DNA of 64,000 bases from Candidatus Latescibacterota bacterium. GTDB lineage: Bacteria; Latescibacterota; UBA2968. The position numbers and the translations under genes were made by a program. This document shows positions 1 through 64,000 of this stretch, in pieces. Each line of letters starts with the position of its first letter. Positions within the stretch are counted from its first letter, which is position 1. Under the pieces are notes generated by a model. The model was not told the DNA's origin, ran no database searches, and saw only the letters and a list, made by a program, of their open reading frames with translations. The DNA is taken from the NCBI GenBank assembly GCA_965204375.1, contig OZ241986.1:160001-224000 (forward strand). Reading direction: 5' to 3'.

Positions 1-648
1 CGTCGTGAACGGCCCCGCGAGATGCAAATTTCCGATTGGATCGATGTGCTTCGCCTGAAAATAAATAGTACAGCTCTCTGGTGGCAGGTTGTCTTTCTTG
101 TCGTGTGCTATTTTGGTCTTACCAGAGGTAACAGTATTTTTTCGTCTTATATCAATCTCACCTATCTCGGCGACTACCTCGGTGCAGGCGGTGGTGCGCC
201 TCCCGAAATCAACAGCTATTTTCCCGCATTTGGTGAACTCATCGACGAAGTTAACGGTATGCTCATAGCTCCTTTTGCCATTCTGGGTATTCTGTTTGTC
301 TTTTGGCGCGTGATAGGCAAGATAAATCTACTGATTCTCGGCGTAGTGCTCGTCCTCCTTTTTCAATATGTGGCCTCACCAGCGAAAGATTTTTATCACG
401 CAGGCATTCTTCTCGCCAAAAGCATTCCATATTGGGTGATTATGGCGTTCCTCATTTTGAAGTATATCCGCTTCAATCTGCTCTTTTATGCCGTGATGAC
501 CTGGTGTTCAATTATTTTTGTCGGCATTCGCTATCTCAAATACGATCCCAGTATTTATCAGGTCAATGGGATTCTCATGGTTCTCTTTGGCCTCGTTCCT
601 CTCATTCTTGCCGTTCTCGCATGGTACAAAGCGCGATCCTCGGTGTAG
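1..648 (+). CDS. C-terminal part of a multi-pass membrane protein (5'-truncated by window edge)
   Basis: Frame is open from base 1 to TAG at 646-648; several hydrophobic segments; no recognisable family motif. Confidence 0.6.
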   Translation, partial: RRERPREMQISDWIDVLRLKINSTALWWQVVFLVVCYFGLTRGNSIFSSYINLTYLGDYLGAGGGAPPEINSYFPAFGELIDEVNGMLIAPFAILGILFVFWRVIGKINLLILGVVLVLLFQYVASPAKDFYHAGILLAKSIPYWVIMAFLILKYIRFNLLFYAVMTWCSIIFVGIRYLKYDPSIYQVNGILMVLFGLVPLILAVLAWYKARSSV

Positions 649-651
649 GAG

Positions 652-1872
652 GTGTCTGTGACCCCTATCCGCACGGCATGGCCGACTTCGGTAGCGGAGG
701 AGGCTTACTGGCAGTCGATTCGCAAGCAGTATATGATTGCGCCGGATGAAGTTTATCTCAATACTGGCTCTTTTGGTTCACAGCCCAGGCCCGTGTTTGA
801 GAAGATGTTGGAAATATTGGAGGATGTTGAACGCAACCCTACGCGACATCGGGCGGAATACAACAGCGTTGTAGATAACTCTCGCGCTCATCTGGCAGCG
901 TTTATCAATGCGCCGGCAGAGGATATCGCTTTTGCCACCAATGTTACTATGGCTATCAACATGGTGGTGCATGGGCTGGATTGGCGTCCTGGCGATGAAA
1001 TCCTGGCTTCAAATCAGGAGTACGGCGCGATTGACAACTGCTTGCACCTGGCTGAGCGCCGCTATGGCGTGGTGGTCAAGCGCGCCCAAATCCCCATTCC
1101 TCCCGATCATCCTGAAGATATACTGAATGCTTTTGAAAGTGAATTTACAGGTCGCACCAGACTGGTTTTTTGCAGCCATATCACCACTCGTACAGGTTTG
1201 ATCACTCCGATTAGAGCACTGGCCCAACTGGCCCACGACCGCGGTGCGCTGATTGCAGTAGATGGCGCGCACGCTCCTGGGATGATCCCGCTGAACTTGC
1301 GGGATCTCGGTTGCGATTTTTACGGCGGCAATTGTCACAAATGGCTCTGTGCGCCCAAAGGCACGGGTTTTCTTTATGCTTCATCTTCAATGCAAGAACG
1401 ACTCAATCACGTTGTTGTGAGTTGGGGATATAGCCAGGAAGGCGCGAGGAGGGGGGCAGACGGCATTTTGCGGATCAATGACCGTCCGTTTATGTGGGGT
1501 ATTGAGAATTGGGGTACCCGGGATCAGGCCTGTTTTGCAGCGGTGAGCGCAGCGGTTGAATTTCAAGAGGCGGTTGGCAAAAAGCGGATTCGGGAACGGG
1601 GGCAGCAACTGGCGGCGTACTTGCGGGATCGTTTGGCTGCAACTGGTTGGGCAAAACTGCTTACGCCTTCCGTGCCCGATCTATCTGGATCGATCTCGGC
1701 TTTCCATCTTTCCGGATTCGACGATCTGGATCTTTATGAGCGATACCGGATTACTGTGCCGACTGCAAAGCGCGATGACGTTTACTGGATTCGCGTTTCT
1801 ACCCATATCTGCAATGGCTTTGACCATGTAGATCGTTTGATAGATGCTTTATACGAACAAAAAAATAAATGA
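652..1872 (+). CDS. Class V PLP-dependent aminotransferase (isopenicillin N epimerase/cysteine desulfhydrase-like)
   Basis: YLNTGSFG, VDGAHAPG, GNCHKWLCAPKGTGFLY (PLP lysine), IRVSTH. AGGAGG at 647-652 favours GTG at 658 as the start. Confidence 0.85.
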   Translation: MSVTPIRTAWPTSVAEEAYWQSIRKQYMIAPDEVYLNTGSFGSQPRPVFEKMLEILEDVERNPTRHRAEYNSVVDNSRAHLAAFINAPAEDIAFATNVTMAINMVVHGLDWRPGDEILASNQEYGAIDNCLHLAERRYGVVVKRAQIPIPPDHPEDILNAFESEFTGRTRLVFCSHITTRTGLITPIRALAQLAHDRGALIAVDGAHAPGMIPLNLRDLGCDFYGGNCHKWLCAPKGTGFLYASSSMQERLNHVVVSWGYSQEGARRGADGILRINDRPFMWGIENWGTRDQACFAAVSAAVEFQEAVGKKRIRERGQQLAAYLRDRLAATGWAKLLTPSVPDLSGSISAFHLSGFDDLDLYERYRITVPTAKRDDVYWIRVSTHICNGFDHVDRLIDALYEQKNK

Positions 1873-1893
1873 ATTTAGTTGCTTTTATGATAA

Positions 1894-3450
<1,557 letters not shown>

Positions 3451-3472
3451 GTTATCTGTTTTAGTACATGAC

Positions 3473-3510
3473 AAAGCGCTGTGCAGAAGTGTTCTGCACA
3501 GCGCTTTTTT
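3473..3510. terminator. Bidirectional intrinsic terminator between convergent ilvC and RND genes
   Basis: AAAGCGCTGTGCAGAA-gtg-TTCTGCACAGCGCTTTTTT perfect stem with T tail. Confidence 0.85.
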
Positions 3511-3525
3511 ATATGTTGATGCGAT

Positions 3526-6500
3526 TCAGGCTCTTTTTGCCACGGCTACAATCCGCTTTGTATATCCCGACAGGTCGTCCATGAGCGAATATATGGTGGG
3601 CAAGATGACGAGCGTGAGGATGGTAGAGATCGAGAGACCAGAAATAATGACCAGCCCAATTGGTCCCCAACGTCTGGCATTGCCTTCGACATTGCCGTAA
3701 ATCATCGGAATAACCAGCGGCGTAAGCCCCAGGATGGTCGTGGTTGCAGTCATCAATATGGGACGCAGGCGATCTTGTCCGCCGCGCAAGATCGCATCTC
3801 TGCGATATAGCCCCTGTTTGCGATAGCGATTGATGTGGTCGATTAATACAATGCCGTTGTTGACCACAATGCCAAATAAAATGAGCAACCCATAAGTCGC
3901 ATTGCTATCCAGCGCAATACCGAATATGTAAAGTCCCAATGCGACACCTATAAACGCAAAACTGATCGAAAACATGATGGTAAATGGATGGATGTACGAT
4001 TCAAATAGCGATGCCATGATCAGATAAATGAGCAGTGCTGCGAAAATCATAGTGAAATTTGTTTCACCCTCTTCTGAAGCCATATAGCGGAAGCGTCGAT
4101 CCATCTGCCAACTATACCCCTGGGGCAATGGGATGGCATCCATGCGATCGCGCATTTCATAACCGACCGTTTGGACTTCCGATGCTTCCGTATTCGCGAA
4201 CACGGTTACGGTTGACATTCGGTCCTGACGCTCGATGGATCGGGGACCTTTGGTCAATTCAAAATCGGCCAGGCTGGCAAATGAAATCATAGTGCCGCGG
4301 TTGTTTTCAAAGGAGAGGGTCTTGAGTTGATCCAGCGTGGCGCGATCCTCTTCTCGCAATTGTAGCGCGATATCTATTTCTCCATCCGGCGTTTTGAATT
4401 TGCTATTTCCGCGTGCTCCCAATGCCGTGGCAACAGTTGTAGCTATTTGCTGCGGTGACAGGCCGTATTGTTGCGCGCGTTCTCTCCTCACTGAGACCCT
4501 GATTTCTTCTGTTCCACTTTCCAGGCTGGTTTCCACGTCGTGAATGCCCTCAATATCGTCCATTCGCAGTCGAATATCTTCGGCCAGGATCGCCAGAACT
4601 TCGGGATTTCGCCCTTTGACTTCTACCCCGACGCCCGTGCCACTGCTACCACCTCGCCTGAAGCCCGCCTTAAAACGCACGCCCGGGATGTCTTTGGGCA
4701 GCAAAGCACTTACCTTTTTTTTCACATCGTCTGTGCTCAACGGGCTTTCTTCGACGGGTTTTAGGTACAAATAAATCGTATTGCCGCGTCGGGTGCTAAA
4801 TCGCGTTTTTATCGCTTCGATATCCAATTCTTCCTTTTGCGGGAGGAGAATGGCTTCGATTTGTTTGAAAAGCGCGAGTGCGTCGTCGATATCGTAAGTT
4901 CGCGGCATTTCCACCATATAGCCCACCATGCGGTCGGGTTGATAGCGATAGCGCTGTACTTCAATTTTGGTAAAAATGTATATGCCGCCGAATAGGATAA
5001 ATATAGCGACGACAACGGTGGTCCAGCGATAGTGCAGAGTTGTGCTAATTACGCGCGTGTAAACACCTTTGAGACCAAGATGCCGAAAGCGAAAATAGAG
5101 ATAGCCAGTTGTGGTGAGAAATACCCCCAGCGCGATCCACACGGCTATTGGCACGGTTGAAAGCCCGCCCAAAATCCACAGCGTATTATCTTTGAGCCAG
5201 TTGGCCGATTCGACAATGCCCTCTTGGTAAATGAGATACGCCGCGCATGTGGCAAATAAAGTGCCCAATCCAATTTTTAAGAAGAGATCAACGCGAGTAC
5301 CCGCATTTGAAAATGCCCGGGAGCAGGCCAGGGGTATGAGTGTTAAAGCCACGCATAGTGCGGCTACGACTGCAATGCACACGGTGATGGCAAAATCGCG
5401 CATCCACATTGTATTGTACGAGCCAGAAATAAAGATGAGGGGTACAAATACACATATTGTCGTCAGTGCCGCCGCCAGTACGGGTATGCCGATTTCGCGG
5501 CTGCCCTCAATTGCTGCGGTTCGCGTGCCATCGCCTACATCAAAACGCCTGCGGTAAATATTTTCCAGAGCCACGACCGCTGGATCGACCAGCATCCCAA
5601 TGGCGACCATCAGCCCCATCATCGAGATCATGTTCAGCGTGATAGTCGATCCAAACACTTGCCGCATCAGATACATGATCATAAAAACGCACAATACCGA
5701 AATGGGAATGGCGGACCCCACAATGAGCGTGCTGCGGAAGTTTCGCAAAAACACAAAAATGATGCCAATAGCCAGCATACCTCCCAACATGGCGGATTGC
5801 CCCAGACTGGCGATGCCCCTCACCACTGCTTCTGATTGGTCTCGGCGCAAGTGCAATCGCAATTTGTCGCGCCCAATTTCATCTTGAAGAGCGTCTAACT
5901 CTGCCCGGACCAGTCGGCAGGTTTCTACCAGATTGGCTGTCGAGGTCTTGCGAATTTCCATAGAGACCACATCGCGCCCGTCCATGCGTTCAAAATATCG
6001 CTTTTCCGGATAGTCGTAACTCACCTGCGCCACATCTTCCATATTCAGACCATTGGGAAGTGTGAGGTCGCGAATTTGATCTACATTTTCAAATTCGCCC
6101 ACTGCCCGAACCGCGAGGCGTTTGTCGCCTTCTGTGACATAACCGCCAGAAATATTGATGTTGTTGGAGCGTATCGTTCTGTTGAGGGTGCGAATGTCCA
6201 GGCCATAGGCATGCATGCGATTTTTATCGACATCGACTCTGAGTATTCTTTCGTCGGCACCTTCCATTTCGACATTGCCCACCCCGGGGATGCGTTGCAA
6301 GCGCGGCAAAATCGTGTTTTTATATACTGTGACGAGTTCAGATTGATTATCGCCCAGCCAGATCATATTGTAGTCCAGAATTTCCCAATCCGACGAGTCC
6401 CATCTGCGCATCTCAATGCGTTCGAGGTCTTCGGGAAGCCTGCCGCGAACTTGATCTATGCGATCTCGTACCTGAATAGATTTGAGATCCATATCGGTAC

Positions 6501-6792
6501 CGTAGTCAAATTCCATGAACACATAACCCCGACTGTCATAGGATCGCGCGCGGAGTGATTCAACGCCGGGAATCGTGCCCAGCATCTCTTCGATTGGTTT
6601 GGTAATTTCCTTTTGGATCTCTTCGGGCGATGACGAGGGATATGTATAGCTCACATACATTCTGGGATACTGCAAGTCGGGCGCGTATTCGAGCGGCAAT
6701 CTGAATAGGGAAATAAAACCCATGACTATGAGACTGAGCGCTATCATTACAGCAGTAATGGGTTTGTTGATCGCGTATTCCGAGAGTTTCAT
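3526..6792 (-). CDS. RND efflux transporter permease (AcrB/AcrD/AcrF family)
   Basis: 1088 aa; N-terminal TM, GMLVDPAVVALENIYR, GIVVNNGIVLID, RLRPILMTATTTILGLTP. Confidence 0.92.
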   Translation of the reverse strand: MKLSEYAINKPITAVMIALSLIVMGFISLFRLPLEYAPDLQYPRMYVSYTYPSSSPEEIQKEITKPIEEMLGTIPGVESLRARSYDSRGYVFMEFDYGTDMDLKSIQVRDRIDQVRGRLPEDLERIEMRRWDSSDWEILDYNMIWLGDNQSELVTVYKNTILPRLQRIPGVGNVEMEGADERILRVDVDKNRMHAYGLDIRTLNRTIRSNNINISGGYVTEGDKRLAVRAVGEFENVDQIRDLTLPNGLNMEDVAQVSYDYPEKRYFERMDGRDVVSMEIRKTSTANLVETCRLVRAELDALQDEIGRDKLRLHLRRDQSEAVVRGIASLGQSAMLGGMLAIGIIFVFLRNFRSTLIVGSAIPISVLCVFMIMYLMRQVFGSTITLNMISMMGLMVAIGMLVDPAVVALENIYRRRFDVGDGTRTAAIEGSREIGIPVLAAALTTICVFVPLIFISGSYNTMWMRDFAITVCIAVVAALCVALTLIPLACSRAFSNAGTRVDLFLKIGLGTLFATCAAYLIYQEGIVESANWLKDNTLWILGGLSTVPIAVWIALGVFLTTTGYLYFRFRHLGLKGVYTRVISTTLHYRWTTVVVAIFILFGGIYIFTKIEVQRYRYQPDRMVGYMVEMPRTYDIDDALALFKQIEAILLPQKEELDIEAIKTRFSTRRGNTIYLYLKPVEESPLSTDDVKKKVSALLPKDIPGVRFKAGFRRGGSSGTGVGVEVKGRNPEVLAILAEDIRLRMDDIEGIHDVETSLESGTEEIRVSVRRERAQQYGLSPQQIATTVATALGARGNSKFKTPDGEIDIALQLREEDRATLDQLKTLSFENNRGTMISFASLADFELTKGPRSIERQDRMSTVTVFANTEASEVQTVGYEMRDRMDAIPLPQGYSWQMDRRFRYMASEEGETNFTMIFAALLIYLIMASLFESYIHPFTIMFSISFAFIGVALGLYIFGIALDSNATYGLLILFGIVVNNGIVLIDHINRYRKQGLYRRDAILRGGQDRLRPILMTATTTILGLTPLVIPMIYGNVEGNARRWGPIGLVIISGLSISTILTLVILPTIYSLMDDLSGYTKRIVAVAKRA

Positions 6793-7056
6793 AAACAGAC
6801 CTCAAAAGGGCGAAAAATGAAGGTTGAAGTGAGAAGTGAGATGCGAATTTCAGTATCATCCATCAGCGGCTGAGACTGATTTCGCTAAGTAACCATTTAC
6901 TTACTTACGGTTAATATACCACATTTCACCACAAAAGCAACCACAGTTTTTTAAAAATTTCACCGTTACAGAAAAGACTTGCGATTTTGCTTCAATAGAT
7001 ATTTCATGCTGAAGTCTGGAGCATAATCACACATTTACTTTCCAAAGGAGACTTCC

Positions 7057-7938
7057 ATGGGCAATCGCGTCAATCGCGCAGTTGAGTTGCTTTCACAAGA
7101 TCAACCGATCTATTACACAGGTGCACACACAGGGCATGTGCTTACGTTTGAACAGGGACAGAATGACGCCAGTACCTGGGCGGATTATATCAATGTGGGT
7201 ATGGAACACGGGGCTTTTAATCTGGGAGGGCTTGACGATTATATGCGCGGCCTGGTCAGCGGGGGACCTACTAATAGTGGGCACAGGACGCCCGCTGTTA
7301 TTGTTGAAGCTCCGGTGGAGGGCGCGTCGGAAAATATTGTGCGCTATAATGCCTGGCAATTTCGGCAGATTCTCGCGCGCGGTGTACACGGCGTGTTGCT
7401 CTGTCAGGCGGAATCGCCCGATGCGATACGCGCTTTTGTCGAATCGTGTCGCTATCCCATTAACAGAATTGGTGTTGGACACGGCCTCAGTACAGGTACG
7501 CGAGGCGTAGGGTCCGAGTCGTCGGCAACAGCGATATGGGGTGTTAGCCGCGATGAGTATATCCAGAAGGCCGATCCCTATCCGCTGAATCCCGATGGCG
7601 AGTTGCTGTTGGGCATCAAGATTGAGAATGTGCGCGGCGCATCTAATATCGAACAGATTCTCAAGGTGCCAGGCATTGGGTTTGCCGAAATGGGACCGGG
7701 TGATTTGAGTATGTCGATGGGGTATTTGCACCGTCCAACGCCTTTTTCTCCCGAAATGCAAGAGGTGAGGGATCGCGTGAAGGCCGCGTGTGCAGAAAAT
7801 GGCGTTGCTTTTCTCGAGGGGGGTAGTCCCGAGACGGTTGCGGCAAAAATAGACGAGGGCGTGCGCGTGGTTTCTGGGGGCAGGGAAGAGATCGCGCGTA
7901 TTGGACGCGAATATTCAGGTCGTCGCATGCCGGTTTAG
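7057..7938 (+). CDS. HpcH/HpaI aldolase/citrate lyase family protein
   Basis: MEHG, QILARGVHGVLL, CRYP, KIEN, GPGDLSMSMG; AAGGAG RBS. Confidence 0.8.
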   Translation: MGNRVNRAVELLSQDQPIYYTGAHTGHVLTFEQGQNDASTWADYINVGMEHGAFNLGGLDDYMRGLVSGGPTNSGHRTPAVIVEAPVEGASENIVRYNAWQFRQILARGVHGVLLCQAESPDAIRAFVESCRYPINRIGVGHGLSTGTRGVGSESSATAIWGVSRDEYIQKADPYPLNPDGELLLGIKIENVRGASNIEQILKVPGIGFAEMGPGDLSMSMGYLHRPTPFSPEMQEVRDRVKAACAENGVAFLEGGSPETVAAKIDEGVRVVSGGREEIARIGREYSGRRMPV

Positions 7939-7947
7939 TTAAAAAAT

Positions 7948-7974
7948 AGGGCTGTGCGATGTTTGCACAGCCCT
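7948..7974. terminator. Hairpin between convergent genes, probable terminator
   Basis: AGGGCTGTGC-gatgttt-GCACAGCCCT preceded by an A-run (T tail on the minus strand). Confidence 0.6.
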
Positions 7975-8001
7975 GGAGGTTCGATTTAATTTAATACGCG
8001 C

Positions 8002-8475
8002 TTAAAATGGATTGCCCTGGCGGGCCAGCTCAAATTTTCGCCAGCCGACTTGTTTGTCATTTTCGAATACTTTTTGTATGACGTAAAAGGAGGACGGATC
8101 GTATTCTCGCCAGACGCCCGTTTTCTTTCCCTCCAGATATCGGCCTTCTTCTTTTTTTACACCGTTTCTAAAATAAGATATCCAATGCCCGTCTTTTAAA
8201 CCATTTGTCCAGTTGCCTTCTGTTTTTTTCTGTCCATTGCTGTAAAATGTGATTTCAAGCCCGTCTTGCATGACGCCATTTTTGTATGTACCCTGCCCGC
8301 GCACGTTGCCCGCGGCATCGTAATATGTCCAAACTCCAGCGCGGGCACCACTGTCGTATTGCCCTTCTGCCAGTACGCGGCCGTATTGTTTTATTTGTGT
8401 CTGTCCTTCAAATAGCGCGGGCATCTGACACCCGGCTGTGAGGATTCCCACGAGAAGAATTAAAACTCTGATCAT
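8002..8475 (-). CDS. Lipoprotein with MORN-variant repeats (YwqK-like)
   Basis: Lipobox LTAGC; repeated YxxNGxKKxEGxY/WxxGxKxGxW units. Confidence 0.75.
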   Translation of the reverse strand: MIRVLILLVGILTAGCQMPALFEGQTQIKQYGRVLAEGQYDSGARAGVWTYYDAAGNVRGQGTYKNGVMQDGLEITFYSNGQKKTEGNWTNGLKDGHWISYFRNGVKKEEGRYLEGKKTGVWREYDPSSFYVIQKVFENDKQVGWRKFELARQGNPF

Positions 8476-8614
8476 TTATTTTCTCCTGTGTTGTTCTTTG
8501 ATAAATATTTTGCTACAATAGAACTAATATACACAACTGTTTTCATAAGGCAAGATGAAATGATAAATGACTTGTTTAATACGTGCGCGTGCTGACTAAT
8601 ATCATACCAGATCT

Positions 8615-8673
8615 CAACCGCAAAGCGATTGTACTCAACGATCTCTTTATTGTCACAATCTTCTTCTCATTGT
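8615..8673. promoter_or_regulatory. Three tandem palindromic operator-like sites CAAY-N9-ATTG(T)
   Basis: CAACcgcaaagcgATTG 8615-8631, CAACgatctctttATTG 8636-8652, CAATcttcttctcATTG 8656-8672; 21/20-bp period, directly upstream of an XRE regulator. Confidence 0.7.
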
Positions 8674-8700
8674 AATTTTTTATAAAATAAAGAATCCAAT

Positions 8701-9426
8701 ATGTTACTCATCGAACTCGGTCAACGCCTTCGCGCTCAACGGGAACGCCTTGGCCTCAAGCAAAACGATATTGCCAATGCCCTGCAGGTAAGCCCACAGG
8801 CTGTCTCCAAGTGGGAAAGGGGTGAAAACGGTCCCGATATTGCCACTTTGGGACCGCTTGCCAGATTGCTCGGCGTTTCCACGGACTGGCTTTTGGATGC
8901 ACATAGCGAAAATCAAGATGTTTTTGATGCTACTATCTTCACCTCTACAGTTGTCGGTGCATACCAAAAATCATTGCAAATGGAAGCGCGGGAGTTTGCA
9001 GCCTGGGCAAATGGTATTTTGTTTCAACTGACCGAAGCTGTTTTGCGCCACGATGGCGTTCCGCTCAGATATATGGGAGACGCATTTTTGTGTTTTTTTT
9101 CTGGCGTTCACCATCAGCTTCGCGCTGTTCAGGCAGCGGCATTTTCTCAGCGGCTCATCAGTGAGGACCTGGTCATCGGCTTGAGTAGCGGTGAGATTTA
9201 TTTGGGCGCAATGGGGCATCCCGATTACGCCCATCCCGATGTGACAGGCGAAGTGGTCAACATCGCATTTATTGTCCGAGAATGGGCAGAAACAAATGTC
9301 CGCAAAGGAATTGCAGCAACGACATCCGTATTGAACAATCTCGATGAAGTTTTTGATATTTCCCAACCCACAGAAATCAATTTTCGCGGCATCAAAACGC
9401 CCATCTCACTGGTCAGAATCAGATAG
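8701..9426 (+). CDS. XRE-family HTH regulator fused to a degenerate class III adenylate/guanylate cyclase-like domain
   Basis: LRAQRERLGLKQNDIANALQVSPQAVSKWERGENGPD (HTH_3). C-terminal part has RYMGDAFLCFF, IGLSSGEIYLG and GEVVNIA cyclase motifs. Confidence 0.85.
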   Translation: MLLIELGQRLRAQRERLGLKQNDIANALQVSPQAVSKWERGENGPDIATLGPLARLLGVSTDWLLDAHSENQDVFDATIFTSTVVGAYQKSLQMEAREFAAWANGILFQLTEAVLRHDGVPLRYMGDAFLCFFSGVHHQLRAVQAAAFSQRLISEDLVIGLSSGEIYLGAMGHPDYAHPDVTGEVVNIAFIVREWAETNVRKGIAATTSVLNNLDEVFDISQPTEINFRGIKTPISLVRIR

Positions 9427-9469
9427 GGCGTTCCCTGCCGCGTATGCCAACCGAGAGAAAGGATAAAAT

Positions 9470-10921
9470 ATGGCCGATATAGTGTTACCCGATAGCGCGA
9501 CTGATATTCAAATTCCCGATTATTCGCATCTGCCCTATAAAGTCGCCGATATGTCTCAGGCAGATTTTGGACGGAAAGAGATTACAATTGCCGAGCGCGA
9601 AATGCCCGGGTTGATGGCTGTGCGCGAAAAATACGCAGATCAGAAACCTCTGAAAGGTGCCCGCATAATGGGATCTCTGCACATGACGATTCAGACGGCT
9701 GTGTTGATCGAGTCGCTCAAAGTGCTGGGGGCCGATGTGCGCTGGGCGTCGTGTAATATTTTTTCTACGCAGGATCACGCCGCTGCCGCTATTGCGGAAA
9801 CAGGTACGCCGGTTTATGCATGGAAGGGCGAGTCGCTGGAAGAATACTGGGAATGCACTTTGCAGGCACTCAATTTTGTGGAGGGTGGACCGACACTTAT
9901 TGTCGATGATGGAGGGGATGCGACGCTGCTGGTCCATCGGGGGTATCAGGCGGAAGATGACTCCTCGATTCTCGATGAGCCGACTGATAATCGCGAATTG
10001 GAGATTGTCAATGCCGTGCTCAGGCGGCAACTCGAACGCAATCCGCGTTTTTGGCACAATATGGCCGCTGATATTCAAGGAGTTTCAGAGGAGACCACAA
10101 CGGGAGTTCACCGCCTGTATCAGATGCGGGATGAGGGCAAGCTTCTCTTTCCCGCGATCAATGTCAACGATTCGGTGACCAAATCGAAATTCGATAATCT
10201 CTATGGCTGCCGCGAGTCACTCGCCGATGGTATTAAGCGCGCGACAGATGTTATGGTCGCCGGAAAGGTCGTTTGTGTGTGTGGTTATGGCGATGTGGGT
10301 AAGGGGTGTGCCCAATCTATGCGGGGATTTGGTGCGCGCGTGTTGGTGACGGAAATTGATCCGATATGCGCCTTACAAGCGGCAATGGAGGGGTTTGAAG
10401 TGACGACTGTGGAAGATGCTCTTTCCGAAGCCAATATTTTTGTGACGACGACGGGCAATACGGATATTATTCGCATTGAGCACATGGAAAATATGCTCGA
10501 CCAATCCATTGTGTGCAATATCGGGCATTTTGACAATGAAATTCAGGTCGATAAGCTGGGTGATTACCCGGGTATTGTGCACGAAAATATCAAGCCGCAG
10601 GTCGATAAATACACGTTTCCAGATGGGCGTGCGATCTTTTTGCTCGCAGAAGGCCGTCTGGTCAATCTCGGCTGTGCGACCGGGCATCCTTCTTTTGTGA
10701 TGTCCAATTCGTTTACCAATCAGGTGCTGGCGCAGATGGACCTGTGGGTACAGCAGCGCGAAATTGGCGTTTATACCCTGCCCAAACACCTCGATGAGGA
10801 GGTCGCGCGGCTCCACCTCGAAAAACTCGGTGTAAAGTTGACCGAACTCACGCAGAAACAGGCCGATTATATTGGCGTGTCCGTCGAAGGTCCGTATAAA
10901 CCCGATCATTATCGGTATTGA
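9470..10921 (+). CDS. ahcY: S-adenosylhomocysteine hydrolase
   Basis: [69 protein letters not shown]. Confidence 0.97.
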
Positions 10922-10945
10922 TGATAGGGGATTTGCTACTTTTTT

Positions 10946-11824
10946 ATGCGATTTTTAGACTATTTTACCGGCAATCAACCGGTCATTTCCTTTGAGATTT
11001 ATCCGCCGCAGACGCAGGGTGGTATGCGCGCCCTCAAAGCGCGGGTTGTGCCCAATTTGCTCAAGCTGAATCCCAGTTATATGACGGTTACGTATGGCGC
11101 GGGTGGTTCTACCCGCGTCAAAACGCTGGAGATTGCCTCGCTTATCCAGAACGAATTTGGTCTGACTGCAGCGTGTCATCTCACCTGTGTGGGGTCGTCC
11201 CGAACGGATATCGATGATATTCTGAAGGCGATTCGCACAGAGGGTATTCGCAATATTGTCGCGCTTCGCGGCGATCCACCCCGTGGCGAAGATACTTTTG
11301 TGCCAGCGAAGGATGGATTTGCATACGGCAATGAGCTTGTGGCGCATATTCGCAGTACAGAACCGAAAGACGATGGGTTTGGGTTGGCTGTTGCGGGATA
11401 TCCCGAGAAACACCTCGAAGCACCCGATTTTGATACGGATATTGCAAATTTGAAGCGCAAGGTCGAGTCAGGTGGGGATATTGTTATTACGCAGCTTTTT
11501 TATAATAACGATTATTTTTTTCGCTTTGTCGATCGCGTGCGCGCAGCCAATATTACAGCACCTGTTGTTCCGGGTTTGATGCCGATTCTCTCGGCAGGGC
11601 AGATTCAGCGCATCGCGTCTTTGTGCGGGTCTGAGATTCCGGAGGATTTGCAGGATCAACTCAAGGGGGCTGTGGATGATGAAGACAAGGCGATGAAGAT
11701 CGGTATTGATCAGTGCATTGGACAAGCAACCGAATTGCTCGAACAGGGCGTGCCGGGGATTCACTTTTACGTGCTGAATAAATCAACTCACATGCGCCGG
11801 ATTATCAGTGCGCTTCCTCTCTAA
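10946..11824 (+). CDS. metF: 5,10-methylenetetrahydrofolate reductase
   Basis: SFEIYPP, VTYGAGGS, HLTCVG, ALRGDPP, AGYPEKH, ITQLFY, HFYVLN. Confidence 0.95.
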   Translation: MRFLDYFTGNQPVISFEIYPPQTQGGMRALKARVVPNLLKLNPSYMTVTYGAGGSTRVKTLEIASLIQNEFGLTAACHLTCVGSSRTDIDDILKAIRTEGIRNIVALRGDPPRGEDTFVPAKDGFAYGNELVAHIRSTEPKDDGFGLAVAGYPEKHLEAPDFDTDIANLKRKVESGGDIVITQLFYNNDYFFRFVDRVRAANITAPVVPGLMPILSAGQIQRIASLCGSEIPEDLQDQLKGAVDDEDKAMKIGIDQCIGQATELLEQGVPGIHFYVLNKSTHMRRIISALPL

Positions 11825-12422
11825 GCGGAAATTTCTCAGTGATCAGCATGATTGGCTTTTTATTGGCGAGTACCCTGTAGGTGCGGCTGAGTAGTGGTTC
11901 TCCTTCAAGATGCGCGATGGCTTCCGGCAAATCTCGTGCGGTTTCACAGCAGCACCACAATAATTCACGGCGGGTTTCCAGTCCGCTGTTTTGCAGAATT
12001 CCTCCCAATCCCGCAGGATCTGATTCCAATCCGTCCAGAATGCCTTTTGGCAAGTGTTGTGGTACAATTAGAGACGTAGCATATGCCTGAATTTTCGGCA
12101 TGTAGTTGTCTGTTGAGGGTGTTTGTAGTACTACTTGTCGCGCGATGACAGGTGCCCCTGATGACAGCTCGAGCCAGATATGCCTGGTGCAGAGTGTCTG
12201 TTTCGCCTGGTGGAGGAGCACGACTTCCACCGGTGCGAGTGTATAGGCTTCGATGAGTCTTGTGACGGTTCCGTCGGTGACGATCAATGCCCTCTGAAAT
12301 GGCGTTAACTGCGAGATGTTGATTTCTCTCGACATCGCTGGCCTTTCAGCCTGTGCGATAAATATATTTTTTACGTGTGTGTCAATAAAGGTTGTTGAAT
12401 TGAAAATTGGATCTGTCTTCAT
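11805..12422 (-). CDS. Chorismate pyruvate-lyase-like (DUF98/UbiC-related) protein
   Basis: QRALIVTDGTVTRLIEA, RQVVL, AYATSLI, LSRTY, PIMLITEKFP. AAAGGA RBS precedes ATG 12422. Confidence 0.7.
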   Translation of the reverse strand: MKTDPIFNSTTFIDTHVKNIFIAQAERPAMSREINISQLTPFQRALIVTDGTVTRLIEAYTLAPVEVVLLHQAKQTLCTRHIWLELSSGAPVIARQVVLQTPSTDNYMPKIQAYATSLIVPQHLPKGILDGLESDPAGLGGILQNSGLETRRELLWCCCETARDLPEAIAHLEGEPLLSRTYRVLANKKPIMLITEKFPLREEAH

Positions 12423-12508
12423 CGAGCTATTGTCCTTTCGTATATACAGTCGTTGTGTAACGCAGATGCACTTTATACACATAAGAACAAAAAAAGTTCT
12501 TTGAAACA

Positions 12509-12537
12509 TTGCATGTGTGATTCTAATCCGTTATGTT
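12509..12537 (+). promoter_or_regulatory. Putative sigma70 promoter of the AAA-ATPase gene
   Basis: TTGCAT-N17-TATGTT; conserved in the duplicate copy at 25438-25466. Confidence 0.5.
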
Positions 12538-12602
12538 GTGAAAGCCCAAGGACGCCATTCGACATTATATCCGGGCACATTGAACCGTTTTTGGAGGTCT
12601 CT

Positions 12603-14351
12603 ATGTCCGTATCTTATCCCCGCATTCCCTACGGTTGGGCCGATTTTAAGGCTATTCGGTTGGAGAACCGCCTCTACGTGGATAAAACCCGGTTTGTCCG
12701 CGAGTTGGAGCAGGAACGCTATGCTTTTCTGATTCGTCCCCGTCGCTTTGGCAAGACGTGCTGGGTGTCTCTGCTGGAGAACTACTACGACCGCAACCGG
12801 GGCGACGCATTTGAAGCTGTTTTTGAAGGCACGGATATTGGTCGGCAACCTACCGAGAACCGCCATCGCTACGTCATCCTGCGCTTTAATTTTTCGATGT
12901 TCGACGATGCGTTAGAAACTTTGCAACAACGCTTTGAAACCTATTGTCATCTCGTACTCAGTCATGCACTGGGTCGGAATCGAGATCTGTTTTCTGAAGA
13001 AGCGACTGAGCGCATCCTTTCACTGCCTTCCATTGATGCCAAGCTCTCTGAATTGTTCCTGTACGCCAGTGACCAGGGCATTCCGCTATACGCGCTTATT
13101 GACGAGTACGACAACTTCGCCAACACGGTGTTGGCGCATCACGGTCAGGTGGCATACCAGTCGTTTACGCATGGCAGCGGGTTCTTTCGCAATTTTTTTG
13201 CCACGCTGAAAGGAGGAACAGAACAGAGCGACGGAGGATTGGAGCGGCTGTTCATTACGGGCGTGTCGCCGATTACGATGGACGACGTGACCAGTGGGTT
13301 CAACATTGGCAAGAATATCAGCCTGGATCCAGCGTTCAATGAGATGCTCGGCTTTACCGAGGAAGAGGTGCGAAGTCTGCTGGTGATGTACCGGGATTGC
13401 GGCGTGTTAGATCGGGATGTAGATACCGTGCTGGGCACTATGCGGGAATGGTACAACGGCTATCGGTTCGCAGAGGCGGCAACCGTCGATATGCACAATA
13501 CCGACATGGTGCTCTATTACCTGGATCACGCCATTCCGAACCGCTCTGGACCTCGTGATCTGATCGATACCAACGTCCGCATTGACTACGGCAAGTTGCG
13601 CCATCTGCTGGTGACCGGGCGGCGTCTAAACGGAAATTTCGACCTGCTGAGGCATGTCATTGCCAATGGCGAGGTAGATACCCGCATTCAATCCAGCTTT
13701 CCCCTGAAGAATCTGGGTCAGCGCGAGAATTTTCTCTCACTGCTGTATTACTTTGGCCTGTTGAGCATTCGCGATCTATCGGAAGGCCTGCCCTGTCTGG
13801 GGATTCCCAATCAGACGGTGAAGCGGCTGATGTACGGTTACTTGCGCGAGGGCTACGACGACATGGGGGTGTTCTCGGTAGATTTTTACGATTTTGAGCA
13901 GCTAACGCACGAGATGGCCTACCGGGGCGCGTGGCGGCCTGTGGTGGACTATCTGAGCGATGCGGTGGACAGGCAGACGGGGATCAGGGATTACATTGAT
14001 GGAGAGAAGGTGGTGCAGTCTTTTTTTGCGGCGTATTTTGGTCTGACGGATTACTTTGTGCTGCACTCAGAGGTGGAATTGAACAAGGGCTATGCAGATA
14101 TCTACCTGGAGCCGTTTTGGGCACAGCATCCGGGCATGCGTTGTGGCTATGTGATTGAACTGAAGTATCTGAGTCGCAGTGAGCATCTGGACGAGTCCGT
14201 TGTGTCGGCGAAAATACAGGAGGCCGTGCGCCAGTTGCGCGGCTACTTGTCAGACGAAGGCTTGCGTCGTCGTCATCCATCTGTGCGACACATCGGTCTG
14301 GCGATCGTGTTTCACGGCTGGGAAATGGCGGCTTGCGAGGCGGTATGTTGA
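12603..14351 (+). CDS. AAA-ATPase-like protein with C-terminal PD-(D/E)XK nuclease domain
   Basis: IPYGxADF, YVDKT, RPRRFGKT, LIDEYDNF, FITGVSP, SGFNI, WYNGYRF; C-terminal GYADIYL...VIELKY. GGAGG RBS. Confidence 0.88.
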   Translation: MSVSYPRIPYGWADFKAIRLENRLYVDKTRFVRELEQERYAFLIRPRRFGKTCWVSLLENYYDRNRGDAFEAVFEGTDIGRQPTENRHRYVILRFNFSMFDDALETLQQRFETYCHLVLSHALGRNRDLFSEEATERILSLPSIDAKLSELFLYASDQGIPLYALIDEYDNFANTVLAHHGQVAYQSFTHGSGFFRNFFATLKGGTEQSDGGLERLFITGVSPITMDDVTSGFNIGKNISLDPAFNEMLGFTEEEVRSLLVMYRDCGVLDRDVDTVLGTMREWYNGYRFAEAATVDMHNTDMVLYYLDHAIPNRSGPRDLIDTNVRIDYGKLRHLLVTGRRLNGNFDLLRHVIANGEVDTRIQSSFPLKNLGQRENFLSLLYYFGLLSIRDLSEGLPCLGIPNQTVKRLMYGYLREGYDDMGVFSVDFYDFEQLTHEMAYRGAWRPVVDYLSDAVDRQTGIRDYIDGEKVVQSFFAAYFGLTDYFVLHSEVELNKGYADIYLEPFWAQHPGMRCGYVIELKYLSRSEHLDESVVSAKIQEAVRQLRGYLSDEGLRRRHPSVRHIGLAIVFHGWEMAACEAVC

Positions 14352-14398
14352 GGGTGATATTTAAAGGCCGTATTTGTAGTGCTCCAACAGTGGTTAAA

Positions 14399-14434
14399 TA
14401 AAAAGCCCGATCTCGGTATAAGGTCGGGCTTTTT
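14399..14434. terminator. Bidirectional terminator between the AAA-ATPase gene and the CRISPR trailer
   Basis: AAAAGCCCGATCT-loop-AGGTCGGGCTTTTT. Confidence 0.8.
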
Positions 14435-14439
14435 AAATT

Positions 14440-17009
14440 GCTTCAATTCCATAGTGGTTCGATTAGAAGGGTTTAAGGTCAACCACGCTCTAATTTCTCA
14501 AGCCTGTTTCAATTCCATAGTGGTTCGATTAGAAGCTTTTGTGTGACGTTGCGGGAAAAGTCCCTCAACTCAGTTTCAATTCTATAGTGGTTCGATTAGA
14601 AGTTGTCTGTTTTTGTTCCCGTCCTCTGTCCTGCTTGTGTTTCAATTCCATAGTGGTTCGATTAGAAGGTGGCGTAGGCATATTGGTGGGGTCTATCGGT
14701 GCGCCGTTTCAATTCCATAGTGGTTCGATTAGAAGATTGCCTGAAGCATATCAAAGCAGACCTTGATACAAGTTTCAATTCCATAGTGGTTCGATTAGAA
14801 GGCATTCATACCATATCGCTGAAAGAGCGTCATCATCGGTTTCAATTCCATAGTGGTTCGATTAGAAGAATGCGATACCTATTCGCACCTTGTCGGGAAA
14901 GACGAGTTTCAATTCCATAGTGGTTCGATTAGAAGCTTATTTCGGGGTATTTTTCATCGCTGAAGTCCACGCGTTTCAATTCCATAGTGGTTCGATTAGA
15001 AGCCAACGCAACAACTGTGACCTTCGACGTTGCAACCGTGTTTCAATTCCATAGTGGTTCGATTAGAAGCATCAGACCTCGAGTTCAACTTTAGGCTCTC
15101 GGAATTGTTTCAATTCCATAGTGGTTCGATTAGAAGTGCGATCAGGGAGCAGACGAATGCGTTTCTCGCGCAAGTTTCAATTCCATAGTGGTTCGATTAG
15201 AAGAACTGAAGATGCACTTGCCAATATCGAAAAGGAATTGTTTCAATTCCATAGTGGTTCGATTAGAAGCTGCGCTTGCGCTCTCGGTTGATAACGCGCG
15301 AAAGACAGGTTTCAATTCCATAGTGGTTCGATTAGAAGAAAATGGGGGGGTGCGGGCGCCGCCGCAGCATCTCCGTTTCAATTCCATAGTGGTTCGATTA
15401 GAAGTAAAAGACAGTGAGCCGCTCGTTGTGATGCGCGGTGGTTTCAATTCCATAGTGGTTCGATTAGAAGCCTTGTCGCCAGCTTCTGCACGCACCACCA
15501 AATCTGCGTTTCAATTCCATAGTGGTTCGATTAGAAGTAACTCTCGTCTTTGTTAAACCGCCATCCGGGAGACTTGTTTCAATTCCATAGTGGTTCGATT
15601 AGAAGAAACAGCCCACGCGCCCAAATCCGTGATCGTATAGGTTTCAATTCCATAGTGGTTCGATTAGAAGTCCAGCGCGTGACCATTCTCAGCGCGTCTG
15701 TCATTGTTTCAATTCCATAGTGGTTCGATTAGAAGTCAAAAAGAAAAAGTCGCTGGCGAGACGCGGATTCCAGGTTTCAATTCCATAGTGGTTCGATTAG
15801 AAGTGCCAGCGGCAAGGCAGTGACTGCGACTGCGAACAATGTTTCAATTCCATAGTGGTTCGATTAGAAGCAAATCGGGAGTTGCCGATGTGACGAGATT
15901 AATCGGTTTCAATTCCATAGTGGTTCGATTAGAAGGGTCTCCGTGTACTCCCCAAGGGGATTCGGTAACGGGGTTTCAATTCCATAGTGGTTCGATTAGA
16001 AGATTGTACATCATCTGCGCCATCACTTCATACTCCGCCGTTTCAATTCCATAGTGGTTCGATTAGAAGCTCGAATATCCAGAATGGGGTACAGAGAATC
16101 AAGCATGTTTCAATTCCATAGTGGTTCGATTAGAAGGCGTTTTAAGAACGGCGTGCAAAACCGGGTCTGCACATGTTTCAATTCCATAGTGGTTCGATTA
16201 GAAGTTGCATCTGTTGCTCGTGATTCAGTGTGCGCGTAAACGTTTCAATTCCATAGTGGTTCGATTAGAAGTTTGCCGTCGTCACCAACGGTAACTTTTC
16301 CAAAATATGTTTCAATTCCATAGTGGTTCGATTAGAAGTGCCGCAATGGGACAACTGTTTCGAGATCGGAAGCCATGTTTCAATTCCATAGTGGTTCGAT
16401 TAGAAGTTTCCTTCTCCGGCTGGAGGACTATTTCCATATCGTCGTTTCAATTCCATAGTGGTTCGATTAGAAGACCATATTCTGATGAACCAAAAGCGGC
16501 TTATTCCAAGTTTCAATTCCATAGTGGTTCGATTAGAAGAAAACGGTTTGCTCGAATGCCTGTTCTGTGAATGCAAGTTTCAATTCCATAGTGGTTCGAT
16601 TAGAAGGGCGACCCTGCCGATCTGTTAGTGCAGTCGCCAACCAGGTTTCAATTCCATAGTGGTTCGATTAGAAGTCAGACGTTTTTCGACTTCTCCCGGT
16701 CGGTATCACATGTTTCAATTCCATAGTGGTTCGATTAGAAGCGGCTCGGTGCGGGGAAGAACCTGACTGCAAAACAAAGTTTCAATTCCATAGTGGTTCG
16801 ATTAGAAGGCTACAAGGGGCTACAAGGGGCTATACGGGCTACGTAGGTTTCAATTCCATAGTGGTTCGATTAGAAGGCTCCGCCCGACCCCGCCGTTGTC
16901 GGGTTTTTCGTATGTTTCAATTCCATAGTGGTTCGATTAGAAGAGCTATTTGTAGCCCCTTTGGGCCGCCTTATTCGCTGTTTCAATTCCATAGTGGTTC
17001 GATTAGAAG
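14440..17009 (-). CRISPR. CRISPR array, 39 repeats / 38 spacers (35-39 bp)
   Basis: 30-bp repeat GTTTCAATTCCATAGTGGTTCGATTAGAAG, i.e. CTTCTAATCGAACCACTATGGAATTGAAAC on the minus strand with the typical I-B ATTGAAAC end. Variant repeats at 14440 and 14573 mark the trailer; an AT-rich leader lies next to cas2. Confidence 0.98.
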
Positions 17010-17238
17010 ACCGGAAAATCAGCACTAAAATTTATATATATCTGGGAAGAATACAATCTCAAGAAGCGACATCGTTTTTATTTAAAATGACTATATTTCA
17101 AAAGGTTATAACCCCAAAATTATTATCTGAAGACGTTATCGGAAATCCGCATAAATTCAGTAAGGAAAAATGAAATTGTCGTCAACCTCCAGTTGTGTAA
17201 AATCCCCGGGATATCGACGACAAATTTAGCACTTCCCA
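17010..17238 (-). promoter_or_regulatory. CRISPR leader
   Basis: AT-rich non-coding stretch between cas2 and the first repeat; inverted repeat TTGTCGTC (17176-17183)...GACGACAA (17216-17223). Confidence 0.8.
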
Positions 17239-17502
17239 TTACAACAGATTTGTCACTGGATTTTTATCTACGCCCAGCACCTCTTTATTCATCCACCTTT
17301 TGTGACGCATTTGATAGATAAGCACGGAGTCCTTGCCTTCGTCAAGTATCTGTACCAAACTCGATTTTATTTGTGCAACCCCTGCTTTGGTCACTTCACC
17401 TTCAAAAACAGAATTTTGTACCCAGTTGAGGTGTTGGCGCAAATATTTGCATACTTTCCCAACGCGTTTTACTCCAACATCATAAACAACAATGACATAC
17501 AT
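17239..17502 (-). CDS. cas2: CRISPR-associated endonuclease Cas2
   Basis: YVIVVYDV, LNWVQNSVFEGE, DSVLIY. Confidence 0.95.
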   Translation of the reverse strand: MYVIVVYDVGVKRVGKVCKYLRQHLNWVQNSVFEGEVTKAGVAQIKSSLVQILDEGKDSVLIYQMRHKRWMNKEVLGVDKNPVTNLL

Positions 17503-17555
17503 CACTCACCCTCCATTTTTTGTAGTTGAATTGAGCATCGACAATACCTCCAATT

Positions 17556-18551
17556 TTACCACCAGGCTCTAAATGCTCGATAGGTTTCCATACCTGTCAG
17601 ATGCTTGATTAACTTGTAGCATTCGAGGCGAATCAGCCGCTGGTAAGACACTTTGCGTCTCAATTTTCGATGTGAAATTGTCTGCTGAAGTTGCGTATCA
17701 AAGGTTTGGAGAAAGAGGCGTCTTCCCGTTTCATTGAGGTAGCAGGCGTTCAGTTCAGTGCTAAAATGTTTGGTTTCATCTAACTGCCTGCGATTGAACA
17801 GGCGAAAAAGGACGCGATCGACGATAATAGGTTTGAAAATTTCTGCCAGATCCAGGCTTAGAGAAAAGCGACGTTCCCCCGGTTCATGCAGGAAGCTGAT
17901 TGTCGGATTTAGTTGCGTCCGATAGATTTCGGTTAAACATGCTGTGTACATCAGCGAATTGCCAAATGAAATAACAGCATTGATCGGGTTATCAGGTGGT
18001 CGTCGAACCCGTTGTTCATAGGCAGTCTTCAAGTCCAGGATAGCGTTGAGTGCCGAGTAGTAGGTTTCGCGGATGTTGCCCTCCAATCCCATCAATGCGC
18101 CCGGACTTTTGGCATTTGATATGTTCTTTGCCATAGATTTGATGGTAGCAATCTGCATATCGCAGTCTCTACCTCGATTAGCATAATAGCGCAGATTCCG
18201 CAAAATGTTATCTGCCGACGCTGAAACGAACTCGCGGGCAATGGGTAAGCGTTTGGTTTTTCGTTCATAATGCTGAACCTGCTTAACGGTCAAGAAACCA
18301 GAGTTGAGATATTCACGCGGATAATATGTACCAGAGTAATAGCCATAGTAGTTGAAAACATGAACGGGCACCTGCTTTTGCGCCATGTAGTTGAGAAGCC
18401 GTGTGTTTAGATCCAGTTCTCCATAGAGGTAGAATGCATCGATATCCTCAACCGGAATGGGTACCCGCGAATTGTCTTCCTTTTCAAGATAAACGGTGTT
18501 GTCTTTGCGGCGCAATCTACCAGAGTAGTTAATGTAGTAATTTCGAGGCAT
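17556..18551 (-). CDS. cas1: CRISPR-associated endonuclease Cas1 (type I-B)
   Basis: GRLRRKDNT, FNYYGYYSGTYYPRE, LMGLEGNIR, RPPDNPINAVISFGNSLMY, SFLHEPGERRFSLSLDLAEIFKP. Confidence 0.97.
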   Translation of the reverse strand: MPRNYYINYSGRLRRKDNTVYLEKEDNSRVPIPVEDIDAFYLYGELDLNTRLLNYMAQKQVPVHVFNYYGYYSGTYYPREYLNSGFLTVKQVQHYERKTKRLPIAREFVSASADNILRNLRYYANRGRDCDMQIATIKSMAKNISNAKSPGALMGLEGNIRETYYSALNAILDLKTAYEQRVRRPPDNPINAVISFGNSLMYTACLTEIYRTQLNPTISFLHEPGERRFSLSLDLAEIFKPIIVDRVLFRLFNRRQLDETKHFSTELNACYLNETGRRLFLQTFDTQLQQTISHRKLRRKVSYQRLIRLECYKLIKHLTGMETYRAFRAWW

Positions 18552-18627
18552 CGGGCATTCCTCACTTAACAGGGCGATTTTTTGAGCATTGCAAGTCCGG
18601 ATACAGAGTCAACCATCACGCTTCCTG

Positions 18628-19143
18628 CTAACTCCAACACAATTCCATATAGCTGCAGGATTTACAAATTTTCATAAACGCTGCATCTGGGGGCGTTGGT
18701 AGATGGGAAATTTTTTTTGCATCCTCTATTGCCGCCTCAACTTCGCGCTCTTTCTCCGGTGTCAATTCAATCTCCCGGGTTCTCCGTTGGCGTGGATAGT
18801 TAATCATCCCTTTTCGATTCCGAAACCCTTTTTGTTTAAGCAGGTAGAGATAGTAGAGAATTTGCATTTCGTGTGCTTTTTCCATTGCTTTACCCGACTT
18901 CACATCATGTAGAATGCCGTCTCTATCGATAAAGTCAATGCGAATGAGGTCGTCAATCAGGCGTTCCTTGCGTTTTTCCCGACTGTAGCTTTGCTCATGC
19001 AACAGTTGTCCCATAGAAACGAGGTCTGAAGTGTGCTCCATCTCAATGTGATTTTGAAAAAACCACAGTTTTCGCGGACATACAAAAAGGTAGTTGATCG
19101 CCGTGCCAGTAACGCGAGCTTCAGTAAGGTCCTGGATTTGCAT
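18628..19143 (-). CDS. cas4: CRISPR-associated protein Cas4
   Basis: TGTAINYLFVCPRKLWF, IDFID, DVKS, HEMQILYYLY, CKSCSYMELCW (Fe-S cysteines). Confidence 0.95.
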   Translation of the reverse strand: MQIQDLTEARVTGTAINYLFVCPRKLWFFQNHIEMEHTSDLVSMGQLLHEQSYSREKRKERLIDDLIRIDFIDRDGILHDVKSGKAMEKAHEMQILYYLYLLKQKGFRNRKGMINYPRQRRTREIELTPEKEREVEAAIEDAKKISHLPTPPDAAFMKICKSCSYMELCWS

Positions 19144-19257
19144 GGATACTTTCTCCTTATAGTATGTTCGAGGGCTTTTCTAATTCTAATTCAAGCTCAA
19201 TATCGAATGTGTAGTCTGTGTTAATTTTTGTAAATGTCATCCGAGACAAAAATCCCT

Positions 19258-21486
19258 TTACAACACATTCTCTGCCAACTCATCAAGTAATAATCCACGC
19301 TCACTATCGTATTGGACACGCACAAACCACTGCCCTTCCTGCTTGTATAATTGCCCTTCCTCCTGGAGTCGTGCAAACTGTTGCTCAGAAATTGAAGTAC
19401 TGTAAGCCATTGCCTCGTAAAATTCCCTTGATTGGATGTATTCCAGAAATTTTTTTTCGTAGGCGGAAGGAATCACTTCGATACTCTTAAAAAGTCCGGT
19501 AAATTCCTCGCGCCCCGACGAATCTTCAATGAATGGTACAATGTTTTGCAGATGTTGGCTGAAGAGGTTCTTAGCGTTATCGAATGTTTCTTGTTCCTTT
19601 ACGTCGTAGCCATTACCGTAAACCGCATCAATGAGGTACTGAACCTTCGATTCGTACAAGATATCAACTTCGGCAAATGCTCTAAGTGTCTGTTTCACAC
19701 GCTCGGAGGGATAGATGTATTTGTCGTTCTCCCCACCTTCTCGGCAGATGCATACATCACAGATACCCTTCTTGCGTGTACGATTCACACGACCAAATCG
19801 CTGTATCAGTGCATCAATGGGAGCAGGTTCAGAAAATAGTACATCAAAGTCAATATCCAGTGAGACTTCGACTGCTTGCGTCCCAACGAGCAGGTCTGCC
19901 TCTGTCAGATCTTTCTCAATTCGCTCACGGTCTCGAAGAATAAAACGGCTGTGGAGTAGTTGCGGATCGGTAGTCATCTGTTGTAATTTCTCAAAGACCT
20001 TCTGTGCCTGTTTGACAGTGTTGCACACGACTAATACCCGTTGCTTATCCTTCAATCGCTTGATGATAATTGGAATGGCGTCAAGGATTCCACCGTCAAG
20101 CAGTCGGACGCGATGACGAGTAAATTCATCTCTTTTTGCAGAAGACATTTCAACTTCAGTAACTTCACCAATCGCACTCAGGAACATCTCTTTGAGGAAT
20201 CTCGGCATTGTCGCAGTCATGATGCAAAATTGCGAACCGTACTCACGATAGAGCCGTTCAACCATCGTCAAAATCAGTGCGGTTGTATGTGGGTCATAGG
20301 CATGAATTTCATCGAAGATGAATAGGCTGCCCGCCATCTCTGCGAATTGCATCTCGAAACCGCTCATACCGAAAAAGGCTTTGAGCAATTGAAACGGTGT
20401 CAGAACTTTGTATGGTCGATAAATTTTGCGCGTCAGGTCTTGGATTTTGCGGGCTTCTGCTTTTGCTTTATTCGGCGTGTATTCTTTATCTACCATTGAG
20501 CGATAAAGAAAATAACTCGCCTTCCCGTGCAACAATCCGATGCGGTCTTCCGAGACGAGATTGATCAGGCGGTTGTACATCGCGTTTATGCTCGCGGTGT
20601 AGGGCAGAACATAAAACACGCGCCGTCCTAAAGATTTATTCTCATTAGCACTTGACCAGAGCATCGCTGCTTCCGTCTTGCCAGAGCCAGTTGGTGCCGA
20701 AAGCATCAGATGTCCAGACGTTTTTGAAGCAGAATTTTGGAAATCATCCCAACCTCGAAAAATTCGCCCTTTTTGATCGATTTCTCTGAGAAGATGTCGC
20801 CTCAAATTATCGAGAGCGCGGTAAATCGTCGTTTGTCCCGCCGAGGCCAGATGGTCACACGCAATCATACAACCTCGCAGCAGCATACCATAACGACCAT
20901 GCAATGCCGTTAATTGTCCATCCTCAAAATCGTTAATATACGGCAAGAGAAAGTCTCGATATCCATTGATCAAACCATTGCGCGAGGACACGGGATCAAA
21001 ATGGCAATCCTCGTCCATATACCAGCGACAGACCTGTTCCTGAATCTGCATCAATGCATCCCAATTTGGGTCTAACTCCGCTATTCGAGATTGCCACGTT
21101 TGATAACCCGGATTTCGTGGTGGAAAGCAAGGGTATTGCGCCATCAAAGTATGAATATCTTTGTGATGCGTCAAAATCGCCAGCCCGATGGCTTGTTTTG
21201 TAACGGGGCGCAGACTCAGACCAACCACAAATCCCGCCGATAGAATTTCGTGACGATAGCCCCACTGTCGGGAATCCGCTTGAAGCTGTGCCTGAAATCC
21301 AGTTGCAGCTTTTCCAAAATCGTGAAGGGCAACAGTGTAAAACAGGTGATCGAAAAAATCTGGCTCACCTGAAATCTCAGCGATAAACGGCATCACCTCT
21401 CGCATGCAGAAATAGACAGAAAGACAATTCTCAGTATGTTCGACTAATGTTTCAGGTGGATCACTTTTGGCGAGCAGTTCTGTCAT
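19258..21486 (-). CDS. cas3: CRISPR-associated helicase/nuclease Cas3 (HD + SF2)
   Basis: LVEHT, LHDFGKA, ACDHLAS, APTGSGKTEA, IFDEIHAY, MTAT, QRFGRVNR. Confidence 0.96.
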   Translation of the reverse strand: MTELLAKSDPPETLVEHTENCLSVYFCMREVMPFIAEISGEPDFFDHLFYTVALHDFGKAATGFQAQLQADSRQWGYRHEILSAGFVVGLSLRPVTKQAIGLAILTHHKDIHTLMAQYPCFPPRNPGYQTWQSRIAELDPNWDALMQIQEQVCRWYMDEDCHFDPVSSRNGLINGYRDFLLPYINDFEDGQLTALHGRYGMLLRGCMIACDHLASAGQTTIYRALDNLRRHLLREIDQKGRIFRGWDDFQNSASKTSGHLMLSAPTGSGKTEAAMLWSSANENKSLGRRVFYVLPYTASINAMYNRLINLVSEDRIGLLHGKASYFLYRSMVDKEYTPNKAKAEARKIQDLTRKIYRPYKVLTPFQLLKAFFGMSGFEMQFAEMAGSLFIFDEIHAYDPHTTALILTMVERLYREYGSQFCIMTATMPRFLKEMFLSAIGEVTEVEMSSAKRDEFTRHRVRLLDGGILDAIPIIIKRLKDKQRVLVVCNTVKQAQKVFEKLQQMTTDPQLLHSRFILRDRERIEKDLTEADLLVGTQAVEVSLDIDFDVLFSEPAPIDALIQRFGRVNRTRKKGICDVCICREGGENDKYIYPSERVKQTLRAFAEVDILYESKVQYLIDAVYGNGYDVKEQETFDNAKNLFSQHLQNIVPFIEDSSGREEFTGLFKSIEVIPSAYEKKFLEYIQSREFYEAMAYSTSISEQQFARLQEEGQLYKQEGQWFVRVQYDSERGLLLDELAENVL

Positions 21487-21495
21487 AATACATCT

Positions 21496-22122
21496 CTAAT
21501 TTTCGTGTAAATACACACCCCATCGCATTTCCGAGTCTTGTAACGCCTCACCGCTATACGGTATCTGCTCTGTCAGCATGTAAAACGGACGAATGCCTTG
21601 CGGACGACGGGGACGTTCATCTGTAAAATGCGTTGGCAATGCTTGTATCTGACCGTAAATCTGCTCATTCGGAAACGGCAGAAGGGTGTCGCAATATGTG
21701 GTTTCAGGTACCTCTTCCAACTCAATCTCCGAAATTGACACAACCGTTGCCAATTCTGTCGAACGCCCTAACAGCAATGGATAATAGGGGGATTCAAGAT
21801 GCGGTCTTAGCCACATTGCAGGCGTGTAGAGATAAAGTTCTGGTGAAACGAGAAATTCTCGTTTGCAGACATTTGGTTTTGCCTTCAGGCGCGTCTGATC
21901 AAATTCGTACACCGTTTCCAAATCTACCGCTTTGCCTTGGCTTTGAAAGATAAACCCAACCGCTGCATCGTCAGGTGTAACCCAATCGCCTCGCGCTGCT
22001 GATAGCAAGCCATAGATAGTTGAAAGTGGTGGTACAGGGAGTGTGGGCTGGAATCCGCTGATAAACAACGGATTCCGAAAAGATGCGACCCATCCAGTGA
22101 TGTGAACGCGAAGGACTTTCAT
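21496..22122 (-). CDS. cas5: Type I-B Cas5
   Basis: ASFRNP, TLPVPPLSTIYGLLSAA, LLLGRSTELA. Confidence 0.93.
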   Translation of the reverse strand: MKVLRVHITGWVASFRNPLFISGFQPTLPVPPLSTIYGLLSAARGDWVTPDDAAVGFIFQSQGKAVDLETVYEFDQTRLKAKPNVCKREFLVSPELYLYTPAMWLRPHLESPYYPLLLGRSTELATVVSISEIELEEVPETTYCDTLLPFPNEQIYGQIQALPTHFTDERPRRPQGIRPFYMLTEQIPYSGEALQDSEMRWGVYLHEN

Positions 22123-23111
22123 TATTTCTCTCCAAAGTGTTTTGAAAGTTTCTCTGCCAATTGTGCTACAACCTGGTTGGGCGAATCATATACCACCGAA
22201 CCGGCTTCTGCCAATTGGCGCAAGGGTTTGTCTAATTCATCCATGAACCCTTCGCGACGACCGATATAAATTGAATCAAGGAAGCGGCTATCATAATCGG
22301 TGATAACTTGCCGCAGGGCAGCAATGCTCAGTTTGCCTTGTCCGTCACGCTCAACCATCAGATTCATGAAGGGATGATTGCCGCCGTTGAGAACCGATAG
22401 GATAATCAGTTTCGGTGTCACGTCGGTCAGATGTGCAGTCAACTTCGCCCCCCCGCTCAACACCGGAAGTGCCTCAAGCGTTTGTTGGCTGCGACGCACA
22501 CGGATGTCTTGTGGCAGAATCCAGGGCGCGTTTTCGTCTGCCTGCTGTCCACCCGCCTCTTTGATAGTTGGAATGTGGCTATCGGTAATGTTCTGATACC
22601 CCGTCTTGTTGATGTTCCAGAATGCACCGACGGCATCAATGTCGAGGGAAAAAATGCCCTTAAGTACGCATGAATAAAACTGATGTTCGTAGGGAACTGG
22701 ATCGCCTTCGTGCCGAGCCATCACGCCAAAATCACCCGTGGGACTCTGCGGTTCAATCGAAATTAGTGGCGAATTTTTCAACGGTGAAAGTCGAGTCAAC
22801 GTTTCTTTTTTTACAGCTCGCATGTAGCCAAAAACGTCATCATCATCGTAGATGATAGGGTCAGCGGCCGTGAAGGCGATCTTTTTATCCCGTTCGATTG
22901 GCGAAATTTCCCAATTAAATTCATCTTCCAACGTCGTACGCCACCAATTTCGCCACGCCTGTCCCGAAACGTACGGGTACATCTGCTTACCTTTGCGTAG
23001 TGTTTTGACAACCACAATATTTTCTGTTGCTTGCGCTGCTTCGGTTCCTGCATTATTGAGTGCAGAGTGCGGCGCATCGATCAGTACCAAACCTATAACA
23101 TGTTTCGACAT
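22122..23111 (-). CDS. cas7: Type I-B Cas7 (Cst2/DevR family)
   Basis: SALNNAG, YPYVSGQAWRNWWR, DDDVFGYMRA, RLSPLKNSPLIS, GGAKLTAHLTDVTPK. Confidence 0.93.
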   Translation of the reverse strand: MSKHVIGLVLIDAPHSALNNAGTEAAQATENIVVVKTLRKGKQMYPYVSGQAWRNWWRTTLEDEFNWEISPIERDKKIAFTAADPIIYDDDDVFGYMRAVKKETLTRLSPLKNSPLISIEPQSPTGDFGVMARHEGDPVPYEHQFYSCVLKGIFSLDIDAVGAFWNINKTGYQNITDSHIPTIKEAGGQQADENAPWILPQDIRVRRSQQTLEALPVLSGGAKLTAHLTDVTPKLIILSVLNGGNHPFMNLMVERDGQGKLSIAALRQVITDYDSRFLDSIYIGRREGFMDELDKPLRQLAEAGSVVYDSPNQVVAQLAEKLSKHFGEK

Positions 23112-23113
23112 GA

Positions 23114-24499
23114 CTAATTTACCTCCTGTAATTCATCAGCAGATTGCTCAGTTTCATCATTTACATCACCAGCAAAATCACTTGTAACTAACCAATCGTG
23201 AAGCGTTTCATAAATTCGAAAAACAAGCAGGTCACGGGTTTCCCGCCAAAATGTCGTCTGATCCGATGATTCTGGAAACAGATGCTCAACGTAATCATCA
23301 AGCGAAAAAAGCGGTACTTTCTCGTCTTGTTGAATCCGGTCACGAATCACGAACCGCAGAATGTTTCGGCATTCGCTATAACTTCTGGCGGACTCAAGTT
23401 GTCGGAGCCGTCGGTCGCGTTCAGATTTACGAATGCTTTCGGCGATGAAGTCACCAACTTGCTTGATGGCGTTAAGCCTTGATTCATCCATGTTGCGAAC
23501 CTCCTTTAGGTAAAGGGAAAGCAATTCCCAGTTGCTACGTGCTTTCCGAGCGCGTCTATCGATGAAAAATCCGAGGATTGTTCGATTTTGCAAGAGAAAT
23601 TCATAGACGAGATTGGAAAGGTTTTTGTAATCATCCTCCGATTCAACTTTTTCCCATTTGACTCGCTGATAACCACTTCGGACAATTTGCCTCCATGCCC
23701 GTCGAAATTCGTTTTGATAAGCATAGCAGAGGAAGCGGAAAACAGGCGCAGGTAAATGGAAGATTTCAAGTTCTGGTCCCTGACCAAAGTTTGAGAAATA
23801 GTATATCTGCATTGTGATATTTTCCCCAAATCGCCTTTCCTCATAGCGAATCATTTCGCTGGTCATAAAAAAAAGTCCATTACGTGGATTGACATATCCA
23901 CGATTATAACAACCTTTAATCTCCTGACGAATTACTTGCTGTCGTACGTCTTCAATGCAGATGTGGGCCCAAGAACTCAGTGCTCTCCAAGAATTGGAAT
24001 GCAACATCAAAAACTTACCACTACTCGCAACGAACACAAGAGGAGAGAATTGAATTGCTAACGCACAAGCGGCACAGTAGCCAATTCCTTCTGCAAAGGT
24101 AGGAAAAAAATTACGCAATGTGCCAGAACCTGTGAGAGGGATATTTTCCCGTTTAAGCACAAAATTCGCATGACGCCTTCCGCAGCCGATGCAATCGCCA
24201 GTCGGTCCGAGTTCCTCTATGGTATCAATATATTTTTGACATAGCTCTTGGAGTAACTCGACGCGATTGCGTTTACTATACGATGGGTTGGTCAATACGC
24301 TGTTGGGGAAAATGGAGTGGAGATTTGCCCAACCTTCGTTCGTCTGTAGTATTGGCGCAATATCATTGACGATTCTCTCAAGGTCGCTAATTGTAATATC
24401 ATCCGGTTGAATCCCTCGTCCCATCCACTTACAAATCGCACTTACACCTGCATCAACGAACGGATTGCCCATTAGTTTTTCATAGATTGCCATCAGCAT
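23114..24499 (-). CDS. cas8b1: Type I-B large subunit Cas8b1/Cst1 (CXXC-CXXC)
   Basis: GNPFVDAGV, CIGCG, PLTGSGTLRNFFP, CAACALAIQFSP; position between cas6 and cas7. Confidence 0.85.
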   Translation of the reverse strand: MLMAIYEKLMGNPFVDAGVSAICKWMGRGIQPDDITISDLERIVNDIAPILQTNEGWANLHSIFPNSVLTNPSYSKRNRVELLQELCQKYIDTIEELGPTGDCIGCGRRHANFVLKRENIPLTGSGTLRNFFPTFAEGIGYCAACALAIQFSPLVFVASSGKFLMLHSNSWRALSSWAHICIEDVRQQVIRQEIKGCYNRGYVNPRNGLFFMTSEMIRYEERRFGENITMQIYYFSNFGQGPELEIFHLPAPVFRFLCYAYQNEFRRAWRQIVRSGYQRVKWEKVESEDDYKNLSNLVYEFLLQNRTILGFFIDRRARKARSNWELLSLYLKEVRNMDESRLNAIKQVGDFIAESIRKSERDRRLRQLESARSYSECRNILRFVIRDRIQQDEKVPLFSLDDYVEHLFPESSDQTTFWRETRDLLVFRIYETLHDWLVTSDFAGDVNDETEQSADELQEVN

Positions 24500-24526
24500 C
24501 CTTCCTTCCTTAAAATACTAACCAAA

Positions 24527-24555
24527 ATTATACTGATATACGGATGTTCAGTCAA
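24527..24555 (-). promoter_or_regulatory. Near-consensus sigma70 promoter between cas6 and cas8
   Basis: TTGACT-N17-TATAAT on the minus strand, followed by AGGAAGG and ATG 24499. Confidence 0.75.
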
Positions 24556-24570
24556 GCAGACTTTGTTTTT

Positions 24571-25323
24571 TTAAACTGCTACCATCCCAAATCCCGCGCT
24601 GTTCTTATCTCCAAAGCCGCATTCATAGCCGACGCGAATCAATTCCGGTGCGCCAATGACTTGGAATGGGCAAACAACGCCGCGAATTTTGACGCCTTTG
24701 AAATCAACCAGGCGCGTGACGCGGCCCTTTCTTTTGGTCATGTACGCCTGATCGAATGCCATCGCAAATGACCGCTCCTTCGGCGGGTGTCCATAGATCA
24801 CTTCGTACTTCCGAATCAGGTTTTGTCGAATCAATTCAGAGAATTGAGGGTCATCGGGCAGGCAGTAGTGCGTGACGAGTTTCCCGTCTCGTTCCCGTCT
24901 GGTTGACATCGTAATCGCCGACAAACAGCGGAAGGTCATCTGGCGGTCAAAATGTGGTGTGCGCGGTACTTCTACATCCTGTACGCGAAGTTGTTGGCGG
25001 TCAATTTGCAGGATGCCCGTCTGCATCAGAGAAGCGGCGAAGTTTTCCAAAAACGCTTGCTGTGGCGAAGACACATACCATGTCAACGGTGAACGGTAGC
25101 GAATCTGATTCCCACGGATATCTCGCCGGTTTGCCATCAGTTGAGAGAATGTAAAAAGTTTGAAATGCCGACTTTCAAGTTCATAGCCCTTTTCGTGGAG
25201 AAAGTGCGCGTATTCGGGATCGGATTGTTTGAGAAACTGATAAATAATACCTGTGAGAATGTGATTATAGTTGATGGGCAAGGTCACACCTTGACCGACG
25301 CCGCAGTTAATCTTGATTCTCAT
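24571..25323 (-). CDS. cas6: CRISPR-associated endoribonuclease Cas6
   Basis: MRIKI, LPINYNH, FLHEKGY, FKLFTFS, C-terminal GYECGFGDKNSAGFGMV glycine loop. Confidence 0.95.
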   Translation of the reverse strand: MRIKINCGVGQGVTLPINYNHILTGIIYQFLKQSDPEYAHFLHEKGYELESRHFKLFTFSQLMANRRDIRGNQIRYRSPLTWYVSSPQQAFLENFAASLMQTGILQIDRQQLRVQDVEVPRTPHFDRQMTFRCLSAITMSTRRERDGKLVTHYCLPDDPQFSELIRQNLIRKYEVIYGHPPKERSFAMAFDQAYMTKRKGRVTRLVDFKGVKIRGVVCPFQVIGAPELIRVGYECGFGDKNSAGFGMVAV

Positions 25324-25429
25324 GGCAGGACCTCTGAAGCGTGATGTTCTATAAAAAATAATAGCACGCGTAATATATGATTGTGTGCGTTCACAGACAT
25401 TGCAAATTTTCTTCTTATTTCTTATCGAT

Positions 25430-25672
25430 TTGAAACATTGCATTTATGCTTCTAATCCGTTATTTTGATAAGGCATAAAAACGCAAAATGCAAGGATTCA
25501 TTGTCACCGAATTGCTACGCACGAGCGAGTCGAGCGAGTCGTTTTTGGAGATCGCCATGTCTATATCCTATCCTCACATTCCATACGGCTGAGCAGATTT
25601 CAGGGCTATTCGCTTGGGGAACCGTCTCTACTTCGACAAAACCCGTTTTGTTTATGAGGTGGATCATGAACG
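25430..25672 (+). pseudogene. Remnant of the promoter and 5' end of an AAA-ATPase/PD-(D/E)XK gene
   Basis: ATG 25557 reads MSISYPHIPYG*ADFRAIRLGNRLYFDKTRFVYEVDHER versus MSVSYPRIPYGWADFKAIRLENRLYVDKTRFVRELEQER at 12603. TGG>TGA at 25590; upstream promoter also matches. Confidence 0.85.
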
Positions 25673-26268
25673 AAAAAAAGAAAACGTGCAAAGTCGTCTT
25701 TTTGGATATAGATGGCGTATTACAGCCCTCCTCCCAACAGAATCGTTTCAAACATAATTTAGATCAGTTGCGCGAGTATTTGGCTAAAAAGTTCGACGAT
25801 GTCTCCTATCTCGACATGGACAAGTACGATCTCGGTGCAATCTACTATGACTGGCGCGAAGAGGCAGTTGAACGGCTACGTCGATTATGCGAAGACTTTG
25901 ATGCCGACATCGTGATCAGTTCAGATTGGCGTTCAAGAAAGACCATCTCGCTGCTCAAGGCGTATTTTCGTATCCATGACCTTCATCAATTTGTGACCGA
26001 CATGACGAATGAGACCAGCAAAGCACCTCATTACCGAGCGGGGGAGGTCAAAGAGTACATAGACGCTCATCCGGAGGTCGAACGATTTGTCATATTTGAT
26101 GACAGCTATAAGAAAGAATTTGATCAGCTCTTCAGAGATCAATTTGTCTGTACTTACTCATACATCAAAGAAGTCGATGATCGGCGAGCGCGCCAAATTT
26201 TATCCGGTGTTCCAATAACCCAAGAGAACGAACCGGAGCGTACTGGTTACGAGTCTATAAAAGGATAG
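25666..26268 (+). CDS. HAD-superfamily protein (Swiss Army Knife RNA repair-like HAD domain)
   Basis: VFLDIDGVL, IVISSDWR, RAGEVKEYI, FVIFDD; GAGGTG precedes ATG 25666. Confidence 0.8.
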   Translation: MNEKKKTCKVVFLDIDGVLQPSSQQNRFKHNLDQLREYLAKKFDDVSYLDMDKYDLGAIYYDWREEAVERLRRLCEDFDADIVISSDWRSRKTISLLKAYFRIHDLHQFVTDMTNETSKAPHYRAGEVKEYIDAHPEVERFVIFDDSYKKEFDQLFRDQFVCTYSYIKEVDDRRARQILSGVPITQENEPERTGYESIKG

Positions 26269-26269
26269 C

Positions 26270-27034
26270 ATGCGTATTGTAACATGGAATGTAAATGGGT
26301 TGCGGGCGGCACTTCGCAAGGGATTTATGGATCATATTAAAATGCTAAATCCCGATGTGATTCTTTTGCAAGAGATTCGGGTCTTGCCCGAGCAACTACC
26401 CAATAGCCAGCGCAGTCCCGAAGGGTGGCATGTTATCTGGCATCCAGCCGAGCGCAAGGGCTATGCGGGTACAGCGGTATGGTCTCGCACGCCTTTAAGA
26501 GAGGAAGAGCGCGGTGTGGGAGAGGGCGATTCCGAAGGCCGAATTTTGCGGGTGAGCACTTTGGGGATTCAATTTGTCAGCGTGTATCTGCCTTCGGGAT
26601 CATCGGGCGATGAGCGCCAGGCGATCAAGGAGTGCTGGATGGATCGCTTTCGCCCCTGGGCCGATGGTCTGGTCAAAAAACGGGTTCCCATAGTTATGGG
26701 CGGTGATTTTAATATCGCGCATACCGAACGCGATATTTTTTATGCCAGAAGCAACGAAAAGAATTCGGGTTTTTTGCCACATGAACGCGCGTGGATGGGC
26801 GATCTCATCGCTTCTGGCTGGCGCGATTTTACACGGGAACAATACGGCGATATCCAGGGGCCATATTCGTGGTGGTCCAATCGGGGAAGAGCCAGAGAAT
26901 TGGACCGCGGCTGGCGCATCGACTATTTGTTGGGCAATGCGGCTGCTGCAAAGCGCGTTCAATTTGCCCGTGTTGACCGCGAAGGCGGTTTGACTATATC
27001 TGATCACGCGCCGGTTGTTGTGGATTTGAAATAG
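26270..27034 (+). CDS. xth: Exodeoxyribonuclease III
   Basis: TWNVNGLRA, LQE, KGYAGTA, SVYLPSG, GDFNIAH, YSWWS, GWRIDY, SDHAPV. Confidence 0.93.
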   Translation: MRIVTWNVNGLRAALRKGFMDHIKMLNPDVILLQEIRVLPEQLPNSQRSPEGWHVIWHPAERKGYAGTAVWSRTPLREEERGVGEGDSEGRILRVSTLGIQFVSVYLPSGSSGDERQAIKECWMDRFRPWADGLVKKRVPIVMGGDFNIAHTERDIFYARSNEKNSGFLPHERAWMGDLIASGWRDFTREQYGDIQGPYSWWSNRGRARELDRGWRIDYLLGNAAAAKRVQFARVDREGGLTISDHAPVVVDLK

Positions 27035-27056
27035 CTCATACACAGAGGAGATTTCC

Positions 27057-28487
27057 ATGCAGACTCTTGAAACACATCCTTTTTCGGCGTTATTCGGCGT
27101 TGATGAAAGCGTGGCCGAGCAGGCATTGTCAGAAGCGATGTCCCGAGGTGCCGAATTTGCCGATCTATATTTTCAGCATGTGCGTACCACTTCTCTCAGT
27201 TTGGAAGATGGTATTATTTCCAGTGCCAATACGGGCATTGATCAGGGGGTGGGGATTCGCGCGGTGATTGGAGATCAGGTTGGCTATGCTTTTTCCGAGA
27301 GTTTAGAAGCAGATGCGATTTATGAGGCTGCTCGGACAGCGGCTGCGATAGCAGAGGGCAGAAAAAATATGCTGCCGCAACACCTGCAGGGTAGAGAGGT
27401 TGACAATTACTACGCGATTGACCGCGATTGGGATGAGGTCAATATTACGGAACGTCTGCCACTGGTGCAAAGTGCAGAGACGATGACTCGCGCAATGGAT
27501 CCGTCCATAGAAAAGGTGTCTGTGGGGTGGATGGACAGGGATGAGCGCGTGCTCATTGTGACCAGCGATGGCGTTTTCAGTACGGATCGGCGGCCTATGG
27601 CGACGCTGTATTGTTCGGTGACTGCCAATAAGAATGGCGTGCGGCAGAGCAATGGGGCTTCGGTTTCCCGGCGCGAAGGCATTGGCTATTTTACCGAAGA
27701 GAATATCAAAGCGGTCTGTCAAAAGGCGGTTGATCGCACGATGATTCTCTTTGAGGCGCAGCGCCCACCTGCTGGCGAAATGCCGGTGGTGCTCGCAGCA
27801 GGTGCTTCGGGTATTTTGCTCCACGAGGCGATTGGGCACGGTCTGGAAGCGGATTTCAACCGTAAGGGGACTTCTATTTACGCGACGATGATGAACGAGA
27901 AAGTCGCTCCGGATTTTGTAACGATCGTCGATGACGGTTTGCAGGAAAATGATCGCGGGGCGCTCAATGTAGATGACGAGGGTCAGGCTACTGCGTGTAC
28001 GACGCTTATTGAAAACGGCGTCTTAAAAAGCTATTTGCACGATCGCATTTCGGCAAAACACTACGGGGTTGCACCCACGGGGTCGGGGCGCCGAGAGAGT
28101 TTTCGGCATGTTCCTATGCCGCGTATGCGATCTACGTATATGCTCGACGGCCCCCACTCCCGCGAGGAGATTATTGGTGCTGTCGATTACGGCATTATTG
28201 CCGATACGTTTACCAATGGACAGGTGCAAATAGGCGCGGGAGATTTTACTTTTTATATAAAGAATGGATGGCTTATCGAAGGCGGCAAGATTACCGCGCC
28301 GATCAAGGATGTCAATATTATTGGCAATGGTCCCGAGGCTTTGAAAAATGTGGTTATGGCAGCAGACGATGCCGTGTTGGACGATGGTAGCTGGACGTGT
28401 GGAAAAAATGGACAGGGTGTGCCCGTTTCGATGGGGGTCCCGACGATGCTGGTGGAAAAGAGTATGACTGTGGGAGGGGTGAACTGA
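27057..28487 (+). CDS. tldD: TldD family metalloprotease
   Basis: FADLYFQ, GVGIRA, GILLHEAIGHGLEADF (HExxxH), PMPRMRSTY, GTCGK-like WTCGKNGQGVPV. Confidence 0.92.
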   Translation: MQTLETHPFSALFGVDESVAEQALSEAMSRGAEFADLYFQHVRTTSLSLEDGIISSANTGIDQGVGIRAVIGDQVGYAFSESLEADAIYEAARTAAAIAEGRKNMLPQHLQGREVDNYYAIDRDWDEVNITERLPLVQSAETMTRAMDPSIEKVSVGWMDRDERVLIVTSDGVFSTDRRPMATLYCSVTANKNGVRQSNGASVSRREGIGYFTEENIKAVCQKAVDRTMILFEAQRPPAGEMPVVLAAGASGILLHEAIGHGLEADFNRKGTSIYATMMNEKVAPDFVTIVDDGLQENDRGALNVDDEGQATACTTLIENGVLKSYLHDRISAKHYGVAPTGSGRRESFRHVPMPRMRSTYMLDGPHSREEIIGAVDYGIIADTFTNGQVQIGAGDFTFYIKNGWLIEGGKITAPIKDVNIIGNGPEALKNVVMAADDAVLDDGSWTCGKNGQGVPVSMGVPTMLVEKSMTVGGVN

Positions 28488-29804
28488 ATGGAACGAGAAC
28501 TTCTCCAACAAGCCGAGCAGGCGGTTGAGCAGGCACAAAGAGCAGGGGCCAATGATGCGATAGCGCGGGTGCGGGATGAAAATAGCACGGAGTACACTTA
28601 TCGCGATGGAAATATTGAGCAGGTTCAACAAAGTGCTACCCGCGGCTTGAGCATTCAATTGTATGTCAATGGGCGGTATTCAACACACCAGACCTCGGAT
28701 TTGCGCGCGGCGTCAGTTGCCCGGTTTATCGAAGATGCGGTTGCGCTGACGCAGCATCTGGCAGAAGATCCACATCGCGTTATTCCCGATGCCGCGTTGT
28801 ATGAAGATCGGCCGGATACCGATCTTCAATCCGACGATGTTGTGGTGCGCGATTTGCCCCGCGAAGCGTGTATTGATTGGCTAAAAAAAATGGATGCTAT
28901 CACCCATACAGATGACCGTGTGGTGAGTGCTACCGCTGATGCCTACTATGGCTGGAACACGTCGGCTCGGGTGAGTTCAAATGGATTTTCGGGGATACAG
29001 AGCGGGACTTCGATAGGCTATGGCGCGAGTGTGACGCTAAAAGAGGGCGAGCATGGGCGTCCCGAAGATCATCGCTATGTGCGGGCGCATCATTTGTCGG
29101 ATTTGCCAGATCCGGAGACGGTTGCGCGCGAGGGCCTCGTTCGCGCGATTTCCCGATTGGGCAGTGAAAAAGCACCGAGCGGACGGGCGACTATGGTGGT
29201 AGATCCCGAAGCGGGTGGGCGGTTGATTGGGGCGATATGGGGTGCGTTGCAGGCGCGTAGCGTTCAGCAGAACCGGTCTTTTTTAAGAAATAAAAAGGAC
29301 GCGCAAATTGCCAGTTCGCTCCTGACGGTGACAGATGATCCCCTGATGGTGCGCGGTCTCGCGTCTCGGCATTACGATGGCGAGGGGATTTCGGCAAAGC
29401 GCAGGTGCGTCATCGATCAGGGCGTCTTGCAAATGTATTATGTCGATACGTATTACGGGCGCAAACTCGGCTGGGAGCCTACGACCGGAGCGTCGTCTAA
29501 TCTCGTTTTTGCACCGGGCGATAAAGATCTCAATGGCCTGATTGCAGAGGTCGAGGATGGCTTTCACGTCACGTCCTGGCTCGGTGGCAATGCCGATACG
29601 ACGACTGGGGATTTTTCTTATGGTTTTCGCGGCTTTCGCATTGCCAATGGGCAGAAAACAGGTGCGGTATCGGAAATGAATATCGCCGGCAATTTTCTCG
29701 ATTTGTTGGAAAACCTCGTCGCCGTGGGCAATGATCCCAATATCTATTCCAGCATGCAAACGCCTACTCTAATTTTTGACAATGTGGCGTTTAGCGGGAA
29801 GTAG
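28488..29804 (+). CDS. pmbA: PmbA/TldE family protein
   Basis: Immediately follows tldD; DDPLMVRGLASRHYDGEG, TTGDFSYG, VSEMNIAGN; lacks HExxxH. Confidence 0.88.
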   Translation: MERELLQQAEQAVEQAQRAGANDAIARVRDENSTEYTYRDGNIEQVQQSATRGLSIQLYVNGRYSTHQTSDLRAASVARFIEDAVALTQHLAEDPHRVIPDAALYEDRPDTDLQSDDVVVRDLPREACIDWLKKMDAITHTDDRVVSATADAYYGWNTSARVSSNGFSGIQSGTSIGYGASVTLKEGEHGRPEDHRYVRAHHLSDLPDPETVAREGLVRAISRLGSEKAPSGRATMVVDPEAGGRLIGAIWGALQARSVQQNRSFLRNKKDAQIASSLLTVTDDPLMVRGLASRHYDGEGISAKRRCVIDQGVLQMYYVDTYYGRKLGWEPTTGASSNLVFAPGDKDLNGLIAEVEDGFHVTSWLGGNADTTTGDFSYGFRGFRIANGQKTGAVSEMNIAGNFLDLLENLVAVGNDPNIYSSMQTPTLIFDNVAFSGK

Positions 29805-29831
29805 AATGAGTGGCATTAGAGAGGTACAATA

Positions 29832-31115
29832 ATGTCTGCTGCGTCAAAAACGCCGCGCCATATTGCGCTGGATATTCTCTGTCGCGTTGAACGGGGCGCA
29901 TATCTCGACCGCTTGCTCGACGCGCAGCGCGAGCATATTCGCGATCCCGATGGCGATTTGCTCCAACATCTCGTGCGGGGTACGCTGACCTATCGGGCGC
30001 GTCTCGACCATATTTTGACGCCCTATCTCAAAAAACCCCTGTCCAGACAGCACGCCAAACTCCGCAATCTCCTGCGCCTCGGTGTTTATCAACTCCAGTA
30101 TCTCGACCGCGTGCCATCTTATGCGGTTGTTTCCGAATCCGTTATTCTCGCCCGTCACATTCTCGGGAATCCGATTGCCAAATTGGTCAATGCCGTGTTG
30201 CGCGGTGTGGCCGAAGACCGCAAGTCCGTTGTTTTTCCCGATTTTGATCGTGATCCCGTCGAATATCTCGCCATCGCGACATCACATCCCCAATGGCTCG
30301 TCGCGCGATGGATTGAGCGCTATGGTGTGGATGAGACACGTGCCCTGTGTGAATTTGATAATGCTCAACCTGCTCTGACCATTCGCCCCAATGCGTTGCG
30401 AACGACGTCTGATGCCTTGCGTGAGCAACTCGCTCTCGAAGGGATTGACACCGAGTTTGCAGCATCCGATTTTCTCGCCGTATCCCATGTGGGCCACCTT
30501 TTTCAGAGCAGGGCTTATTGCGCTGGTCTCTTTAGCGTTCAAGGCGCGGGGGCTGCGATGGTTGTTCCCTTGCTCGATCCTCAACCAGGCGAGGCTGTTC
30601 TCGATTTGTGTAGTGCGCCCGGTGGCAAAACCACTGCTATGGCTGAGCGTATGAATAATCGAGGTTTTATTCTCGCCACAGATCTCTATCCGCGCCGTCT
30701 CGAAATATTAAAACAAAACACGCACCGGCTCGGAGTTTCATGTGTTTATCCACTCGCGGCCGATGCGCGTTATTTGGCTGTCAATCGCTTATTTGATCGG
30801 GTTCTGGTCGATGCGCCCTGTTCTTCGCTGGGTATTCTGAATCACCATCCCGACCTGCGCTGGCGGAAATTCGATATTCGCGGTCTTTCGCGTTTGCAGC
30901 GTGCGCTTATCGAACGCGCTGCCGATTACGTGCGCCCGGGGGGTGTTCTCGTTTACAGCACTTGTACCCTTGAACCGGAGGAAAATGAGCGCGTTGTCGA
31001 AGGTTTTTTAAGCGATCATCCGGGCTTTCAAATCACCCATCCCTATCTGCAATTGCTGCCCCATCAAACTGGTAATGACGGTGTTTTTGCCGCGCGGTTG
31101 AAACGCTCCGTTTAA
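29832..31115 (+). CDS. rsmB: 16S rRNA m5C967 methyltransferase RsmB/Sun
   Basis: NusB-like N-terminus (LRLGVYQL, VNAVLR); LDLCSAPGGKT, VLVDAPCSSLG, VYSTCTLEPEENE. Confidence 0.92.
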   Translation: MSAASKTPRHIALDILCRVERGAYLDRLLDAQREHIRDPDGDLLQHLVRGTLTYRARLDHILTPYLKKPLSRQHAKLRNLLRLGVYQLQYLDRVPSYAVVSESVILARHILGNPIAKLVNAVLRGVAEDRKSVVFPDFDRDPVEYLAIATSHPQWLVARWIERYGVDETRALCEFDNAQPALTIRPNALRTTSDALREQLALEGIDTEFAASDFLAVSHVGHLFQSRAYCAGLFSVQGAGAAMVVPLLDPQPGEAVLDLCSAPGGKTTAMAERMNNRGFILATDLYPRRLEILKQNTHRLGVSCVYPLAADARYLAVNRLFDRVLVDAPCSSLGILNHHPDLRWRKFDIRGLSRLQRALIERAADYVRPGGVLVYSTCTLEPEENERVVEGFLSDHPGFQITHPYLQLLPHQTGNDGVFAARLKRSV

Positions 31116-32596
31116 GCCAACTCGTAGTGTCTGGGATCAGGTAGTGGCACTGGCCGGGCATCTTCGGTGTTGATGCTCCAGTCGGCGAGTCGCAGGCGCA
31201 TGGCGGCGAGGGCGTCGCGATGTTGATCTTCGTCGATCACATTGACCAATTCGCCTGGATCGGCGACGAGGTCGTAGAGTTCGTCGCGGTCTCCCATGGG
31301 GTCGTGGACGTACTTCCACTGGCGGGTGCGGACCATCTTGCACCGACCGGCTGCCTCGCGCCACTGCAGGGTGTCAAGAAGGGTTTTGCGGCCCCATGGG
31401 TGAGGTAGCTTTTCCAGGTCGGACATGGTAAAGAGCGGTCCTCCACTTCCGTATTCGGAAAAAGTCGCGTCCCGGGGGGAGGCTTCGGTTACGGTGGGTA
31501 GCGGTATTCCGTGCATGGAATGCGGTTGCGCCAGCCCTTGCAATTGCAACAACGTCGGCACCACGTCGATCAGATTGGCCATGCTCTGATCGCGTACCCC
31601 GGCGGTGACCTGTCCTGGCCAGGAGACGATCAGCGGCACCCGCGTCAGGCTGTCGTAGAAGACCCCTCCTTTGCACTGCATGGCGTGTTCCCCCATAAAG
31701 TCGCCGTGGTCCGAGCAAAAGACCACAATTGTCTGCTCTCGCAGCCCCAGTGCGTCGAGTTTGTCGAGTATTTGGCCGAGTGCGTCGTCGATAAAGCGCA
31801 CCATGCCAAAATACGAGGCCATAACGCCGTAAACTTCTTCAACCGGATCGCGGTGCACCCCCAGCATTTGATAGAGTACGCGGTTGCGCTCGGGCGCGCG
31901 CTCGTCGTCGAATTCGTCGTCGCGCCAGGGAGGAAGGTCAATGTTCTCGGGCGGAAACAAGGCCGCGTATTCGGCAGGACATAGCCACGGTTCGTGTGGA
32001 TCGGGAAAGGAAACCCATAAGGCAAAGGGCTGGTCCCGATGCTTTTCGATAAAGCGCGTCGTCTGTCCAGCGATCAGGCCAGTGGAGTGATCTTCCAATG
32101 GCAATTCGGAGGTGCCGTAGCTGAAGCGGGGGTTCTGGTGGGCGAGTTGGCGATGTGCGGCGGCGACCTTGCGGCGACCCTCTGCAGGTCGGAACCAGTC
32201 CATGCCATGCGTCTCCTCGCCGCGACCGCCGTGGGTAAAGGGGTTCCACACGTCGAAGAGTGCCAAATCTTCCTCCCGTTGGAAGCAGTGGTTTTTGCCG
32301 ATCAGGCCCGTGGCGTAGCCCGCCGCTTTCCAGAGTTGCCAGGCGTGTTCGGCACCGGCTGGCATCAAGGTCTGGTTGCGTCGGCCTCCGTGCGAGTGGG
32401 GAAACTGCGAGGTCCAAAATGAGATGCGCGCTGGCACGCAGAGCGGGTGCGGAGTGATGGCGTTTTCAAAGAGCACGCCGTCGGCGGCCAGGCGTTCCAT
32501 CGACGGGGTTTGGCAAAAGGTGTTGCCGTAGAGGTGGCTGGCTGTGGCGCGCTGCTGGTCGGTCATGATTACCAGGATGTTGGGGCGGTCAGTCAT
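31112..32596 (-). CDS. Formylglycine-dependent sulfatase (choline-sulfatase-like)
   Basis: RPNILVIMTDQQR, PLCVPAR (CxPxR), GKNH, DPHEP, SDHGD, ELYDLVADP. Confidence 0.9.
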   Translation of the reverse strand: MTDRPNILVIMTDQQRATASHLYGNTFCQTPSMERLAADGVLFENAITPHPLCVPARISFWTSQFPHSHGGRRNQTLMPAGAEHAWQLWKAAGYATGLIGKNHCFQREEDLALFDVWNPFTHGGRGEETHGMDWFRPAEGRRKVAAAHRQLAHQNPRFSYGTSELPLEDHSTGLIAGQTTRFIEKHRDQPFALWVSFPDPHEPWLCPAEYAALFPPENIDLPPWRDDEFDDERAPERNRVLYQMLGVHRDPVEEVYGVMASYFGMVRFIDDALGQILDKLDALGLREQTIVVFCSDHGDFMGEHAMQCKGGVFYDSLTRVPLIVSWPGQVTAGVRDQSMANLIDVVPTLLQLQGLAQPHSMHGIPLPTVTEASPRDATFSEYGSGGPLFTMSDLEKLPHPWGRKTLLDTLQWREAAGRCKMVRTRQWKYVHDPMGDRDELYDLVADPGELVNVIDEDQHRDALAAMRLRLADWSINTEDARPVPLPDPRHYELA

Positions 32597-32615
32597 GGTG
32601 TTCTGCCTCGTTTTT

Positions 32616-33878
32616 TTATGCGGCTGCCGACATGGCTTTGCTCAATATTTCCGATGTGCTCGGGCGCATGATTCGGGGATCGACTTGATCGCCGTTGCTG
32701 AGTGTGTCGCGCACTTGAGAGCCGGAAATAAAGACCGGTTGTTCATCGGGGTGATTTTCCATCAAATCCACGCGTCCAAGTGATTCGTAATAGGCGGCAA
32801 ATCCAACGTTCACGGGCTGAATTTGGAGGTCGCCATTCAGGTGCTCAAAAATTTCCTGTGCGTCGAAGTCCCCCCAGATCGCGCTGCCGTCGTGATAGGG
32901 GGCATCGGCGTGTTTGCGGCCGATAATGATGTCGGTAAATCCAAAGTTCTGGCGATAAATGGCGTGCATGACGGCTTCTTTGGGTCCGGCGTAAAACATT
33001 TTGATGTCCAGCCCGAGCAAGATGACCCTGTCCGGTACAGATTCTCCGCGTTTTTTCCAAAGTTCCACATCGCTATCCCCTTCGCCCAGTCCTCGAGATG
33101 CGATGAGTGCTTCGTAAGTTTGCATGCGAATTTCTGCACGCACGTCGTCCGATTTGGTTTCGCCCACGAGGGGATTTAAGCACGCGCCTGCGTTGTGTCC
33201 CTGGCGCAGGAGGGTTTCCAAACCATATACCAGTGCGTATTCGTGTGCCCGATGCAGGGCATTGCGCGTTTGAAATGCCACAACGCGGTTCCAGCCTTTT
33301 TGTGTCAGGAGAGGTCTGACTTCTCGCGGGCTGAGGACGTATTGTCCGAAATGTGGATTTTTGGGTTGGGGTAGTACTTGTATTTCACCGCCTATGAGAT
33401 GGGTTTTATCGGCATCGCCATTCAGGACCATATCGGCGCCGGGGTGGTCTGTGCGGTCCGTTAAATATACGCGCTGGAGATATTTGGTTTTGTCCCATTC
33501 AAAGATGTCGCTGATGTCCAGTACCGCCACAATTTCGCCAGATGTGTTTTCCAGCGCGACTTTCTGCCCAATCGAAAGGGTTTTGGCAACATCTGAACTC
33601 ACGGGTAATGATATTGGGATCGTCCAGGCATAGTGCTTGCCAGCCACTTCGATGACGGATTCGTCGAGTACCCGGTGATATGTTTGTGCGTCCATTGGTC
33701 CTGTGAGCGGACTCAATCCGCCGTCGCCAAAACGATAGACCGAGGATAGATCTGCATCGCTGACCGGGACGCGCGTCAGCCCGTTTGCTTTGGACAAAAA
33801 TGTTTCGGCATCTGCTACCATGCGATTGACCGGTTCGGATAGACCTCCGTGGGGTGCAATCAGGGGTGTATCGGACAT
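32616..33878 (-). CDS. sat: Sulfate adenylyltransferase (ATP sulfurylase)
   Basis: [51 protein letters not shown]. Confidence 0.9.
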
Positions 33879-33987
33879 TTGGGTAAACCTCCAGTGTTGT
33901 TTTTGATATTCTTGATTTACTAAGTCATCAATATATCGGTGGCCTACTTTCTGTCAAGAAATAAAGCGGTTTTGAGCCTCTGCTGCT

Positions 33988-35043
33988 TCAACGCAGTTCA
34001 TCCCATTTGAATTCCAGGCGGATGAGATCCGGGGGTGATTCTCGGTGGTGGAGGGATTTATAGGTTATGACGTTGAAATACACTTTTTTGGCGCGCGTTG
34101 TGAAATAAGGCGTCGCATAATACCCATCGGGTACAATCGCGCCTTCGTAATTGTCCAGTATGGCATAGGAGAGGATGTCGAGTGATTCGGGATCGAATTT
34201 GAATAGACACAGTTTCATGCCGCGTATCGATTCCATGTAATTTCGACCGATGAAGTAGTAGCCGCCATCTCGCTCGAAAAGTCGCGGTCTGCCTATCTGG
34301 GCGCGTATGAAGTTGTAGGTTTGTGTCAGGTTCACTTCTCTGATTAAGCGGAACGATCCATCGGTAAAATGCATTCGCTGGATGCCGTCCAGTCCCCGCG
34401 TGTTGAAGATGTATCCGTCTTCATATCGCAGGAAGGATGTTTCATTGATGGGGGCATTGCCAAAGGCTTTTGTGAGGTTTGTCACAAATTGCCAACTTTT
34501 TCCGTTGTCATCTGATCGAATCACATCCACGTTTGGACTGTTATTTCGATAATGCCGGTAGGGCGTCAGGAGCATATAGGTCGTTTCGCCCTCTGTCAGA
34601 GATTCAAAGGCATAGACATATTCCGTGCCGTTGATGGAGCCGAGTTTTTCCCCGCCTTCAAAATGCACGCCATTATCCGAAGACCGATATGCAAGTAGCC
34701 CGAATTTGTCTTTTGAATTTGGGAAATGCGGATCTACGTACAGGCTAATATCGCCATTGGCAAAGCGGACAAATTCTCCGTTCTGGATCGTGAATCCATC
34801 CAGATGTGCGACAATTTTCCGATCTGAAATTGTCTCCGTGGTGGGGTTGTAGCGAAACATCTCCCAGTCAGCGGCTGGTTCTGTGTTGTGCCGAGTGCCG
34901 CGTTTGTAGGCGATCAGGACATTGTGTTCGTCCAGAAACAAGAGGTGAGGCGCTTTCACATAGGGCAGTGTTTTTTGTTCTGCTGCCCGTATCAGGATTT
35001 CCTGGGTTTTGTAATGAGGTAGAATGGGGATATGAGCGTTCAT
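33988..35043 (-). CDS. BNR/Asp-box beta-propeller (sialidase-like) protein
   Basis: Asp-boxes RSSDNGVHF and RSDDNGKSW; NETSF; no signal peptide. Confidence 0.6.
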   Translation of the reverse strand: MNAHIPILPHYKTQEILIRAAEQKTLPYVKAPHLLFLDEHNVLIAYKRGTRHNTEPAADWEMFRYNPTTETISDRKIVAHLDGFTIQNGEFVRFANGDISLYVDPHFPNSKDKFGLLAYRSSDNGVHFEGGEKLGSINGTEYVYAFESLTEGETTYMLLTPYRHYRNNSPNVDVIRSDDNGKSWQFVTNLTKAFGNAPINETSFLRYEDGYIFNTRGLDGIQRMHFTDGSFRLIREVNLTQTYNFIRAQIGRPRLFERDGGYYFIGRNYMESIRGMKLCLFKFDPESLDILSYAILDNYEGAIVPDGYYATPYFTTRAKKVYFNVITYKSLHHRESPPDLIRLEFKWDELR

Positions 35044-35052
35044 AATATTTTT

Positions 35053-35682
35053 CTACTGACAATTGTCGCCTGCAAAAAAGGGTATGCCTTGAAGCCATGT
35101 CTGAAAGTCGGCATTGAGCGGCGCGCATAGCTCCGTGTCTTGAAAGATGAATTCTTTCAGGTTCGCCAAGTTTGTCAGGCTCTGCGGAAGTGGACCTGTC
35201 AAGGTATTCTGGTCGAGATACAGTCCTGTCAGGTTGGACAGGTTGCTCAATTCAGAGGGGACGGATCCGTTCAACGCATTTCCGGAAAGATACAGGTCCG
35301 TGAGGTTGGTCAGATTGCCCAATTCGGATGGGATCGGGCCATGCAACTGATTGTTGGAAAGATTCAGTGTTTTGAGGTCGGACAGGTTGCCCAATGCTCC
35401 AGGAAGCGCGCCTGTCAGGTTATTGTTGGCGAGGTCCAGGGAGATGATCCGTTCGTTAGAGATTGTGACGCCATGCCAGGTCGAGAGGCCGCTGTCGCTC
35501 AGCCAATTTGTCTTGTTCGTCCAGTTTGCTCCGTTGGTGGCATTGTACAGGGCCACCAGTACATCGTGGTCTGCCGCCAGTGATTGTTCTGGTCCTGTGC
35601 TGTTGTTTTTACAACTGAAAAGGAGAAATACCAGCATAATGTAAATGGGGAATGGTCGCATTATGCTATCCTTAGCTGTCAA
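35053..35682 (-). CDS. Leucine-rich-repeat lipoprotein (plant-type 24-aa LRRs)
   Basis: Lipobox LFSC; LVALYNATNGANW...WHGVT cap; LxLxxNxLxGxIPxELGNLxNL repeats. Start may be a later Met. Confidence 0.85.
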   Translation of the reverse strand: MTAKDSIMRPFPIYIMLVFLLFSCKNNSTGPEQSLAADHDVLVALYNATNGANWTNKTNWLSDSGLSTWHGVTISNERIISLDLANNNLTGALPGALGNLSDLKTLNLSNNQLHGPIPSELGNLTNLTDLYLSGNALNGSVPSELSNLSNLTGLYLDQNTLTGPLPQSLTNLANLKEFIFQDTELCAPLNADFQTWLQGIPFFAGDNCQ

Positions 35683-35691
35683 TATATAAGA

Positions 35692-35723
35692 AAACAGGCA
35701 CTTAATGTGCGTAAGTGCCTGTT
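35692..35723 (-). terminator. Terminator downstream of tRNA-Lys
   Basis: AACAGGCACTTA-loop-TAAGTGCCTGTT stem with A-run on the plus strand. Confidence 0.7.
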
Positions 35724-35730
35724 CAGATTA

Positions 35731-35806
<76 letters not shown>

Positions 35807-35826
35807 GTTTTTTTCAGGTGATTGGA

Positions 35827-35855
35827 AATGTAAAGAAGCCTTTGCGCGATGTCAA
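35827..35855 (-). promoter_or_regulatory. Putative sigma70 promoter for tRNA-Lys
   Basis: TTGACA-N17-TACATT on the minus strand, overlapping the moaC stop. Confidence 0.6.
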
Positions 35856-36325
35856 GTCTTGCGAATATAAGTTCCGCTGCGTCCACCGCTTTTTTGCAGG
35901 AGACAGATTTCCCCGATGATCATGTTGCGATCTACTGCTTTGCACATGTCGTAAATGGTCAACAAGGCGATGCTTACGGCGGTGAGCGCTTCCATTTCGA
36001 CACCTGTGCGATCGGGCACGCGCACAGTTGCACGCGCGATAATGCTCGCGTCCTCGACTTCAAAATTGAGTTCAACGCCCGTAATGCCCAGCGGATGACA
36101 CATTGGGATGAGGTCAGAGGTGCGTTTGGCTGCCATGATGCCCGCAATTCGCGCTGTTTCCAGCACATTGCCTTTGGAGATGTTTCCCCCGGTGATGAGT
36201 TGCAGGGTTTCGGGCTGCATTTCAATTTTGCCCGATGCGATCGCTTCGCGGTCTGTCACATCTTTATCTGTGACATCTACCATTTTTACGGATCCCTGTT
36301 CGTCAATATGTGTCAATTTTGCCAT
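35852..36325 (-). CDS. moaC: Cyclic pyranopterin monophosphate synthase
   Basis: [54 protein letters not shown]. Confidence 0.96.
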
Positions 36326-36331
36326 GATCTT

Positions 36332-37555
36332 TTACCAGCTATTTAATAAAATGAGATCTAATTCGGTTCCCGCAGGTACATGGGCATCTTCGGCATTGAC
36401 TACGAATAAGCTGTTTGCGCGGGCCATTGAGAACAGATCCGCCGAGCCATGGTGCCCAACCCAGGAGCTTTCCCAAATGCCGTTTTTGCCCTGAACACTG
36501 TGCGCGGGTACAAATTGCTTTCGTCCGGGTGTTTGTCGAAAGTCGGCGCTGAGTACTGTGCGGACCGTGGGGAGGTGCAGATCTGTCATGCACTGCATTT
36601 TTCTGATCGCAGGGCGCATGAGCAGTTCCAGGCCGACCACAGAGGATACCGGATTGCCGGGCAGTCCAAATACCTGTCGCGCACCTTTTACGCCAAATGT
36701 CAGGGGTTTGCCGGGTTTCATGCGGATGCGGTCAAATAGTACTTCGACGCCCAGATCTCGCATGCCGTCTTGTACCAGATCGTATTCGCCAGCGGAGACG
36801 CCGCCCGAAAGGGCGACGATATCACAGGTTTCCAGACCTTCGCCGATGGTTTGTATCAACGCCTGGATATCGTCTTCTACTATGCCGAGATAACGCGCCT
36901 GTGCCCCTGAGCGCAAGACTTGCGCTACCATTGAGTATCCATTGCTGTTTCGAATTTGTCCGGGTTTGGGTTTGTGGTGTGGTTCCACCACTTCGCTGCC
37001 GGTTGCCACAATGCCGACGACTGGCTGGCGATAGACCTCGACATGGACATGCCCCACAGCGGCGAGAATGCCAACTTCGGGGGGGCGTATGACTGTGTTG
37101 GCCTGTAATACGACCTGATTGACGCGCACATCTTCGCCGAGGCGAGCGATATTTCTGCCTGTTTCTGTGGTGTCGAGGACCCGCACTTTTTTGGGATCTG
37201 CGTGCGGTTCTGTGTCTTCGACCATAATTACCGTGTCTGCCCCATCGGGTACAGGTGCGCCTGTCATAATTTGAGAGGCTTGCCCGCATTCCACGCGCTT
37301 TTGCGGCACGGTGCCCGCTGGAATCTCTTCGATCACATCGAGTATGACAGGTTTATCTCCAGACGCGGATGCGATATCTGCGCCCTGAAGGGCATAACCA
37401 TCCATGAGGGCTTTGTCAAAGGGTGGCATGTCGATATCCGAATGCACGTCTTCGGATAAAACGCGCCCGAGCACATCGTCCAATCCAACGCGGATTTTGT
37501 CAATTTTCTGTGTGTTTTCCAGTACTATGCGAATGGCATCATCCATTTCAATCAT
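36332..37555 (-). CDS. moeA: Molybdopterin molybdotransferase
   Basis: PPFDKALMDGYA, IMTGAPVPDGADTVIMVE, TGSEV, SGGVSAGEYD, KPGKP, GLPGNPVS. Confidence 0.95.
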   Translation of the reverse strand: MIEMDDAIRIVLENTQKIDKIRVGLDDVLGRVLSEDVHSDIDMPPFDKALMDGYALQGADIASASGDKPVILDVIEEIPAGTVPQKRVECGQASQIMTGAPVPDGADTVIMVEDTEPHADPKKVRVLDTTETGRNIARLGEDVRVNQVVLQANTVIRPPEVGILAAVGHVHVEVYRQPVVGIVATGSEVVEPHHKPKPGQIRNSNGYSMVAQVLRSGAQARYLGIVEDDIQALIQTIGEGLETCDIVALSGGVSAGEYDLVQDGMRDLGVEVLFDRIRMKPGKPLTFGVKGARQVFGLPGNPVSSVVGLELLMRPAIRKMQCMTDLHLPTVRTVLSADFRQTPGRKQFVPAHSVQGKNGIWESSWVGHHGSADLFSMARANSLFVVNAEDAHVPAGTELDLILLNSW

Positions 37556-37683
37556 AACTTTACTCCTTGTTTTATTTTCATTAATCGCGCATAATATACG
37601 TAAACTTGTCCGAAGTATCTGAGATTTTTTTGTATTTTTTATGGGAAAATCGCTATAGCGTGTATCTTAATACGAGGAGCAAT

Positions 37684-38403
37684 ATGTCCAAAACAGCAAT
37701 TATTACTGGCGCAGGCACCGGTATTGGTGCGAGTATTGCCATTGCATTTGCCGAAGCGGGCTATAATCTCGCGCTCGCGGGTCGGCGCATAGAACCGCTT
37801 GAAGAGATAGCGCGGCAATGTGGCTCTGATAATATCGAGATCTGTGCTACCGATGTTGCCGACCGGCAGGGGGTTCAAGAGCTTGCCAAACAAACGGTCG
37901 CGACATTTGGTCGCGTCGATATTTTAGTGAATAACGCGGGTATCAATAGTAAAAAACGCCACTTGATCGATATTGCGGATGAGGACTGGGATCGTGTTAT
38001 GGAGATCAATCTCACAGGTGCTTTTAATGCGTTTCGCGCTGTTTTGCCACAAATGAAAGTGCAAAATGACGGTCTGGTTATCAATATTTCATCTATGGCT
38101 GGCAAAAGAGCGGGTATGATCAGTGGTGTGGCTTATTGCGCGTCCAAATTTGGCATGGCCGCGCTGAATCAATCGATCAATGTCGAGTTTCGAGAGGAGG
38201 GCATTCGCGCCTGCTGTATTTATCCCGGCGAAGTCGATACTCCTATCTTAGACCACCGCCCCAATCCCGTTTCAGATGAAAAACGCGCAGCCGCTCTTTT
38301 GCCCGAAGACATTGCTGCCGCCGCACTTATGGTCGCCCAGATGCCAGACCGCGTCATTGTCGAAGAAATTACCATTTTTCCACGCCGCGTGGTTAGTAGA
38401 TAG
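37684..38403 (+). CDS. Short-chain dehydrogenase/reductase
   Basis: ITGAGTGIG, LVNNAG, YCASK; GAGGAG RBS precedes ATG 37684. Confidence 0.9.
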   Translation: MSKTAIITGAGTGIGASIAIAFAEAGYNLALAGRRIEPLEEIARQCGSDNIEICATDVADRQGVQELAKQTVATFGRVDILVNNAGINSKKRHLIDIADEDWDRVMEINLTGAFNAFRAVLPQMKVQNDGLVINISSMAGKRAGMISGVAYCASKFGMAALNQSINVEFREEGIRACCIYPGEVDTPILDHRPNPVSDEKRAAALLPEDIAAAALMVAQMPDRVIVEEITIFPRRVVSR

Positions 38404-38451
38404 TATATCAGTCCGCTTATGTGCGTGGGTTAGAATTAGTCAGGAAATAAA

Positions 38452-39993
38452 ATGAAAACAGAAATCATCATTAATGTCGCTTCACACGAGTCGCGAATTG
38501 CCATTCTCGAAGATGGTAAGCTCGCGGAAATTCTCGTTGAACGCGCTGAAAAAGAACGCATGGTTGGCGATATTTATCAGGGTGTTGTCACCGCTGTTTT
38601 GCCCGGCTTACAGGCCGGTTTTGTCGATATTGGGCAGGAAAAATCAGCCTTTTTACACGTCTCTGATATGCCTGGTTCGCCCGGCTCAATGGTCGAACTC
38701 GATTCGGAAATCCTCGACGACATCCGGGATCAGAGCAATGGGCAGGGCAAATTCTCTATTGATGAGCTTTTGCGCAAAGGCCAGGAAGTTATTGTACAGA
38801 TTAAAAAAGAGGCTATCAGTACAAAAGGACCGCGCATTACTGCCGTGCCATCGCTCGCCGGTCGGTTTATGGTGCTTGTACCTGATGGCGATAAAGTGGG
38901 TGTGTCGCGCAAAATTACCAATTGGCGTGAAAAGCGGCGTCTTCGGGATATCGGGGGCAATATCAAGCCCGAGGGCTTTGGGCTTATTGTGCGTACCGAA
39001 GCCCGTGGCAAGGGCGAGCGAGAACTCAGGCGGGACCTCAAGCAACTTTTGACAACGTGGAAACGACTTCAAAAACAGGGTAAGAAGAGCAGTGGCCCCC
39101 AATTGCTCCACAAAGAAATAGGCATGACGTCTGGTCTTATCCGCGATTTGTTTACGGAGGATGTTCACCGCCTGGTCATCGATTCGAAACGCGAATACAA
39201 GCAAATTCAGGCATATCTCAAAGGGGTTTCGCCCGAGTTGCGCCAGACCGTCGAATACTACGGTGATTCGCGACCGATTTTTGACGCTTTTGGCATTGAG
39301 GCTGAAATTGAAAAACTCACCGAACGCAAGGTCTGGTTCAAAGGCGGTGGTTATCTGGTTATTGATCCGACCGAAGCACTGGTTGCCATCGATGTCAACA
39401 GCGGGCGCAGCGTGGGCAAAGGGCGTGCCAAGCAGGATGAGACCGTGTTGAAGACCAATTTGGAGGCAGCCCGAGAAGTTGCTCGCCAGCTCCGTTTGCG
39501 CGATATGGGCGGGCTTGTGGTTGTCGATTTTATCGATATGGACCATGCGCGAGATCGCAAGCGCGTTGAAGATGAAATGCGTCAGGCTATTCGCCGCGAT
39601 CGGTCCAAGATCCGATATTCGCGGATTACGGCGTTTGGGCTGATGGAGATGACCCGCCAGCGGGTGCGTCCCAGTTTGATGTCCACTTATTCTACCCCCT
39701 GTCCGCAATGCCATGGTACGGGTTACATTCCGAGCCAGGAAACCGTGCTGTCGCGCATCGAACGCTGGCTCAAACGATCTCGCGCAGCCGCGCTCGAACG
39801 CCGTCTCACCGTGCAGGTTCACCCCACGCTCGGGTTTTATTTGCTCGAGAATCGCAGGGAGCGCCTCAAGGCCATTCGCAAATCTACCCGGGTTTGGCTC
39901 GATGTTGAATCGGCTCCGGATTTGCGCGAAGAAGATTATCGCGTTTTTTCTCGGAAGCGAAAGATCGATGTGACAAATGAAGTTCAAACTTGA
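38452..39993 (+). CDS. rng: Ribonuclease E/G family protein
   Basis: GDIYQG, GLQAGFVDIG, AFLH, IDVNSG, TNLEAAREVARQLRLRDMGG, DFIDM, CPQCHGTG. Confidence 0.9.
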   Translation: MKTEIIINVASHESRIAILEDGKLAEILVERAEKERMVGDIYQGVVTAVLPGLQAGFVDIGQEKSAFLHVSDMPGSPGSMVELDSEILDDIRDQSNGQGKFSIDELLRKGQEVIVQIKKEAISTKGPRITAVPSLAGRFMVLVPDGDKVGVSRKITNWREKRRLRDIGGNIKPEGFGLIVRTEARGKGERELRRDLKQLLTTWKRLQKQGKKSSGPQLLHKEIGMTSGLIRDLFTEDVHRLVIDSKREYKQIQAYLKGVSPELRQTVEYYGDSRPIFDAFGIEAEIEKLTERKVWFKGGGYLVIDPTEALVAIDVNSGRSVGKGRAKQDETVLKTNLEAAREVARQLRLRDMGGLVVVDFIDMDHARDRKRVEDEMRQAIRRDRSKIRYSRITAFGLMEMTRQRVRPSLMSTYSTPCPQCHGTGYIPSQETVLSRIERWLKRSRAAALERRLTVQVHPTLGFYLLENRRERLKAIRKSTRVWLDVESAPDLREEDYRVFSRKRKIDVTNEVQT

Positions 39994-40018
39994 CATAAAG
40001 TACGACTTCGGATAGATT
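39990..40018 (+). promoter_or_regulatory. Putative sigma70 promoter of rplU-rpmA
   Basis: TTGACA-N17-TAGATT. Confidence 0.6.
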
Positions 40019-40132
40019 TAGCCCTCTTTGGATTTTCCGATCCACGCCGGGTCGGGAAGTTTGTTTGTAAATAAAAAGTGGGGGCTGGGGACTGGGCGTT
40101 GGGAACTGGAACAGTTTCTGGAGGTTTTGAGT

Positions 40133-40450
40133 ATGTATGCAGTGGTCGATATCGCTGGCAGCCAATACAAGGTGCAAGAGGGCGATCATATCCGCGTGGC
40201 CCGGCTCGATGCCGAGGAGGGGGATTCACTTACTTTTCCCCAGGTGTTGCTCGTAGGTGACAGCGATGAAATCAAAGTGGGTACGCCTCAAGTTGAAGGG
40301 GCTGCCGTCGAAGTGAGTGTTAAAGGGCATGGTCTCGCAGACAAAGTCATGGTTTTTAAGATGAAGCGCCGCAAAAATTATCGGCGCAAGAGAGGGCATC
40401 GGCAATCTTATACCGATCTTCAGGTTGAAAAAATTGTAGCGGAAAGCTAA
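40133..40450 (+). CDS. rplU: 50S ribosomal protein L21
   Basis: [18 protein letters not shown]...[17 protein letters not shown]; GGAGG RBS. Confidence 0.97.
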
Positions 40451-40467
40451 AATCAAGGAGGCTTTTC

Positions 40468-40719
40468 ATGGCACATAAAAAAGGTGTTGGCAGTTCGAGA
40501 AATGGCAGGGATAGTGCGGGAAGACGCCTGGGTGTGAAATCCCCTGGCGGCCAGGTTGTCTCTGCGGGAACAATTATTATGCGCCAGCGCGGAACAAAAA
40601 TCCACCCCGGCAATAATGTCAAGAAGGGTAAAGACGATACGTTGTATTCGGTCATCGATGGGCGCGTCAAGTTTGAGCATCTCGGTAAGAAGCGCAAGAA
40701 GGTGAGTGTTTACGCGTAG
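40468..40719 (+). CDS. rpmA: 50S ribosomal protein L27
   Basis: [24 protein letters not shown]. Confidence 0.98.
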
Positions 40720-40779
40720 GTGCGGGTTGAACTGGCCTGAGAGGCGGCCAGTTGTACCCCACTCGAAACCCGCACCCAC
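40716..40779. repeat. REP-like nested palindrome
   Basis: GTAGGTGCGGGTT...AACCCGCACCCAC outer arms enclosing the hairpin AACTGGCC-tgagaggc-GGCCAGTT. Confidence 0.55.
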
Positions 40780-40818
40780 AGGTTTCAAATCCGTCCGTTA
40801 TCTATGTCAAGAGAATAA

Positions 40819-41748
<930 letters not shown>

Positions 41749-41844
41749 GAAATAGTAGGAGAGAATAGAATTGTCATTGCGGCATGGTTTTAGCCGCCAC
41801 GCCGTAGGCACAACGCCAGTAATCCAGGAAGTGGTTCTTTAGTC

Positions 41845-41889
41845 AGCCCGTTCAATCTCCCCAATAGAAGGGTAGTTGGACGGGCTTTT
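41845..41889 (+). terminator. Intrinsic terminator after mdh, left edge of the RM locus
   Basis: AGCCCGTTCAA...TTGGACGGGCT followed by TTT. Confidence 0.65.
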
Positions 41890-41920
41890 ATCTTATGTAA
41901 AAAACTGAGAGGGCAATCAA

Positions 41921-44056
41921 ATGCAAGATAGCCAGGTTAGTCGCATTCCCAATTTTATCTGGGGCATTGCCGACGATGTGTTGCGCGATCTGTATGTGCG
42001 GGGCAAGTATCGCGATATTATTCTGCCAATGACGGTGATTCGGCGGCTGGACGCGGCTCTTGAACCGACCAAACAGACGGTTCTCGCTATGCGAGACAGG
42101 CTCGACGCTGATGGGGTTATCGAACAGGAAGCCGCGCTAAAGCAGGCTTCCGGGCACGCTTTTTACAATGCTTCGCCATTCACGTTGCGCGATCTTCGCG
42201 CCCGCGCCAGTCGGCAGCAACTTCGCGCTGATTTTGAGGCGTACCTGGATGGATTTTCGGCCAATGTGCAGGATATTTTGAAGAATTTCGAGTTTCGCAA
42301 TCAGATTCCGCGTTTGTCCGATGCCGATGCGCTCGGCGCGTTGATTGAGAAATTTCTGTCGCCAGATATCAATTTAAGTCCCTATCCGGTGGAGAACAGC
42401 GATGGTTCTGTGCGGTTTTCCGGTCTGGACAATCACGCGATGGGTACGATCTTTGAGGAATTGGTTCGGCGGTTTAATGAGGAGAATAACGAGGAGGCTG
42501 GCGAACACTGGACACCACGCGATGCGGTCAAGCTGATGGCGAATCTCATTTTTCTTCCGGTGGCTGACGAGATTGAGTCGAGTACCTATTTGCTCTACGA
42601 TGGTGCTTGCGGTACGGGTGGTATGCTGACTGTCGCAGAGGAGACGCTTCGGGAACTCGCCCAGGAGCGCGGTAAGCAGGTTTCCACGCATCTTTATGGA
42701 CAGGAGATCAATGCCGAGACCTATGCTATTTGCAAGGCGGACTTATTGCTGAAGGGCGAGGGGAGCGCGGCGGATAATATTGTCGGAGGTCCGGAGTATT
42801 CAACGCTTTCCAATGATGCTTTTCCATCCCACAGGTTTGATTTTATGCTCAGCAATCCACCCTATGGCAAGAGTTGGAAGAACGATCTGGCCCGGATGGG
42901 TGGCAAGAGCGGCTTATCTGATCCGCGATTTCTTATCGCTCATGACGGCGACGCGGAGTATTCCCTGCTCACGCGGTCCAGCGATGGGCAGATGCTGTTT
43001 CTCGCCAATCTGCTTTCCAAGATGAAGCGCGATACCAGTCTGGGCAGTCGCATTGCCGAAGTCCATAATGGGAGTTCCTTGTTCACGGGTGATGCGGGGC
43101 AGGGCGAGAGCAATATCCGCCGCTGGATTATTGAGAACGACTATCTGGAGGCGATTGTCGCGCTGCCGCTCAATATGTTCTATAACACGGGTATCGCCAC
43201 GTACATCTGGGTGCTGACCAATCGCAAGCCAGCGCATCGACGCGGCAAGGTGCAACTTATCGATGCGAGTGAGTGGTACAGTCCGTTGCGTAAGAATCTG
43301 GGGGCGAAGAACTGCGAGTTGTCCAGTGATGACATCCGCCGCATCTGCGACGCTTTTCTCGCGTTTGAGGAGACCGGGCAGTCGAAAATTTTTCCCAACA
43401 AGGCATTCGGCTACTATAAGGTGACGGTTGAACGACCGCTGAGGCTTGCTGTCAATCTGTCGCCTGAGCAACGCGCGCGATTCCGGGACGCTTGCCGCGA
43501 AGCGAAGGAAGAACCGCTCGCCGATGTGGTTGATGGGATGTTGGAGACTATCGGCAACGGTCCTCATCTTGATTTCAACTGTTTTATGGATGCGGTCGCT
43601 GCAGAGGCGTCTGAGCAGGGCGTCAAGCTGATCGCCAAGCGGAAGAAGCTGTTGCAAACGTCGCTGGCATTTCGGGATGAAGCCGCCGAACCGGTGATTA
43701 AGAGGGTTCACAAATTGGGCAATAGAGAGCCAGACCCGATTCGCGGTCTGGTAGAGGCGACTGTAAATGACCAGTGCGTTGTCGTTGAATATGAGCCAGA
43801 TAGCGAGTTGCGCGATACCGAACAGGTGCCTCTGCTTGAGGAGGGTGGTGTTGAGGGCTTTTTGAGCCGCGAGGTGCTGCCTTATGCCTCCGACGCATGG
43901 TACGTTTCGACGAGTGTCAAAATCGGCTATGAGATCAGCTTTACCCGTCATTTCTACAAGCCACAACCGATGCGGTCACGAGAAGAAATCCGCGCTGATA
44001 TCAGGGCGTTGGAGCGAGAGAGTGAAGGGGTGTTGGCGGAGATTATGGGGGAGTAG
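41921..44056 (+). CDS. hsdM: Type I restriction-modification methyltransferase subunit
   Basis: FIWGIADDVLR, GEHWTPR, YDGACGTGGML, GQEIN, SNPPYG, FYNTGIATY. Confidence 0.95.
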   Translation: MQDSQVSRIPNFIWGIADDVLRDLYVRGKYRDIILPMTVIRRLDAALEPTKQTVLAMRDRLDADGVIEQEAALKQASGHAFYNASPFTLRDLRARASRQQLRADFEAYLDGFSANVQDILKNFEFRNQIPRLSDADALGALIEKFLSPDINLSPYPVENSDGSVRFSGLDNHAMGTIFEELVRRFNEENNEEAGEHWTPRDAVKLMANLIFLPVADEIESSTYLLYDGACGTGGMLTVAEETLRELAQERGKQVSTHLYGQEINAETYAICKADLLLKGEGSAADNIVGGPEYSTLSNDAFPSHRFDFMLSNPPYGKSWKNDLARMGGKSGLSDPRFLIAHDGDAEYSLLTRSSDGQMLFLANLLSKMKRDTSLGSRIAEVHNGSSLFTGDAGQGESNIRRWIIENDYLEAIVALPLNMFYNTGIATYIWVLTNRKPAHRRGKVQLIDASEWYSPLRKNLGAKNCELSSDDIRRICDAFLAFEETGQSKIFPNKAFGYYKVTVERPLRLAVNLSPEQRARFRDACREAKEEPLADVVDGMLETIGNGPHLDFNCFMDAVAAEASEQGVKLIAKRKKLLQTSLAFRDEAAEPVIKRVHKLGNREPDPIRGLVEATVNDQCVVVEYEPDSELRDTEQVPLLEEGGVEGFLSREVLPYASDAWYVSTSVKIGYEISFTRHFYKPQPMRSREEIRADIRALERESEGVLAEIMGE

Positions 44057-44102
44057 CCTTTATCCCAGTGTGCCCCAGTGCTTAAAAAATGCAGGGGCAG
44101 GC

Positions 44103-44131
44103 TTGAATGTGCGGATAAAGTTGGCTATACT
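44103..44131 (+). promoter_or_regulatory. Putative sigma70 promoter, shared with 60238-60266
   Basis: TTGAAT-N17-TATACT; AAAGTTGGCTATACTAAAT is identical in both copies. Confidence 0.65.
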
Positions 44132-44148
44132 AAATGCAGGTGTGTAAA

Positions 44149-44190
44149 TTCCCACTTCTCACTTCCCACTTCCCACTTCTCACTTCTCAT
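44149..44190 (+). repeat. Heptamer tandem repeat (TTCYCAC)x6
   Basis: TTCCCAC TTCTCAC TTCCCAC TTCCCAC TTCTCAC TTCTCAT, ending in the ATG at 44189. Confidence 0.85.
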
Positions 44191-46090
44191 GTCAGACCTA
44201 CGATTTGACATCACGCCCTTTCTGGATCAAGACGAAGGCCAGCACTTTGATCGCAAGTCGTTGTACGAAGGCGAAGAGGGTGCCAAACGGCCACGGAGTC
44301 GCCGCGCTGTGCGGGATCAGGTTGCGGAATACATCGCTGCTTTCGCCAATGCCGAAGGTGGCGTGCTTATCCTGGGTATAGAGGATGACCGCACCATTAC
44401 GGGCTACCAGCTTCCGCAGGATGCTTTGAACAATATTCTGAAGACCCCGATCACGCGGTTGCAGCCCGCACAGCCCAATGGCTTTATTATGTATGTTGAA
44501 GGGCGCAAAGTGATTGTTTTTGATGTGCCGGCTTCAGATGTTCCCGTTCAAGTAATCGGGGATGGCTTTCCGCTGCGAATGGGTGATCAGACCGTGCAAT
44601 CCAGCGAGAGCCAAATCAATACGCTTAAGTTTGAAGGTATGGCGGAGAGTTGGGAGAGCCGACGGTCGTTGATGACTTTGGCTGATTTGGATGCGCGATT
44701 GTTAGAACGCGCACGACAGGGGGCGGGTTTATCCGCTTTGAGTGATGAAGAGTACTTACTCAAGCGCAAATTGGCTGACCGCCGGGGGCGAGGAATCGTG
44801 CTTAGAAATGCCGCGGCGTTGCTTTTTGCCCGTTACGGGCCGGACCATCCCAATGCCGGTGTCCGTCTGTTTCGCGTCATTGGCACTGAGCGCTATACCG
44901 GTATCGAGCACAATGTTGAAGAACGCCCGCGTTGCGAAGGTAACTTGCCTGCGGTTATATCGGAAATTCGCACGGTTATCAGCGGTCTGCTGCGGCGCCC
45001 GATGCGGCTCGTGGGGAGTCGCTTTCAGGAATCTGCCGAATATCCGGATTTCGCATGGCTGGAGGCGTTGCTCAATGCCATCGCGCACCGCGATTACAGG
45101 ATTGAAGGCACCTGCATAGAGGTCTGGCTATTTGATGACCGCATGGAAGTTGTCAGTCCCGGCGGTCTGGTCGGCAATTTGACCACAGAAGCGTTGCTCA
45201 CGCTCAAGCGCGTTCATCACAGCCGCAATCCTCGGATTATTCGGGTGCTTGTAGATCTCGGTCTCGCACGCGATCAGGGCGAGGGTATTCCGCGTATGTT
45301 CGCAGAAATGGAAGACGCTTTTTTGCCGAGGCCAGACATAGATGCGACCAGCCGCAATGTCATGGTCACGCTTCGAAATACGCTTACCTTAAATGCGATG
45401 GATCGAGAATTTATCTCGGCTCTCGGCGATCTTGAGCTTTCCCGCAATGAGTTTCGGACCTTGCTTTATACGTATCGCCACGGTCAGATAGACAATGCCA
45501 GGCTACGTGCTTTATCCGGTCTGGATACCTTAAATGCCAGTTATCTTTTGCGCGGCCTCCGCGACCGAGATTTGTTGATGCTTCATTCTCATGGCCCCAA
45601 CAGCTACTACACGCTGACTTCTGTTTTGACATCGCAAGTTGGGGTATATAGAGCAAAAGGTGAAAAACTCAGTGCGGATGGGGGGGATATCCGCGAAGGA
45701 CACGAAGGGACACGAAGAAGGGGTAAGCTCGATGCGGATGAGGGGGAGTTCAGCGCGGATGGGAGGGAGCTTGGCACGGATGTAGAGAAGTTTAGCACGG
45801 ATGGGGGGGAGTTCGACGCCGATGGGGGGGAGCTTCCCGATTATATCAGAGTGCGTATTGCAAAACTTGGAAAGCGGCCGCGTCGTGTGCGTGTGCGCCC
45901 CATCATCCATTTAATATGCGATCAAGGGAAATGGGTAACTTCTGCGGAACTTGCCCGGTTTCTCAATATAGGTCAAAGCAAACTAACGGCGGGTTATATT
46001 ACTCCGATGGTGCATAGCGGAGAACTTGAACCGCGCTTTCCAGGCAAGCCCAATCATCCTCACCAGGCTTACCGCGCCAGAGTGCCCTAA
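44189..46090 (+). CDS. Schlafen/AlbA_2 + HATPase-like (RecG C-terminal-like) + wHTH protein, copy 1
   Basis: EGQHFDRKS, AAFANAEGGVLILGIED, EALLNAIAHRDY, DDRMEVVSPGG, SRNP, GEGIPRM; C-terminal PNHPHQAYR HTH. Confidence 0.85.
   Translation: MSDLRFDITPFLDQDEGQHFDRKSLYEGEEGAKRPRSRRAVRDQVAEYIAAFANAEGGVLILGIEDDRTITGYQLPQDALNNILKTPITRLQPAQPNGFIMYVEGRKVIVFDVPASDVPVQVIGDGFPLRMGDQTVQSSESQINTLKFEGMAESWESRRSLMTLADLDARLLERARQGAGLSALSDEEYLLKRKLADRRGRGIVLRNAAALLFARYGPDHPNAGVRLFRVIGTERYTGIEHNVEERPRCEGNLPAVISEIRTVISGLLRRPMRLVGSRFQESAEYPDFAWLEALLNAIAHRDYRIEGTCIEVWLFDDRMEVVSPGGLVGNLTTEALLTLKRVHHSRNPRIIRVLVDLGLARDQGEGIPRMFAEMEDAFLPRPDIDATSRNVMVTLRNTLTLNAMDREFISALGDLELSRNEFRTLLYTYRHGQIDNARLRALSGLDTLNASYLLRGLRDRDLLMLHSHGPNSYYTLTSVLTSQVGVYRAKGEKLSADGGDIREGHEGTRRRGKLDADEGEFSADGRELGTDVEKFSTDGGEFDADGGELPDYIRVRIAKLGKRPRRVRVRPIIHLICDQGKWVTSAELARFLNIGQSKLTAGYITPMVHSGELEPRFPGKPNHPHQAYRARVP
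45728..45832 (+). repeat. Coding 21-bp tandem repeat (7 aa) x5
   Basis: LDADEGE-FSADGRE-LGTDVEK-FSTDGGE-FDADGGE; a further unit at 45668-45688. Confidence 0.8.
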
Positions 46091-46134
46091 CGCCTGCATA
46101 TTTGACGTCAGATGACTGATAGGGGAGAACAGCA

Positions 46135-46488
46135 ATGGCAATGAAATCTTTAGATGACCATATTGCGATTACCCCCGGTATATGCAGCGGAAAGCCGCGT
46201 ATTGCTGGCCGTCGCATTACCGTGGCGCATATTGCCATCTGGCATGAACGAATGGGCAAATGTGCAGATGAAATCGCCACGGAATACGATTTGACCTTGG
46301 CCGATGTGTATGCGGCATTGGCCTACTATTTCGATCACCGCGAAGAAATTGACCAATCGATTCAAGAGGGTGAAGAATTTGTGAAGGCTTTACGCCAGAA
46401 GACACCGTCTCGCCTGGGTTTTATGGCAGGGCAGATTGAAGTTCCCGACGACTTCGATAGCATGGGCGACTCTGAGGAAGATAACTAA
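46135..46488 (+). CDS. DUF433 antitoxin-like protein with chimeric C-terminal tail
   Basis: ITPGICSGKPRIAGRRITV, LTLADVYAALAYYFDHREEI; tail RLGFMAGQIEVPDDFDSMG. Confidence 0.85.
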   Translation: MAMKSLDDHIAITPGICSGKPRIAGRRITVAHIAIWHERMGKCADEIATEYDLTLADVYAALAYYFDHREEIDQSIQEGEEFVKALRQKTPSRLGFMAGQIEVPDDFDSMGDSEEDN

Positions 46489-46491
46489 GAC

Positions 46492-49400
46492 ATGGCTGAT
46501 AATGACAAAACTGTTCTCGATGGATGGAAGAAAACACGATCTGGAGCACGGGCTGGTCGGGGTTTTGATTATCAACATCGATTTTCAACTCTTATCCTTG
46601 TTCAGCAATGGGCCGGACTGTTACCTACAGGCAATCTTGTCCCAGAGGGGCTTGAAGATTGTGTTGTAGAGTTGGCGGATCGTGACATTTGGATCCAAAT
46701 CAAATCGAGAGAGCAGGGCACATTCAGCAAAGGCGAAGTGAAAACAATTTTTGAGCAAGCCCGACGGAAAGCCAGCCTTGTCAACAATCAAAAGCCTACA
46801 CAATTGGTTGCTGGTCTTGAGCAACCTTGTCCCGCTGTTACCGGGTACGAGATGGATGGTCTCTTTGATGGCAGAGCCGAGAAGGTTGTTGTTTGCACTG
46901 CACCGGAAGAGGAAATAGTTAATTTATTGTCTCAAAATCTAAATATAGCGGAGATTATCGCCGAAGGACTGATGAGCGACCTGTATAAACTCGTTGCTGA
47001 GAGTTCGGCGGCCAATGCCTCGCTTCCCTTTGAGAGAAGGCGGCGTATATCTACGACAGAGGTTGAATGCCGCATCCTTGAACGTCTTGAGGCTGAAGAT
47101 CCTTCCGCAATCAATCGTGCTTTCGATATAAGAGCTCTGGAGCCTGTTGACTTCGTTACTCCTGTCTCTGAGCCTGGTTTCTATCAGGGCGTTAAAGTTA
47201 AACCTGGACACATTGCCTCCGGGTTAGTTATAGAGCGTCCAGGAGAAACACAAGACGTTGTCCAGGCATTTAAGAAACGTCGGCATCTTCTTGTCACCGG
47301 TCCTTCAGGGGCAGGAAAATCTGCTCTCATTTGGCTGGTCGCACATTCGTTGACTGCTGAGTTCCGCTGGTATCAGATTTCTGCCCAAGCGAACGCGCAA
47401 GATGCTGACGCAATTATTCGTTTCGTGAAGTCACGCCGTCCCAAGAAAGTTTCTCCGATAGGATTGATATTTGACGATGTTGGAGAGTCCAGCAGCAATC
47501 TGTGGGATATTCTTACGAACCAACTCAGAAGTCTGCCAGATGTTTATATATTGGGATCAGTGCGTAATGAGGATATAGCTCTGATTACTAATCAATCTGA
47601 TACCGAATTTTTTGAGATCAGACTTGATAGTGAACTTGCACAGAGTATGTGGGAAGAACTGACCAACGAAGGCCAGACGAAATGGGCTTACTGGCGTGAA
47701 CCTTTCGAACAATCCGATGGACTGATGCTTGAATACGTTCACCTCTTGACGCAGGGCAAGCGGCTTGCCGCCGTGATCGATGAACAGATTCGTCAACGGG
47801 AAAGAGAAAGACGACACGCCGAACTCGCCATAATCAGAGGCACGGCTGTTCTATGTGCTTTCGGTGGCGAAGTTGAGGCTAAAAGGCTCTTCGAATTACT
47901 ACAATTGCCACCAGACCGCGCAGCACAGGCATTAAAGAGATTAATAGACGAACATCTTGTACGCGAAAGCCGTCCGGGTGTGCTCGGAGGCCTTCATGCT
48001 CTGCGATCGAAGGCACTTTGTGACGCTTCCCATGATGATGTCTCTTATCTACGCAGCGACTCGTTATGGCAGTCACTGACGGCTGCAACGAATGAGACAT
48101 TGCCAAGAATTATTCAGTCAGTTCTTAATGAGACACAGAATGAGGCCGAAGCTATGACGCTTCAGAATCTGGCGAAGGCACTTGCAGCAAGCGATGATAT
48201 TGAGGTATGGGCAGCTATTCTTACTGGATTGGGTATAGGTACAATGGAAAAATCTGTCGCTTCATTCATGGCAATGCTTGAAAAGCATGGAGTCCAACGT
48301 ACCCATTGGTTTTTGGCCTCAATGTTTTCGGATGCCGGCATCGATGTCCCTGAATTGTCAGGATTTGAAAACTTAAAGCCCATGCAAAACGCCGTAATAG
48401 CCTTCCGCGCGTTACCGAAACGCGATTTTCGAGCCGACTGTTTACGGATGTTGCCCCAAGGAACGCAAGTTCCGGTATGTACAGATATTCGGCAGCTTAA
48501 CCTATTGCTCTCCTCTCTGGTACCGATACCAGGAGGAGATTCCAGCCGGATTCCGTTCAAGACGGATTTCTCTGGTTATGGTGAGCAGGATATTCATGAT
48601 GTAGCCGCTCTCTTATCGACTGCCTACTTGATCGGGCCCGACGTGGCTAAAGATCTCGTGGCCGCCTTTGGCGGCGAGCAGACCTTGTTTAACTGGTTCA
48701 GTTCCCAGATTCCTTGGGTAACTGTACCTATAATCGAACCACAGGGAACTCATGGACGCACCGTCCGTGCTAACAGGTTTTTTGTAGCCGAGTCACATCA
48801 GACTGATGCTCATAAAACCCTCTGTGATATTTGTGAGACATTGATTGCCATATCGCCAATGTCGGATGCAGCTGCATCCGATGCCATAGGTCTGTCAGGG
48901 CAGCCTATAGAAATAAATGGACTTAGCGATTGGTCAAAAAATATATCCAGAGAGAACCTTCCTTCAAAGGCTCGGGTGGCCTGGAATGTTGCCTTTCGCC
49001 AAATCCTGCTCGCACGAGCAGCGGAGCACAGCCTAACGGATTACACACACGAGATGGCTGATCATGTGAGACACACAGAAAAAATTTTTCGTTTGTTTTC
49101 GGAGCAATGGATTAAAGGACGGAGAATATCGAATAAGGACAGGCTGGCTGCGGAGATCAATGAGATTGTGAATCATGTCGATGACTTGATCTATGCTAAG
49201 CCCAAAACATTAGCGGCCTCAATGACAAGTACCACTGGTGATACAGAAGAGGATGATAAGCTCGGTGCATTATTGACTAGCGTACTTTATAATCTTGTTC
49301 CACGAATGTGTAAAATACCACCTGAGCCCGACGCGAAAGCGGCCGCGGCATTCACCAGCGGCCTCGCTGCACAGGCACGAGAGCATGGAATATCCGAAAT

Positions 49401-50334
49401 CTGGCGTACAACGCCATCACCGCCGTTAGATGAATTAGCCGTACTCGCAGAGCGTCTTGATGGTGTTGCTTGCATCTTGCACGAAATAGCACACGACGAT
49501 ACAGCCAGAGCAATAAAAAAGCTCTGTCAGATAGCCAGAAAGGGGAGGGCGGGAAAAGCTATTCAGGCCGTGGCTGGTCGTTGTCGCTTGCTGGCTAAAC
49601 AACGCTTCCATCGGAGGTTGCGGGCTTTAGAAAACGCGCTTAAAGCACAGGGTTTGACTGCCAGATGCAGGACTCGTCCTGTCAATGACGCCGATAGTAT
49701 TGATTGGCCTGCCGTAGAAGTTGCTATTCTTATCAAGATCACAGATTCTGAAACTGATTGGAATTATCTCGAAGACAGCCTTTCAATTGGAGAAAAGCAA
49801 CTTGCACAAGATTGGCAATTCTGCGTTGTGCCTGTCATAAATAATCAAGTCATTGCAGACTTAGCATTCATTTCTTCATCGCAGGGGCCATTACTTGACG
49901 TGGAATTTGCTCACAAATGGAAAGCTCATATTAACTTGCCATTTCTCTCCTCTGAAGTTTCAAACGCGTTTGATATAGCTGTATCAGCCTGTACGCAGGT
50001 CTCAGCCATCATTAGCTATCGTGATCTGGAAAAACTCCATCCTACGGAAGAAGAAGCTCTCTTGAAGGCCATAGACGACTTCGAGTGCAATCGGAAAACT
50101 GTTGATGCTTTTCAACAAAAGACGGGACAGGAGCTATTTGATGAAGCACTGGTTTATCTCGACGAAATATGGAATCAGATTGTTAGTGAAATTGAGTCCA
50201 TGAAAACAGGTCAGATGGTTGATAACCCATTGTGCCACATCATGGCGGATATGGAAAACGAAAAGGTTATTGAACTGGGTGTTGCAAGGATGCTATTGCG
50301 ACAAGCTGAATGCTACACTGTCGCCGCAGAGTGA
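46492..50334 (+). CDS. Putative Cap4-like endonuclease - STAND-type NTPase fusion (candidate anti-phage protein)
   Basis: GARAGRGFDYQ...EGLED...IQIKS nuclease motif; Walker A GPSGAGKS, Walker B LIFDD, SVR, GLMLEY, wHTH with LHAL; long helical C-terminus. Confidence 0.7.
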   Translation: MADNDKTVLDGWKKTRSGARAGRGFDYQHRFSTLILVQQWAGLLPTGNLVPEGLEDCVVELADRDIWIQIKSREQGTFSKGEVKTIFEQARRKASLVNNQKPTQLVAGLEQPCPAVTGYEMDGLFDGRAEKVVVCTAPEEEIVNLLSQNLNIAEIIAEGLMSDLYKLVAESSAANASLPFERRRRISTTEVECRILERLEAEDPSAINRAFDIRALEPVDFVTPVSEPGFYQGVKVKPGHIASGLVIERPGETQDVVQAFKKRRHLLVTGPSGAGKSALIWLVAHSLTAEFRWYQISAQANAQDADAIIRFVKSRRPKKVSPIGLIFDDVGESSSNLWDILTNQLRSLPDVYILGSVRNEDIALITNQSDTEFFEIRLDSELAQSMWEELTNEGQTKWAYWREPFEQSDGLMLEYVHLLTQGKRLAAVIDEQIRQRERERRHAELAIIRGTAVLCAFGGEVEAKRLFELLQLPPDRAAQALKRLIDEHLVRESRPGVLGGLHALRSKALCDASHDDVSYLRSDSLWQSLTAATNETLPRIIQSVLNETQNEAEAMTLQNLAKALAASDDIEVWAAILTGLGIGTMEKSVASFMAMLEKHGVQRTHWFLASMFSDAGIDVPELSGFENLKPMQNAVIAFRALPKRDFRADCLRMLPQGTQVPVCTDIRQLNLLLSSLVPIPGGDSSRIPFKTDFSGYGEQDIHDVAALLSTAYLIGPDVAKDLVAAFGGEQTLFNWFSSQIPWVTVPIIEPQGTHGRTVRANRFFVAESHQTDAHKTLCDICETLIAISPMSDAAASDAIGLSGQPIEINGLSDWSKNISRENLPSKARVAWNVAFRQILLARAAEHSLTDYTHEMADHVRHTEKIFRLFSEQWIKGRRISNKDRLAAEINEIVNHVDDLIYAKPKTLAASMTSTTGDTEEDDKLGALLTSVLYNLVPRMCKIPPEPDAKAAAAFTSGLAAQAREHGISEIWRTTPSPPLDELAVLAERLDGVACILHEIAHDDTARAIKKLCQIARKGRAGKAIQAVAGRCRLLAKQRFHRRLRALENALKAQGLTARCRTRPVNDADSIDWPAVEVAILIKITDSETDWNYLEDSLSIGEKQLAQDWQFCVVPVINNQVIADLAFISSSQGPLLDVEFAHKWKAHINLPFLSSEVSNAFDIAVSACTQVSAIISYRDLEKLHPTEEEALLKAIDDFECNRKTVDAFQQKTGQELFDEALVYLDEIWNQIVSEIESMKTGQMVDNPLCHIMADMENEKVIELGVARMLLRQAECYTVAAE

Positions 50335-50418
50335 ATCTTATGAGAAATAGTTCTTGTTCATGTAGACCTGTAAAGCAAGATAGGATGGTTGTGTATTGAC
50401 TTGGCTGGGAGAATCATC

Positions 50419-51744
50419 ATGATCAATGAACTCCAACCCTACCTCTCCTACAAATCTTCCGAAGTCGAGTGGATTGGTGATGTACCGGCACATTGGGATG
50501 TGCAACGGCTTAAGTATCTATTGCGGGAGAGAGATATTCGATCTGCCGACGGGAGCGAGGAGTTGCTTAGCGTGTCACAATACACCGGTGTCACGCAGCG
50601 TAAGCGAGTAGATAGTGGAGATGCCCCTGACACGCGAGCAGAATCATTGATCGGTTATAAGTGTGTCGAACTCCAAGATCTTGTAGTGAATATCATGCTC
50701 GCTTGGAATGGTAGCATGGGCGTTTCACAATTCCATGGTATTGCGAGTCCTGCTTACTGTGTCTATCGATTTTTGGCTGGTGTAAATCCATGGTTCTATC
50801 ACTATCTACTTCGTTCTCCGATTTACAAGGCATATATCAAATCGGCATCCACCGGTGTAGTGGAGAGTAGGCTTCGTTTGTACACTGATGATCTCTATCG
50901 ACTTTATGCTATTGTTCCACCCCTCTCCGAACAAATCGCCATCGTCCGCTATCTCAATCAGGCTGACGAGCGCATCCGCCGCTACATCAGCAGCAGGGAG
51001 CGGCTCATTGAACTGTTGGAGGAATATCGGCAGGCGGTCATCCACCACGCAGTCACGCGCGGCCTTGATCCCGATGTGCGTCTCAAGCCCTCTGGCGTCG
51101 AGCAGCTGGGCGATATACCAGCGCATTGGGAGATAAGGCGGCTTAAGACACTTTGCAGCATGAAAAGTGGAGATGGCATTACTGCAATGTCGATTGAGCC
51201 TACGGGTGAATACCCCGTCTATGGCGGCAACGGGCTGAGAGGCTACACATCGAATTACACTCACGATGGCAATTATGTGTTGATTGGCAGACAAGGTGCG
51301 CTATGTGGGAATGTTCATATCGCTCGTGGTCAATTCTGGGCTTCGGAACACGCTGTAGTTGCTTCCCTATCGGCTGGTTATGTTCTTGAATGGTTTGCAG
51401 CTATCCTGAATGTGATGGATCTGAATCAATATTCACTTGCCGCTGCCCAACCTGGACTGGCCGTTGAACGAGTGCTGAATCTAAGTTTACCTGTGCCACC
51501 ACCACAAGAGCAAGCACACATCGCACGCTATATAGAACGTGAAACCGCTGACATTGACGTCGCTATTGACCGTGCTCGGCGAGAAATTGAGTTGCTGGGT
51601 GAATACCGCACGCGGTTGATTGCTGATGTGGTTACGGGCAAAGTAGATGTGCGGGATGCGGCTACGAGGTTGCCCGGTGAGGCGGAGACGCTAATTGACG
51701 CTGAACAGGAAAATCGAGAAAGTACCAGATATGTCATTGACTAA
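50419..51744 (+). CDS. hsdS: Type I restriction-modification specificity subunit
   Basis: Two TRDs with conserved repeats GDVPAHWDVQRLK / GDIPAHWEIRRLK, PPLSEQ / PPPQEQ, AVTRGL, DVVTGKVDVR. Confidence 0.93.
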   Translation: MINELQPYLSYKSSEVEWIGDVPAHWDVQRLKYLLRERDIRSADGSEELLSVSQYTGVTQRKRVDSGDAPDTRAESLIGYKCVELQDLVVNIMLAWNGSMGVSQFHGIASPAYCVYRFLAGVNPWFYHYLLRSPIYKAYIKSASTGVVESRLRLYTDDLYRLYAIVPPLSEQIAIVRYLNQADERIRRYISSRERLIELLEEYRQAVIHHAVTRGLDPDVRLKPSGVEQLGDIPAHWEIRRLKTLCSMKSGDGITAMSIEPTGEYPVYGGNGLRGYTSNYTHDGNYVLIGRQGALCGNVHIARGQFWASEHAVVASLSAGYVLEWFAAILNVMDLNQYSLAAAQPGLAVERVLNLSLPVPPPQEQAHIARYIERETADIDVAIDRARREIELLGEYRTRLIADVVTGKVDVRDAATRLPGEAETLIDAEQENRESTRYVID

Positions 51745-52204
51745 CACTGAATTTGCCTCCATCATGCAGGACAAATCGAAACGCATTGAAGGTAATATCG
51801 CTTGGGTCGGGGATGAAGATCATTCCCCTGCTTGTATATTTCGAGCCGATGTCGAGTCAGAGGCAGGTTGGCCTCTCTTCATTCAAGGCAGATACAATCC
51901 GCTGGCGCGTACCCTGACCTATGCACTCATACTGAAAACAGCAGGGCGGATATACGGACTTGATCTGAGCAAGGACCACCATAATCCTCAGTGCGATCAA
52001 GTCGGTGAAAAGCATAAGCATACATGGTCTGAAAATTATCGGGATAAGGAAGCCTATGTGCCAAATGACATTACCGCGCAGGTTTCGGATCCCGTGGCGG
52101 TTTGGAAACAGTTCTGTAAGGAAGCAGACATTGAACACGATGGGGAACTTAACAAGCCCCCACCCTTGCAAGTGGAGATGTTTGATGAACACGAATATCT
52201 GTAA
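51731..52204 (+). CDS. Small hypothetical protein (DUF6978-like)
   Basis: LDL...HHNP...HKHTW...AY motif; start overlaps the hsdS end and stop overlaps the next gene. Confidence 0.55.
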   Translation: MSLTNTEFASIMQDKSKRIEGNIAWVGDEDHSPACIFRADVESEAGWPLFIQGRYNPLARTLTYALILKTAGRIYGLDLSKDHHNPQCDQVGEKHKHTWSENYRDKEAYVPNDITAQVSDPVAVWKQFCKEADIEHDGELNKPPPLQVEMFDEHEYL

Positions 52205-52967
52205 AGAAATACAGAGACAGATTGGGGAACAGTTCACCTGTACGGAGCTTGGTGATTATCTTCGGATTCGCACCCCGTATTTGTATCCCGATGGAGACAA
52301 TATCGATCTATTCTGTAAATCCAAAGGTGATACGGTCACAGTAACCGATCTTGGGGAGACCACGGGCTGGCTTCGGATGCAGTCATTATCGCTGCGCCGA
52401 TCCCCGAAGCAGAATCGGCTGATCGCGGATGTCCTTACAACTCATGGCGTTGAACTATACCGAGGTATGCTTTTGGCCCGATGTCGTCCTGACGAACAGT
52501 TGGCTGCGGTGGTCTCGCGTGTGGCTCAAGCGTCATTACGGGTATCTGATTTGTGGTTCACATTGCGGATCCGAGCGGTCGAATCCATCATGGATGAAGT
52601 CGCCGACTATCTGACCGAATGCGACCTGCCGTTCGTGCGTTCCGAGAAACTGTCCGGGCGGTCGGGACGTGGCTGGACCGTAGATTTTCACATTCGTACC
52701 CACGAGCGTAGCTCTTTGGTTTATGTGTTGAGTACGGCGAATCGTTCCGCTGCGAACAGAGTGACGGAACACATAGTGGCTGCTTGGCACGATTTGCATC
52801 ATTTTACGGCTGGGCCCGAGGCGTTGCATTTCGTCTCTCTTTTCGATGATACCTTAGATGTTTGGACATCCGAGAACTTCCGATTGATGGAACAGCTATC
52901 CACGGTGTCGTACTGGTCGAGACCCGATGAGTTCAAGAACGTTTTGGTACAACAAAACGCAGCATAG
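52185..52967 (+). CDS. DUF1828/DUF1829 domain protein
   Basis: IRTPYLYPDGDNIDLF, VTDLGET, LSGRSGRGWTVDF, AWHD. Confidence 0.7.
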   Translation: MNTNICKEIQRQIGEQFTCTELGDYLRIRTPYLYPDGDNIDLFCKSKGDTVTVTDLGETTGWLRMQSLSLRRSPKQNRLIADVLTTHGVELYRGMLLARCRPDEQLAAVVSRVAQASLRVSDLWFTLRIRAVESIMDEVADYLTECDLPFVRSEKLSGRSGRGWTVDFHIRTHERSSLVYVLSTANRSAANRVTEHIVAAWHDLHHFTAGPEALHFVSLFDDTLDVWTSENFRLMEQLSTVSYWSRPDEFKNVLVQQNAA

Positions 52968-53017
52968 ACAAACTTTTTTGGAGAATAAAAAGAAAACGCT
53001 TCTGCGGAGGTTTTGAC

Positions 53018-54496
53018 ATGAACGGTCAACGTTCCCCCGAGTACCTGGAAGGTCTTCTCCGAGAGCTATGTGCTTTGCCGCACGAGACCGAGTGGGTAGA
53101 ATTTAAGGAAGACAACACTGACCCACAGGAGATCGGCGAGTATCTTTCTGCCCTTGCCAACTCGGCGGCACTTGTGGGCAAAGCCGCGGCTTATCTGGTG
53201 TGGGGTGTGCGCGATCATGATCACGCAGTCGTGGGGAGCAACTTTGATCCCTGGTCCGCCAAAAAAGGAAGTGAGGAACTGGAAAATTGGCTGCTGCGTC
53301 TGCTCGAACCTAAGATTGATTTTCATTTTTTCCCCTTGAGTACCGAGAAGGGGTCAGTCATCCTGACGGAAATTAACCGTGCTACGCGGCATCCGGTGCG
53401 CTTTGCCGGTCAGGAATACATCCGCGTGGGCAGCTACAAAAAAAAGCTCAAAGACCATCCCGAAAAAGAGCGGGCACTGTGGCGCATTTTTGATCAGACG
53501 CCATTCGAGGAAGGCATTGCGCTTGAACGGGCAACGGGCGACGATGTTGTTCGTCTGCTGGACTGTCAGGCCTATTTCGACCTTCTGAAACTGCCACAGC
53601 CGAAGACACAACGGAGCCTTCTTGAGGTGCTGGCGAGCGACGAATTGATCCGGCCTTCGGTAGCTGGTGGATGGGACATTACTAATCTCGGAGCGATACT
53701 CTTTGCCAAAGATCTCGACAATTTTCGGACCTTACGCCGAAAGGCCGTGCGTGTCATTCATTACAAGGGCAGTGGCCGGTTGGAGGCCTTGAAGGAACGC
53801 GAAGTGCCCAAGGGCTATGCCTGTGGATTTGAAGGGCTGAACGAATACATCCACGCGTTATTACCGGAGAACGAGATTATTGAACAGGCTCTGCGCCGAA
53901 CAGTAGCGACGTTTCCAATCGTAGCCGTGCGCGAACTGGTCGCCAACGCACTCATCCACCAGGATTTTTCGATTACTGGCGCGGGGCCAATGGTAGAAAT
54001 ATTCGAAGGCCGAATCGAGATTACCAATCCCGGCGCACCCCTCGTCGATATTGACCGATTGGTGGATGCAGCACCGAAATCGCGCAACGATAAACTGGCA
54101 TCGCTCATGCGGCGCTTCAACTTGTGCGAGGAGCGCGGCAGCGGCATCGACAAAGTGGTGTTCCAAATTGAGTTGTTCCAGCTTCCCGCGCCGTTGTTCG
54201 AGACGCCAGGAGATGCCACTCGCGTCACGCTTTTTGCTCCTAAGGCCCTGAGGGATCTGGACCGGCAGGAACGAATTCGTGCCTGTTATTTTCACGCCTG
54301 CCTGAATTATGTGATGGGCAAACCTGTCACCAACACCTCAATCCGCACGCGATTTGGCATCCCAGACCACAACGCTTCGACTGCCTCACGGCTATTGAAA
54401 GAAGCTGTCGAAGCGGGTGTCATCGCCGTTGAGATGGCCAATAGCGGCACCAGAAATCGTCGATACGTGCCCTTCTGGGCGGCCCAGGCGGATTGA
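53018..54496 (+). CDS. Schlafen/AlbA_2 + HATPase-like + wHTH protein, copy 2
   Basis: ETEWVEFKE, IGEYLSALANS, YLVWGV, RELVANALIHQDF, IEITNPG, SRN, CEERGSGIDK, TNTSIRTRFGI. Confidence 0.87.
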   Translation: MNGQRSPEYLEGLLRELCALPHETEWVEFKEDNTDPQEIGEYLSALANSAALVGKAAAYLVWGVRDHDHAVVGSNFDPWSAKKGSEELENWLLRLLEPKIDFHFFPLSTEKGSVILTEINRATRHPVRFAGQEYIRVGSYKKKLKDHPEKERALWRIFDQTPFEEGIALERATGDDVVRLLDCQAYFDLLKLPQPKTQRSLLEVLASDELIRPSVAGGWDITNLGAILFAKDLDNFRTLRRKAVRVIHYKGSGRLEALKEREVPKGYACGFEGLNEYIHALLPENEIIEQALRRTVATFPIVAVRELVANALIHQDFSITGAGPMVEIFEGRIEITNPGAPLVDIDRLVDAAPKSRNDKLASLMRRFNLCEERGSGIDKVVFQIELFQLPAPLFETPGDATRVTLFAPKALRDLDRQERIRACYFHACLNYVMGKPVTNTSIRTRFGIPDHNASTASRLLKEAVEAGVIAVEMANSGTRNRRYVPFWAAQAD

Positions 54497-54503
54497 CGTT
54501 CAT

Positions 54504-54789
54504 TTGTTTGACGGTTGTTTGACGGTTGTTTGACGGTTGCTTGACGGTTGCTTGATAGAAAACCCGAAAAATGACTCGGCGGGACAGATCTGTTTTTGTA
54601 ACTTACTGTTATCAAATCACTTACTGTTTTGCAATTTGTTTGATGGTTGTTTGATGGTTGTTTGATGGTTGTTTGATGGTTGTTTGATAAAAAACTCGAA
54701 AAATGGCTCGGTGGAGCAGGTGTGATTTTGTAACTCATTGTTATCAAATCACTTACCGTTTTGTAATTTGTTTGATGGTTGTTTGATGG
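54504..54789 (+). repeat. Phased array of 11-bp repeats TTGYTTGAYGG in three blocks with 132-bp period
   Basis: Blocks start at 54504, 54636 and 54768 (4+partial, 4+partial and 2 units), separated by two homologous 79-bp spacers. Confidence 0.92.
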
Positions 54790-54891
54790 AAACCAAATGA
54801 TCACCGACACCACCGAGTGCGGTTTGGAAGATTGTATCTGCGATCTAAGGGTGTAGAGAAGCCTGATTTTGACGAAAGTGAGCACGTTAAC

Positions 54892-56580
54892 ATGAGTGAA
54901 AGTCAGGACATTGCGCTCATTGACGAGTTACGCAGTATGCCGACAGAGACAGAGTGGTTGGAGTTCAAGCGCAATCGCTATGAATTTGAACAGATCGGAG
55001 AATATCTGTCCGCGCTTGCGAACTCGGCGTGCATCGCTGCCAGGCCGGCTGGCTATCTTGTCTTTGGTATTGACGATGAGACACATGAGGTCGTCGGCAC
55101 AGATTTTGATCCCTATAATACCAAAGGGAAGGGCAATCAAGACCTGCTGCCATGGGTCGGGGCGGGATTGCATCCGAATGCTGGATTCGAACCTCGTATT
55201 GTTAATCATCCGGATGGTCGGGTCGTTGTCTTCGAGGTTGGCCCCGCGAGAGATCAACCGGTTAGCTTTCGCGGAAATGCTTATGTACGCGTAGGCTCCA
55301 GCAAGACCGAACTTGGCAGGCATCCTGAGAAGGCTCGCGTGATTTGGACGCGCGGGAGCGACTGGTCCGCAGAGGTGTGTGAACAGGCGAGGCTTGATGA
55401 TCTTGACCCCAATGCCCTGGTCAAGGCGCGCGAGCAATTCGTCATTAAGCATCCGGCGCAGGCGGATGAAGTCGAGGGATGGGACGATGCGACGTTTCTC
55501 AACAAAGCTCGGGTTTTAAAACAGGGTGCTGTGACGAATACCGCACTGCTGTTGCTGGGACGGCCGGAATCGTCGGTTCTACTCTCGCCGATGGTGGCTA
55601 AAATTTCTTGGGTGCTCAAGGACGACCAGAATCGCGAGTTGGATTACGAGCACATTGGGACGCCGTTCTTGCTTGCGGGGGACCGCCTTCTGAAGCGCGT
55701 CCGCAACCTCACTGTGCGCGCCCTGCCGAGCGGGACACTGTTTCCTCAAGAAATTACTCAGTACGACCCATGGGTAATCCGCGAAGCCCTGCACAACAGC
55801 ATCGCACATCAGGACTATCGTCTGCGAGGACGGATTGTTGTCGTCGAATTTCCCGACCGCATCTTACTGACCAATGTCGGGGATTTTCTGCCCGGCGATG
55901 TCGAGACGGTCATCCAACAGGATGCTCCCCAGGCTATCTATCGCAATCCATTCTTAGCTGATGCCATGGTTGAATTGAATCTGATTGATACTCAGGGTGG
56001 CGGCATTAAGCGCATGTTCGATACACAGAGGAAGCGTTTCTTTGCGCTTCCAGACTACGATTTGACGCAGACAAATAGCGTGGCTGTGAGCATCCACGGT
56101 TGCATTCTTGATGAGCGCTATACTCGGCTCCTGATGGAACGAACTGACCTGAACCTCAGTCAGGTTATGCTCCTTGACCAGATGCAAAAGGGAATGCGTA
56201 TTAGCCGGGAAGATCATCGCTCTCTGAAGGCCAGTGGTCTTGTTGAAGGCCGTTACCCTAACTTAATGGTCGCTGAATCGATTGCTAAGGTGACGGATGA
56301 TACTGACCGTTACCTCATAGAACGCGGATTCGACAAGCAGTACTACCTGGATATGATTTTAACCTTGATCCGCGAACATGGCCGGGTCAGTCGTAAGGAG
56401 ATTGATCAGGCCCTGATTTCGAAGCTGCCTGATCGGCTGACGGAGGAGCAGAAGCGGTGGAGGGCTCAGAATCTCATACAGGATCTGCGTCGCTCCGGTT
56501 TGATTGCCAATCAAGGAACCCGTGCCCAACCTGCCTGGGTGCTCTCCGACGCATATCAGGGGAGGACATTTGATAAATAA
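54892..56580 (+). CDS. Schlafen/AlbA_2 + HATPase-like + wHTH protein, copy 3
   Basis: ETEWLEFKR, IGEYLSALANS, YLVFGIDD, REALHNSIAHQDY, YRNPFL, IDTQGGGIKRM. Confidence 0.87.
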   Translation: MSESQDIALIDELRSMPTETEWLEFKRNRYEFEQIGEYLSALANSACIAARPAGYLVFGIDDETHEVVGTDFDPYNTKGKGNQDLLPWVGAGLHPNAGFEPRIVNHPDGRVVVFEVGPARDQPVSFRGNAYVRVGSSKTELGRHPEKARVIWTRGSDWSAEVCEQARLDDLDPNALVKAREQFVIKHPAQADEVEGWDDATFLNKARVLKQGAVTNTALLLLGRPESSVLLSPMVAKISWVLKDDQNRELDYEHIGTPFLLAGDRLLKRVRNLTVRALPSGTLFPQEITQYDPWVIREALHNSIAHQDYRLRGRIVVVEFPDRILLTNVGDFLPGDVETVIQQDAPQAIYRNPFLADAMVELNLIDTQGGGIKRMFDTQRKRFFALPDYDLTQTNSVAVSIHGCILDERYTRLLMERTDLNLSQVMLLDQMQKGMRISREDHRSLKASGLVEGRYPNLMVAESIAKVTDDTDRYLIERGFDKQYYLDMILTLIREHGRVSRKEIDQALISKLPDRLTEEQKRWRAQNLIQDLRRSGLIANQGTRAQPAWVLSDAYQGRTFDK

Positions 56581-56738
56581 AAATTAATAAAATGCGCTTG
56601 AGAGAGGGTAGTTTATAAAAGGAATATATATAAATATTTGTTTTACATATATTTGCCTTTTATTGATTTTTAATCAGATCATAAATTTTATTAAAGGATT
56701 TATTAAAGGATTTAGCAAAGCCGCGTCGTTTTTCAACT

Positions 56739-56928
56739 TTCTTGACGGTTACTTGATTGACAATCAACGATGCGAGAACCTGTTTCTCATAAATTATTGA
56801 AAATAAGACATTTATTTTACTTGACTGGTACTTGACTGGCAACCGGCGATATGAGATCATGTTTCTCATAAATTATTGAATATACGACGGTTATTTTACT
56901 TGACTGGTACTTGACTGGTACTTGACTG
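56739..56928 (+). repeat. Phased array of 11-bp repeats TACTTGACTGG in three blocks with 79-bp period
   Basis: Blocks at 56739 (degenerate), 56818 and 56897; spacers share TGTTTCTCATAAATTATTGAA-ATA-GAC--TTATTT. Confidence 0.88.
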
Positions 56929-56990
56929 AAGCCCGTTTGGAACGATATATTTTTGTATCCGAAAAGCAATCCGAACCGAGAGAGTAAGGT

Positions 56991-59900
56991 ATGAAGAGTC
57001 GGGATATTAAACTAACACAAGCTCAGAGAGAAGAATTGGATGCGCTTGCGGCGCTGCCTGATGAGCAGATAGATACCTCTGATATTCCCGAGATTCCCGA
57101 GGGGTCTAATTCTGTGCGCGGGCTGTTTCAGAAGTCCGCCAGTGAGCGGAGTAAGGCGATGGATGAGTTGAGAGGCAGACGTCCGTCGGTTACGGATATT
57201 TCTGAACGCGGTTTGGAAGATCGCATTTGCGAGGTGCTGGCTGGTAGAGCGGATAAATCGAGTGCGGGTGATGTAGGGGAACGTCCGGCTGTTTATGGTG
57301 TGGGCTGGCGTTATGGGGATCGCGAGGATTACGACCGCGAGTATTGTGTGGATCTGGCGCAGTTGACTGCTTTTTTGATGGCGACGCAGCCGAAGGTTGC
57401 CGATGCGCTGTCTCTGGGGAGCGATAATCCAACGCGGCGCAGGTTTCTCACCCGGTTGAAGGGCGAGGTTGGCAAACGCGGGATTGTGGATGTGCTTCGC
57501 AATGGCGTTAAGCACTTGTCGCATGATGTTGTGCTTTTTTACGGTGCGCCATCGCCGGGCAACCAACGGGCGGTGAAGCTTTACGAACAGAATCGCTTTT
57601 CGGTTACGCGCCAGTTGTCGTATAGCAATGCCAATAAGCGGCTCGCGCTTGATCTCGCGCTGTTTATCAATGGGTTGCCGGTGGCGACTTTTGAGTTGAA
57701 GAATAGTCTCACGAAGCAGACGGTGGCAGATGCGGTTGAGCAGTACAAACGCGATCGGGATCCGAGGGAGGATCTTTTTCGCATTGGTCGTTGTTTGGCT
57801 CATTTTGCTGTGGATGAACACGAGGTGATGTTTTGTACGCATCTCAGGGGGAAGTCGTCCTGGTTCTTGCCTTTTAATAGGGGGGTGGATGACGGGGCGG
57901 GTAATCCGGTCAATCCCAATGGGCTTAAGACCGATTATTTGTGGCAGGAGGTTCTGACGCGGCAGAGTTTAACCGATATTATTGAGAATTATGCCCTGCT
58001 GGTGGAATCTGCCGATACAAAGACCGGGCGCAAGTCGCAGTCGCAAATCTGGCCGCGCTATCACCAGTTGGATGTGGTGCGGAAGTTGCTGGCTGATGCT
58101 GCGGAGAAGGGTGTGGGACAACGCTATCTCGTTCAGCATTCGGCGGGTAGTGGGAAGTCCAATTCTATTGCATGGTTGGCGCACCGCCTCATTGGGCTGG
58201 AAAAGGATGGTGAGACGGTTTTTGATTCTATTATTGTTGTGACGGATCGGATTATTCTGGACCGGCAGATCAATGATACGATTCGGCAGTTTGCGCAGGT
58301 GGGGGCGACTGTCGGGCATGCTGAAAGATCTGGCGATTTGCGTCGTTTTATCAGCGCTGAGAAGAAGATCATTATTTCTACTGTGCAGAAGTTTCCGTTT
58401 ATCCTGGATGAGATTGGCACAGAACATCGGGGGAATCGCTTTGCGATTATCATTGATGAAGCGCATTCCAGTCAGGGTGGGCGTACGTCTTCGGCGATGG
58501 CGCAGGCACTGGGCGACCATGAGGATGGAGATGATGACGATACGTTTGAAGATAAAATTAACCGGATTATTGAGCAGAAGCGGCTGTTGACCAATGCGAG
58601 CTATTTTGCTTTTACTGCGACGCCAAAGAATAAGACGCTGGAGTTGTTTGGCACGCCATCATCGCAGTCCGATGGTACGACAAAGCATCTGCCTTTCCAT
58701 AGCTATGCGATGAAACAGGCGATTGAGGAGGGGTTTATTCTGGATGTGCTGGGCAATTATACGCCGGTGAAGAGTTATTATCATCTTGCCAAGACAATAG
58801 CAGACGATCCGGAGTTTGACACAATAAAGGCGAAGAAGAAGCTCGTCCGCTATGTGGAGACACATAGCCATGCTATCTGGCTCAAAGCCGAGATTATGGT
58901 TGATCATTTCCACGAGCAGGTGCTGGCACCGCGCAAAATTGGTGGGCAGGCGCGGGCGATGGTTGTAACGGGTGGTATTCAGATGGCGATTACCTACTAT
59001 CACGCCATCCGCAATTATTTGAGGGAGCGCAATAGTCCGCATAAAGCTATTGTCGCTTTTTCTGGTGAGACGGATTACGGCGGTGAGAGGGTGAGTGAAG
59101 CGTCGTTGAATGGTTTTCCGTCATCGCAGATTGCCAGCAAGATTCAGGAAGATCCCTATCGGTTTCTGGTCTGTGCGGATAAGTTTCAGACGGGTTATGA
59201 TGAGCCTTTGCTACATGTGATGTATGTGGATAAGGTGCTTTCTGGTATTAAGGCTGTGCAGACCCTTTCGCGCCTCAATCGCGCCCATCCAGAAAAGCGC
59301 GATACGTTTGTGCTGGATTTCTATAATGATGCCGATGGGATAAGAGATGCGTTTGCCGATTACTACCGCACGACTATTTTGGCGGATGAAACCGATCCCA
59401 ATAAGTTGCACGATCTCAAGGCTGATCTGGATGGTCGTCAGGTCTATTCAGATGTGCAAGTCCACGAGTTGGTGGCGTCGTATTTGAAGGGCGATACTCG
59501 CGGGACTTTTGATCCGATTCTGGATGAGTGTGTGGCGGTCTATCGAAGTGAACTGGATGAGGACGGGCAGGTTGAATTTAAGGGCAATGCCAAGGCTTTT
59601 GTTCGCGCATACAACTTCTTGTCTCAGGTGCTTCCCTACGCGAATGTGGAGTGGGAGAAGCTTTCCATTTTCCTAAACTTTCTCGTTCCCAAGCTGCCGA
59701 CGCCGGTTACTGAAGATCTGTCGCTGGGTATTGAGGGGGCTATTGATATGGATAGCTATCGCGCCGAGAAGCAGGCGACGATGCAAATTATGCTGTCCGA
59801 TGAAGATACCGAGATTGAGCCGGTGCCTACAGGCGGTGGCGGCTTTAAGCCAGAGCCGGAAATGGACCGGCTTTCGAATATTCTCAGGGCGTTTAACGAT

Positions 59901-60170
59901 CTTTTTGGGGATATTCCGTGGACCAATGAGGACCGCATACGCAAGATGATTACCGAGGATGTTCCGAGGATGGTCGATGCTGATAGTGCCTATCGCAATG
60001 CACGGGAACATTCAGATGAGCAGAATACGCGCATTGAACACGATAAGGCGTTGGAGAAGGCGATTATGACGCTGCTTTCGGACGATACCGAACTTTACAA
60101 GCAGTACTCCCAGAATGAGGCATTTAAGCGTTGGCTGGAGAATAGTGTGTTTGAGCTGACCAATCGCTAA
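56991..60170 (+). CDS. hsdR: Type I restriction endonuclease subunit R with an N-terminal extension
   Basis: DLALFINGLPVATFELKN, QYK, QHSAGSGKS, IIIDEAHSSQ, FTATPK, KFQTGYDEP, VQTLSRLNR. Confidence 0.95.
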   Translation: MKSRDIKLTQAQREELDALAALPDEQIDTSDIPEIPEGSNSVRGLFQKSASERSKAMDELRGRRPSVTDISERGLEDRICEVLAGRADKSSAGDVGERPAVYGVGWRYGDREDYDREYCVDLAQLTAFLMATQPKVADALSLGSDNPTRRRFLTRLKGEVGKRGIVDVLRNGVKHLSHDVVLFYGAPSPGNQRAVKLYEQNRFSVTRQLSYSNANKRLALDLALFINGLPVATFELKNSLTKQTVADAVEQYKRDRDPREDLFRIGRCLAHFAVDEHEVMFCTHLRGKSSWFLPFNRGVDDGAGNPVNPNGLKTDYLWQEVLTRQSLTDIIENYALLVESADTKTGRKSQSQIWPRYHQLDVVRKLLADAAEKGVGQRYLVQHSAGSGKSNSIAWLAHRLIGLEKDGETVFDSIIVVTDRIILDRQINDTIRQFAQVGATVGHAERSGDLRRFISAEKKIIISTVQKFPFILDEIGTEHRGNRFAIIIDEAHSSQGGRTSSAMAQALGDHEDGDDDDTFEDKINRIIEQKRLLTNASYFAFTATPKNKTLELFGTPSSQSDGTTKHLPFHSYAMKQAIEEGFILDVLGNYTPVKSYYHLAKTIADDPEFDTIKAKKKLVRYVETHSHAIWLKAEIMVDHFHEQVLAPRKIGGQARAMVVTGGIQMAITYYHAIRNYLRERNSPHKAIVAFSGETDYGGERVSEASLNGFPSSQIASKIQEDPYRFLVCADKFQTGYDEPLLHVMYVDKVLSGIKAVQTLSRLNRAHPEKRDTFVLDFYNDADGIRDAFADYYRTTILADETDPNKLHDLKADLDGRQVYSDVQVHELVASYLKGDTRGTFDPILDECVAVYRSELDEDGQVEFKGNAKAFVRAYNFLSQVLPYANVEWEKLSIFLNFLVPKLPTPVTEDLSLGIEGAIDMDSYRAEKQATMQIMLSDEDTEIEPVPTGGGGFKPEPEMDRLSNILRAFNDLFGDIPWTNEDRIRKMITEDVPRMVDADSAYRNAREHSDEQNTRIEHDKALEKAIMTLLSDDTELYKQYSQNEAFKRWLENSVFELTNR

Positions 60171-60228
60171 GGGCAAGTATTTCGCGTAGCAAAAAATAGC
60201 CTATCTAAAAAATTGGATGGGTTATTTT
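60149..60228 (+). repeat. hsdR 3' end plus terminator, left copy of a direct repeat
   Basis: GTTTGAGCTGACCAATCGCTAAGG...TCGCGTAGC...AGCCTATCTAAAAAATTGGATGGGTT, similar to 60992-61077. Confidence 0.75.
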
Positions 60229-60340
60229 ATTCTGGTCTTGAATATAAGGACAAAGTTGGCTATACTAAATATAAAAGAGTATCTAAGCGAATAAATGAGC
60301 AGGGAAGATGACGCGCTACTGAAATCCGACTGAAAGTGAG

Positions 60341-60649
60341 ATGGCAATGAAATCTTTAGATCAACATATTGAGATTACCCCCGGTATATGTAGCGGCAAG
60401 CCGCGTATTGCTGGCCATCGCATTACCGTGGCGCACATCGCCATCTGGCATGAACGCCTGGGCAAATGTGCAGATGAAATCGCCACAGAATACGATTTGA
60501 CACTGGCCGATGTGTATGCGGCATTGGCCTACTATTTCGATCACCGTGAGGAAATTGACCAATCGATTCAAGAGAGTGAAGAATTTGTGAAGGCCTTCCG
60601 CCAACAGACCTTCTCAAAGTTGGCTGAAAAACTGCAAGAAAAGAGATAA
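60341..60649 (+). CDS. DUF433 antitoxin-like protein
   Basis: Nearly identical to 46135 over the first ~88 aa; directly upstream of a PIN-like gene. Confidence 0.88.
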   Translation: MAMKSLDQHIEITPGICSGKPRIAGHRITVAHIAIWHERLGKCADEIATEYDLTLADVYAALAYYFDHREEIDQSIQESEEFVKAFRQQTFSKLAEKLQEKR

Positions 60650-60650
60650 T

Positions 60651-60989
60651 GTGGCGAAGATTAAGTTCTACACGGATGAGCATATCTCAAACGCTGTGGG
60701 GATAGGGCTTCGCCAAAGAGGCGTGGATATATTGACTGTTCCAGAAGCGGGAATGCGGGGCGCATCTGACGAAGATCATTTGAGAAAGGCGTGGGAAGAA
60801 GGACGCGTATTCTTTACGCAAGATGATGATTTTCTCCGCTTGGCAGCAGCAGGTGTAAATCATGCTGGAATTGTTTACGCATCTCAAGCATATACGATTG
60901 GTACAATTATCTCTGGTTTAATGTTAATCCATGAGGTATTGGAAGCGGACGAGATGATCGGTCATGTAGAGTATCTCATCAGAATATGA
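60651..60989 (+). CDS. DUF5615 PIN-like toxin
   Basis: KFYTDEHI, LRQRGVD, GASDEDHL, RVFFTQDDDFL, HAGIVY. Confidence 0.85.
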   Translation: MAKIKFYTDEHISNAVGIGLRQRGVDILTVPEAGMRGASDEDHLRKAWEEGRVFFTQDDDFLRLAAAGVNHAGIVYASQAYTIGTIISGLMLIHEVLEADEMIGHVEYLIRI

Positions 60990-60991
60990 TA

Positions 60992-61077
60992 GTTTGACTG
61001 ACCAATCACTAAGGCCGAATATACTCGCGTAGCTTAAAAAAACAGCCCGTCCAAAAAGTTGGATGGGCTGTCTTTTT
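60992..61077 (+). terminator. Bidirectional terminator within the right copy of the hsdR-end direct repeat
   Basis: AAAAAAACAGCCCGTCCAA-aaag-TTGGATGGGCTGTCTTTTT. Confidence 0.8.
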
Positions 61078-61096
61078 GCTTGTATCACTGAAGGGG

Positions 61097-61420
61097 CTAT
61101 TTGATAGCGAGTTCTTCGTCTTCTTCTTCCAGATATACAGTTTCCTGAAAGGGGTCGCGGTCGAGGCGGTCGCCCAGGATAACGGTTAGCACGGCACCGC
61201 CTGCAAATGCGGTTATGAATCGCGCACCGGAAAAGAAGGCGATGGCTGCAGCTATGAGGCTGTTGCTGATTACAGCGGTGATTATGAGGTCATCTGTCTC
61301 GGGTGTTCTGTGGCGTTTGCGATAGGGTTTATCGAATAGCATGCGGAGGGCATTGCCAGCTACTGTGCCGGTCAGGGCGAAGGCTATGAGCAAAATTATG
61401 GAAAATAGTCGAAAGATCAT
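61097..61420 (-). CDS. Small hypothetical membrane protein
   Basis: Three hydrophobic segments and an acidic tail; 4-bp overlap with the upstream gene. Confidence 0.6.
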   Translation of the reverse strand: MIFRLFSIILLIAFALTGTVAGNALRMLFDKPYRKRHRTPETDDLIITAVISNSLIAAAIAFFSGARFITAFAGGAVLTVILGDRLDRDPFQETVYLEEEDEELAIK

Positions 61421-61821
61421 GGAGTGTCCTTATCAAATCCGCCTTCACGCGCCTGGCGGGTCATTTCCTGGATAAGTTTGGGGGCGGGGTCTTCCCATCC
61501 TTCGGGTTTGAGTATTTTGCCGTCTTCTCGGCGAATGACTTTTCCATTTACGACTTTTTGCATGTTTGCATTGTGGACGATGTCGAAAAGTGGGTCGAGG
61601 TTGATGCCGTTGCGTACGGCGAAATCACAGATGTAGTAAATTGCATCGACGAGCGCGTCAGCCTGTTCTGTGACGGTTTGCGCGTCCATTAATTCGTCCA
61701 TTTCATCGTTGACCATTTCTCGTATGAATGCGATGCCTTCTGCTGTCATGTTTTGCGGATGTGCTGGCAGGTCGTCGTTACAGGCCATTGTAAATTCGCG
61801 CACTTGAGCGGTGTATCCCAT
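61417..61821 (-). CDS. MazG-like/all-alpha NTP pyrophosphohydrolase
   Basis: DEMDEL, ADALVDAIYY, FDIVHNANMQK, REDGKILKPEGW; GGGAG RBS precedes ATG 61821. Confidence 0.8.
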   Translation of the reverse strand: MGYTAQVREFTMACNDDLPAHPQNMTAEGIAFIREMVNDEMDELMDAQTVTEQADALVDAIYYICDFAVRNGINLDPLFDIVHNANMQKVVNGKVIRREDGKILKPEGWEDPAPKLIQEMTRQAREGGFDKDTP

Positions 61822-62060
61822 GCGTACTCCCGGTGATAAAGTAAGATGTAGAAGGTGAGACGTCCCCAGCCCCCAGTCCCCAGCCTCCAATTACTATTGT
61901 TCAGTAGAAATTACTCTGATTGAGATAGCTATGCAACACAATGTTTATACGGTTTATTTGGTTACGCGTTTTTGGTCTTTGACTTTTGGGCGTTGCGTCT
62001 ATATTTTTTGGCGCGATATTTTGTTGGCAGGTGACTATGACGTGAAAGGATTTTCATTAT

Positions 62061-63287
62061 ATGGCGAGTATTAATGCAAATTACGACAAATTGGCTGCGG
62101 GATATTTGTTTCCCGAGATTGCGCGGCGGACACAGGTTTTTCTCGATGCGCATCCAGAGGTGTCCGTGATGCGGTTGGGTATTGGTAATACGACCGAGCC
62201 GCTGACGAAGAGCGTGATTGCCGGTTTGCACGATGCGGTGGATCAGATGGCGCGTGTGGAGACGTATCGCGGCTATGCCGATGGTGGAGAGGGCGAGCCT
62301 GAGATGCGGGAAGCTCTGGCGAAGCGCTATGCAAAGTACGGAGTTGATCTCGATGCGTCTGAGGTTTTTGTGAGCGATGGTGCCAAGTCGGATTCGGCGA
62401 ATATCCAGTCGATTTTTGGTATGGATAATGTGATTGCTGTGCAGGATCCGGCATATCCGGTATATGTCGATAGCAATGTGATTGCCGGACGGACGGGCGA
62501 GGCGGTGAACGATCAGTACGAGGGACTGGTTTATATGCCGTGTACTGAGGAGAATGGTTTTATGCCCGAGGTGCCAGATGAAAAGGTGGATTTGATCTAT
62601 ATTTGCAGCCCGAATAATCCAACGGGTGCTGTGGCAACGCGAGCGCAGTTGCAGGCGTTTGTGGATTATGCAATAGAACACAGGGCGGTGATTATTTATG
62701 ATGCGGCTTATGCCGGGTACATTTCGGATGCGGCTTTGCCGCGAACGATTTACGAGGTTGAGGGGGCAAAGTCCTGCGCGATTGAGATCAATAGTTTTTC
62801 CAAAGATACCGGGTTTACAGGTGTGCGCCTGGGATGGACGATTGTGCCGATGGATCTGGTGGTAGAAGACGCAGAGGCGGGCAAGTTGAATACGCTGTGG
62901 GGCAGGCGTCAAAATACGTTTTTTAATGGTGCTTCGAATATTGTGCAATTGGGTGCTTTGTCGGTGTTTACAGAAGAAGGCGAGCGAGAATGCCAGGAGA
63001 TGATTGCGTATTATATGGAGAATGCGCGCATTATTCGGGCGGGACTGAGAAATATTGGGTTGACGGTTTTCGGCGGTGTTCACGCGCCCTATTTGTGGCT
63101 CAAGACACCGAATAGCATGTCGTCGTGGGACTTTTTTGACAAGTTGTTGTCAGAAGCCCATGTTGTGGGGACGCCCGGGTCGGGTTTTGGGCCTGCTGGC
63201 GAAGGTTATTTTCGTTTGAGTTCGTTTGGTCATCGAGAAGATGTCGAGCGGGCAGTGGCGAGTATTCAGGTGAATTTGAAAATTTGA
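62061..63287 (+). CDS. dapL: LL-diaminopimelate aminotransferase
   Basis: GYLFPEIARR, LGIGNTTEP, VSDGAKSD, YPVYVDSN, CSPNNPTG, SFSKDTGFTGVRLG, TPGSGFG. Confidence 0.95.
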   Translation: MASINANYDKLAAGYLFPEIARRTQVFLDAHPEVSVMRLGIGNTTEPLTKSVIAGLHDAVDQMARVETYRGYADGGEGEPEMREALAKRYAKYGVDLDASEVFVSDGAKSDSANIQSIFGMDNVIAVQDPAYPVYVDSNVIAGRTGEAVNDQYEGLVYMPCTEENGFMPEVPDEKVDLIYICSPNNPTGAVATRAQLQAFVDYAIEHRAVIIYDAAYAGYISDAALPRTIYEVEGAKSCAIEINSFSKDTGFTGVRLGWTIVPMDLVVEDAEAGKLNTLWGRRQNTFFNGASNIVQLGALSVFTEEGERECQEMIAYYMENARIIRAGLRNIGLTVFGGVHAPYLWLKTPNSMSSWDFFDKLLSEAHVVGTPGSGFGPAGEGYFRLSSFGHREDVERAVASIQVNLKI

Positions 63288-63296
63288 GGTGAAGAG

Positions 63297-64000
63297 ATGA
63301 CGCGATCCAATCCAAATATTATTTTTATTCTGGCAGATGATATGGGCTATGGAGATCTGGCGTGCCAGAATATAGAGTCTAAAATTCCAACGCCCAATCT
63401 GGACAGGTTGGCGTCACAGGGGGTGCGTTTTACCGATGCCCACGCGCCGTCCAGCGTTTGTACGCCAGCGCGTTATGCGATTCTTACGGGGCGGTATTCG
63501 TGGCGTACTCGGTTACAAGGCGGCGTGTTGTGGCCCTGGGATCCGCCTTTGATTGATCCGGGCCGAACGACGGTGGCGACATTGCTGCGAGATCAGGGGT
63601 ATCGCACGGCCTGTATTGGGAAGTGGCATCTGGGATGGAACTGGGAGACAAAGGATGGACGTGCGGCCTATGAGGGCGCAGAATACGGGGTGCTGGGCAG
63701 GGATCAGCGGTATGAATTGGGTAAGAATATCGATTTTAGTAAGCCGGTCACTGGCGGTCCTGTAGAATGTGGATTTGATTATTACTTTGGCGATGATGTG
63801 CCCAATTTTCCGCCTTATACCTGGTTTGAAAATGATCGGCTGGTGGATGCGCCAGTTGAGGAGAAGCCCGAGGAGATGTTTGGGACGCCCGGAGCTATGG
63901 CGCCGGGATGGTCGCTTGAGGCGGTGATGCCCGAGTTGACCCGACGCGCGGTTCAATATATTGAGGCGGCGGATGATCAACCGTTTTTTTTGTATTTCCC
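63297..64000 (+). CDS. Arylsulfatase (3'-truncated by window edge; absent from the ORF track)
   Basis: ATG 63297 reads MTRSNPNIIFILADDMGYGDL...TPNLDRLA...APSSVCTPARYAILTGRY...GKWHLG; GAGGTG RBS. Confidence 0.9.
   Translation, partial: MTRSNPNIIFILADDMGYGDLACQNIESKIPTPNLDRLASQGVRFTDAHAPSSVCTPARYAILTGRYSWRTRLQGGVLWPWDPPLIDPGRTTVATLLRDQGYRTACIGKWHLGWNWETKDGRAAYEGAEYGVLGRDQRYELGKNIDFSKPVTGGPVECGFDYYFGDDVPNFPPYTWFENDRLVDAPVEEKPEEMFGTPGAMAPGWSLEAVMPELTRRAVQYIEAADDQPFFLYF

Follow-up and report, generated by a model that had tools for sequence, protein, structure and literature searches.

We analysed a 64,000-nucleotide stretch of a Candidatus Latescibacterota genome (contig OZ241986.1, positions 160,001 to 224,000; hereafter the window), in which the gene of a putative transcription regulator stands ahead of two genes of the activated-methyl cycle. 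The genes and the domains of the regulator, with positions counted from the first base of the window, are as follows.

8701-9426, plus strand: regulator gene, a 241-aa ORF with an XRE-type helix-turn-helix (HTH) and a degenerate class III cyclase-homology domain
8728-8892, plus strand: HTH of the regulator, residues 10-64 (Pfam HTH_3)
8932-9396, plus strand: cyclase-homology domain of the regulator, residues 78-232 (Pfam Guanylate_cyc, family profile, AlphaFold model, Foldseek)
9470-10921, plus strand: ahcY, S-adenosylhomocysteine (SAH) hydrolase, 483 aa (Pfam AdoHcyase, E 1.1e-150; TIGR00936, 628.8 bits against an NCBIfam cut-off of 497.6)
10946-11824, plus strand: metF, methylenetetrahydrofolate reductase, 292 aa (Pfam MTHFR, E 8.4e-89; TIGR00676, 316.4 bits against a cut-off of 293.7)

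The ORF coordinates agree with the first-pass annotation, which had placed the three genes on the same strand in the order regulator-ahcY-metF with spacers of 43 and 24 nt. The regulator gene is present as a single copy in its own genome, a divergent MORN-repeat gene lies upstream of it, and the ORFs and Pfam matches of the window revealed no phage or toxin gene beside it. Contigs from RNA libraries bridged the regulator/ahcY junction in all four runs and the ahcY/metF junction in three of the four, which hints at co-transcription of the three genes, with the proviso that assembled contigs may contain DNA and cannot prove a single transcript. The RNA contigs of X2-X4 left positions 8566-8681 uncovered and one X2 contig began at 8701; because the data are assembled contigs, such ends give no firm transcription start.

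The N-terminal domain of the regulator matched HTH_3 (PF01381) with an E value of 7.2e-16 and 58.4 bits (gathering cut-off 23), and five helices make up this region in the AlphaFold model, whose mean pLDDT was 83.3. Searched as a single sequence, residues 78-232 matched Guanylate_cyc (PF00211) with an E value of 0.0044 and 17.1 bits, under the cut-off of 21.9. A family profile (alignment A2) compared with PDB sequences retrieved Cya2 (2w01_A, E 2.3e-15) and CyaB (3r5g_A, E 9.4e-14), and a Foldseek comparison of the model with known structures retrieved 2w01_C (E 9.9e-11, prob 1.00, TMt 0.72). Judged by profile and model together, the second domain is a class III cyclase fold, as had been proposed from the sequence. 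The catalytic residues said to be missing are indeed replaced in the HMMER alignment with cyclases: the first metal-binding Asp corresponds to T83, within IFTSTVVG (residues 79-86), and the transition-state Arg to I191, within VNIAFI (residues 186-191). The GD pair and the Asn described as retained are present as G126-D127 and N187. The protein thus keeps the second metal Asp (D127) and the ribose Asn (N187), together with the adenine-specifying residues R123 and D180; the roles of the purine and ribose positions are those described in the cyclase literature.

The same pattern runs through the family, which has a compact and constant architecture of an XRE-type HTH and a cyclase fold. Among 148 family sequences, the position of the first metal Asp (83) carries D in only 11 and that of the transition-state Arg (191) carries R in only 13, with L in 124. 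The second metal Asp is retained in 143, the purine Asp (D180) in 147, and the ribose Asn in 141; the purine Lys position (123) holds K in 135 and R in 4, that is, K or R in 139, and the gamma-phosphate Lys position holds K or R in 99. A family-specific, invariant GHPDY...D loop lies at the modelled dimer interface. Column identity averages 67% between sequences of different phylum labels, which suggests that the whole domain is under strong constraint. The first-pass annotation had called the cyclase probably inactive, and this stands for the clade of the window, given T83, I191 and the rarity of the first metal Asp and the Arg. It fails for the family as a whole, because two of the 148 sequences (P0133 and P0141) hold the complete catalytic set, as does the metagenome locus L183/L184. 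No locus of P0133 was found in the genome or metagenome contigs, and P0141 is represented by four metagenome loci, L183/L184 among them. At L183/L184, the one full-set example, the roughly 4 kb on each side contained no methyl-cycle gene and the 200 nt upstream no operator-like motif (described below), which fits a functional split between full-set and degenerate members.

A homodimer model of the regulator, built with SAH molecules included, gave an ipSAE of 0.78 (0.75-0.90 in three runs) against 0.00 for the best of three controls, the scores covering the protein dimer and not SAH. Of proteins solved as one-chain pairs, 20 of 30 reach the mark that this model passed, as does 1 of 23 solved as single chains; these counts are approximate here. 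The partner pLDDT was at least 89, and at least 80% of the contacts were shared between runs. This pass probably reflects the likeness of the model to solved cyclase dimers. The modelled interface includes the family-invariant residues W102/N104, T111/E112, G172-H173-P-D-Y176, D180 and N187, and loop 169-181 had low confidence in the monomer model.

The first-pass annotation had suggested looking for linkage of homologs to methionine-cycle genes, and such linkage is widespread. At 97 distinct loci, the adjacent same-strand gene was ahcY in 51, metE in 9, metH or a homocysteine methyltransferase (HMT) gene in 2, and metF in 1, so that 63 of the 97 adjoin one of these genes. In six more the neighbor was thrC (5) or an adenosine deaminase gene (1), 23 loci with sufficient DNA had no methyl-cycle neighbor, and 5 further loci were too short to judge. 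All counts exclude 58 loci that matched the HTH alone (L023-L080) and five repeats of contigs already counted (L092, L102, L115, L119 and L136). The gap between regulator and ahcY in the 51 linked loci ranges from 27 to 713 nt with a median of 120, and these loci fall under about ten different phylum labels. Linkage holds at 40-60% protein identity, under many phylum labels and in separate clades of the family tree; on this tree, which came from a quick tree search, the ahcY label changes 9 times against a mean of 29.9 when shuffled. At L006 an adenosine deaminase gene lies downstream of the regulator, and at L009 a nucleoside transporter gene follows ahcY.

The region upstream of the regulator gene contains the following elements.

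8615..8631, plus strand: distal operator-like site A, CAACCGCAAAGCGATTG (CAAC-N9-RTTG), starting 21 nt before site B; the distal CAAC recurs in aligned sites
8636..8652, plus strand: proximal operator-like site B, CAACGATCTCTTTATTG (CAAC-N9-RTTG), its last three bases being the first three of the putative -35
8650..8678, plus strand: putative promoter, TTGTCA (8650-8655), 17 nt, TAATTT (8673-8678), inferred from aligned sites

In 56 of 95 loci, the 300 nt preceding the regulator gene contain CAAC-N9-RTTG, a 17-bp imperfect palindrome, against a mean of 0.61 and a maximum of 4 in 200 shuffles, and 5 of 95 on the opposite strand. The palindrome lies 45-108 nt ahead of the start codon. The 50 aligned sites all differ in sequence and commonly have a second CAAC 21 nt upstream; a TAnnnT-like pattern recurs in them 17 nt after a hexamer that begins with the TTG of the right half-site. 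The strict motif is missing from the other 39 of the 95 upstream regions, several of which have variants such as TCAACC-N3-GGTTGA. The motif goes with the regulator and not with the target gene, since it was seen before ahcY, metH (L014), metF (L141), an HMT gene (L143) and thrC (L016 and others), and it occurred in none of the 51 spacers between regulator and ahcY. A consensus promoter scan did not list the proposed plus-strand promoter because its -10 agrees with the consensus at only 3 of 6 positions; the scan listed a minus-strand promoter-like site (8656 to 8628) in the same DNA, facing the divergent MORN-repeat gene. Of the new evidence, this conserved candidate operator, which the first-pass annotation had not seen, speaks most strongly for regulation of this operon by the protein.

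Five complete genomes of the same genus that do not carry the regulator serve as natural knock-outs. The order MORN-ahcY-metF is retained in all five; their intergenic region contains no motif (0 of 5) and no Rfam match, and the promoter-like stretch differs. The motif thus co-occurs with the regulator. Linkage (63 of 97 loci), the motif (56 of 95 against 0.61) and its absence from the five relatives together point to a methyl-cycle regulator as the functional class.

Judged from motif matches, the regulon outside the operon is thin. A scan of the regulator's own genome with a position weight matrix (PWM) gave 261 matches of at least 12 bits, nearly all of the best 32 lying inside long ORFs; site B was the best-scoring site genome-wide, being itself in the training set, and the regulator's own promoter was the only intergenic tandem site. 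In this genome, metH has one weak site at -87 (PWM score 13.5, rank 146 of 261) and metK has none. In five other carrier genomes, the motif was found at 2 of 15 loci encoding homocysteine-methyltransferase domains (an unambiguous tandem site preceding a metH-like gene in L175 and a doubtful site in L174), at none of 6 metF-type loci and, weakly, at 1 of 5 metK loci.

We also searched for the regulators known from other bacteria. Rfam at the gathering score returned one tRNA and nothing else from the whole window, and a search of positions 8300-9600 at E <= 10 returned nothing relevant. The regulator's own genome gave no match to a SAM-I riboswitch or to MetJ. The SAH riboswitch (RF01057) was likewise not matched, a weak negative because the same search was silent in all 14 control genomes. 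Within this scope, the earlier statement that no riboswitch or MetJ is visible holds. A riboswitch or other RNA in the leader was considered as the controlling element, and the searches of the window, of the relatives that have no regulator and of the regulator's own genome found none.

On this basis, we consider it fairly probable that the 241-aa protein controls transcription of activated-methyl-cycle genes as a one-component regulator, with a catalytically dead cyclase dimer as its sensor of an adenine nucleoside, SAH being the likeliest. The protein would form a head-to-tail homodimer through its cyclase-homology domain, and its two XRE-type HTH heads would bind the CAAC-N9-RTTG palindrome, of which two copies lie 21 bp apart at 8615-8652. 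The proximal copy would overlap the -35 of the promoter driving the regulator-ahcY-metF operon, so that the operon would be autoregulated. Having lost one metal Asp and the transition-state Arg, the cyclase domain would no longer make cAMP; at the interface of the dimer, the residues contacting adenine and ribose appear to be kept, and the domain may therefore serve as an adenine-nucleoside sensor. The adenosyl-ligand sensor suggested by the first-pass annotation gains strength from the conserved purine positions and ribose Asn. Rising SAH would then lead to more transcription of the genes that remove it, in keeping with a regulon of ahcY and metF, at times metH, without metK. From these patterns we infer that the protein binds the motif and a ligand, which ligand this is, and in which direction it regulates; on the last point, we slightly favor repression relieved by the ligand over activation. 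Counted from the putative promoter, the likely transcription start lies about 41 and 62 bp downstream of the two operator copies, an operator placement that would also allow activation of the kind known from lambda cI. A more specific proposal, which we put forward tentatively, is that the family forms a new class of SAH receptor. In it, the cyclase active site at the interface of the dimer would have been remodelled: the Lys, Asp and Asn that are kept would hold the adenosine part of SAH, and D127 and the gamma-phosphate K/R the amino and carboxylate ends of homocysteine; the class would have arisen from active HTH-linked cyclases, of which the rare full-set relatives (P0133, P0141 and L183) would be representatives, and would govern SAH clearance under about ten phylum labels, mostly in uncultured groups.

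A less probable reading, though one to be taken seriously, keeps the same regulator and operator and replaces the effector by another adenine compound, namely adenosine, which AhcY forms alongside homocysteine, SAM acting as a co-repressor, or ATP. The residues that are kept touch adenine and ribose, moieties common to all these ligands, and the genes for adenosine deaminase at L006 and a nucleoside transporter at L009 would suit such an effector. Retention of the second metal Asp (143 of 148) and of the gamma-phosphate K/R (99 of 148) makes a nucleotide such as ATP a conceivable ligand; however, the Arg is lost in 135 and the first metal Asp in 137 of the 148 sequences, and with them go phosphate and metal contacts. 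If SAM were the ligand, one would expect metK in the regulon, but no convincing metK site was found (none in the regulator's own genome and one weak site among five elsewhere). Against all of these effectors, the neighboring targets (ahcY 51, metE 9, metH/HMT 2 and metF 1 of 97) represent the steps of SAH removal and homocysteine remethylation, and regulons of this kind are reported, in the part of the source used here (PMC4239095), for the SAH-responsive SahR and the SAH riboswitch.

It is unlikely that the cyclase-like domain is a ligand-free dimerization scaffold of a constitutive or otherwise controlled autoregulator. The dimer model passes, and the low-confidence loop 169-181 of the monomer model would suit a scaffold; a pure scaffold, however, would not be expected to keep the purine and ribose positions (147, 139 and 141 of 148) while losing the catalytic ones, nor to have an invariant GHPDY...D motif at its interface, and the column identity of 67% suggests strong constraint on the whole domain. 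That the protein still works as an adenylate or guanylate cyclase while also binding DNA, with cAMP as output in place of ahcY control, is very improbable: many family members carry the JGI name 'class 3 adenylate cyclase' and P0133, P0141 and L183/L184 have the full catalytic set, but the protein of the window has T83 and I191 where the aligned solved cyclases have Asp and Arg, and the one full-set locus examined has neither methyl-cycle neighbors nor the motif. We give equally little credence to the idea that the linkage is inherited synteny or chance and that the protein, an XRE repressor of the usual kind or an antitoxin-like protein, belongs to a mobile element and acts on other targets: its best NCBIfam HTH matches, all sub-threshold, are phage or antitoxin repressors and genomes of a single genus differ in whether they have the gene, but the linkage persists at 40-60% identity across phylum labels with few changes on the tree, loci without an ahcY neighbor often have another gene of the same pathway, and no phage or toxin gene adjoins the regulator in the window.

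To our knowledge, good maps of how the activated-methyl cycle is controlled exist only for Proteobacteria, Firmicutes and Actinobacteria (MetJ, MetR, SahR/SamR, McbR and the SAM/SAH riboswitches), and we know of no such control described in Latescibacterota, Hydrogenedentota, Planctomycetota, Sumerlaeota, Nitrospinota and related groups. If the proposal is true, the family supplies a regulator, an operator and a regulon for those phyla, all of which can be tested. The full-set relatives allow the step from enzyme to sensor to be traced, and a compact 241-aa protein with a 17-bp operator could become a biosensor for SAH or adenosine.

One of the nearest known counterparts is SahR, whose sensor domain is methyltransferase-like and which occurs in Proteobacteria, whereas the present family occurs in Latescibacterota, Hydrogenedentota, Planctomycetota and others. 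In the regulator, Pfam and NCBIfam identified only the XRE-type HTH and the cyclase domain, and no ArsR-type domain. SahR belongs to the ArsR family, responds to SAH and regulates genes of the SAM cycle (Leyn et al., 2014; PMC4239095). As far as the portion of that paper drawn on here goes, both systems are local, autoregulated (as proposed here) and encoded beside their targets, with a palindromic operator and a core of ahcY, metF, metH and at times metE. They differ, within the same portion, in the DNA-binding domain, which is of the ArsR type in SahR and an XRE HTH joined to a class III cyclase fold here, and in metK, which belongs to the core regulon of SahR and has no convincing site here. 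By this analogy, the regulator would work like SahR without being of the SahR type. The SAH riboswitch (RF01057) matches the regulon content, having an ahcY-metF core with metH in some taxa and, in the part of the source used here, no control of metK (PMC4239095); it is a leader RNA element, whereas the present switch would be a protein. MetR (LysR family, homocysteine), MetJ (SAM) and McbR (TetR family, SAH), as listed in that source (PMC4239095), also exert metabolite-sensing control of methionine and methyl-cycle genes, but their folds are unrelated and their regulon cores differ from the one described here.

The class III cyclases Cya2 (2w01), CyaB (3r5g) and CyaC (1wc0) share the fold and the head-to-tail dimer predicted here; the regulator differs from them in replacing the first metal Asp and the Arg, in its added N-terminal XRE HTH, in its length of only 241 aa and in the invariant GHPDY...D loop. 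Our literature search found no description of this regulator family, nor of any HTH regulator that senses through a class III cyclase domain, and we know of no other case of the latter. The regulator is probably a so far undescribed switch for the SAH-clearance pathway in many little-known bacteria and, if this is true, the first transcription factor known to us in which a nucleotidyl-cyclase fold has been reused to sense a small molecule. A parallel is provided by degenerate GGDEF receptors, in which catalysis was lost, the nucleotide pocket was kept and the domain was reused as a receptor in one-component regulators; the logic of turning an enzyme into a sensor would be the same here, with a class III cyclase fold in place of the GGDEF domain.

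The regulator gene is followed on the same strand by ahcY and metF, and the open reading frame coordinates confirmed the order and the spacers of 43 nt (regulator-ahcY) and 24 nt (ahcY-metF) claimed in the first-pass annotation. The features of the locus, with operator-like sites and promoter hexamers as read from the window sequence, and of its surroundings are as follows.

3526-6792, minus strand, 1088-aa open reading frame upstream of the locus
8615-8631, distal operator-like site
8636-8652, proximal operator-like site
8650-8655 (TTGTCA) and 8673-8678 (TAATTT), putative promoter hexamers
8701-9426, plus strand, regulator, 241 aa
9470-10921, plus strand, ahcY, 483 aa, above cut-off in Pfam and as NCBIfam equivalog
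10946-11824, plus strand, metF, 292 aa, above cut-off in Pfam and as NCBIfam equivalog
11805-12509, minus strand, chorismate-lyase-like gene (PF01947), convergent with metF and overlapping its last 20 nt
12453-14351, 632-aa AAA-ATPase_like and PDDEXK_9 protein, just upstream of the CRISPR array
14434-17100, CRISPR array in which a 30-nt repeat recurs about 40 times, one copy about every 67 nt

The regulator gene is present once in its own genome. Loci L001, L002, and L022 encode proteins 96-98% identical to it, which points to a Candidatus Latescibacterota bacterium as the source. For coral and sponge metagenomes, RNA-library assemblies contain this stretch or close relatives; in all four runs compared a contig spanned the regulator/ahcY junction, and in three of the four a contig spanned the ahcY/metF junction, which is only consistent with a regulator-ahcY-metF operon because such assemblies may include DNA and a single transcript cannot be proven from contigs. 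An extra G after 9425, at the regulator stop codon, occurs in all four runs, keeps the stop, and looks like a strain difference.

The N-terminal part of the regulator matches HTH_3 of Pfam (58.4 bits, residues 10-64), an XRE-type HTH, and residues 78-232 match Guanylate_cyc below threshold (17.1 bits, cut-off 21.9). A profile of 17 family C-domains (A2), run against PDB sequences, matched solved class III cyclases (2w01_A, E 2.3e-15; 3r5g_A, 9.4e-14) among 65 matches at E <= 1. In the AlphaFold model (mean pLDDT 83.3, pTM 0.67; 26-row alignment), low confidence was confined to the linker 68-72 and residues 169-181, and the closest structural match by Foldseek, which returned cyclase catalytic domains, was 2w01_C (E 9.9e-11, prob 1.00, TMt 0.72). 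Profile and model thus identify the C-terminal half as a class III cyclase domain. In the HMMER alignment, T83 occupies the position of an Asp in the aligned cyclases and I191 that of the Arg after the conserved Asn, and D127, N187, D180, and R123 (Lys in most relatives) are retained, as had been claimed for the first metal Asp, the transition-state Arg, and the GD and N residues. In cyclases, the D127 position is the second metal Asp, the R123 and D180 positions set purine specificity, and the positions of T83, I191, and N187 are those of the first metal Asp, the transition-state Arg, and the ribose Asn.

A homodimer was predicted from two C-domain copies and two SAH molecules (SAH unscored), with an ipSAE of 0.78 (runs 0.78, 0.90, and 0.75; best of three controls 0.00), partner pLDDT of at least 89, and at least 80% of contacts agreeing between runs. 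Among proteins solved as same-chain pairs, 20 of 30 attained the ipSAE mark, as did 1 of 23 solved as single chains, counts that apply only approximately to this case. Because cyclase dimers have been solved many times over, this pass shows likeness to them rather than proof. The predicted interface (residues 86-112, 121-126, and 165-187, full-length numbering) takes in the purine Lys position, the GHPDY loop, D180, N187, W102/N104, and T111/E112, and the family-invariant residues would therefore sit at the cyclases' shared active-site location.

In a word-indexed search with the regulator, 874 of 1596 candidate proteins had E <= 0.001; the top 120 were 240-316 aa long and 55-95% identical at a query coverage of at least 92%. 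When 1.84 billion cluster representatives were searched exhaustively with a profile, 52 matched at E <= 1e-30, nearly all of them either fragments or proteins of about 240-250 aa whose domain spans about 70-240, and ordinary long cyclases came next. This makes the family a compact one that has a single architecture. Source names are "class 3 adenylate cyclase," "transcriptional regulator with XRE-family HTH domain," and "helix-turn-helix domain-containing protein," and none of the source annotations of the matches listed gives a functional name. The residue census is given below.

Residues at cyclase positions in 148 family sequences
Metal Asp1: S 73, T 39, G 16, D 11, A 8, E 1
Transition-state Arg: L 124, R 13, I 4, others 7
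Purine Lys: K 135, R 4
Metal Asp2: D 143
Purine Asp: D 147
Ribose Asn: N 141
Gamma-phosphate Lys: K 77, R 22

W102, N104, T111, H138, R141, H173, and Y176 are near-invariant and family-specific in this set. The full catalytic set is kept in two of the 148 sequences (P0133 and P0141) and at a metagenome locus (L183:3-605, L184:4001-4498), the one full-set locus examined, where no methyl-cycle neighbor was found within about 4 kb on either side. Since these members, which keep the same XRE HTH and GHPDY loop and may be DNA-binding active cyclases, exist, the earlier description of the cyclase as probably inactive fits the clade of the window (T83, I191) but not the whole family.

A cyclase-type domain was present at 102 loci recovered in two scans of contigs from one genome per species (L001-L022 and L081-L160, the latter the best 80 of 130 relatives); 58 HTH-only loci were excluded from the counts and five repeated contigs were dropped. 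The HTH is fused to a cyclase-type domain in all 97 distinct loci, and the check for linkage to methionine-cycle genes was positive.

Adjacent same-strand gene of the regulator in 97 loci
ahcY: 51 (gap 27-713 nt, median 120)
metE: 9 (upstream of the regulator in one)
metH or homocysteine S-methyltransferase (HMT): 2
metF alone: 1
Threonine synthase (thrC; TIGR00260, 217 bits): 5
Adenosine deaminase: 1
No pathway neighbor: 23
Too little DNA to judge: 5

In one locus (L009), a nucleoside transporter gene follows ahcY. The ahcY-linked loci carry the labels Latescibacterota, Hydrogenedentota, Sumerlaeota, Nitrospinota, Nitrospirota, Planctomycetota, Armatimonadota, Gemmatimonadota, and Tectimicrobiota (Entotheonella); a single Bathyarchaeota label probably reflects misbinning. 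In a 90-protein tree built by quick maximum likelihood, the ahcY label required 9 changes versus a shuffled mean of 29.9, figures that describe clustering and not independent events, the labels being common to kin. A 49-row clade (support 96) holds 41 ahcY-linked and all five thrC-linked members, an 18-row clade (support 99) holds all eight metE-linked rows, and a five-row Pirellulales group, separate on the tree, is ahcY-linked. Linkage to one pathway persists at 40-60% protein identity. The thrC-heading regulators (L016, L122, L124, L125, and L126) form a tight subclade (support 100) with near-identical members under Latescibacterota and Gemmatimonadota labels, which suggests mislabeled bins or recent transfer. 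In the metE-linked clade (Syntrophorhabdus and delta-proteobacterial), the regulator is directly followed by a conserved protein of 122-135 aa (L134:6529-6897, L140:6494-6895, L157:6497-6901, L149:6532-6897, and L132:6568-6936) with 70-84% identity between loci, a hydrophobic N-terminal half, CxxC...CxxC, and no match in Pfam or NCBIfam; a QueF-like gene comes after it in two loci.

Of 95 loci, 56 have the motif CAAC-N9-RTTG in the 300 nt ahead of the regulator gene, at 45-108 nt from the start codon, versus a mean of 0.61 and a maximum of 4 loci in 200 mononucleotide shuffles and 5 of 95 on the opposite strand. This element is an imperfect 17-bp palindrome (CAAy/rTTG). Alignment of the 50 sites with enough flank, every sequence different, revealed a further CAAC 21 nt upstream, C/G favored after CAAC, CGTC or CGTT before ATTG, and a T-A...T pattern 17 nt past a hexamer starting with the TTG of the site. 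The metE-linked clade has a perfect CAAC-N9-GTTG, with TCAACC-N3-GGTTGA just upstream. Because the site precedes the regulator whichever gene comes next, including metH (L014), metF (L141), HMT (L143), and thrC (L016 and kin), and is absent from all 51 regulator-ahcY spacers, one autoregulated operon would be the simplest reading. A promoter scan placed a promoter-like site on the minus strand over the same DNA, facing a MORN-repeat gene, so divergent control of that gene is possible.

A search of 121 genomes of the phylum, own genome included, detected the family proper (E <= 1e-50, short frames) in 21; among the 19 other genomes of the genus, 13 had it. Five complete same-genus genomes (L162-L166; G041, G028, G052, G007, and G018) lack the regulator; in each, ahcY-metF is retained, with the same divergent MORN-repeat gene upstream. 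Before ahcY they have a promoter-like stretch unlike that of the window and conserved among the five (TTGACG, 17 nt, TAACTT), and none gave an Rfam match at E <= 0.1. The motif is absent from all five intergenic regions, the sole match in 1.5 kb upstream lying at -1295 in L166, within another gene; the closest of these genomes, whose AhcY is 97% identical, shares the window's sequence over the final ~40 nt ahead of ahcY. The regulator and operator therefore behave as a single cassette that is either present or replaced.

From the observed architecture, substitutions, family, linkage, operator, and co-loss of operator and regulator, we infer that a regulator dimer would bind both operator sites, with occupancy set by a ligand in the former cyclase active site. 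SAH appears to be the best candidate, and adenosine the second, because the adenine and ribose contacts are kept, the metal and phosphate contacts are largely lost, and the targets dispose of SAH and its products; speculatively, the amino-acid end of SAH might be held by D127 together with the K/R at the former gamma-phosphate position. Relative to the putative promoter, the proximal site covers about -49 to -33 and the distal site has its center near -62, a placement that would fit a repressor blocking the -35 and would equally fit an activator of the class-II type or like lambda cI. By analogy with SahR, repression relieved by SAH is slightly favored over activation.

In a weight-matrix scan of the 6.34-Mb own genome, the operon's site, part of the training set, ranked first, and no further intergenic tandem sites were found among the best 32 hits. 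The own metH has CAAC-N9-ATTG at -87, whose TTG begins a TTGGTC-17-TATCTT pair (13.5 bits, rank 146 of 261), and the own metK has no motif. Five other carrier genomes together have 15 HMT-domain loci; of these, L175 has a tandem site ahead of a metH-like gene, and L174, in another genome, has one doubtful site ahead of an HMT gene. In the same genomes, the motif was found at none of six metF-type loci and, as one weak match, at one of five metK loci. This thin distribution thus points to a small and local regulon: ahcY, metF, and sometimes methionine synthase, not metK.

Full-text literature searches found no description of an XRE-cyclase regulator or of any ahcY-regulating protein beyond those already known, and the words "XRE" and "cyclase" are absent from a review-like comparative study (PMC4239095). 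In its predicted regulon, the regulator resembles the SAH riboswitch, for which Leyn et al. reported the same content without metK, and differs from SahR, whose regulon also takes in metK (PMC4239095).

Follow-up and report, generated by a model that had tools for sequence, protein, structure and literature searches.

The window, i.e., the whole 64,000-nucleotide stretch of DNA from Candidatus Latescibacterota that was analysed, carries the gene of P0001 within a type I restriction-modification (R-M) operon (Table 1). The gene is a single open reading frame (ORF) with an ATG start. A first-pass annotation had described a protein of 1280 aa, which was confirmed by the ORF listing and a stop-free translation. 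All the motifs it named are present in the translation: G24-F-D-Y-Q28, E52-G-L-E-D56, and Q69-I-K71 in the N-terminal part, and G270-PSGAGKS-277, L325-IFDD-329, G410-LML-413, and L501-HAL-504 in the NTPase part. P51, E52, D56, Q69, K71, S72, G270-S277, D328, R358, L411, L413, E414, H488, and H502 are at least 90% conserved or invariant in 59 relatives with identities down to about 30%, so the listed motifs do not occur by chance. AlphaFold (AF2) models are confident, with a pLDDT of 89.9 for the nuclease and NTPase part and 91.2 for the sensor.

Table 1. Features of P0001 and of the R-M operon around it, in nucleotide positions of the window.
Feature	Position	Strand	Evidence
hsdM, methyltransferase, left flank of slot	41921..44056	+	Pfam N6_Mtase, HsdM_N; PADLOC MTase_I, E 2.4e-247
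AlbA_2 (Schlafen-like) / HATPase_c_4 gene, slot cargo	44078..46090	+	Pfam
DUF433 gene	46135..46488	+	Pfam DUF433, E 3.4e-19
P0001, Cap4-nuclease / STAND NTPase / sensor protein, 1280 aa	46492..50334	+	ORF, translation
Cap4/DUF4297-type PD-(D/E)xK nuclease domain, residues 16-206	46537..47109	+	VIA-align, domain profile
Predicted catalytic core E52, D56, Q69-I-K71	46645..46704	+	Conservation, model strands, LmuA alignment
STAND NTPase module (nucleotide-binding domain, helical domain, winged helix), residues 229-515	47176..48036	+	Pfam, VIA-align, Foldseek
Walker A GPSGAGKS, residues 270-277	47299..47322	+	Translation, conservation
Walker B LIFDD, residues 325-329	47464..47478	+	Translation, conservation
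LHAL, MHD-like histidine motif closing the winged helix, residues 501-504	47992..48003	+	Conservation, structural alignment
Sensor, residues 521-1280	48052..50331	+	AF2 model
hsdS, specificity subunit, right flank of slot	50389..51744	+	Pfam Methylase_S; PADLOC Specificity_I, E 5.6e-98
hsdR, restriction subunit, same operon	56991..60170	+	Pfam HSDR_N, SWI2_SNF2, ResIII; PADLOC REase_I, E 3.2e-40

The STAND gene lies within the type I R-M operon, in a slot whose defence cargo varies. Its reported place between hsdM and hsdS was correct, but it is not a lone insert, as the AlbA_2/HATPase_c_4 and DUF433 genes lie there too. A gap of 3 nt separates the end of the DUF433 gene from the start codon of the STAND gene. 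Eight regions from genomes of the same genus retain orthologous hsdM (80-97% identity) and hsdR but differ in what the hsdM-hsdS slot contains. Slots in sister genomes contain Dcm with HATPase_c_3, DUF433 with a PIN-like gene, DUF433 with DUF1883-TIR, three ThsB-TIR genes with Nmad2, DUF433 with AAA_15, or a ThiF-like gene. Because these are unrelated defence genes, the hsdM-hsdS position appears to serve as a general site for cargo. DUF433 copies that are 80-95% identical precede other effectors in sister genomes. DUF433 was found in 1 of 41 related loci and is absent from 40; it is a local neighbour and not a family-wide partner. A DNA contig from a run labelled as sponge metagenome bridges the STAND gene and has 2676 different letters where that gene would be.

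The location of P0001 on the same strand as hsdM, hsdS, and hsdR, with very short gaps, could suggest that it guards the type I R-M system, sensing Ocr/ArdA-like anti-restriction proteins or Hsd failure and using its nuclease as a second line of defence. A 92% identical homologue (L001) occupies the same place, and in another relative (L024) an ArdA gene lies about 270 nt downstream. Nevertheless, this role is very unlikely: the R-M association is local, being limited to the window and just 1 of the 41 related loci with hsdM, hsdS, and hsdR, homologues of P0001 adjoin many other systems or none, and the exchange of unrelated genes makes the slot look like a general cargo site.

The N-terminal domain had been assigned to the Cap4-type PD-(D/E)xK nucleases, an assignment upheld by its fold (Z 13-16), its conserved catalytic signature, and a profile match to LmuA. 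Residues 16-206 were aligned by VIA-align with HerA-DUF4297 (9c1m_G; Z 16.3, rmsd 3.1, 169 aligned), LmuA (9nxx_B; Z 15.0), Cap4 (6wam_B; Z 13.8), and HamA (8zue_A; Z 13.2). A profile of the N-terminal 230 residues matched LmuA (9ux7_C) in the PDB at E 1.4e-6; this alignment pairs the GF.YQ, PE..ED, and IQ.K motifs, LmuA having PE..ED...IQVK. E52, D56, Q69, and K71 are at least 90% conserved both in the 59 relatives and in a set of 120. In the model, D56 opens strand 57-60, and Q69-I-K71 closes strand 65-71. Neither P0001 nor its N-domain matched Pfam Cap4_nuclease (PF14130; gathering cut-off 26.2 bits) at E<=0.01, and P0001 matched PADLOC LmuA models at no better than an E of about 1e-3. The PF14130 cut-off is passed by two relatives (P0157, 29.5; P0199, 29.3), and 6 of 34 N-domains match PF14130 at E<=0.01. 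Since the fold and motifs are present and the PF14130 match is not, the domain of P0001 is a divergent member of the superfamily and not a Pfam-level member.

P0001 shares this fold and motif set with Cap4, LmuA, HerA-DUF4297, and HamA. Unlike in those systems, the nuclease is fused to a STAND switch, and P0001 has no SAVED/CARF domain and no adjoining CD-NTase, LmuB/LmuC, HerA, or HamB partner gene. Membership in Lamassu or CBASS was rejected, as the partner genes are absent among the neighbours in the window and none is recurrent in the 41 related loci. CBASS genes near one related locus (L031) are on the opposite strand and form a separate system. In V. cholerae, K57 of LmuA is essential, and the Cap4 domain of LmuA becomes active on tetramerisation, according to the available part of one report (10.1101/2025.04.02.646746).

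The middle of P0001 is a STAND NTPase followed by a winged helix, as the first reading had proposed, and its closest structures are SAMD9, Avs5, Apaf-1, NLRC4, and Avs3. Residues 229-362 match Pfam nSTAND_NTPase5 (PF25199) with 34.7 bits, a marginal pass of the gathering cut-off of 34; 17 of 28 scanned relatives match the same family below the cut-off. VIA-align placed residues 208-530 on SAMD9 (9zjz; Z 16.8, 289 aligned, rmsd 4.1), EfAvs5 (9jap_A; Z 14.7), Apaf-1 (3sfz; Z 14.1), and NLRC4 (4kxf_K; Z 13.7), and the first-ranked Foldseek match was Avs3 (8dgc_A; E 1.1e-9). G275 and K276 do not vary across 120 relatives, the Walker B residue D328 is invariant in 59, H488 is invariant, and H502 is at least 90% conserved. 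In a structural alignment (model 220-530 against chain 105-462), LHAL takes the position of the winged-helix end of Apaf-1. H502 of this motif may be the ADP-contacting histidine.

The sensor comprises about 760 residues (521-1280; pTM 0.85), above the lower limit of 400 aa that the census of Lee et al. 2026 sets for a C-terminal sensor in the accessible text (PMC13581612). The AF2 model contains a helical lobe, an alpha/beta insert (about 746-822), a second helical lobe, another alpha/beta insert (about 1055-1150), and a C-terminal helical bundle. The description of this part as about 750 aa of helical C-terminus holds in that the model is mostly helical, but it is not purely helical owing to the two small inserts. 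In agreement with the earlier view that the C-terminus has no recognisable TPR repeats, Foldseek and VIA structure searches placed the sensor in no recognisable repeat family and returned no significant solved relative. Foldseek against the PDB gave no match at E<=0.001 (best E 0.045), and no significant match was found among the viral predicted structures of BFVD (best E 0.019). Because no relative was found among solved or viral predicted structures, these searches gave no pointer to the sensor ligand. In a VIA comparison with 48,161 chains, the best Z was 10.5, confined to the last helical bundle. Chains 8dgc, 8dgf, 9jap, and 9nc9, all present in the searched library, appeared neither among the PDB matches of the sensor (E<=0.001) nor in the VIA list, and absence from the list excludes no family.

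The best-conserved stretch of the sensor, residues 770-844, lies around the first alpha/beta insert, and the polar residues R759, Q770, H774, S815, N817, R820, and N832 are invariant in 26 close relatives. Together with the two inserts, the lack of a TPR or repeat array, and high full-length conservation across phyla, these residues could indicate that the same switch and effector serve a sensor of nucleic-acid structure, a modified nucleotide, or a small molecule instead of a phage protein. The last helical bundle also resembles the periplasmic ligand-binding four-helix bundles of TorS, Tar, and PcaY (Z 8.9-10.5), but a Z of about 10 is within the stated noise of the tool for helical folds. 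In the wider family, moreover, the conserved sensor residues are only W, P, and G plus a few charged ones, which suits a scaffold better than a pocket. In the part of Lee et al. 2026 that is available, all Avs families with an identified trigger sense a phage protein, and no trigger was identified for Avs22-24 and bNACHT20 (PMC13581612). A non-protein ligand of this kind is thus quite improbable. A broader proposal treats the sensor as a new recognition module without repeats. It would detect a kind of infection signal that has yet to be linked with an Avs family, which could be a protein that does not belong to the tailed-phage core set or a non-protein ligand that binds in the conserved region 750-845, and DUF433 would be a portable regulator or antitoxin exchanged with different effectors at the R-M-embedded cassette site in this genus. 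This proposal, too, appears unlikely.

The family of P0001 contains 350 representative clusters at E<=1e-30. The word-indexed search yielded 385 homologues, the best 120 of which have 52-96% identity. Length is almost the same throughout, with most at about 1258-1334 aa and five shorter proteins (854-1238 aa). All names encountered for full-length relatives read "hypothetical protein". Homologues occur in Latescibacterota, Chloroflexota (Caldilineaceae), Acidobacteriota, Pseudomonadota, and other phyla. Distribution is patchy, with a homologue in 2 of 40 related genomes besides the source genome, and the G+C content is 0.47-0.49 within the gene versus 0.53-0.55 upstream. Full-length identity across phyla is 52-64%, which is unusually conserved for an arms-race sensor and counts against the receptor interpretation. 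Effector swapping takes place among distant members of the family: instead of the nuclease, P0210 has an N-terminal SIR2_2 domain and P0183 an N-terminal Metallophos domain, and both retain the NTPase and the sensor. No full-length match to any PADLOC, Pfam, or NCBIfam family was found for P0001, so the check for an already named system came back empty. The census of Lee et al. 2026, as far as its accessible text shows, comprises 198 defence-associated STAND clades and 684 sensor clusters and was seeded partly with Cap4-bearing proteins (PMC13581612). The family is probably already included there, uncharacterised. The suggestion of a candidate new Avs-like sensor-effector therefore stands as regards the missing named match, and its newness has to be qualified.

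The relatives are stand-alone genes in defence islands. By raw count and manual reading, a clear defence or toxin-antitoxin family lies at most three ORFs away in 23 of 41 related loci; these families include TIR, SIR2, R-M of types I, II, III, and ISP, AbiE, OLD/Gabija-like, GmrSD, CBASS, KAP, NACHT, Kiwa, HipA, ParE, and HigB. Six further loci have weaker or mobile-element markers. No defence marker was found within three ORFs in the other 12, three of which adjoin ftsA/ftsZ. A U49-like ORF is found in 5-6 of the 41 loci, but otherwise no family is repeatedly present in the flanks; this absence of a conserved partner gene agrees with the single-gene system proposed earlier.

Integrases, recombinases, and transposases adjoin some homologues, and ten plasmid records, seven of them conjugative, carry one. 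No homologue was found among 50,697 phage records, which is a point against the receptor interpretation. Carriage on plasmids and beside mobile elements would also fit a STAND-regulated nuclease that is not anti-phage and serves in plasmid or island addiction, mobile-element competition, or maintenance, or that forms a two-gene module regulated by DUF433. In this genus, DUF433 lies directly upstream, and near-identical copies precede DUF5615/PIN-like and TIR genes in a sister genome, as an antitoxin or regulator might. However, defence systems are carried on plasmids just as typically, DUF433 is missing from nearly all related loci, and an effector-STAND-sensor layout whose effector is swapped for SIR2 or a phosphoesterase is the signature of defence STANDs. 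A function outside phage defence is accordingly very unlikely.

Among named systems, Avs3 (SeAvs3; 8dgc), which consists of a Cap4 nuclease, a STAND NTPase, and a TPR sensor of the phage large terminase, has the same part order and effector type as P0001. The alignment with 8dgc_A spans the nuclease and NTPase (model 13-523 against chain 2-601; VIA Z 12.9, 405 aligned), and its rmsd of 16.8 arises because the domain orientation differs. Avs3 has about 2000 aa compared with 1280 aa in P0001, and aligned identity is 10-11%. The P0001 sensor is not a TPR array, unlike most Avs sensors, and its model matched no Avs3 or Avs4 chain at E<=0.001. A PADLOC search of P0001 returned no AVAST or Avs model among its matches; the PADLOC collection presumably includes such models. 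For the NTPase and winged helix, the strongest structural similarity is to proteins of the Avs5/SAMD9 type (EfAvs5 9jap, AVAST5 9nc9, human SAMD9 9zjr/9zjz). Their effectors, SIR2 and AlbA_2, differ from that of P0001, and the SAMD9 and Avs5 chains, which are in the library, were not matched by the sensor model at E<=0.001. N-termini other than Cap4 are also described for Avs6 (PNP effector) and Avs9 (AlbA_2 effector) in the available part of PMC12680541.

Avs7 (SeAvs7) was compared with P0001 by sequence only, as its structures were absent from the structure-search matches. It is composed of Cap4, STAND, and a TPR sensor common with Dsr1, and senses the major capsid protein with EF-Tu, as given in the text available (PMC13581612). 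Its Cap4 domain of about 225 residues precedes an NTPase with a Walker A Lys, a Walker B Asp, a sensor-1-like Arg, and a winged-helix His, and these residues follow the same order in SeAvs7 (K292/D358/R395/H545, from the same portion of PMC13581612) and P0001 (K276/D328/R358/H502). A SIR2-bearing variant is also present in both cases (Avs7/Dsr1 and the P0001 family). P0001 had no match to PADLOC Dsr1 models at E<=0.01. Dsr1 models matched P0210 solely in its SIR2 part (residues 13-227); by this test, the sensor of the P0001 family is not the Avs7/Dsr1 sensor.

P0001 has the properties of an Avs-like STAND protein, namely an N-terminal effector, a central STAND NTPase, a large C-terminal sensor, defence neighbours (by raw count), and effector exchange, and every computationally testable part of the effector-STAND-sensor interpretation held. 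The three-part anatomy, the conserved catalytic residues of the nuclease and NTPase, and effector swapping in the family are observed. Taken together, P0001 is quite probably a single-gene Avs-like (bacterial NLR-like) antiviral pattern-recognition receptor in which oligomerisation activates DNA cleavage. In the resting state, P0001 would be an autoinhibited ADP-bound monomer. When a phage invades, the C-terminal sensor would bind one of its conserved molecules (most likely a protein), and this would open the STAND NTPase for ATP binding and oligomerisation. Oligomerisation would join the N-terminal Cap4-type domains into an active dsDNA endonuclease, which would degrade DNA and abort the infection. 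Autoinhibition, ligand-induced oligomerisation, nuclease activation, and abortive infection are proposed here by analogy with Avs3, Avs4, Avs7, and LmuA. The accessible text of PMC13581612 reports that the Cap4-STAND proteins Avs3 and Avs7 act in this way, and that mutation or deletion of the effector abolished cell death in newly tested Avs families.

P0001 is most likely an uncharacterised protein within an already known kind of defence protein. Its locus clearly illustrates the use of a type I R-M operon as a cassette site where defence genes are exchanged. Animal and plant NLRs have their prokaryotic counterparts in the bacterial STAND receptors, among which every new type of sensor has so far revealed a new mode of virus recognition. 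The P0001 family is a tractable candidate for trigger screens and structural work because it is large, is found in many phyla, is compact at 1280 aa, and has a confident model with a sensor unlike anything solved.

The open reading frame at 46492..50334 (+) is uninterrupted, starts with ATG and encodes P0001, a protein of 1280 amino acids, the length given in the first-pass annotation. All motifs named there were found in the translation (table). These motifs are not chance strings, because they are conserved across relatives down to approximately 30% identity. In two alignments, one of 59 and one of 120 relatives, P51, E52, D56, Q69, K71, and S72 in the N-terminal domain, together with the whole P-loop, D328, R358, L411/L413/E414, H488, and H502, were invariant or at least 90% conserved.

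P0001 was folded as two overlapping parts, each with the 59-row alignment. In the model of residues 1–530 (pLDDT 89.9), structural alignment matched the nuclease domain (residues 16–206) to HerA-DUF4297 (9c1m_G; Z 16.3, rmsd 3.1, 169 aligned), LmuA (9nxx_B; Z 15.0), CBASS Cap4 (6wam_B; Z 13.8), and Hachiman HamA (8zue_A; Z 13.2). LmuA was matched again, as 9ux7_C at E 1.4e-6, when PDB sequences were searched with a profile built from 34 N-terminal domains; this alignment sets GF.YQ, PE..ED, and IQ.K of the P0001 family and LmuA opposite one another. D56 lies at the start of modelled strand 57–60 and Q69-x-K71 at the end of strand 65–71, which is where PD...(D/E/Q)xK residues are usually placed. 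The Pfam Cap4_nuclease threshold was not reached by P0001 and was passed by two distant relatives. The STAND module (residues 208–530) of the same model aligned with SAMD9 (Z 16.8, 289 aligned), EfAvs5 (Z 14.7), Apaf-1 (Z 14.1), and NLRC4 (Z 13.7), and Pfam nSTAND_NTPase5 was detected with 34.7 bits, just above its cut-off of 34. The top Foldseek match was Avs3 (E 1.1e-9), with an alignment covering the nuclease and the NTPase.

The sensor, residues 521–1280, was modelled with a pLDDT of 91.2 and a pTM of 0.85. It is predicted to consist of a helical lobe, an alpha/beta insert (~746–822), a second helical lobe, another alpha/beta insert (~1055–1150), and a terminal helical bundle. All structure searches used the sensor whole, as one 760-residue model, and a new fold is not claimed. 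Foldseek against the PDB gave generic armadillo and karyopherin solenoids at best (E 0.045), and the Avs3, Avs4, Avs5, and SAMD9 chains in the PDB copy were unmatched. VIA-align against 48,161 chains reached Z 10.5 for the last four-helix bundle only, a value within what that method gives as noise for helical folds. The viral predicted structures of BFVD yielded no convincing relative (best E 0.019), and an ESM Atlas feature search with residues 530–1280 returned no usable match. The sensor thus modelled differs from the TPR arrays usual in such proteins, and the structures searched contained no solved relative of it.

No full-length match to P0001 was found in PADLOC-DB v2, Pfam, or NCBIfam, the last giving nothing meaningful. 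Searches of PDB sequences with the whole protein (phmmer) and with a 26-sequence profile gave P-loop noise and a weak LmuA match only, and no match among 50,697 phage records was obtained with tblastn. Several known identities were considered. Membership in Avs6 or Avs9 was rejected because both carry other effectors, and a Lamassu or CBASS effector was rejected because the partner genes are missing. Identity with the Dsr1/Avs7 sensor was rejected by sequence comparison only.

The family of P0001 is large. A word-indexed search gave 385 matches, the best 120 of which share 52–96% identity with P0001. Most of these 120 are about 1258–1334 aa long, with five shorter (854–1238 aa), and the few that carry a name are labelled hypothetical or uncharacterized except for one JGI "EcfA2" label. 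With residues 230–1280, an exhaustive HMMER search retrieved representative clusters numbering 1224 at E<=1e-3, falling to 826 at E<=1e-10 and to 350 at E<=1e-30; length and layout are the same in most of them. The N-terminal effector differs in two of 28 distant members scanned, being SIR2_2 in P0210 and a calcineurin-like phosphoesterase in P0183, and P0228 (1425 aa) carries an extra C-terminal SEC-C motif. Some members, such as P0190 (1101 aa) and P0244 (1092 aa), have only 45–75 residues before the NTPase; they may lack an effector, or their starts may be mis-called. The same relatives show 81, 57, 40, and 35% identity to P0001 over residues 1–530 versus 66, 45, 25, and 19% over residues 521–1280. 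Mean identity per domain is 0.55 for the helical domain, 0.52 for the winged helix, 0.44 for the nucleotide-binding domain, 0.36 for the nuclease, and 0.25–0.36 for the sensor parts. Divergence is faster in the sensor than elsewhere in the protein. The genome under study has one copy of the gene, and two of 40 related genomes searched gave matches, one of them weak and partial. Relatives were found on ten plasmid records, seven of them conjugative, and the seven plasmid-borne copies that cover at least 80% of P0001 are all hypothetical proteins in RefSeq.

The neighbourhoods of homologues were scanned with Pfam for up to three ORFs per side in 41 loci from species-representative genomes, and no recurrent partner gene was found in this range. 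DUF433, hsdM, hsdS, and hsdR stand beside the homologue in L001 only. A conserved two-gene system with DUF433 was therefore rejected, as DUF433 occurs in one of the 41 loci. On manual reading, a clear defence or toxin-antitoxin family is nearby in 23 loci. The families include CAP12-TIR, SEFIR/TIR, SIR2, type I/II/III/ISP R-M, Mrr, GmrSD, AbiE, OLD/UvrD, KAP, CBASS with HORMA or E1/E2/JAB, HerA, NACHT, KwaB, NERD, HipA, HigB, and ParE. Markers are weaker or of mobile elements in six further loci and absent from 12, of which three adjoin ftsA/ftsZ and two are short contigs. For the background of the 23/41 count, the only guide is the value of Lee et al. 2026 (PMC13581612), who put at 0.0153 the chance of finding a random gene no more than 5 kb from a DefenseFinder hit.

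Other features of individual loci were also recorded. In five of the 41 loci a 306-aa ORF follows within 3–4 nt of the homologue; L010 has a remnant of this ORF, and the window lacks it. It matches Peptidase_U49 (Lit-like) weakly (E ~2e-5), and the one subclade that carries it may be a two-gene system. In L024, an ArdA anti-restriction gene (8996–9508, E 9.9e-47) lies approximately 270 nt downstream of the homologue, and upstream on that contig is a Gabija-like pair, OLD/UvrD. Two of the 41 loci, L016:7956-11822 (775 + 498 aa) and L036:7956-11418 (492 + 712 aa), have the homologue divided between two ORFs, which may reflect frameshifts, pseudogenes, or assembly errors.

In the window, the STAND gene lies within a type I R-M operon. 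Its G+C content (0.47–0.49) is lower than that of the hsdM side (0.53–0.55). Promoter and terminator scans of 41500–60500 were at chance level (24 vs 19.5±3.9 and 16 vs 17.3±3.8, respectively). [quoted passage not shown] An ORF at 51695–52204 overlaps the DUF1828 gene.

Motifs of P0001, genes of the R-M operon, contents of the hsdM-hsdS slot in same-genus genomes (G handles), and features of related loci (L handles) and of run X20
Feature	Position	Strand	Remark
GFDYQ	residues 24-28		P0001
EGLED	residues 52-56		P0001
QIK	residues 69-71		P0001
Walker A GPSGAGKS	residues 270-277		P0001
Walker B LIFDD	residues 325-329		P0001
GLML	residues 410-413		P0001
LHAL	residues 501-504		P0001
hsdM	41921-44056	+	first in gene order
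AlbA_2/HATPase_c_4	44078-46090	+	between hsdM and DUF433
DUF433	46135-46488	+	directly before STAND gene
hsdS	50389-51744	+	next after STAND gene
DUF1828	52005-52967	+	between hsdS and hsdR; PADLOC candidate PDC-M24B, full length, E 1.4e-109; expected partner of this candidate, PDC-M24A
AlbA_2/HATPase_c_4 (two genes)	53018-54496, 54817-56580	+	between DUF1828 and hsdR
hsdR	56991-60170	+	last in gene order
Slot, G002 and G007			C5 methylase (Dcm) + HATPase_c_3 protein
Slot, G006			IS110 transposase, DUF433 + DUF5615/PIN-like gene, then DUF433 + DUF1883-TIR gene
Slot, G012			three ThsB-type TIR genes + Nmad2
Slot, G014			DUF433 + AAA_15 ATPase
Slot, G001 and G011			ThiF-like gene
Slot, G010			DUF433 + STAND gene
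U49-like ORF	L006:8508-9425
U49-like ORF	L013:11883-12800
U49-like ORF	L014:11856-12773
U49-like ORF	L018:10335-10778
U49-like ORF	L032:2711-3370
X20 contig on STAND gene	46597-46947		2 differences
X20 contig on STAND gene	47978-48232		10 differences

An orthologous hsdM is present in all eight same-genus regions fetched (80–97% identical) and hsdR in seven of them (81–96% identical); in the exception, G011, the 20 kb fetched did not include it. What lies between hsdM and hsdS (window 44057–50388) differs among these regions, L055–L062. The same-genus genomes carry different genes in this interval, which makes the STAND gene one alternative cargo among several at a cassette site within the type I R-M operon. 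G010, which has a STAND gene in the slot, may be the same genome as that of L001, and the two were counted as one. The hsdS-hsdR gap is variable too, with OLD-family, DarT/DarG-like (DarT + Macro), and M78 + DUF4411 genes. Embedding of this kind is documented for other systems as well, for example for TgvAB in Vibrio cholerae (PMC11411939) and in the survey by Payne et al. (10.1101/2024.01.29.577857), termed "guilt-by-embedding".

Contigs from public sequencing runs were compared with window 41900–52000. DNA run X5 contains two forms of the site: one contig, of depth 57.7, runs from 46476 into 2676 other letters and resumes at 50917, and another, of depth 11.5, carries the STAND gene. These contigs show cargo exchange inside one community. 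RNA-library run X20, labelled sponge metagenome and derived from the X5 sample, has two small contigs on the STAND gene. They point only weakly to in situ transcription of the gene or of a close variant, because RNA libraries can contain DNA.

DUF433 copies 80–95% identical to that of the window were found at L056:4634-4939, L056:5354-5698, and L058:3322-3660, and copies lie directly upstream of different effectors (DUF5615/PIN-like, DUF1883-TIR, AAA_15, and Cap4-STAND genes). The X5 replacement joint at 46476 precedes the stop codon of DUF433 by 12 nt, and contigs of run X1 break within this gene, at 46311–46397. DUF433 may act as a regulator or antitoxin that moves between cassettes, or it may anchor their recombination.

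A literature search for nSTAND5, PF25199, or "novel STAND NTPase 5" found no relevant paper, and the accessible text of Kaur et al. 2021 (PMC8195603) mentions only nSTAND1 and nSTAND2. The census of Lee et al. 2026 (PMC13581612) used Cap4-bearing seeds and comprises 684 sensor clusters and 589 STAND clades, of which 198 are associated with defence. Triggers were assigned to Avs7, Avs8, and Avs10–21, and defence was shown for Avs22–24. The P0001 family is probably listed in this census because it is large and has NCBI members, among them proteins of Thioalkalivibrio paradoxus and Salinisphaera aquimarina; Agrobacterium has a homologue too. The Figure 5 legend of that study names source species outside the enterobacteria, and none of the 41 loci derives from these, which is weak evidence that the representatives tested there belong to families other than that of P0001.

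Structures and mutants described by Lee et al. 2026 (PMC13581612) show that the Avs3/Avs7 monomer is autoinhibited and ADP-bound, and that autoinhibition is relieved when the sensor binds a phage protein. Tetramerisation through the NTPase, which depends on ATP, then brings the Cap4 domains together as an active nuclease for dsDNA. Likewise, the LmuA Cap4 domain is reported, in the portion available, to be activated by tetramerisation and to need the motif lysine (10.1101/2025.04.02.646746). The same mechanism is proposed for P0001, since its parts and their order match those of Avs3 and Avs7 and LmuA is activated likewise. At rest, P0001 would be an autoinhibited, ADP-bound monomer, which binding of a phage protein by the sensor would release. 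Its NTPase would then drive ATP-dependent tetramerisation, and the Cap4 domains so assembled would become active on dsDNA as a nuclease. K276/D328 would act as the switch, H502 (or H488) as the ADP-contacting histidine, and D56/Q69/K71 as the active site. These catalytic and switch residues are present and conserved, and the remaining steps are proposed by analogy. P0001 is an uncharacterised member of a well-established kind, of which dozens of families are now known.
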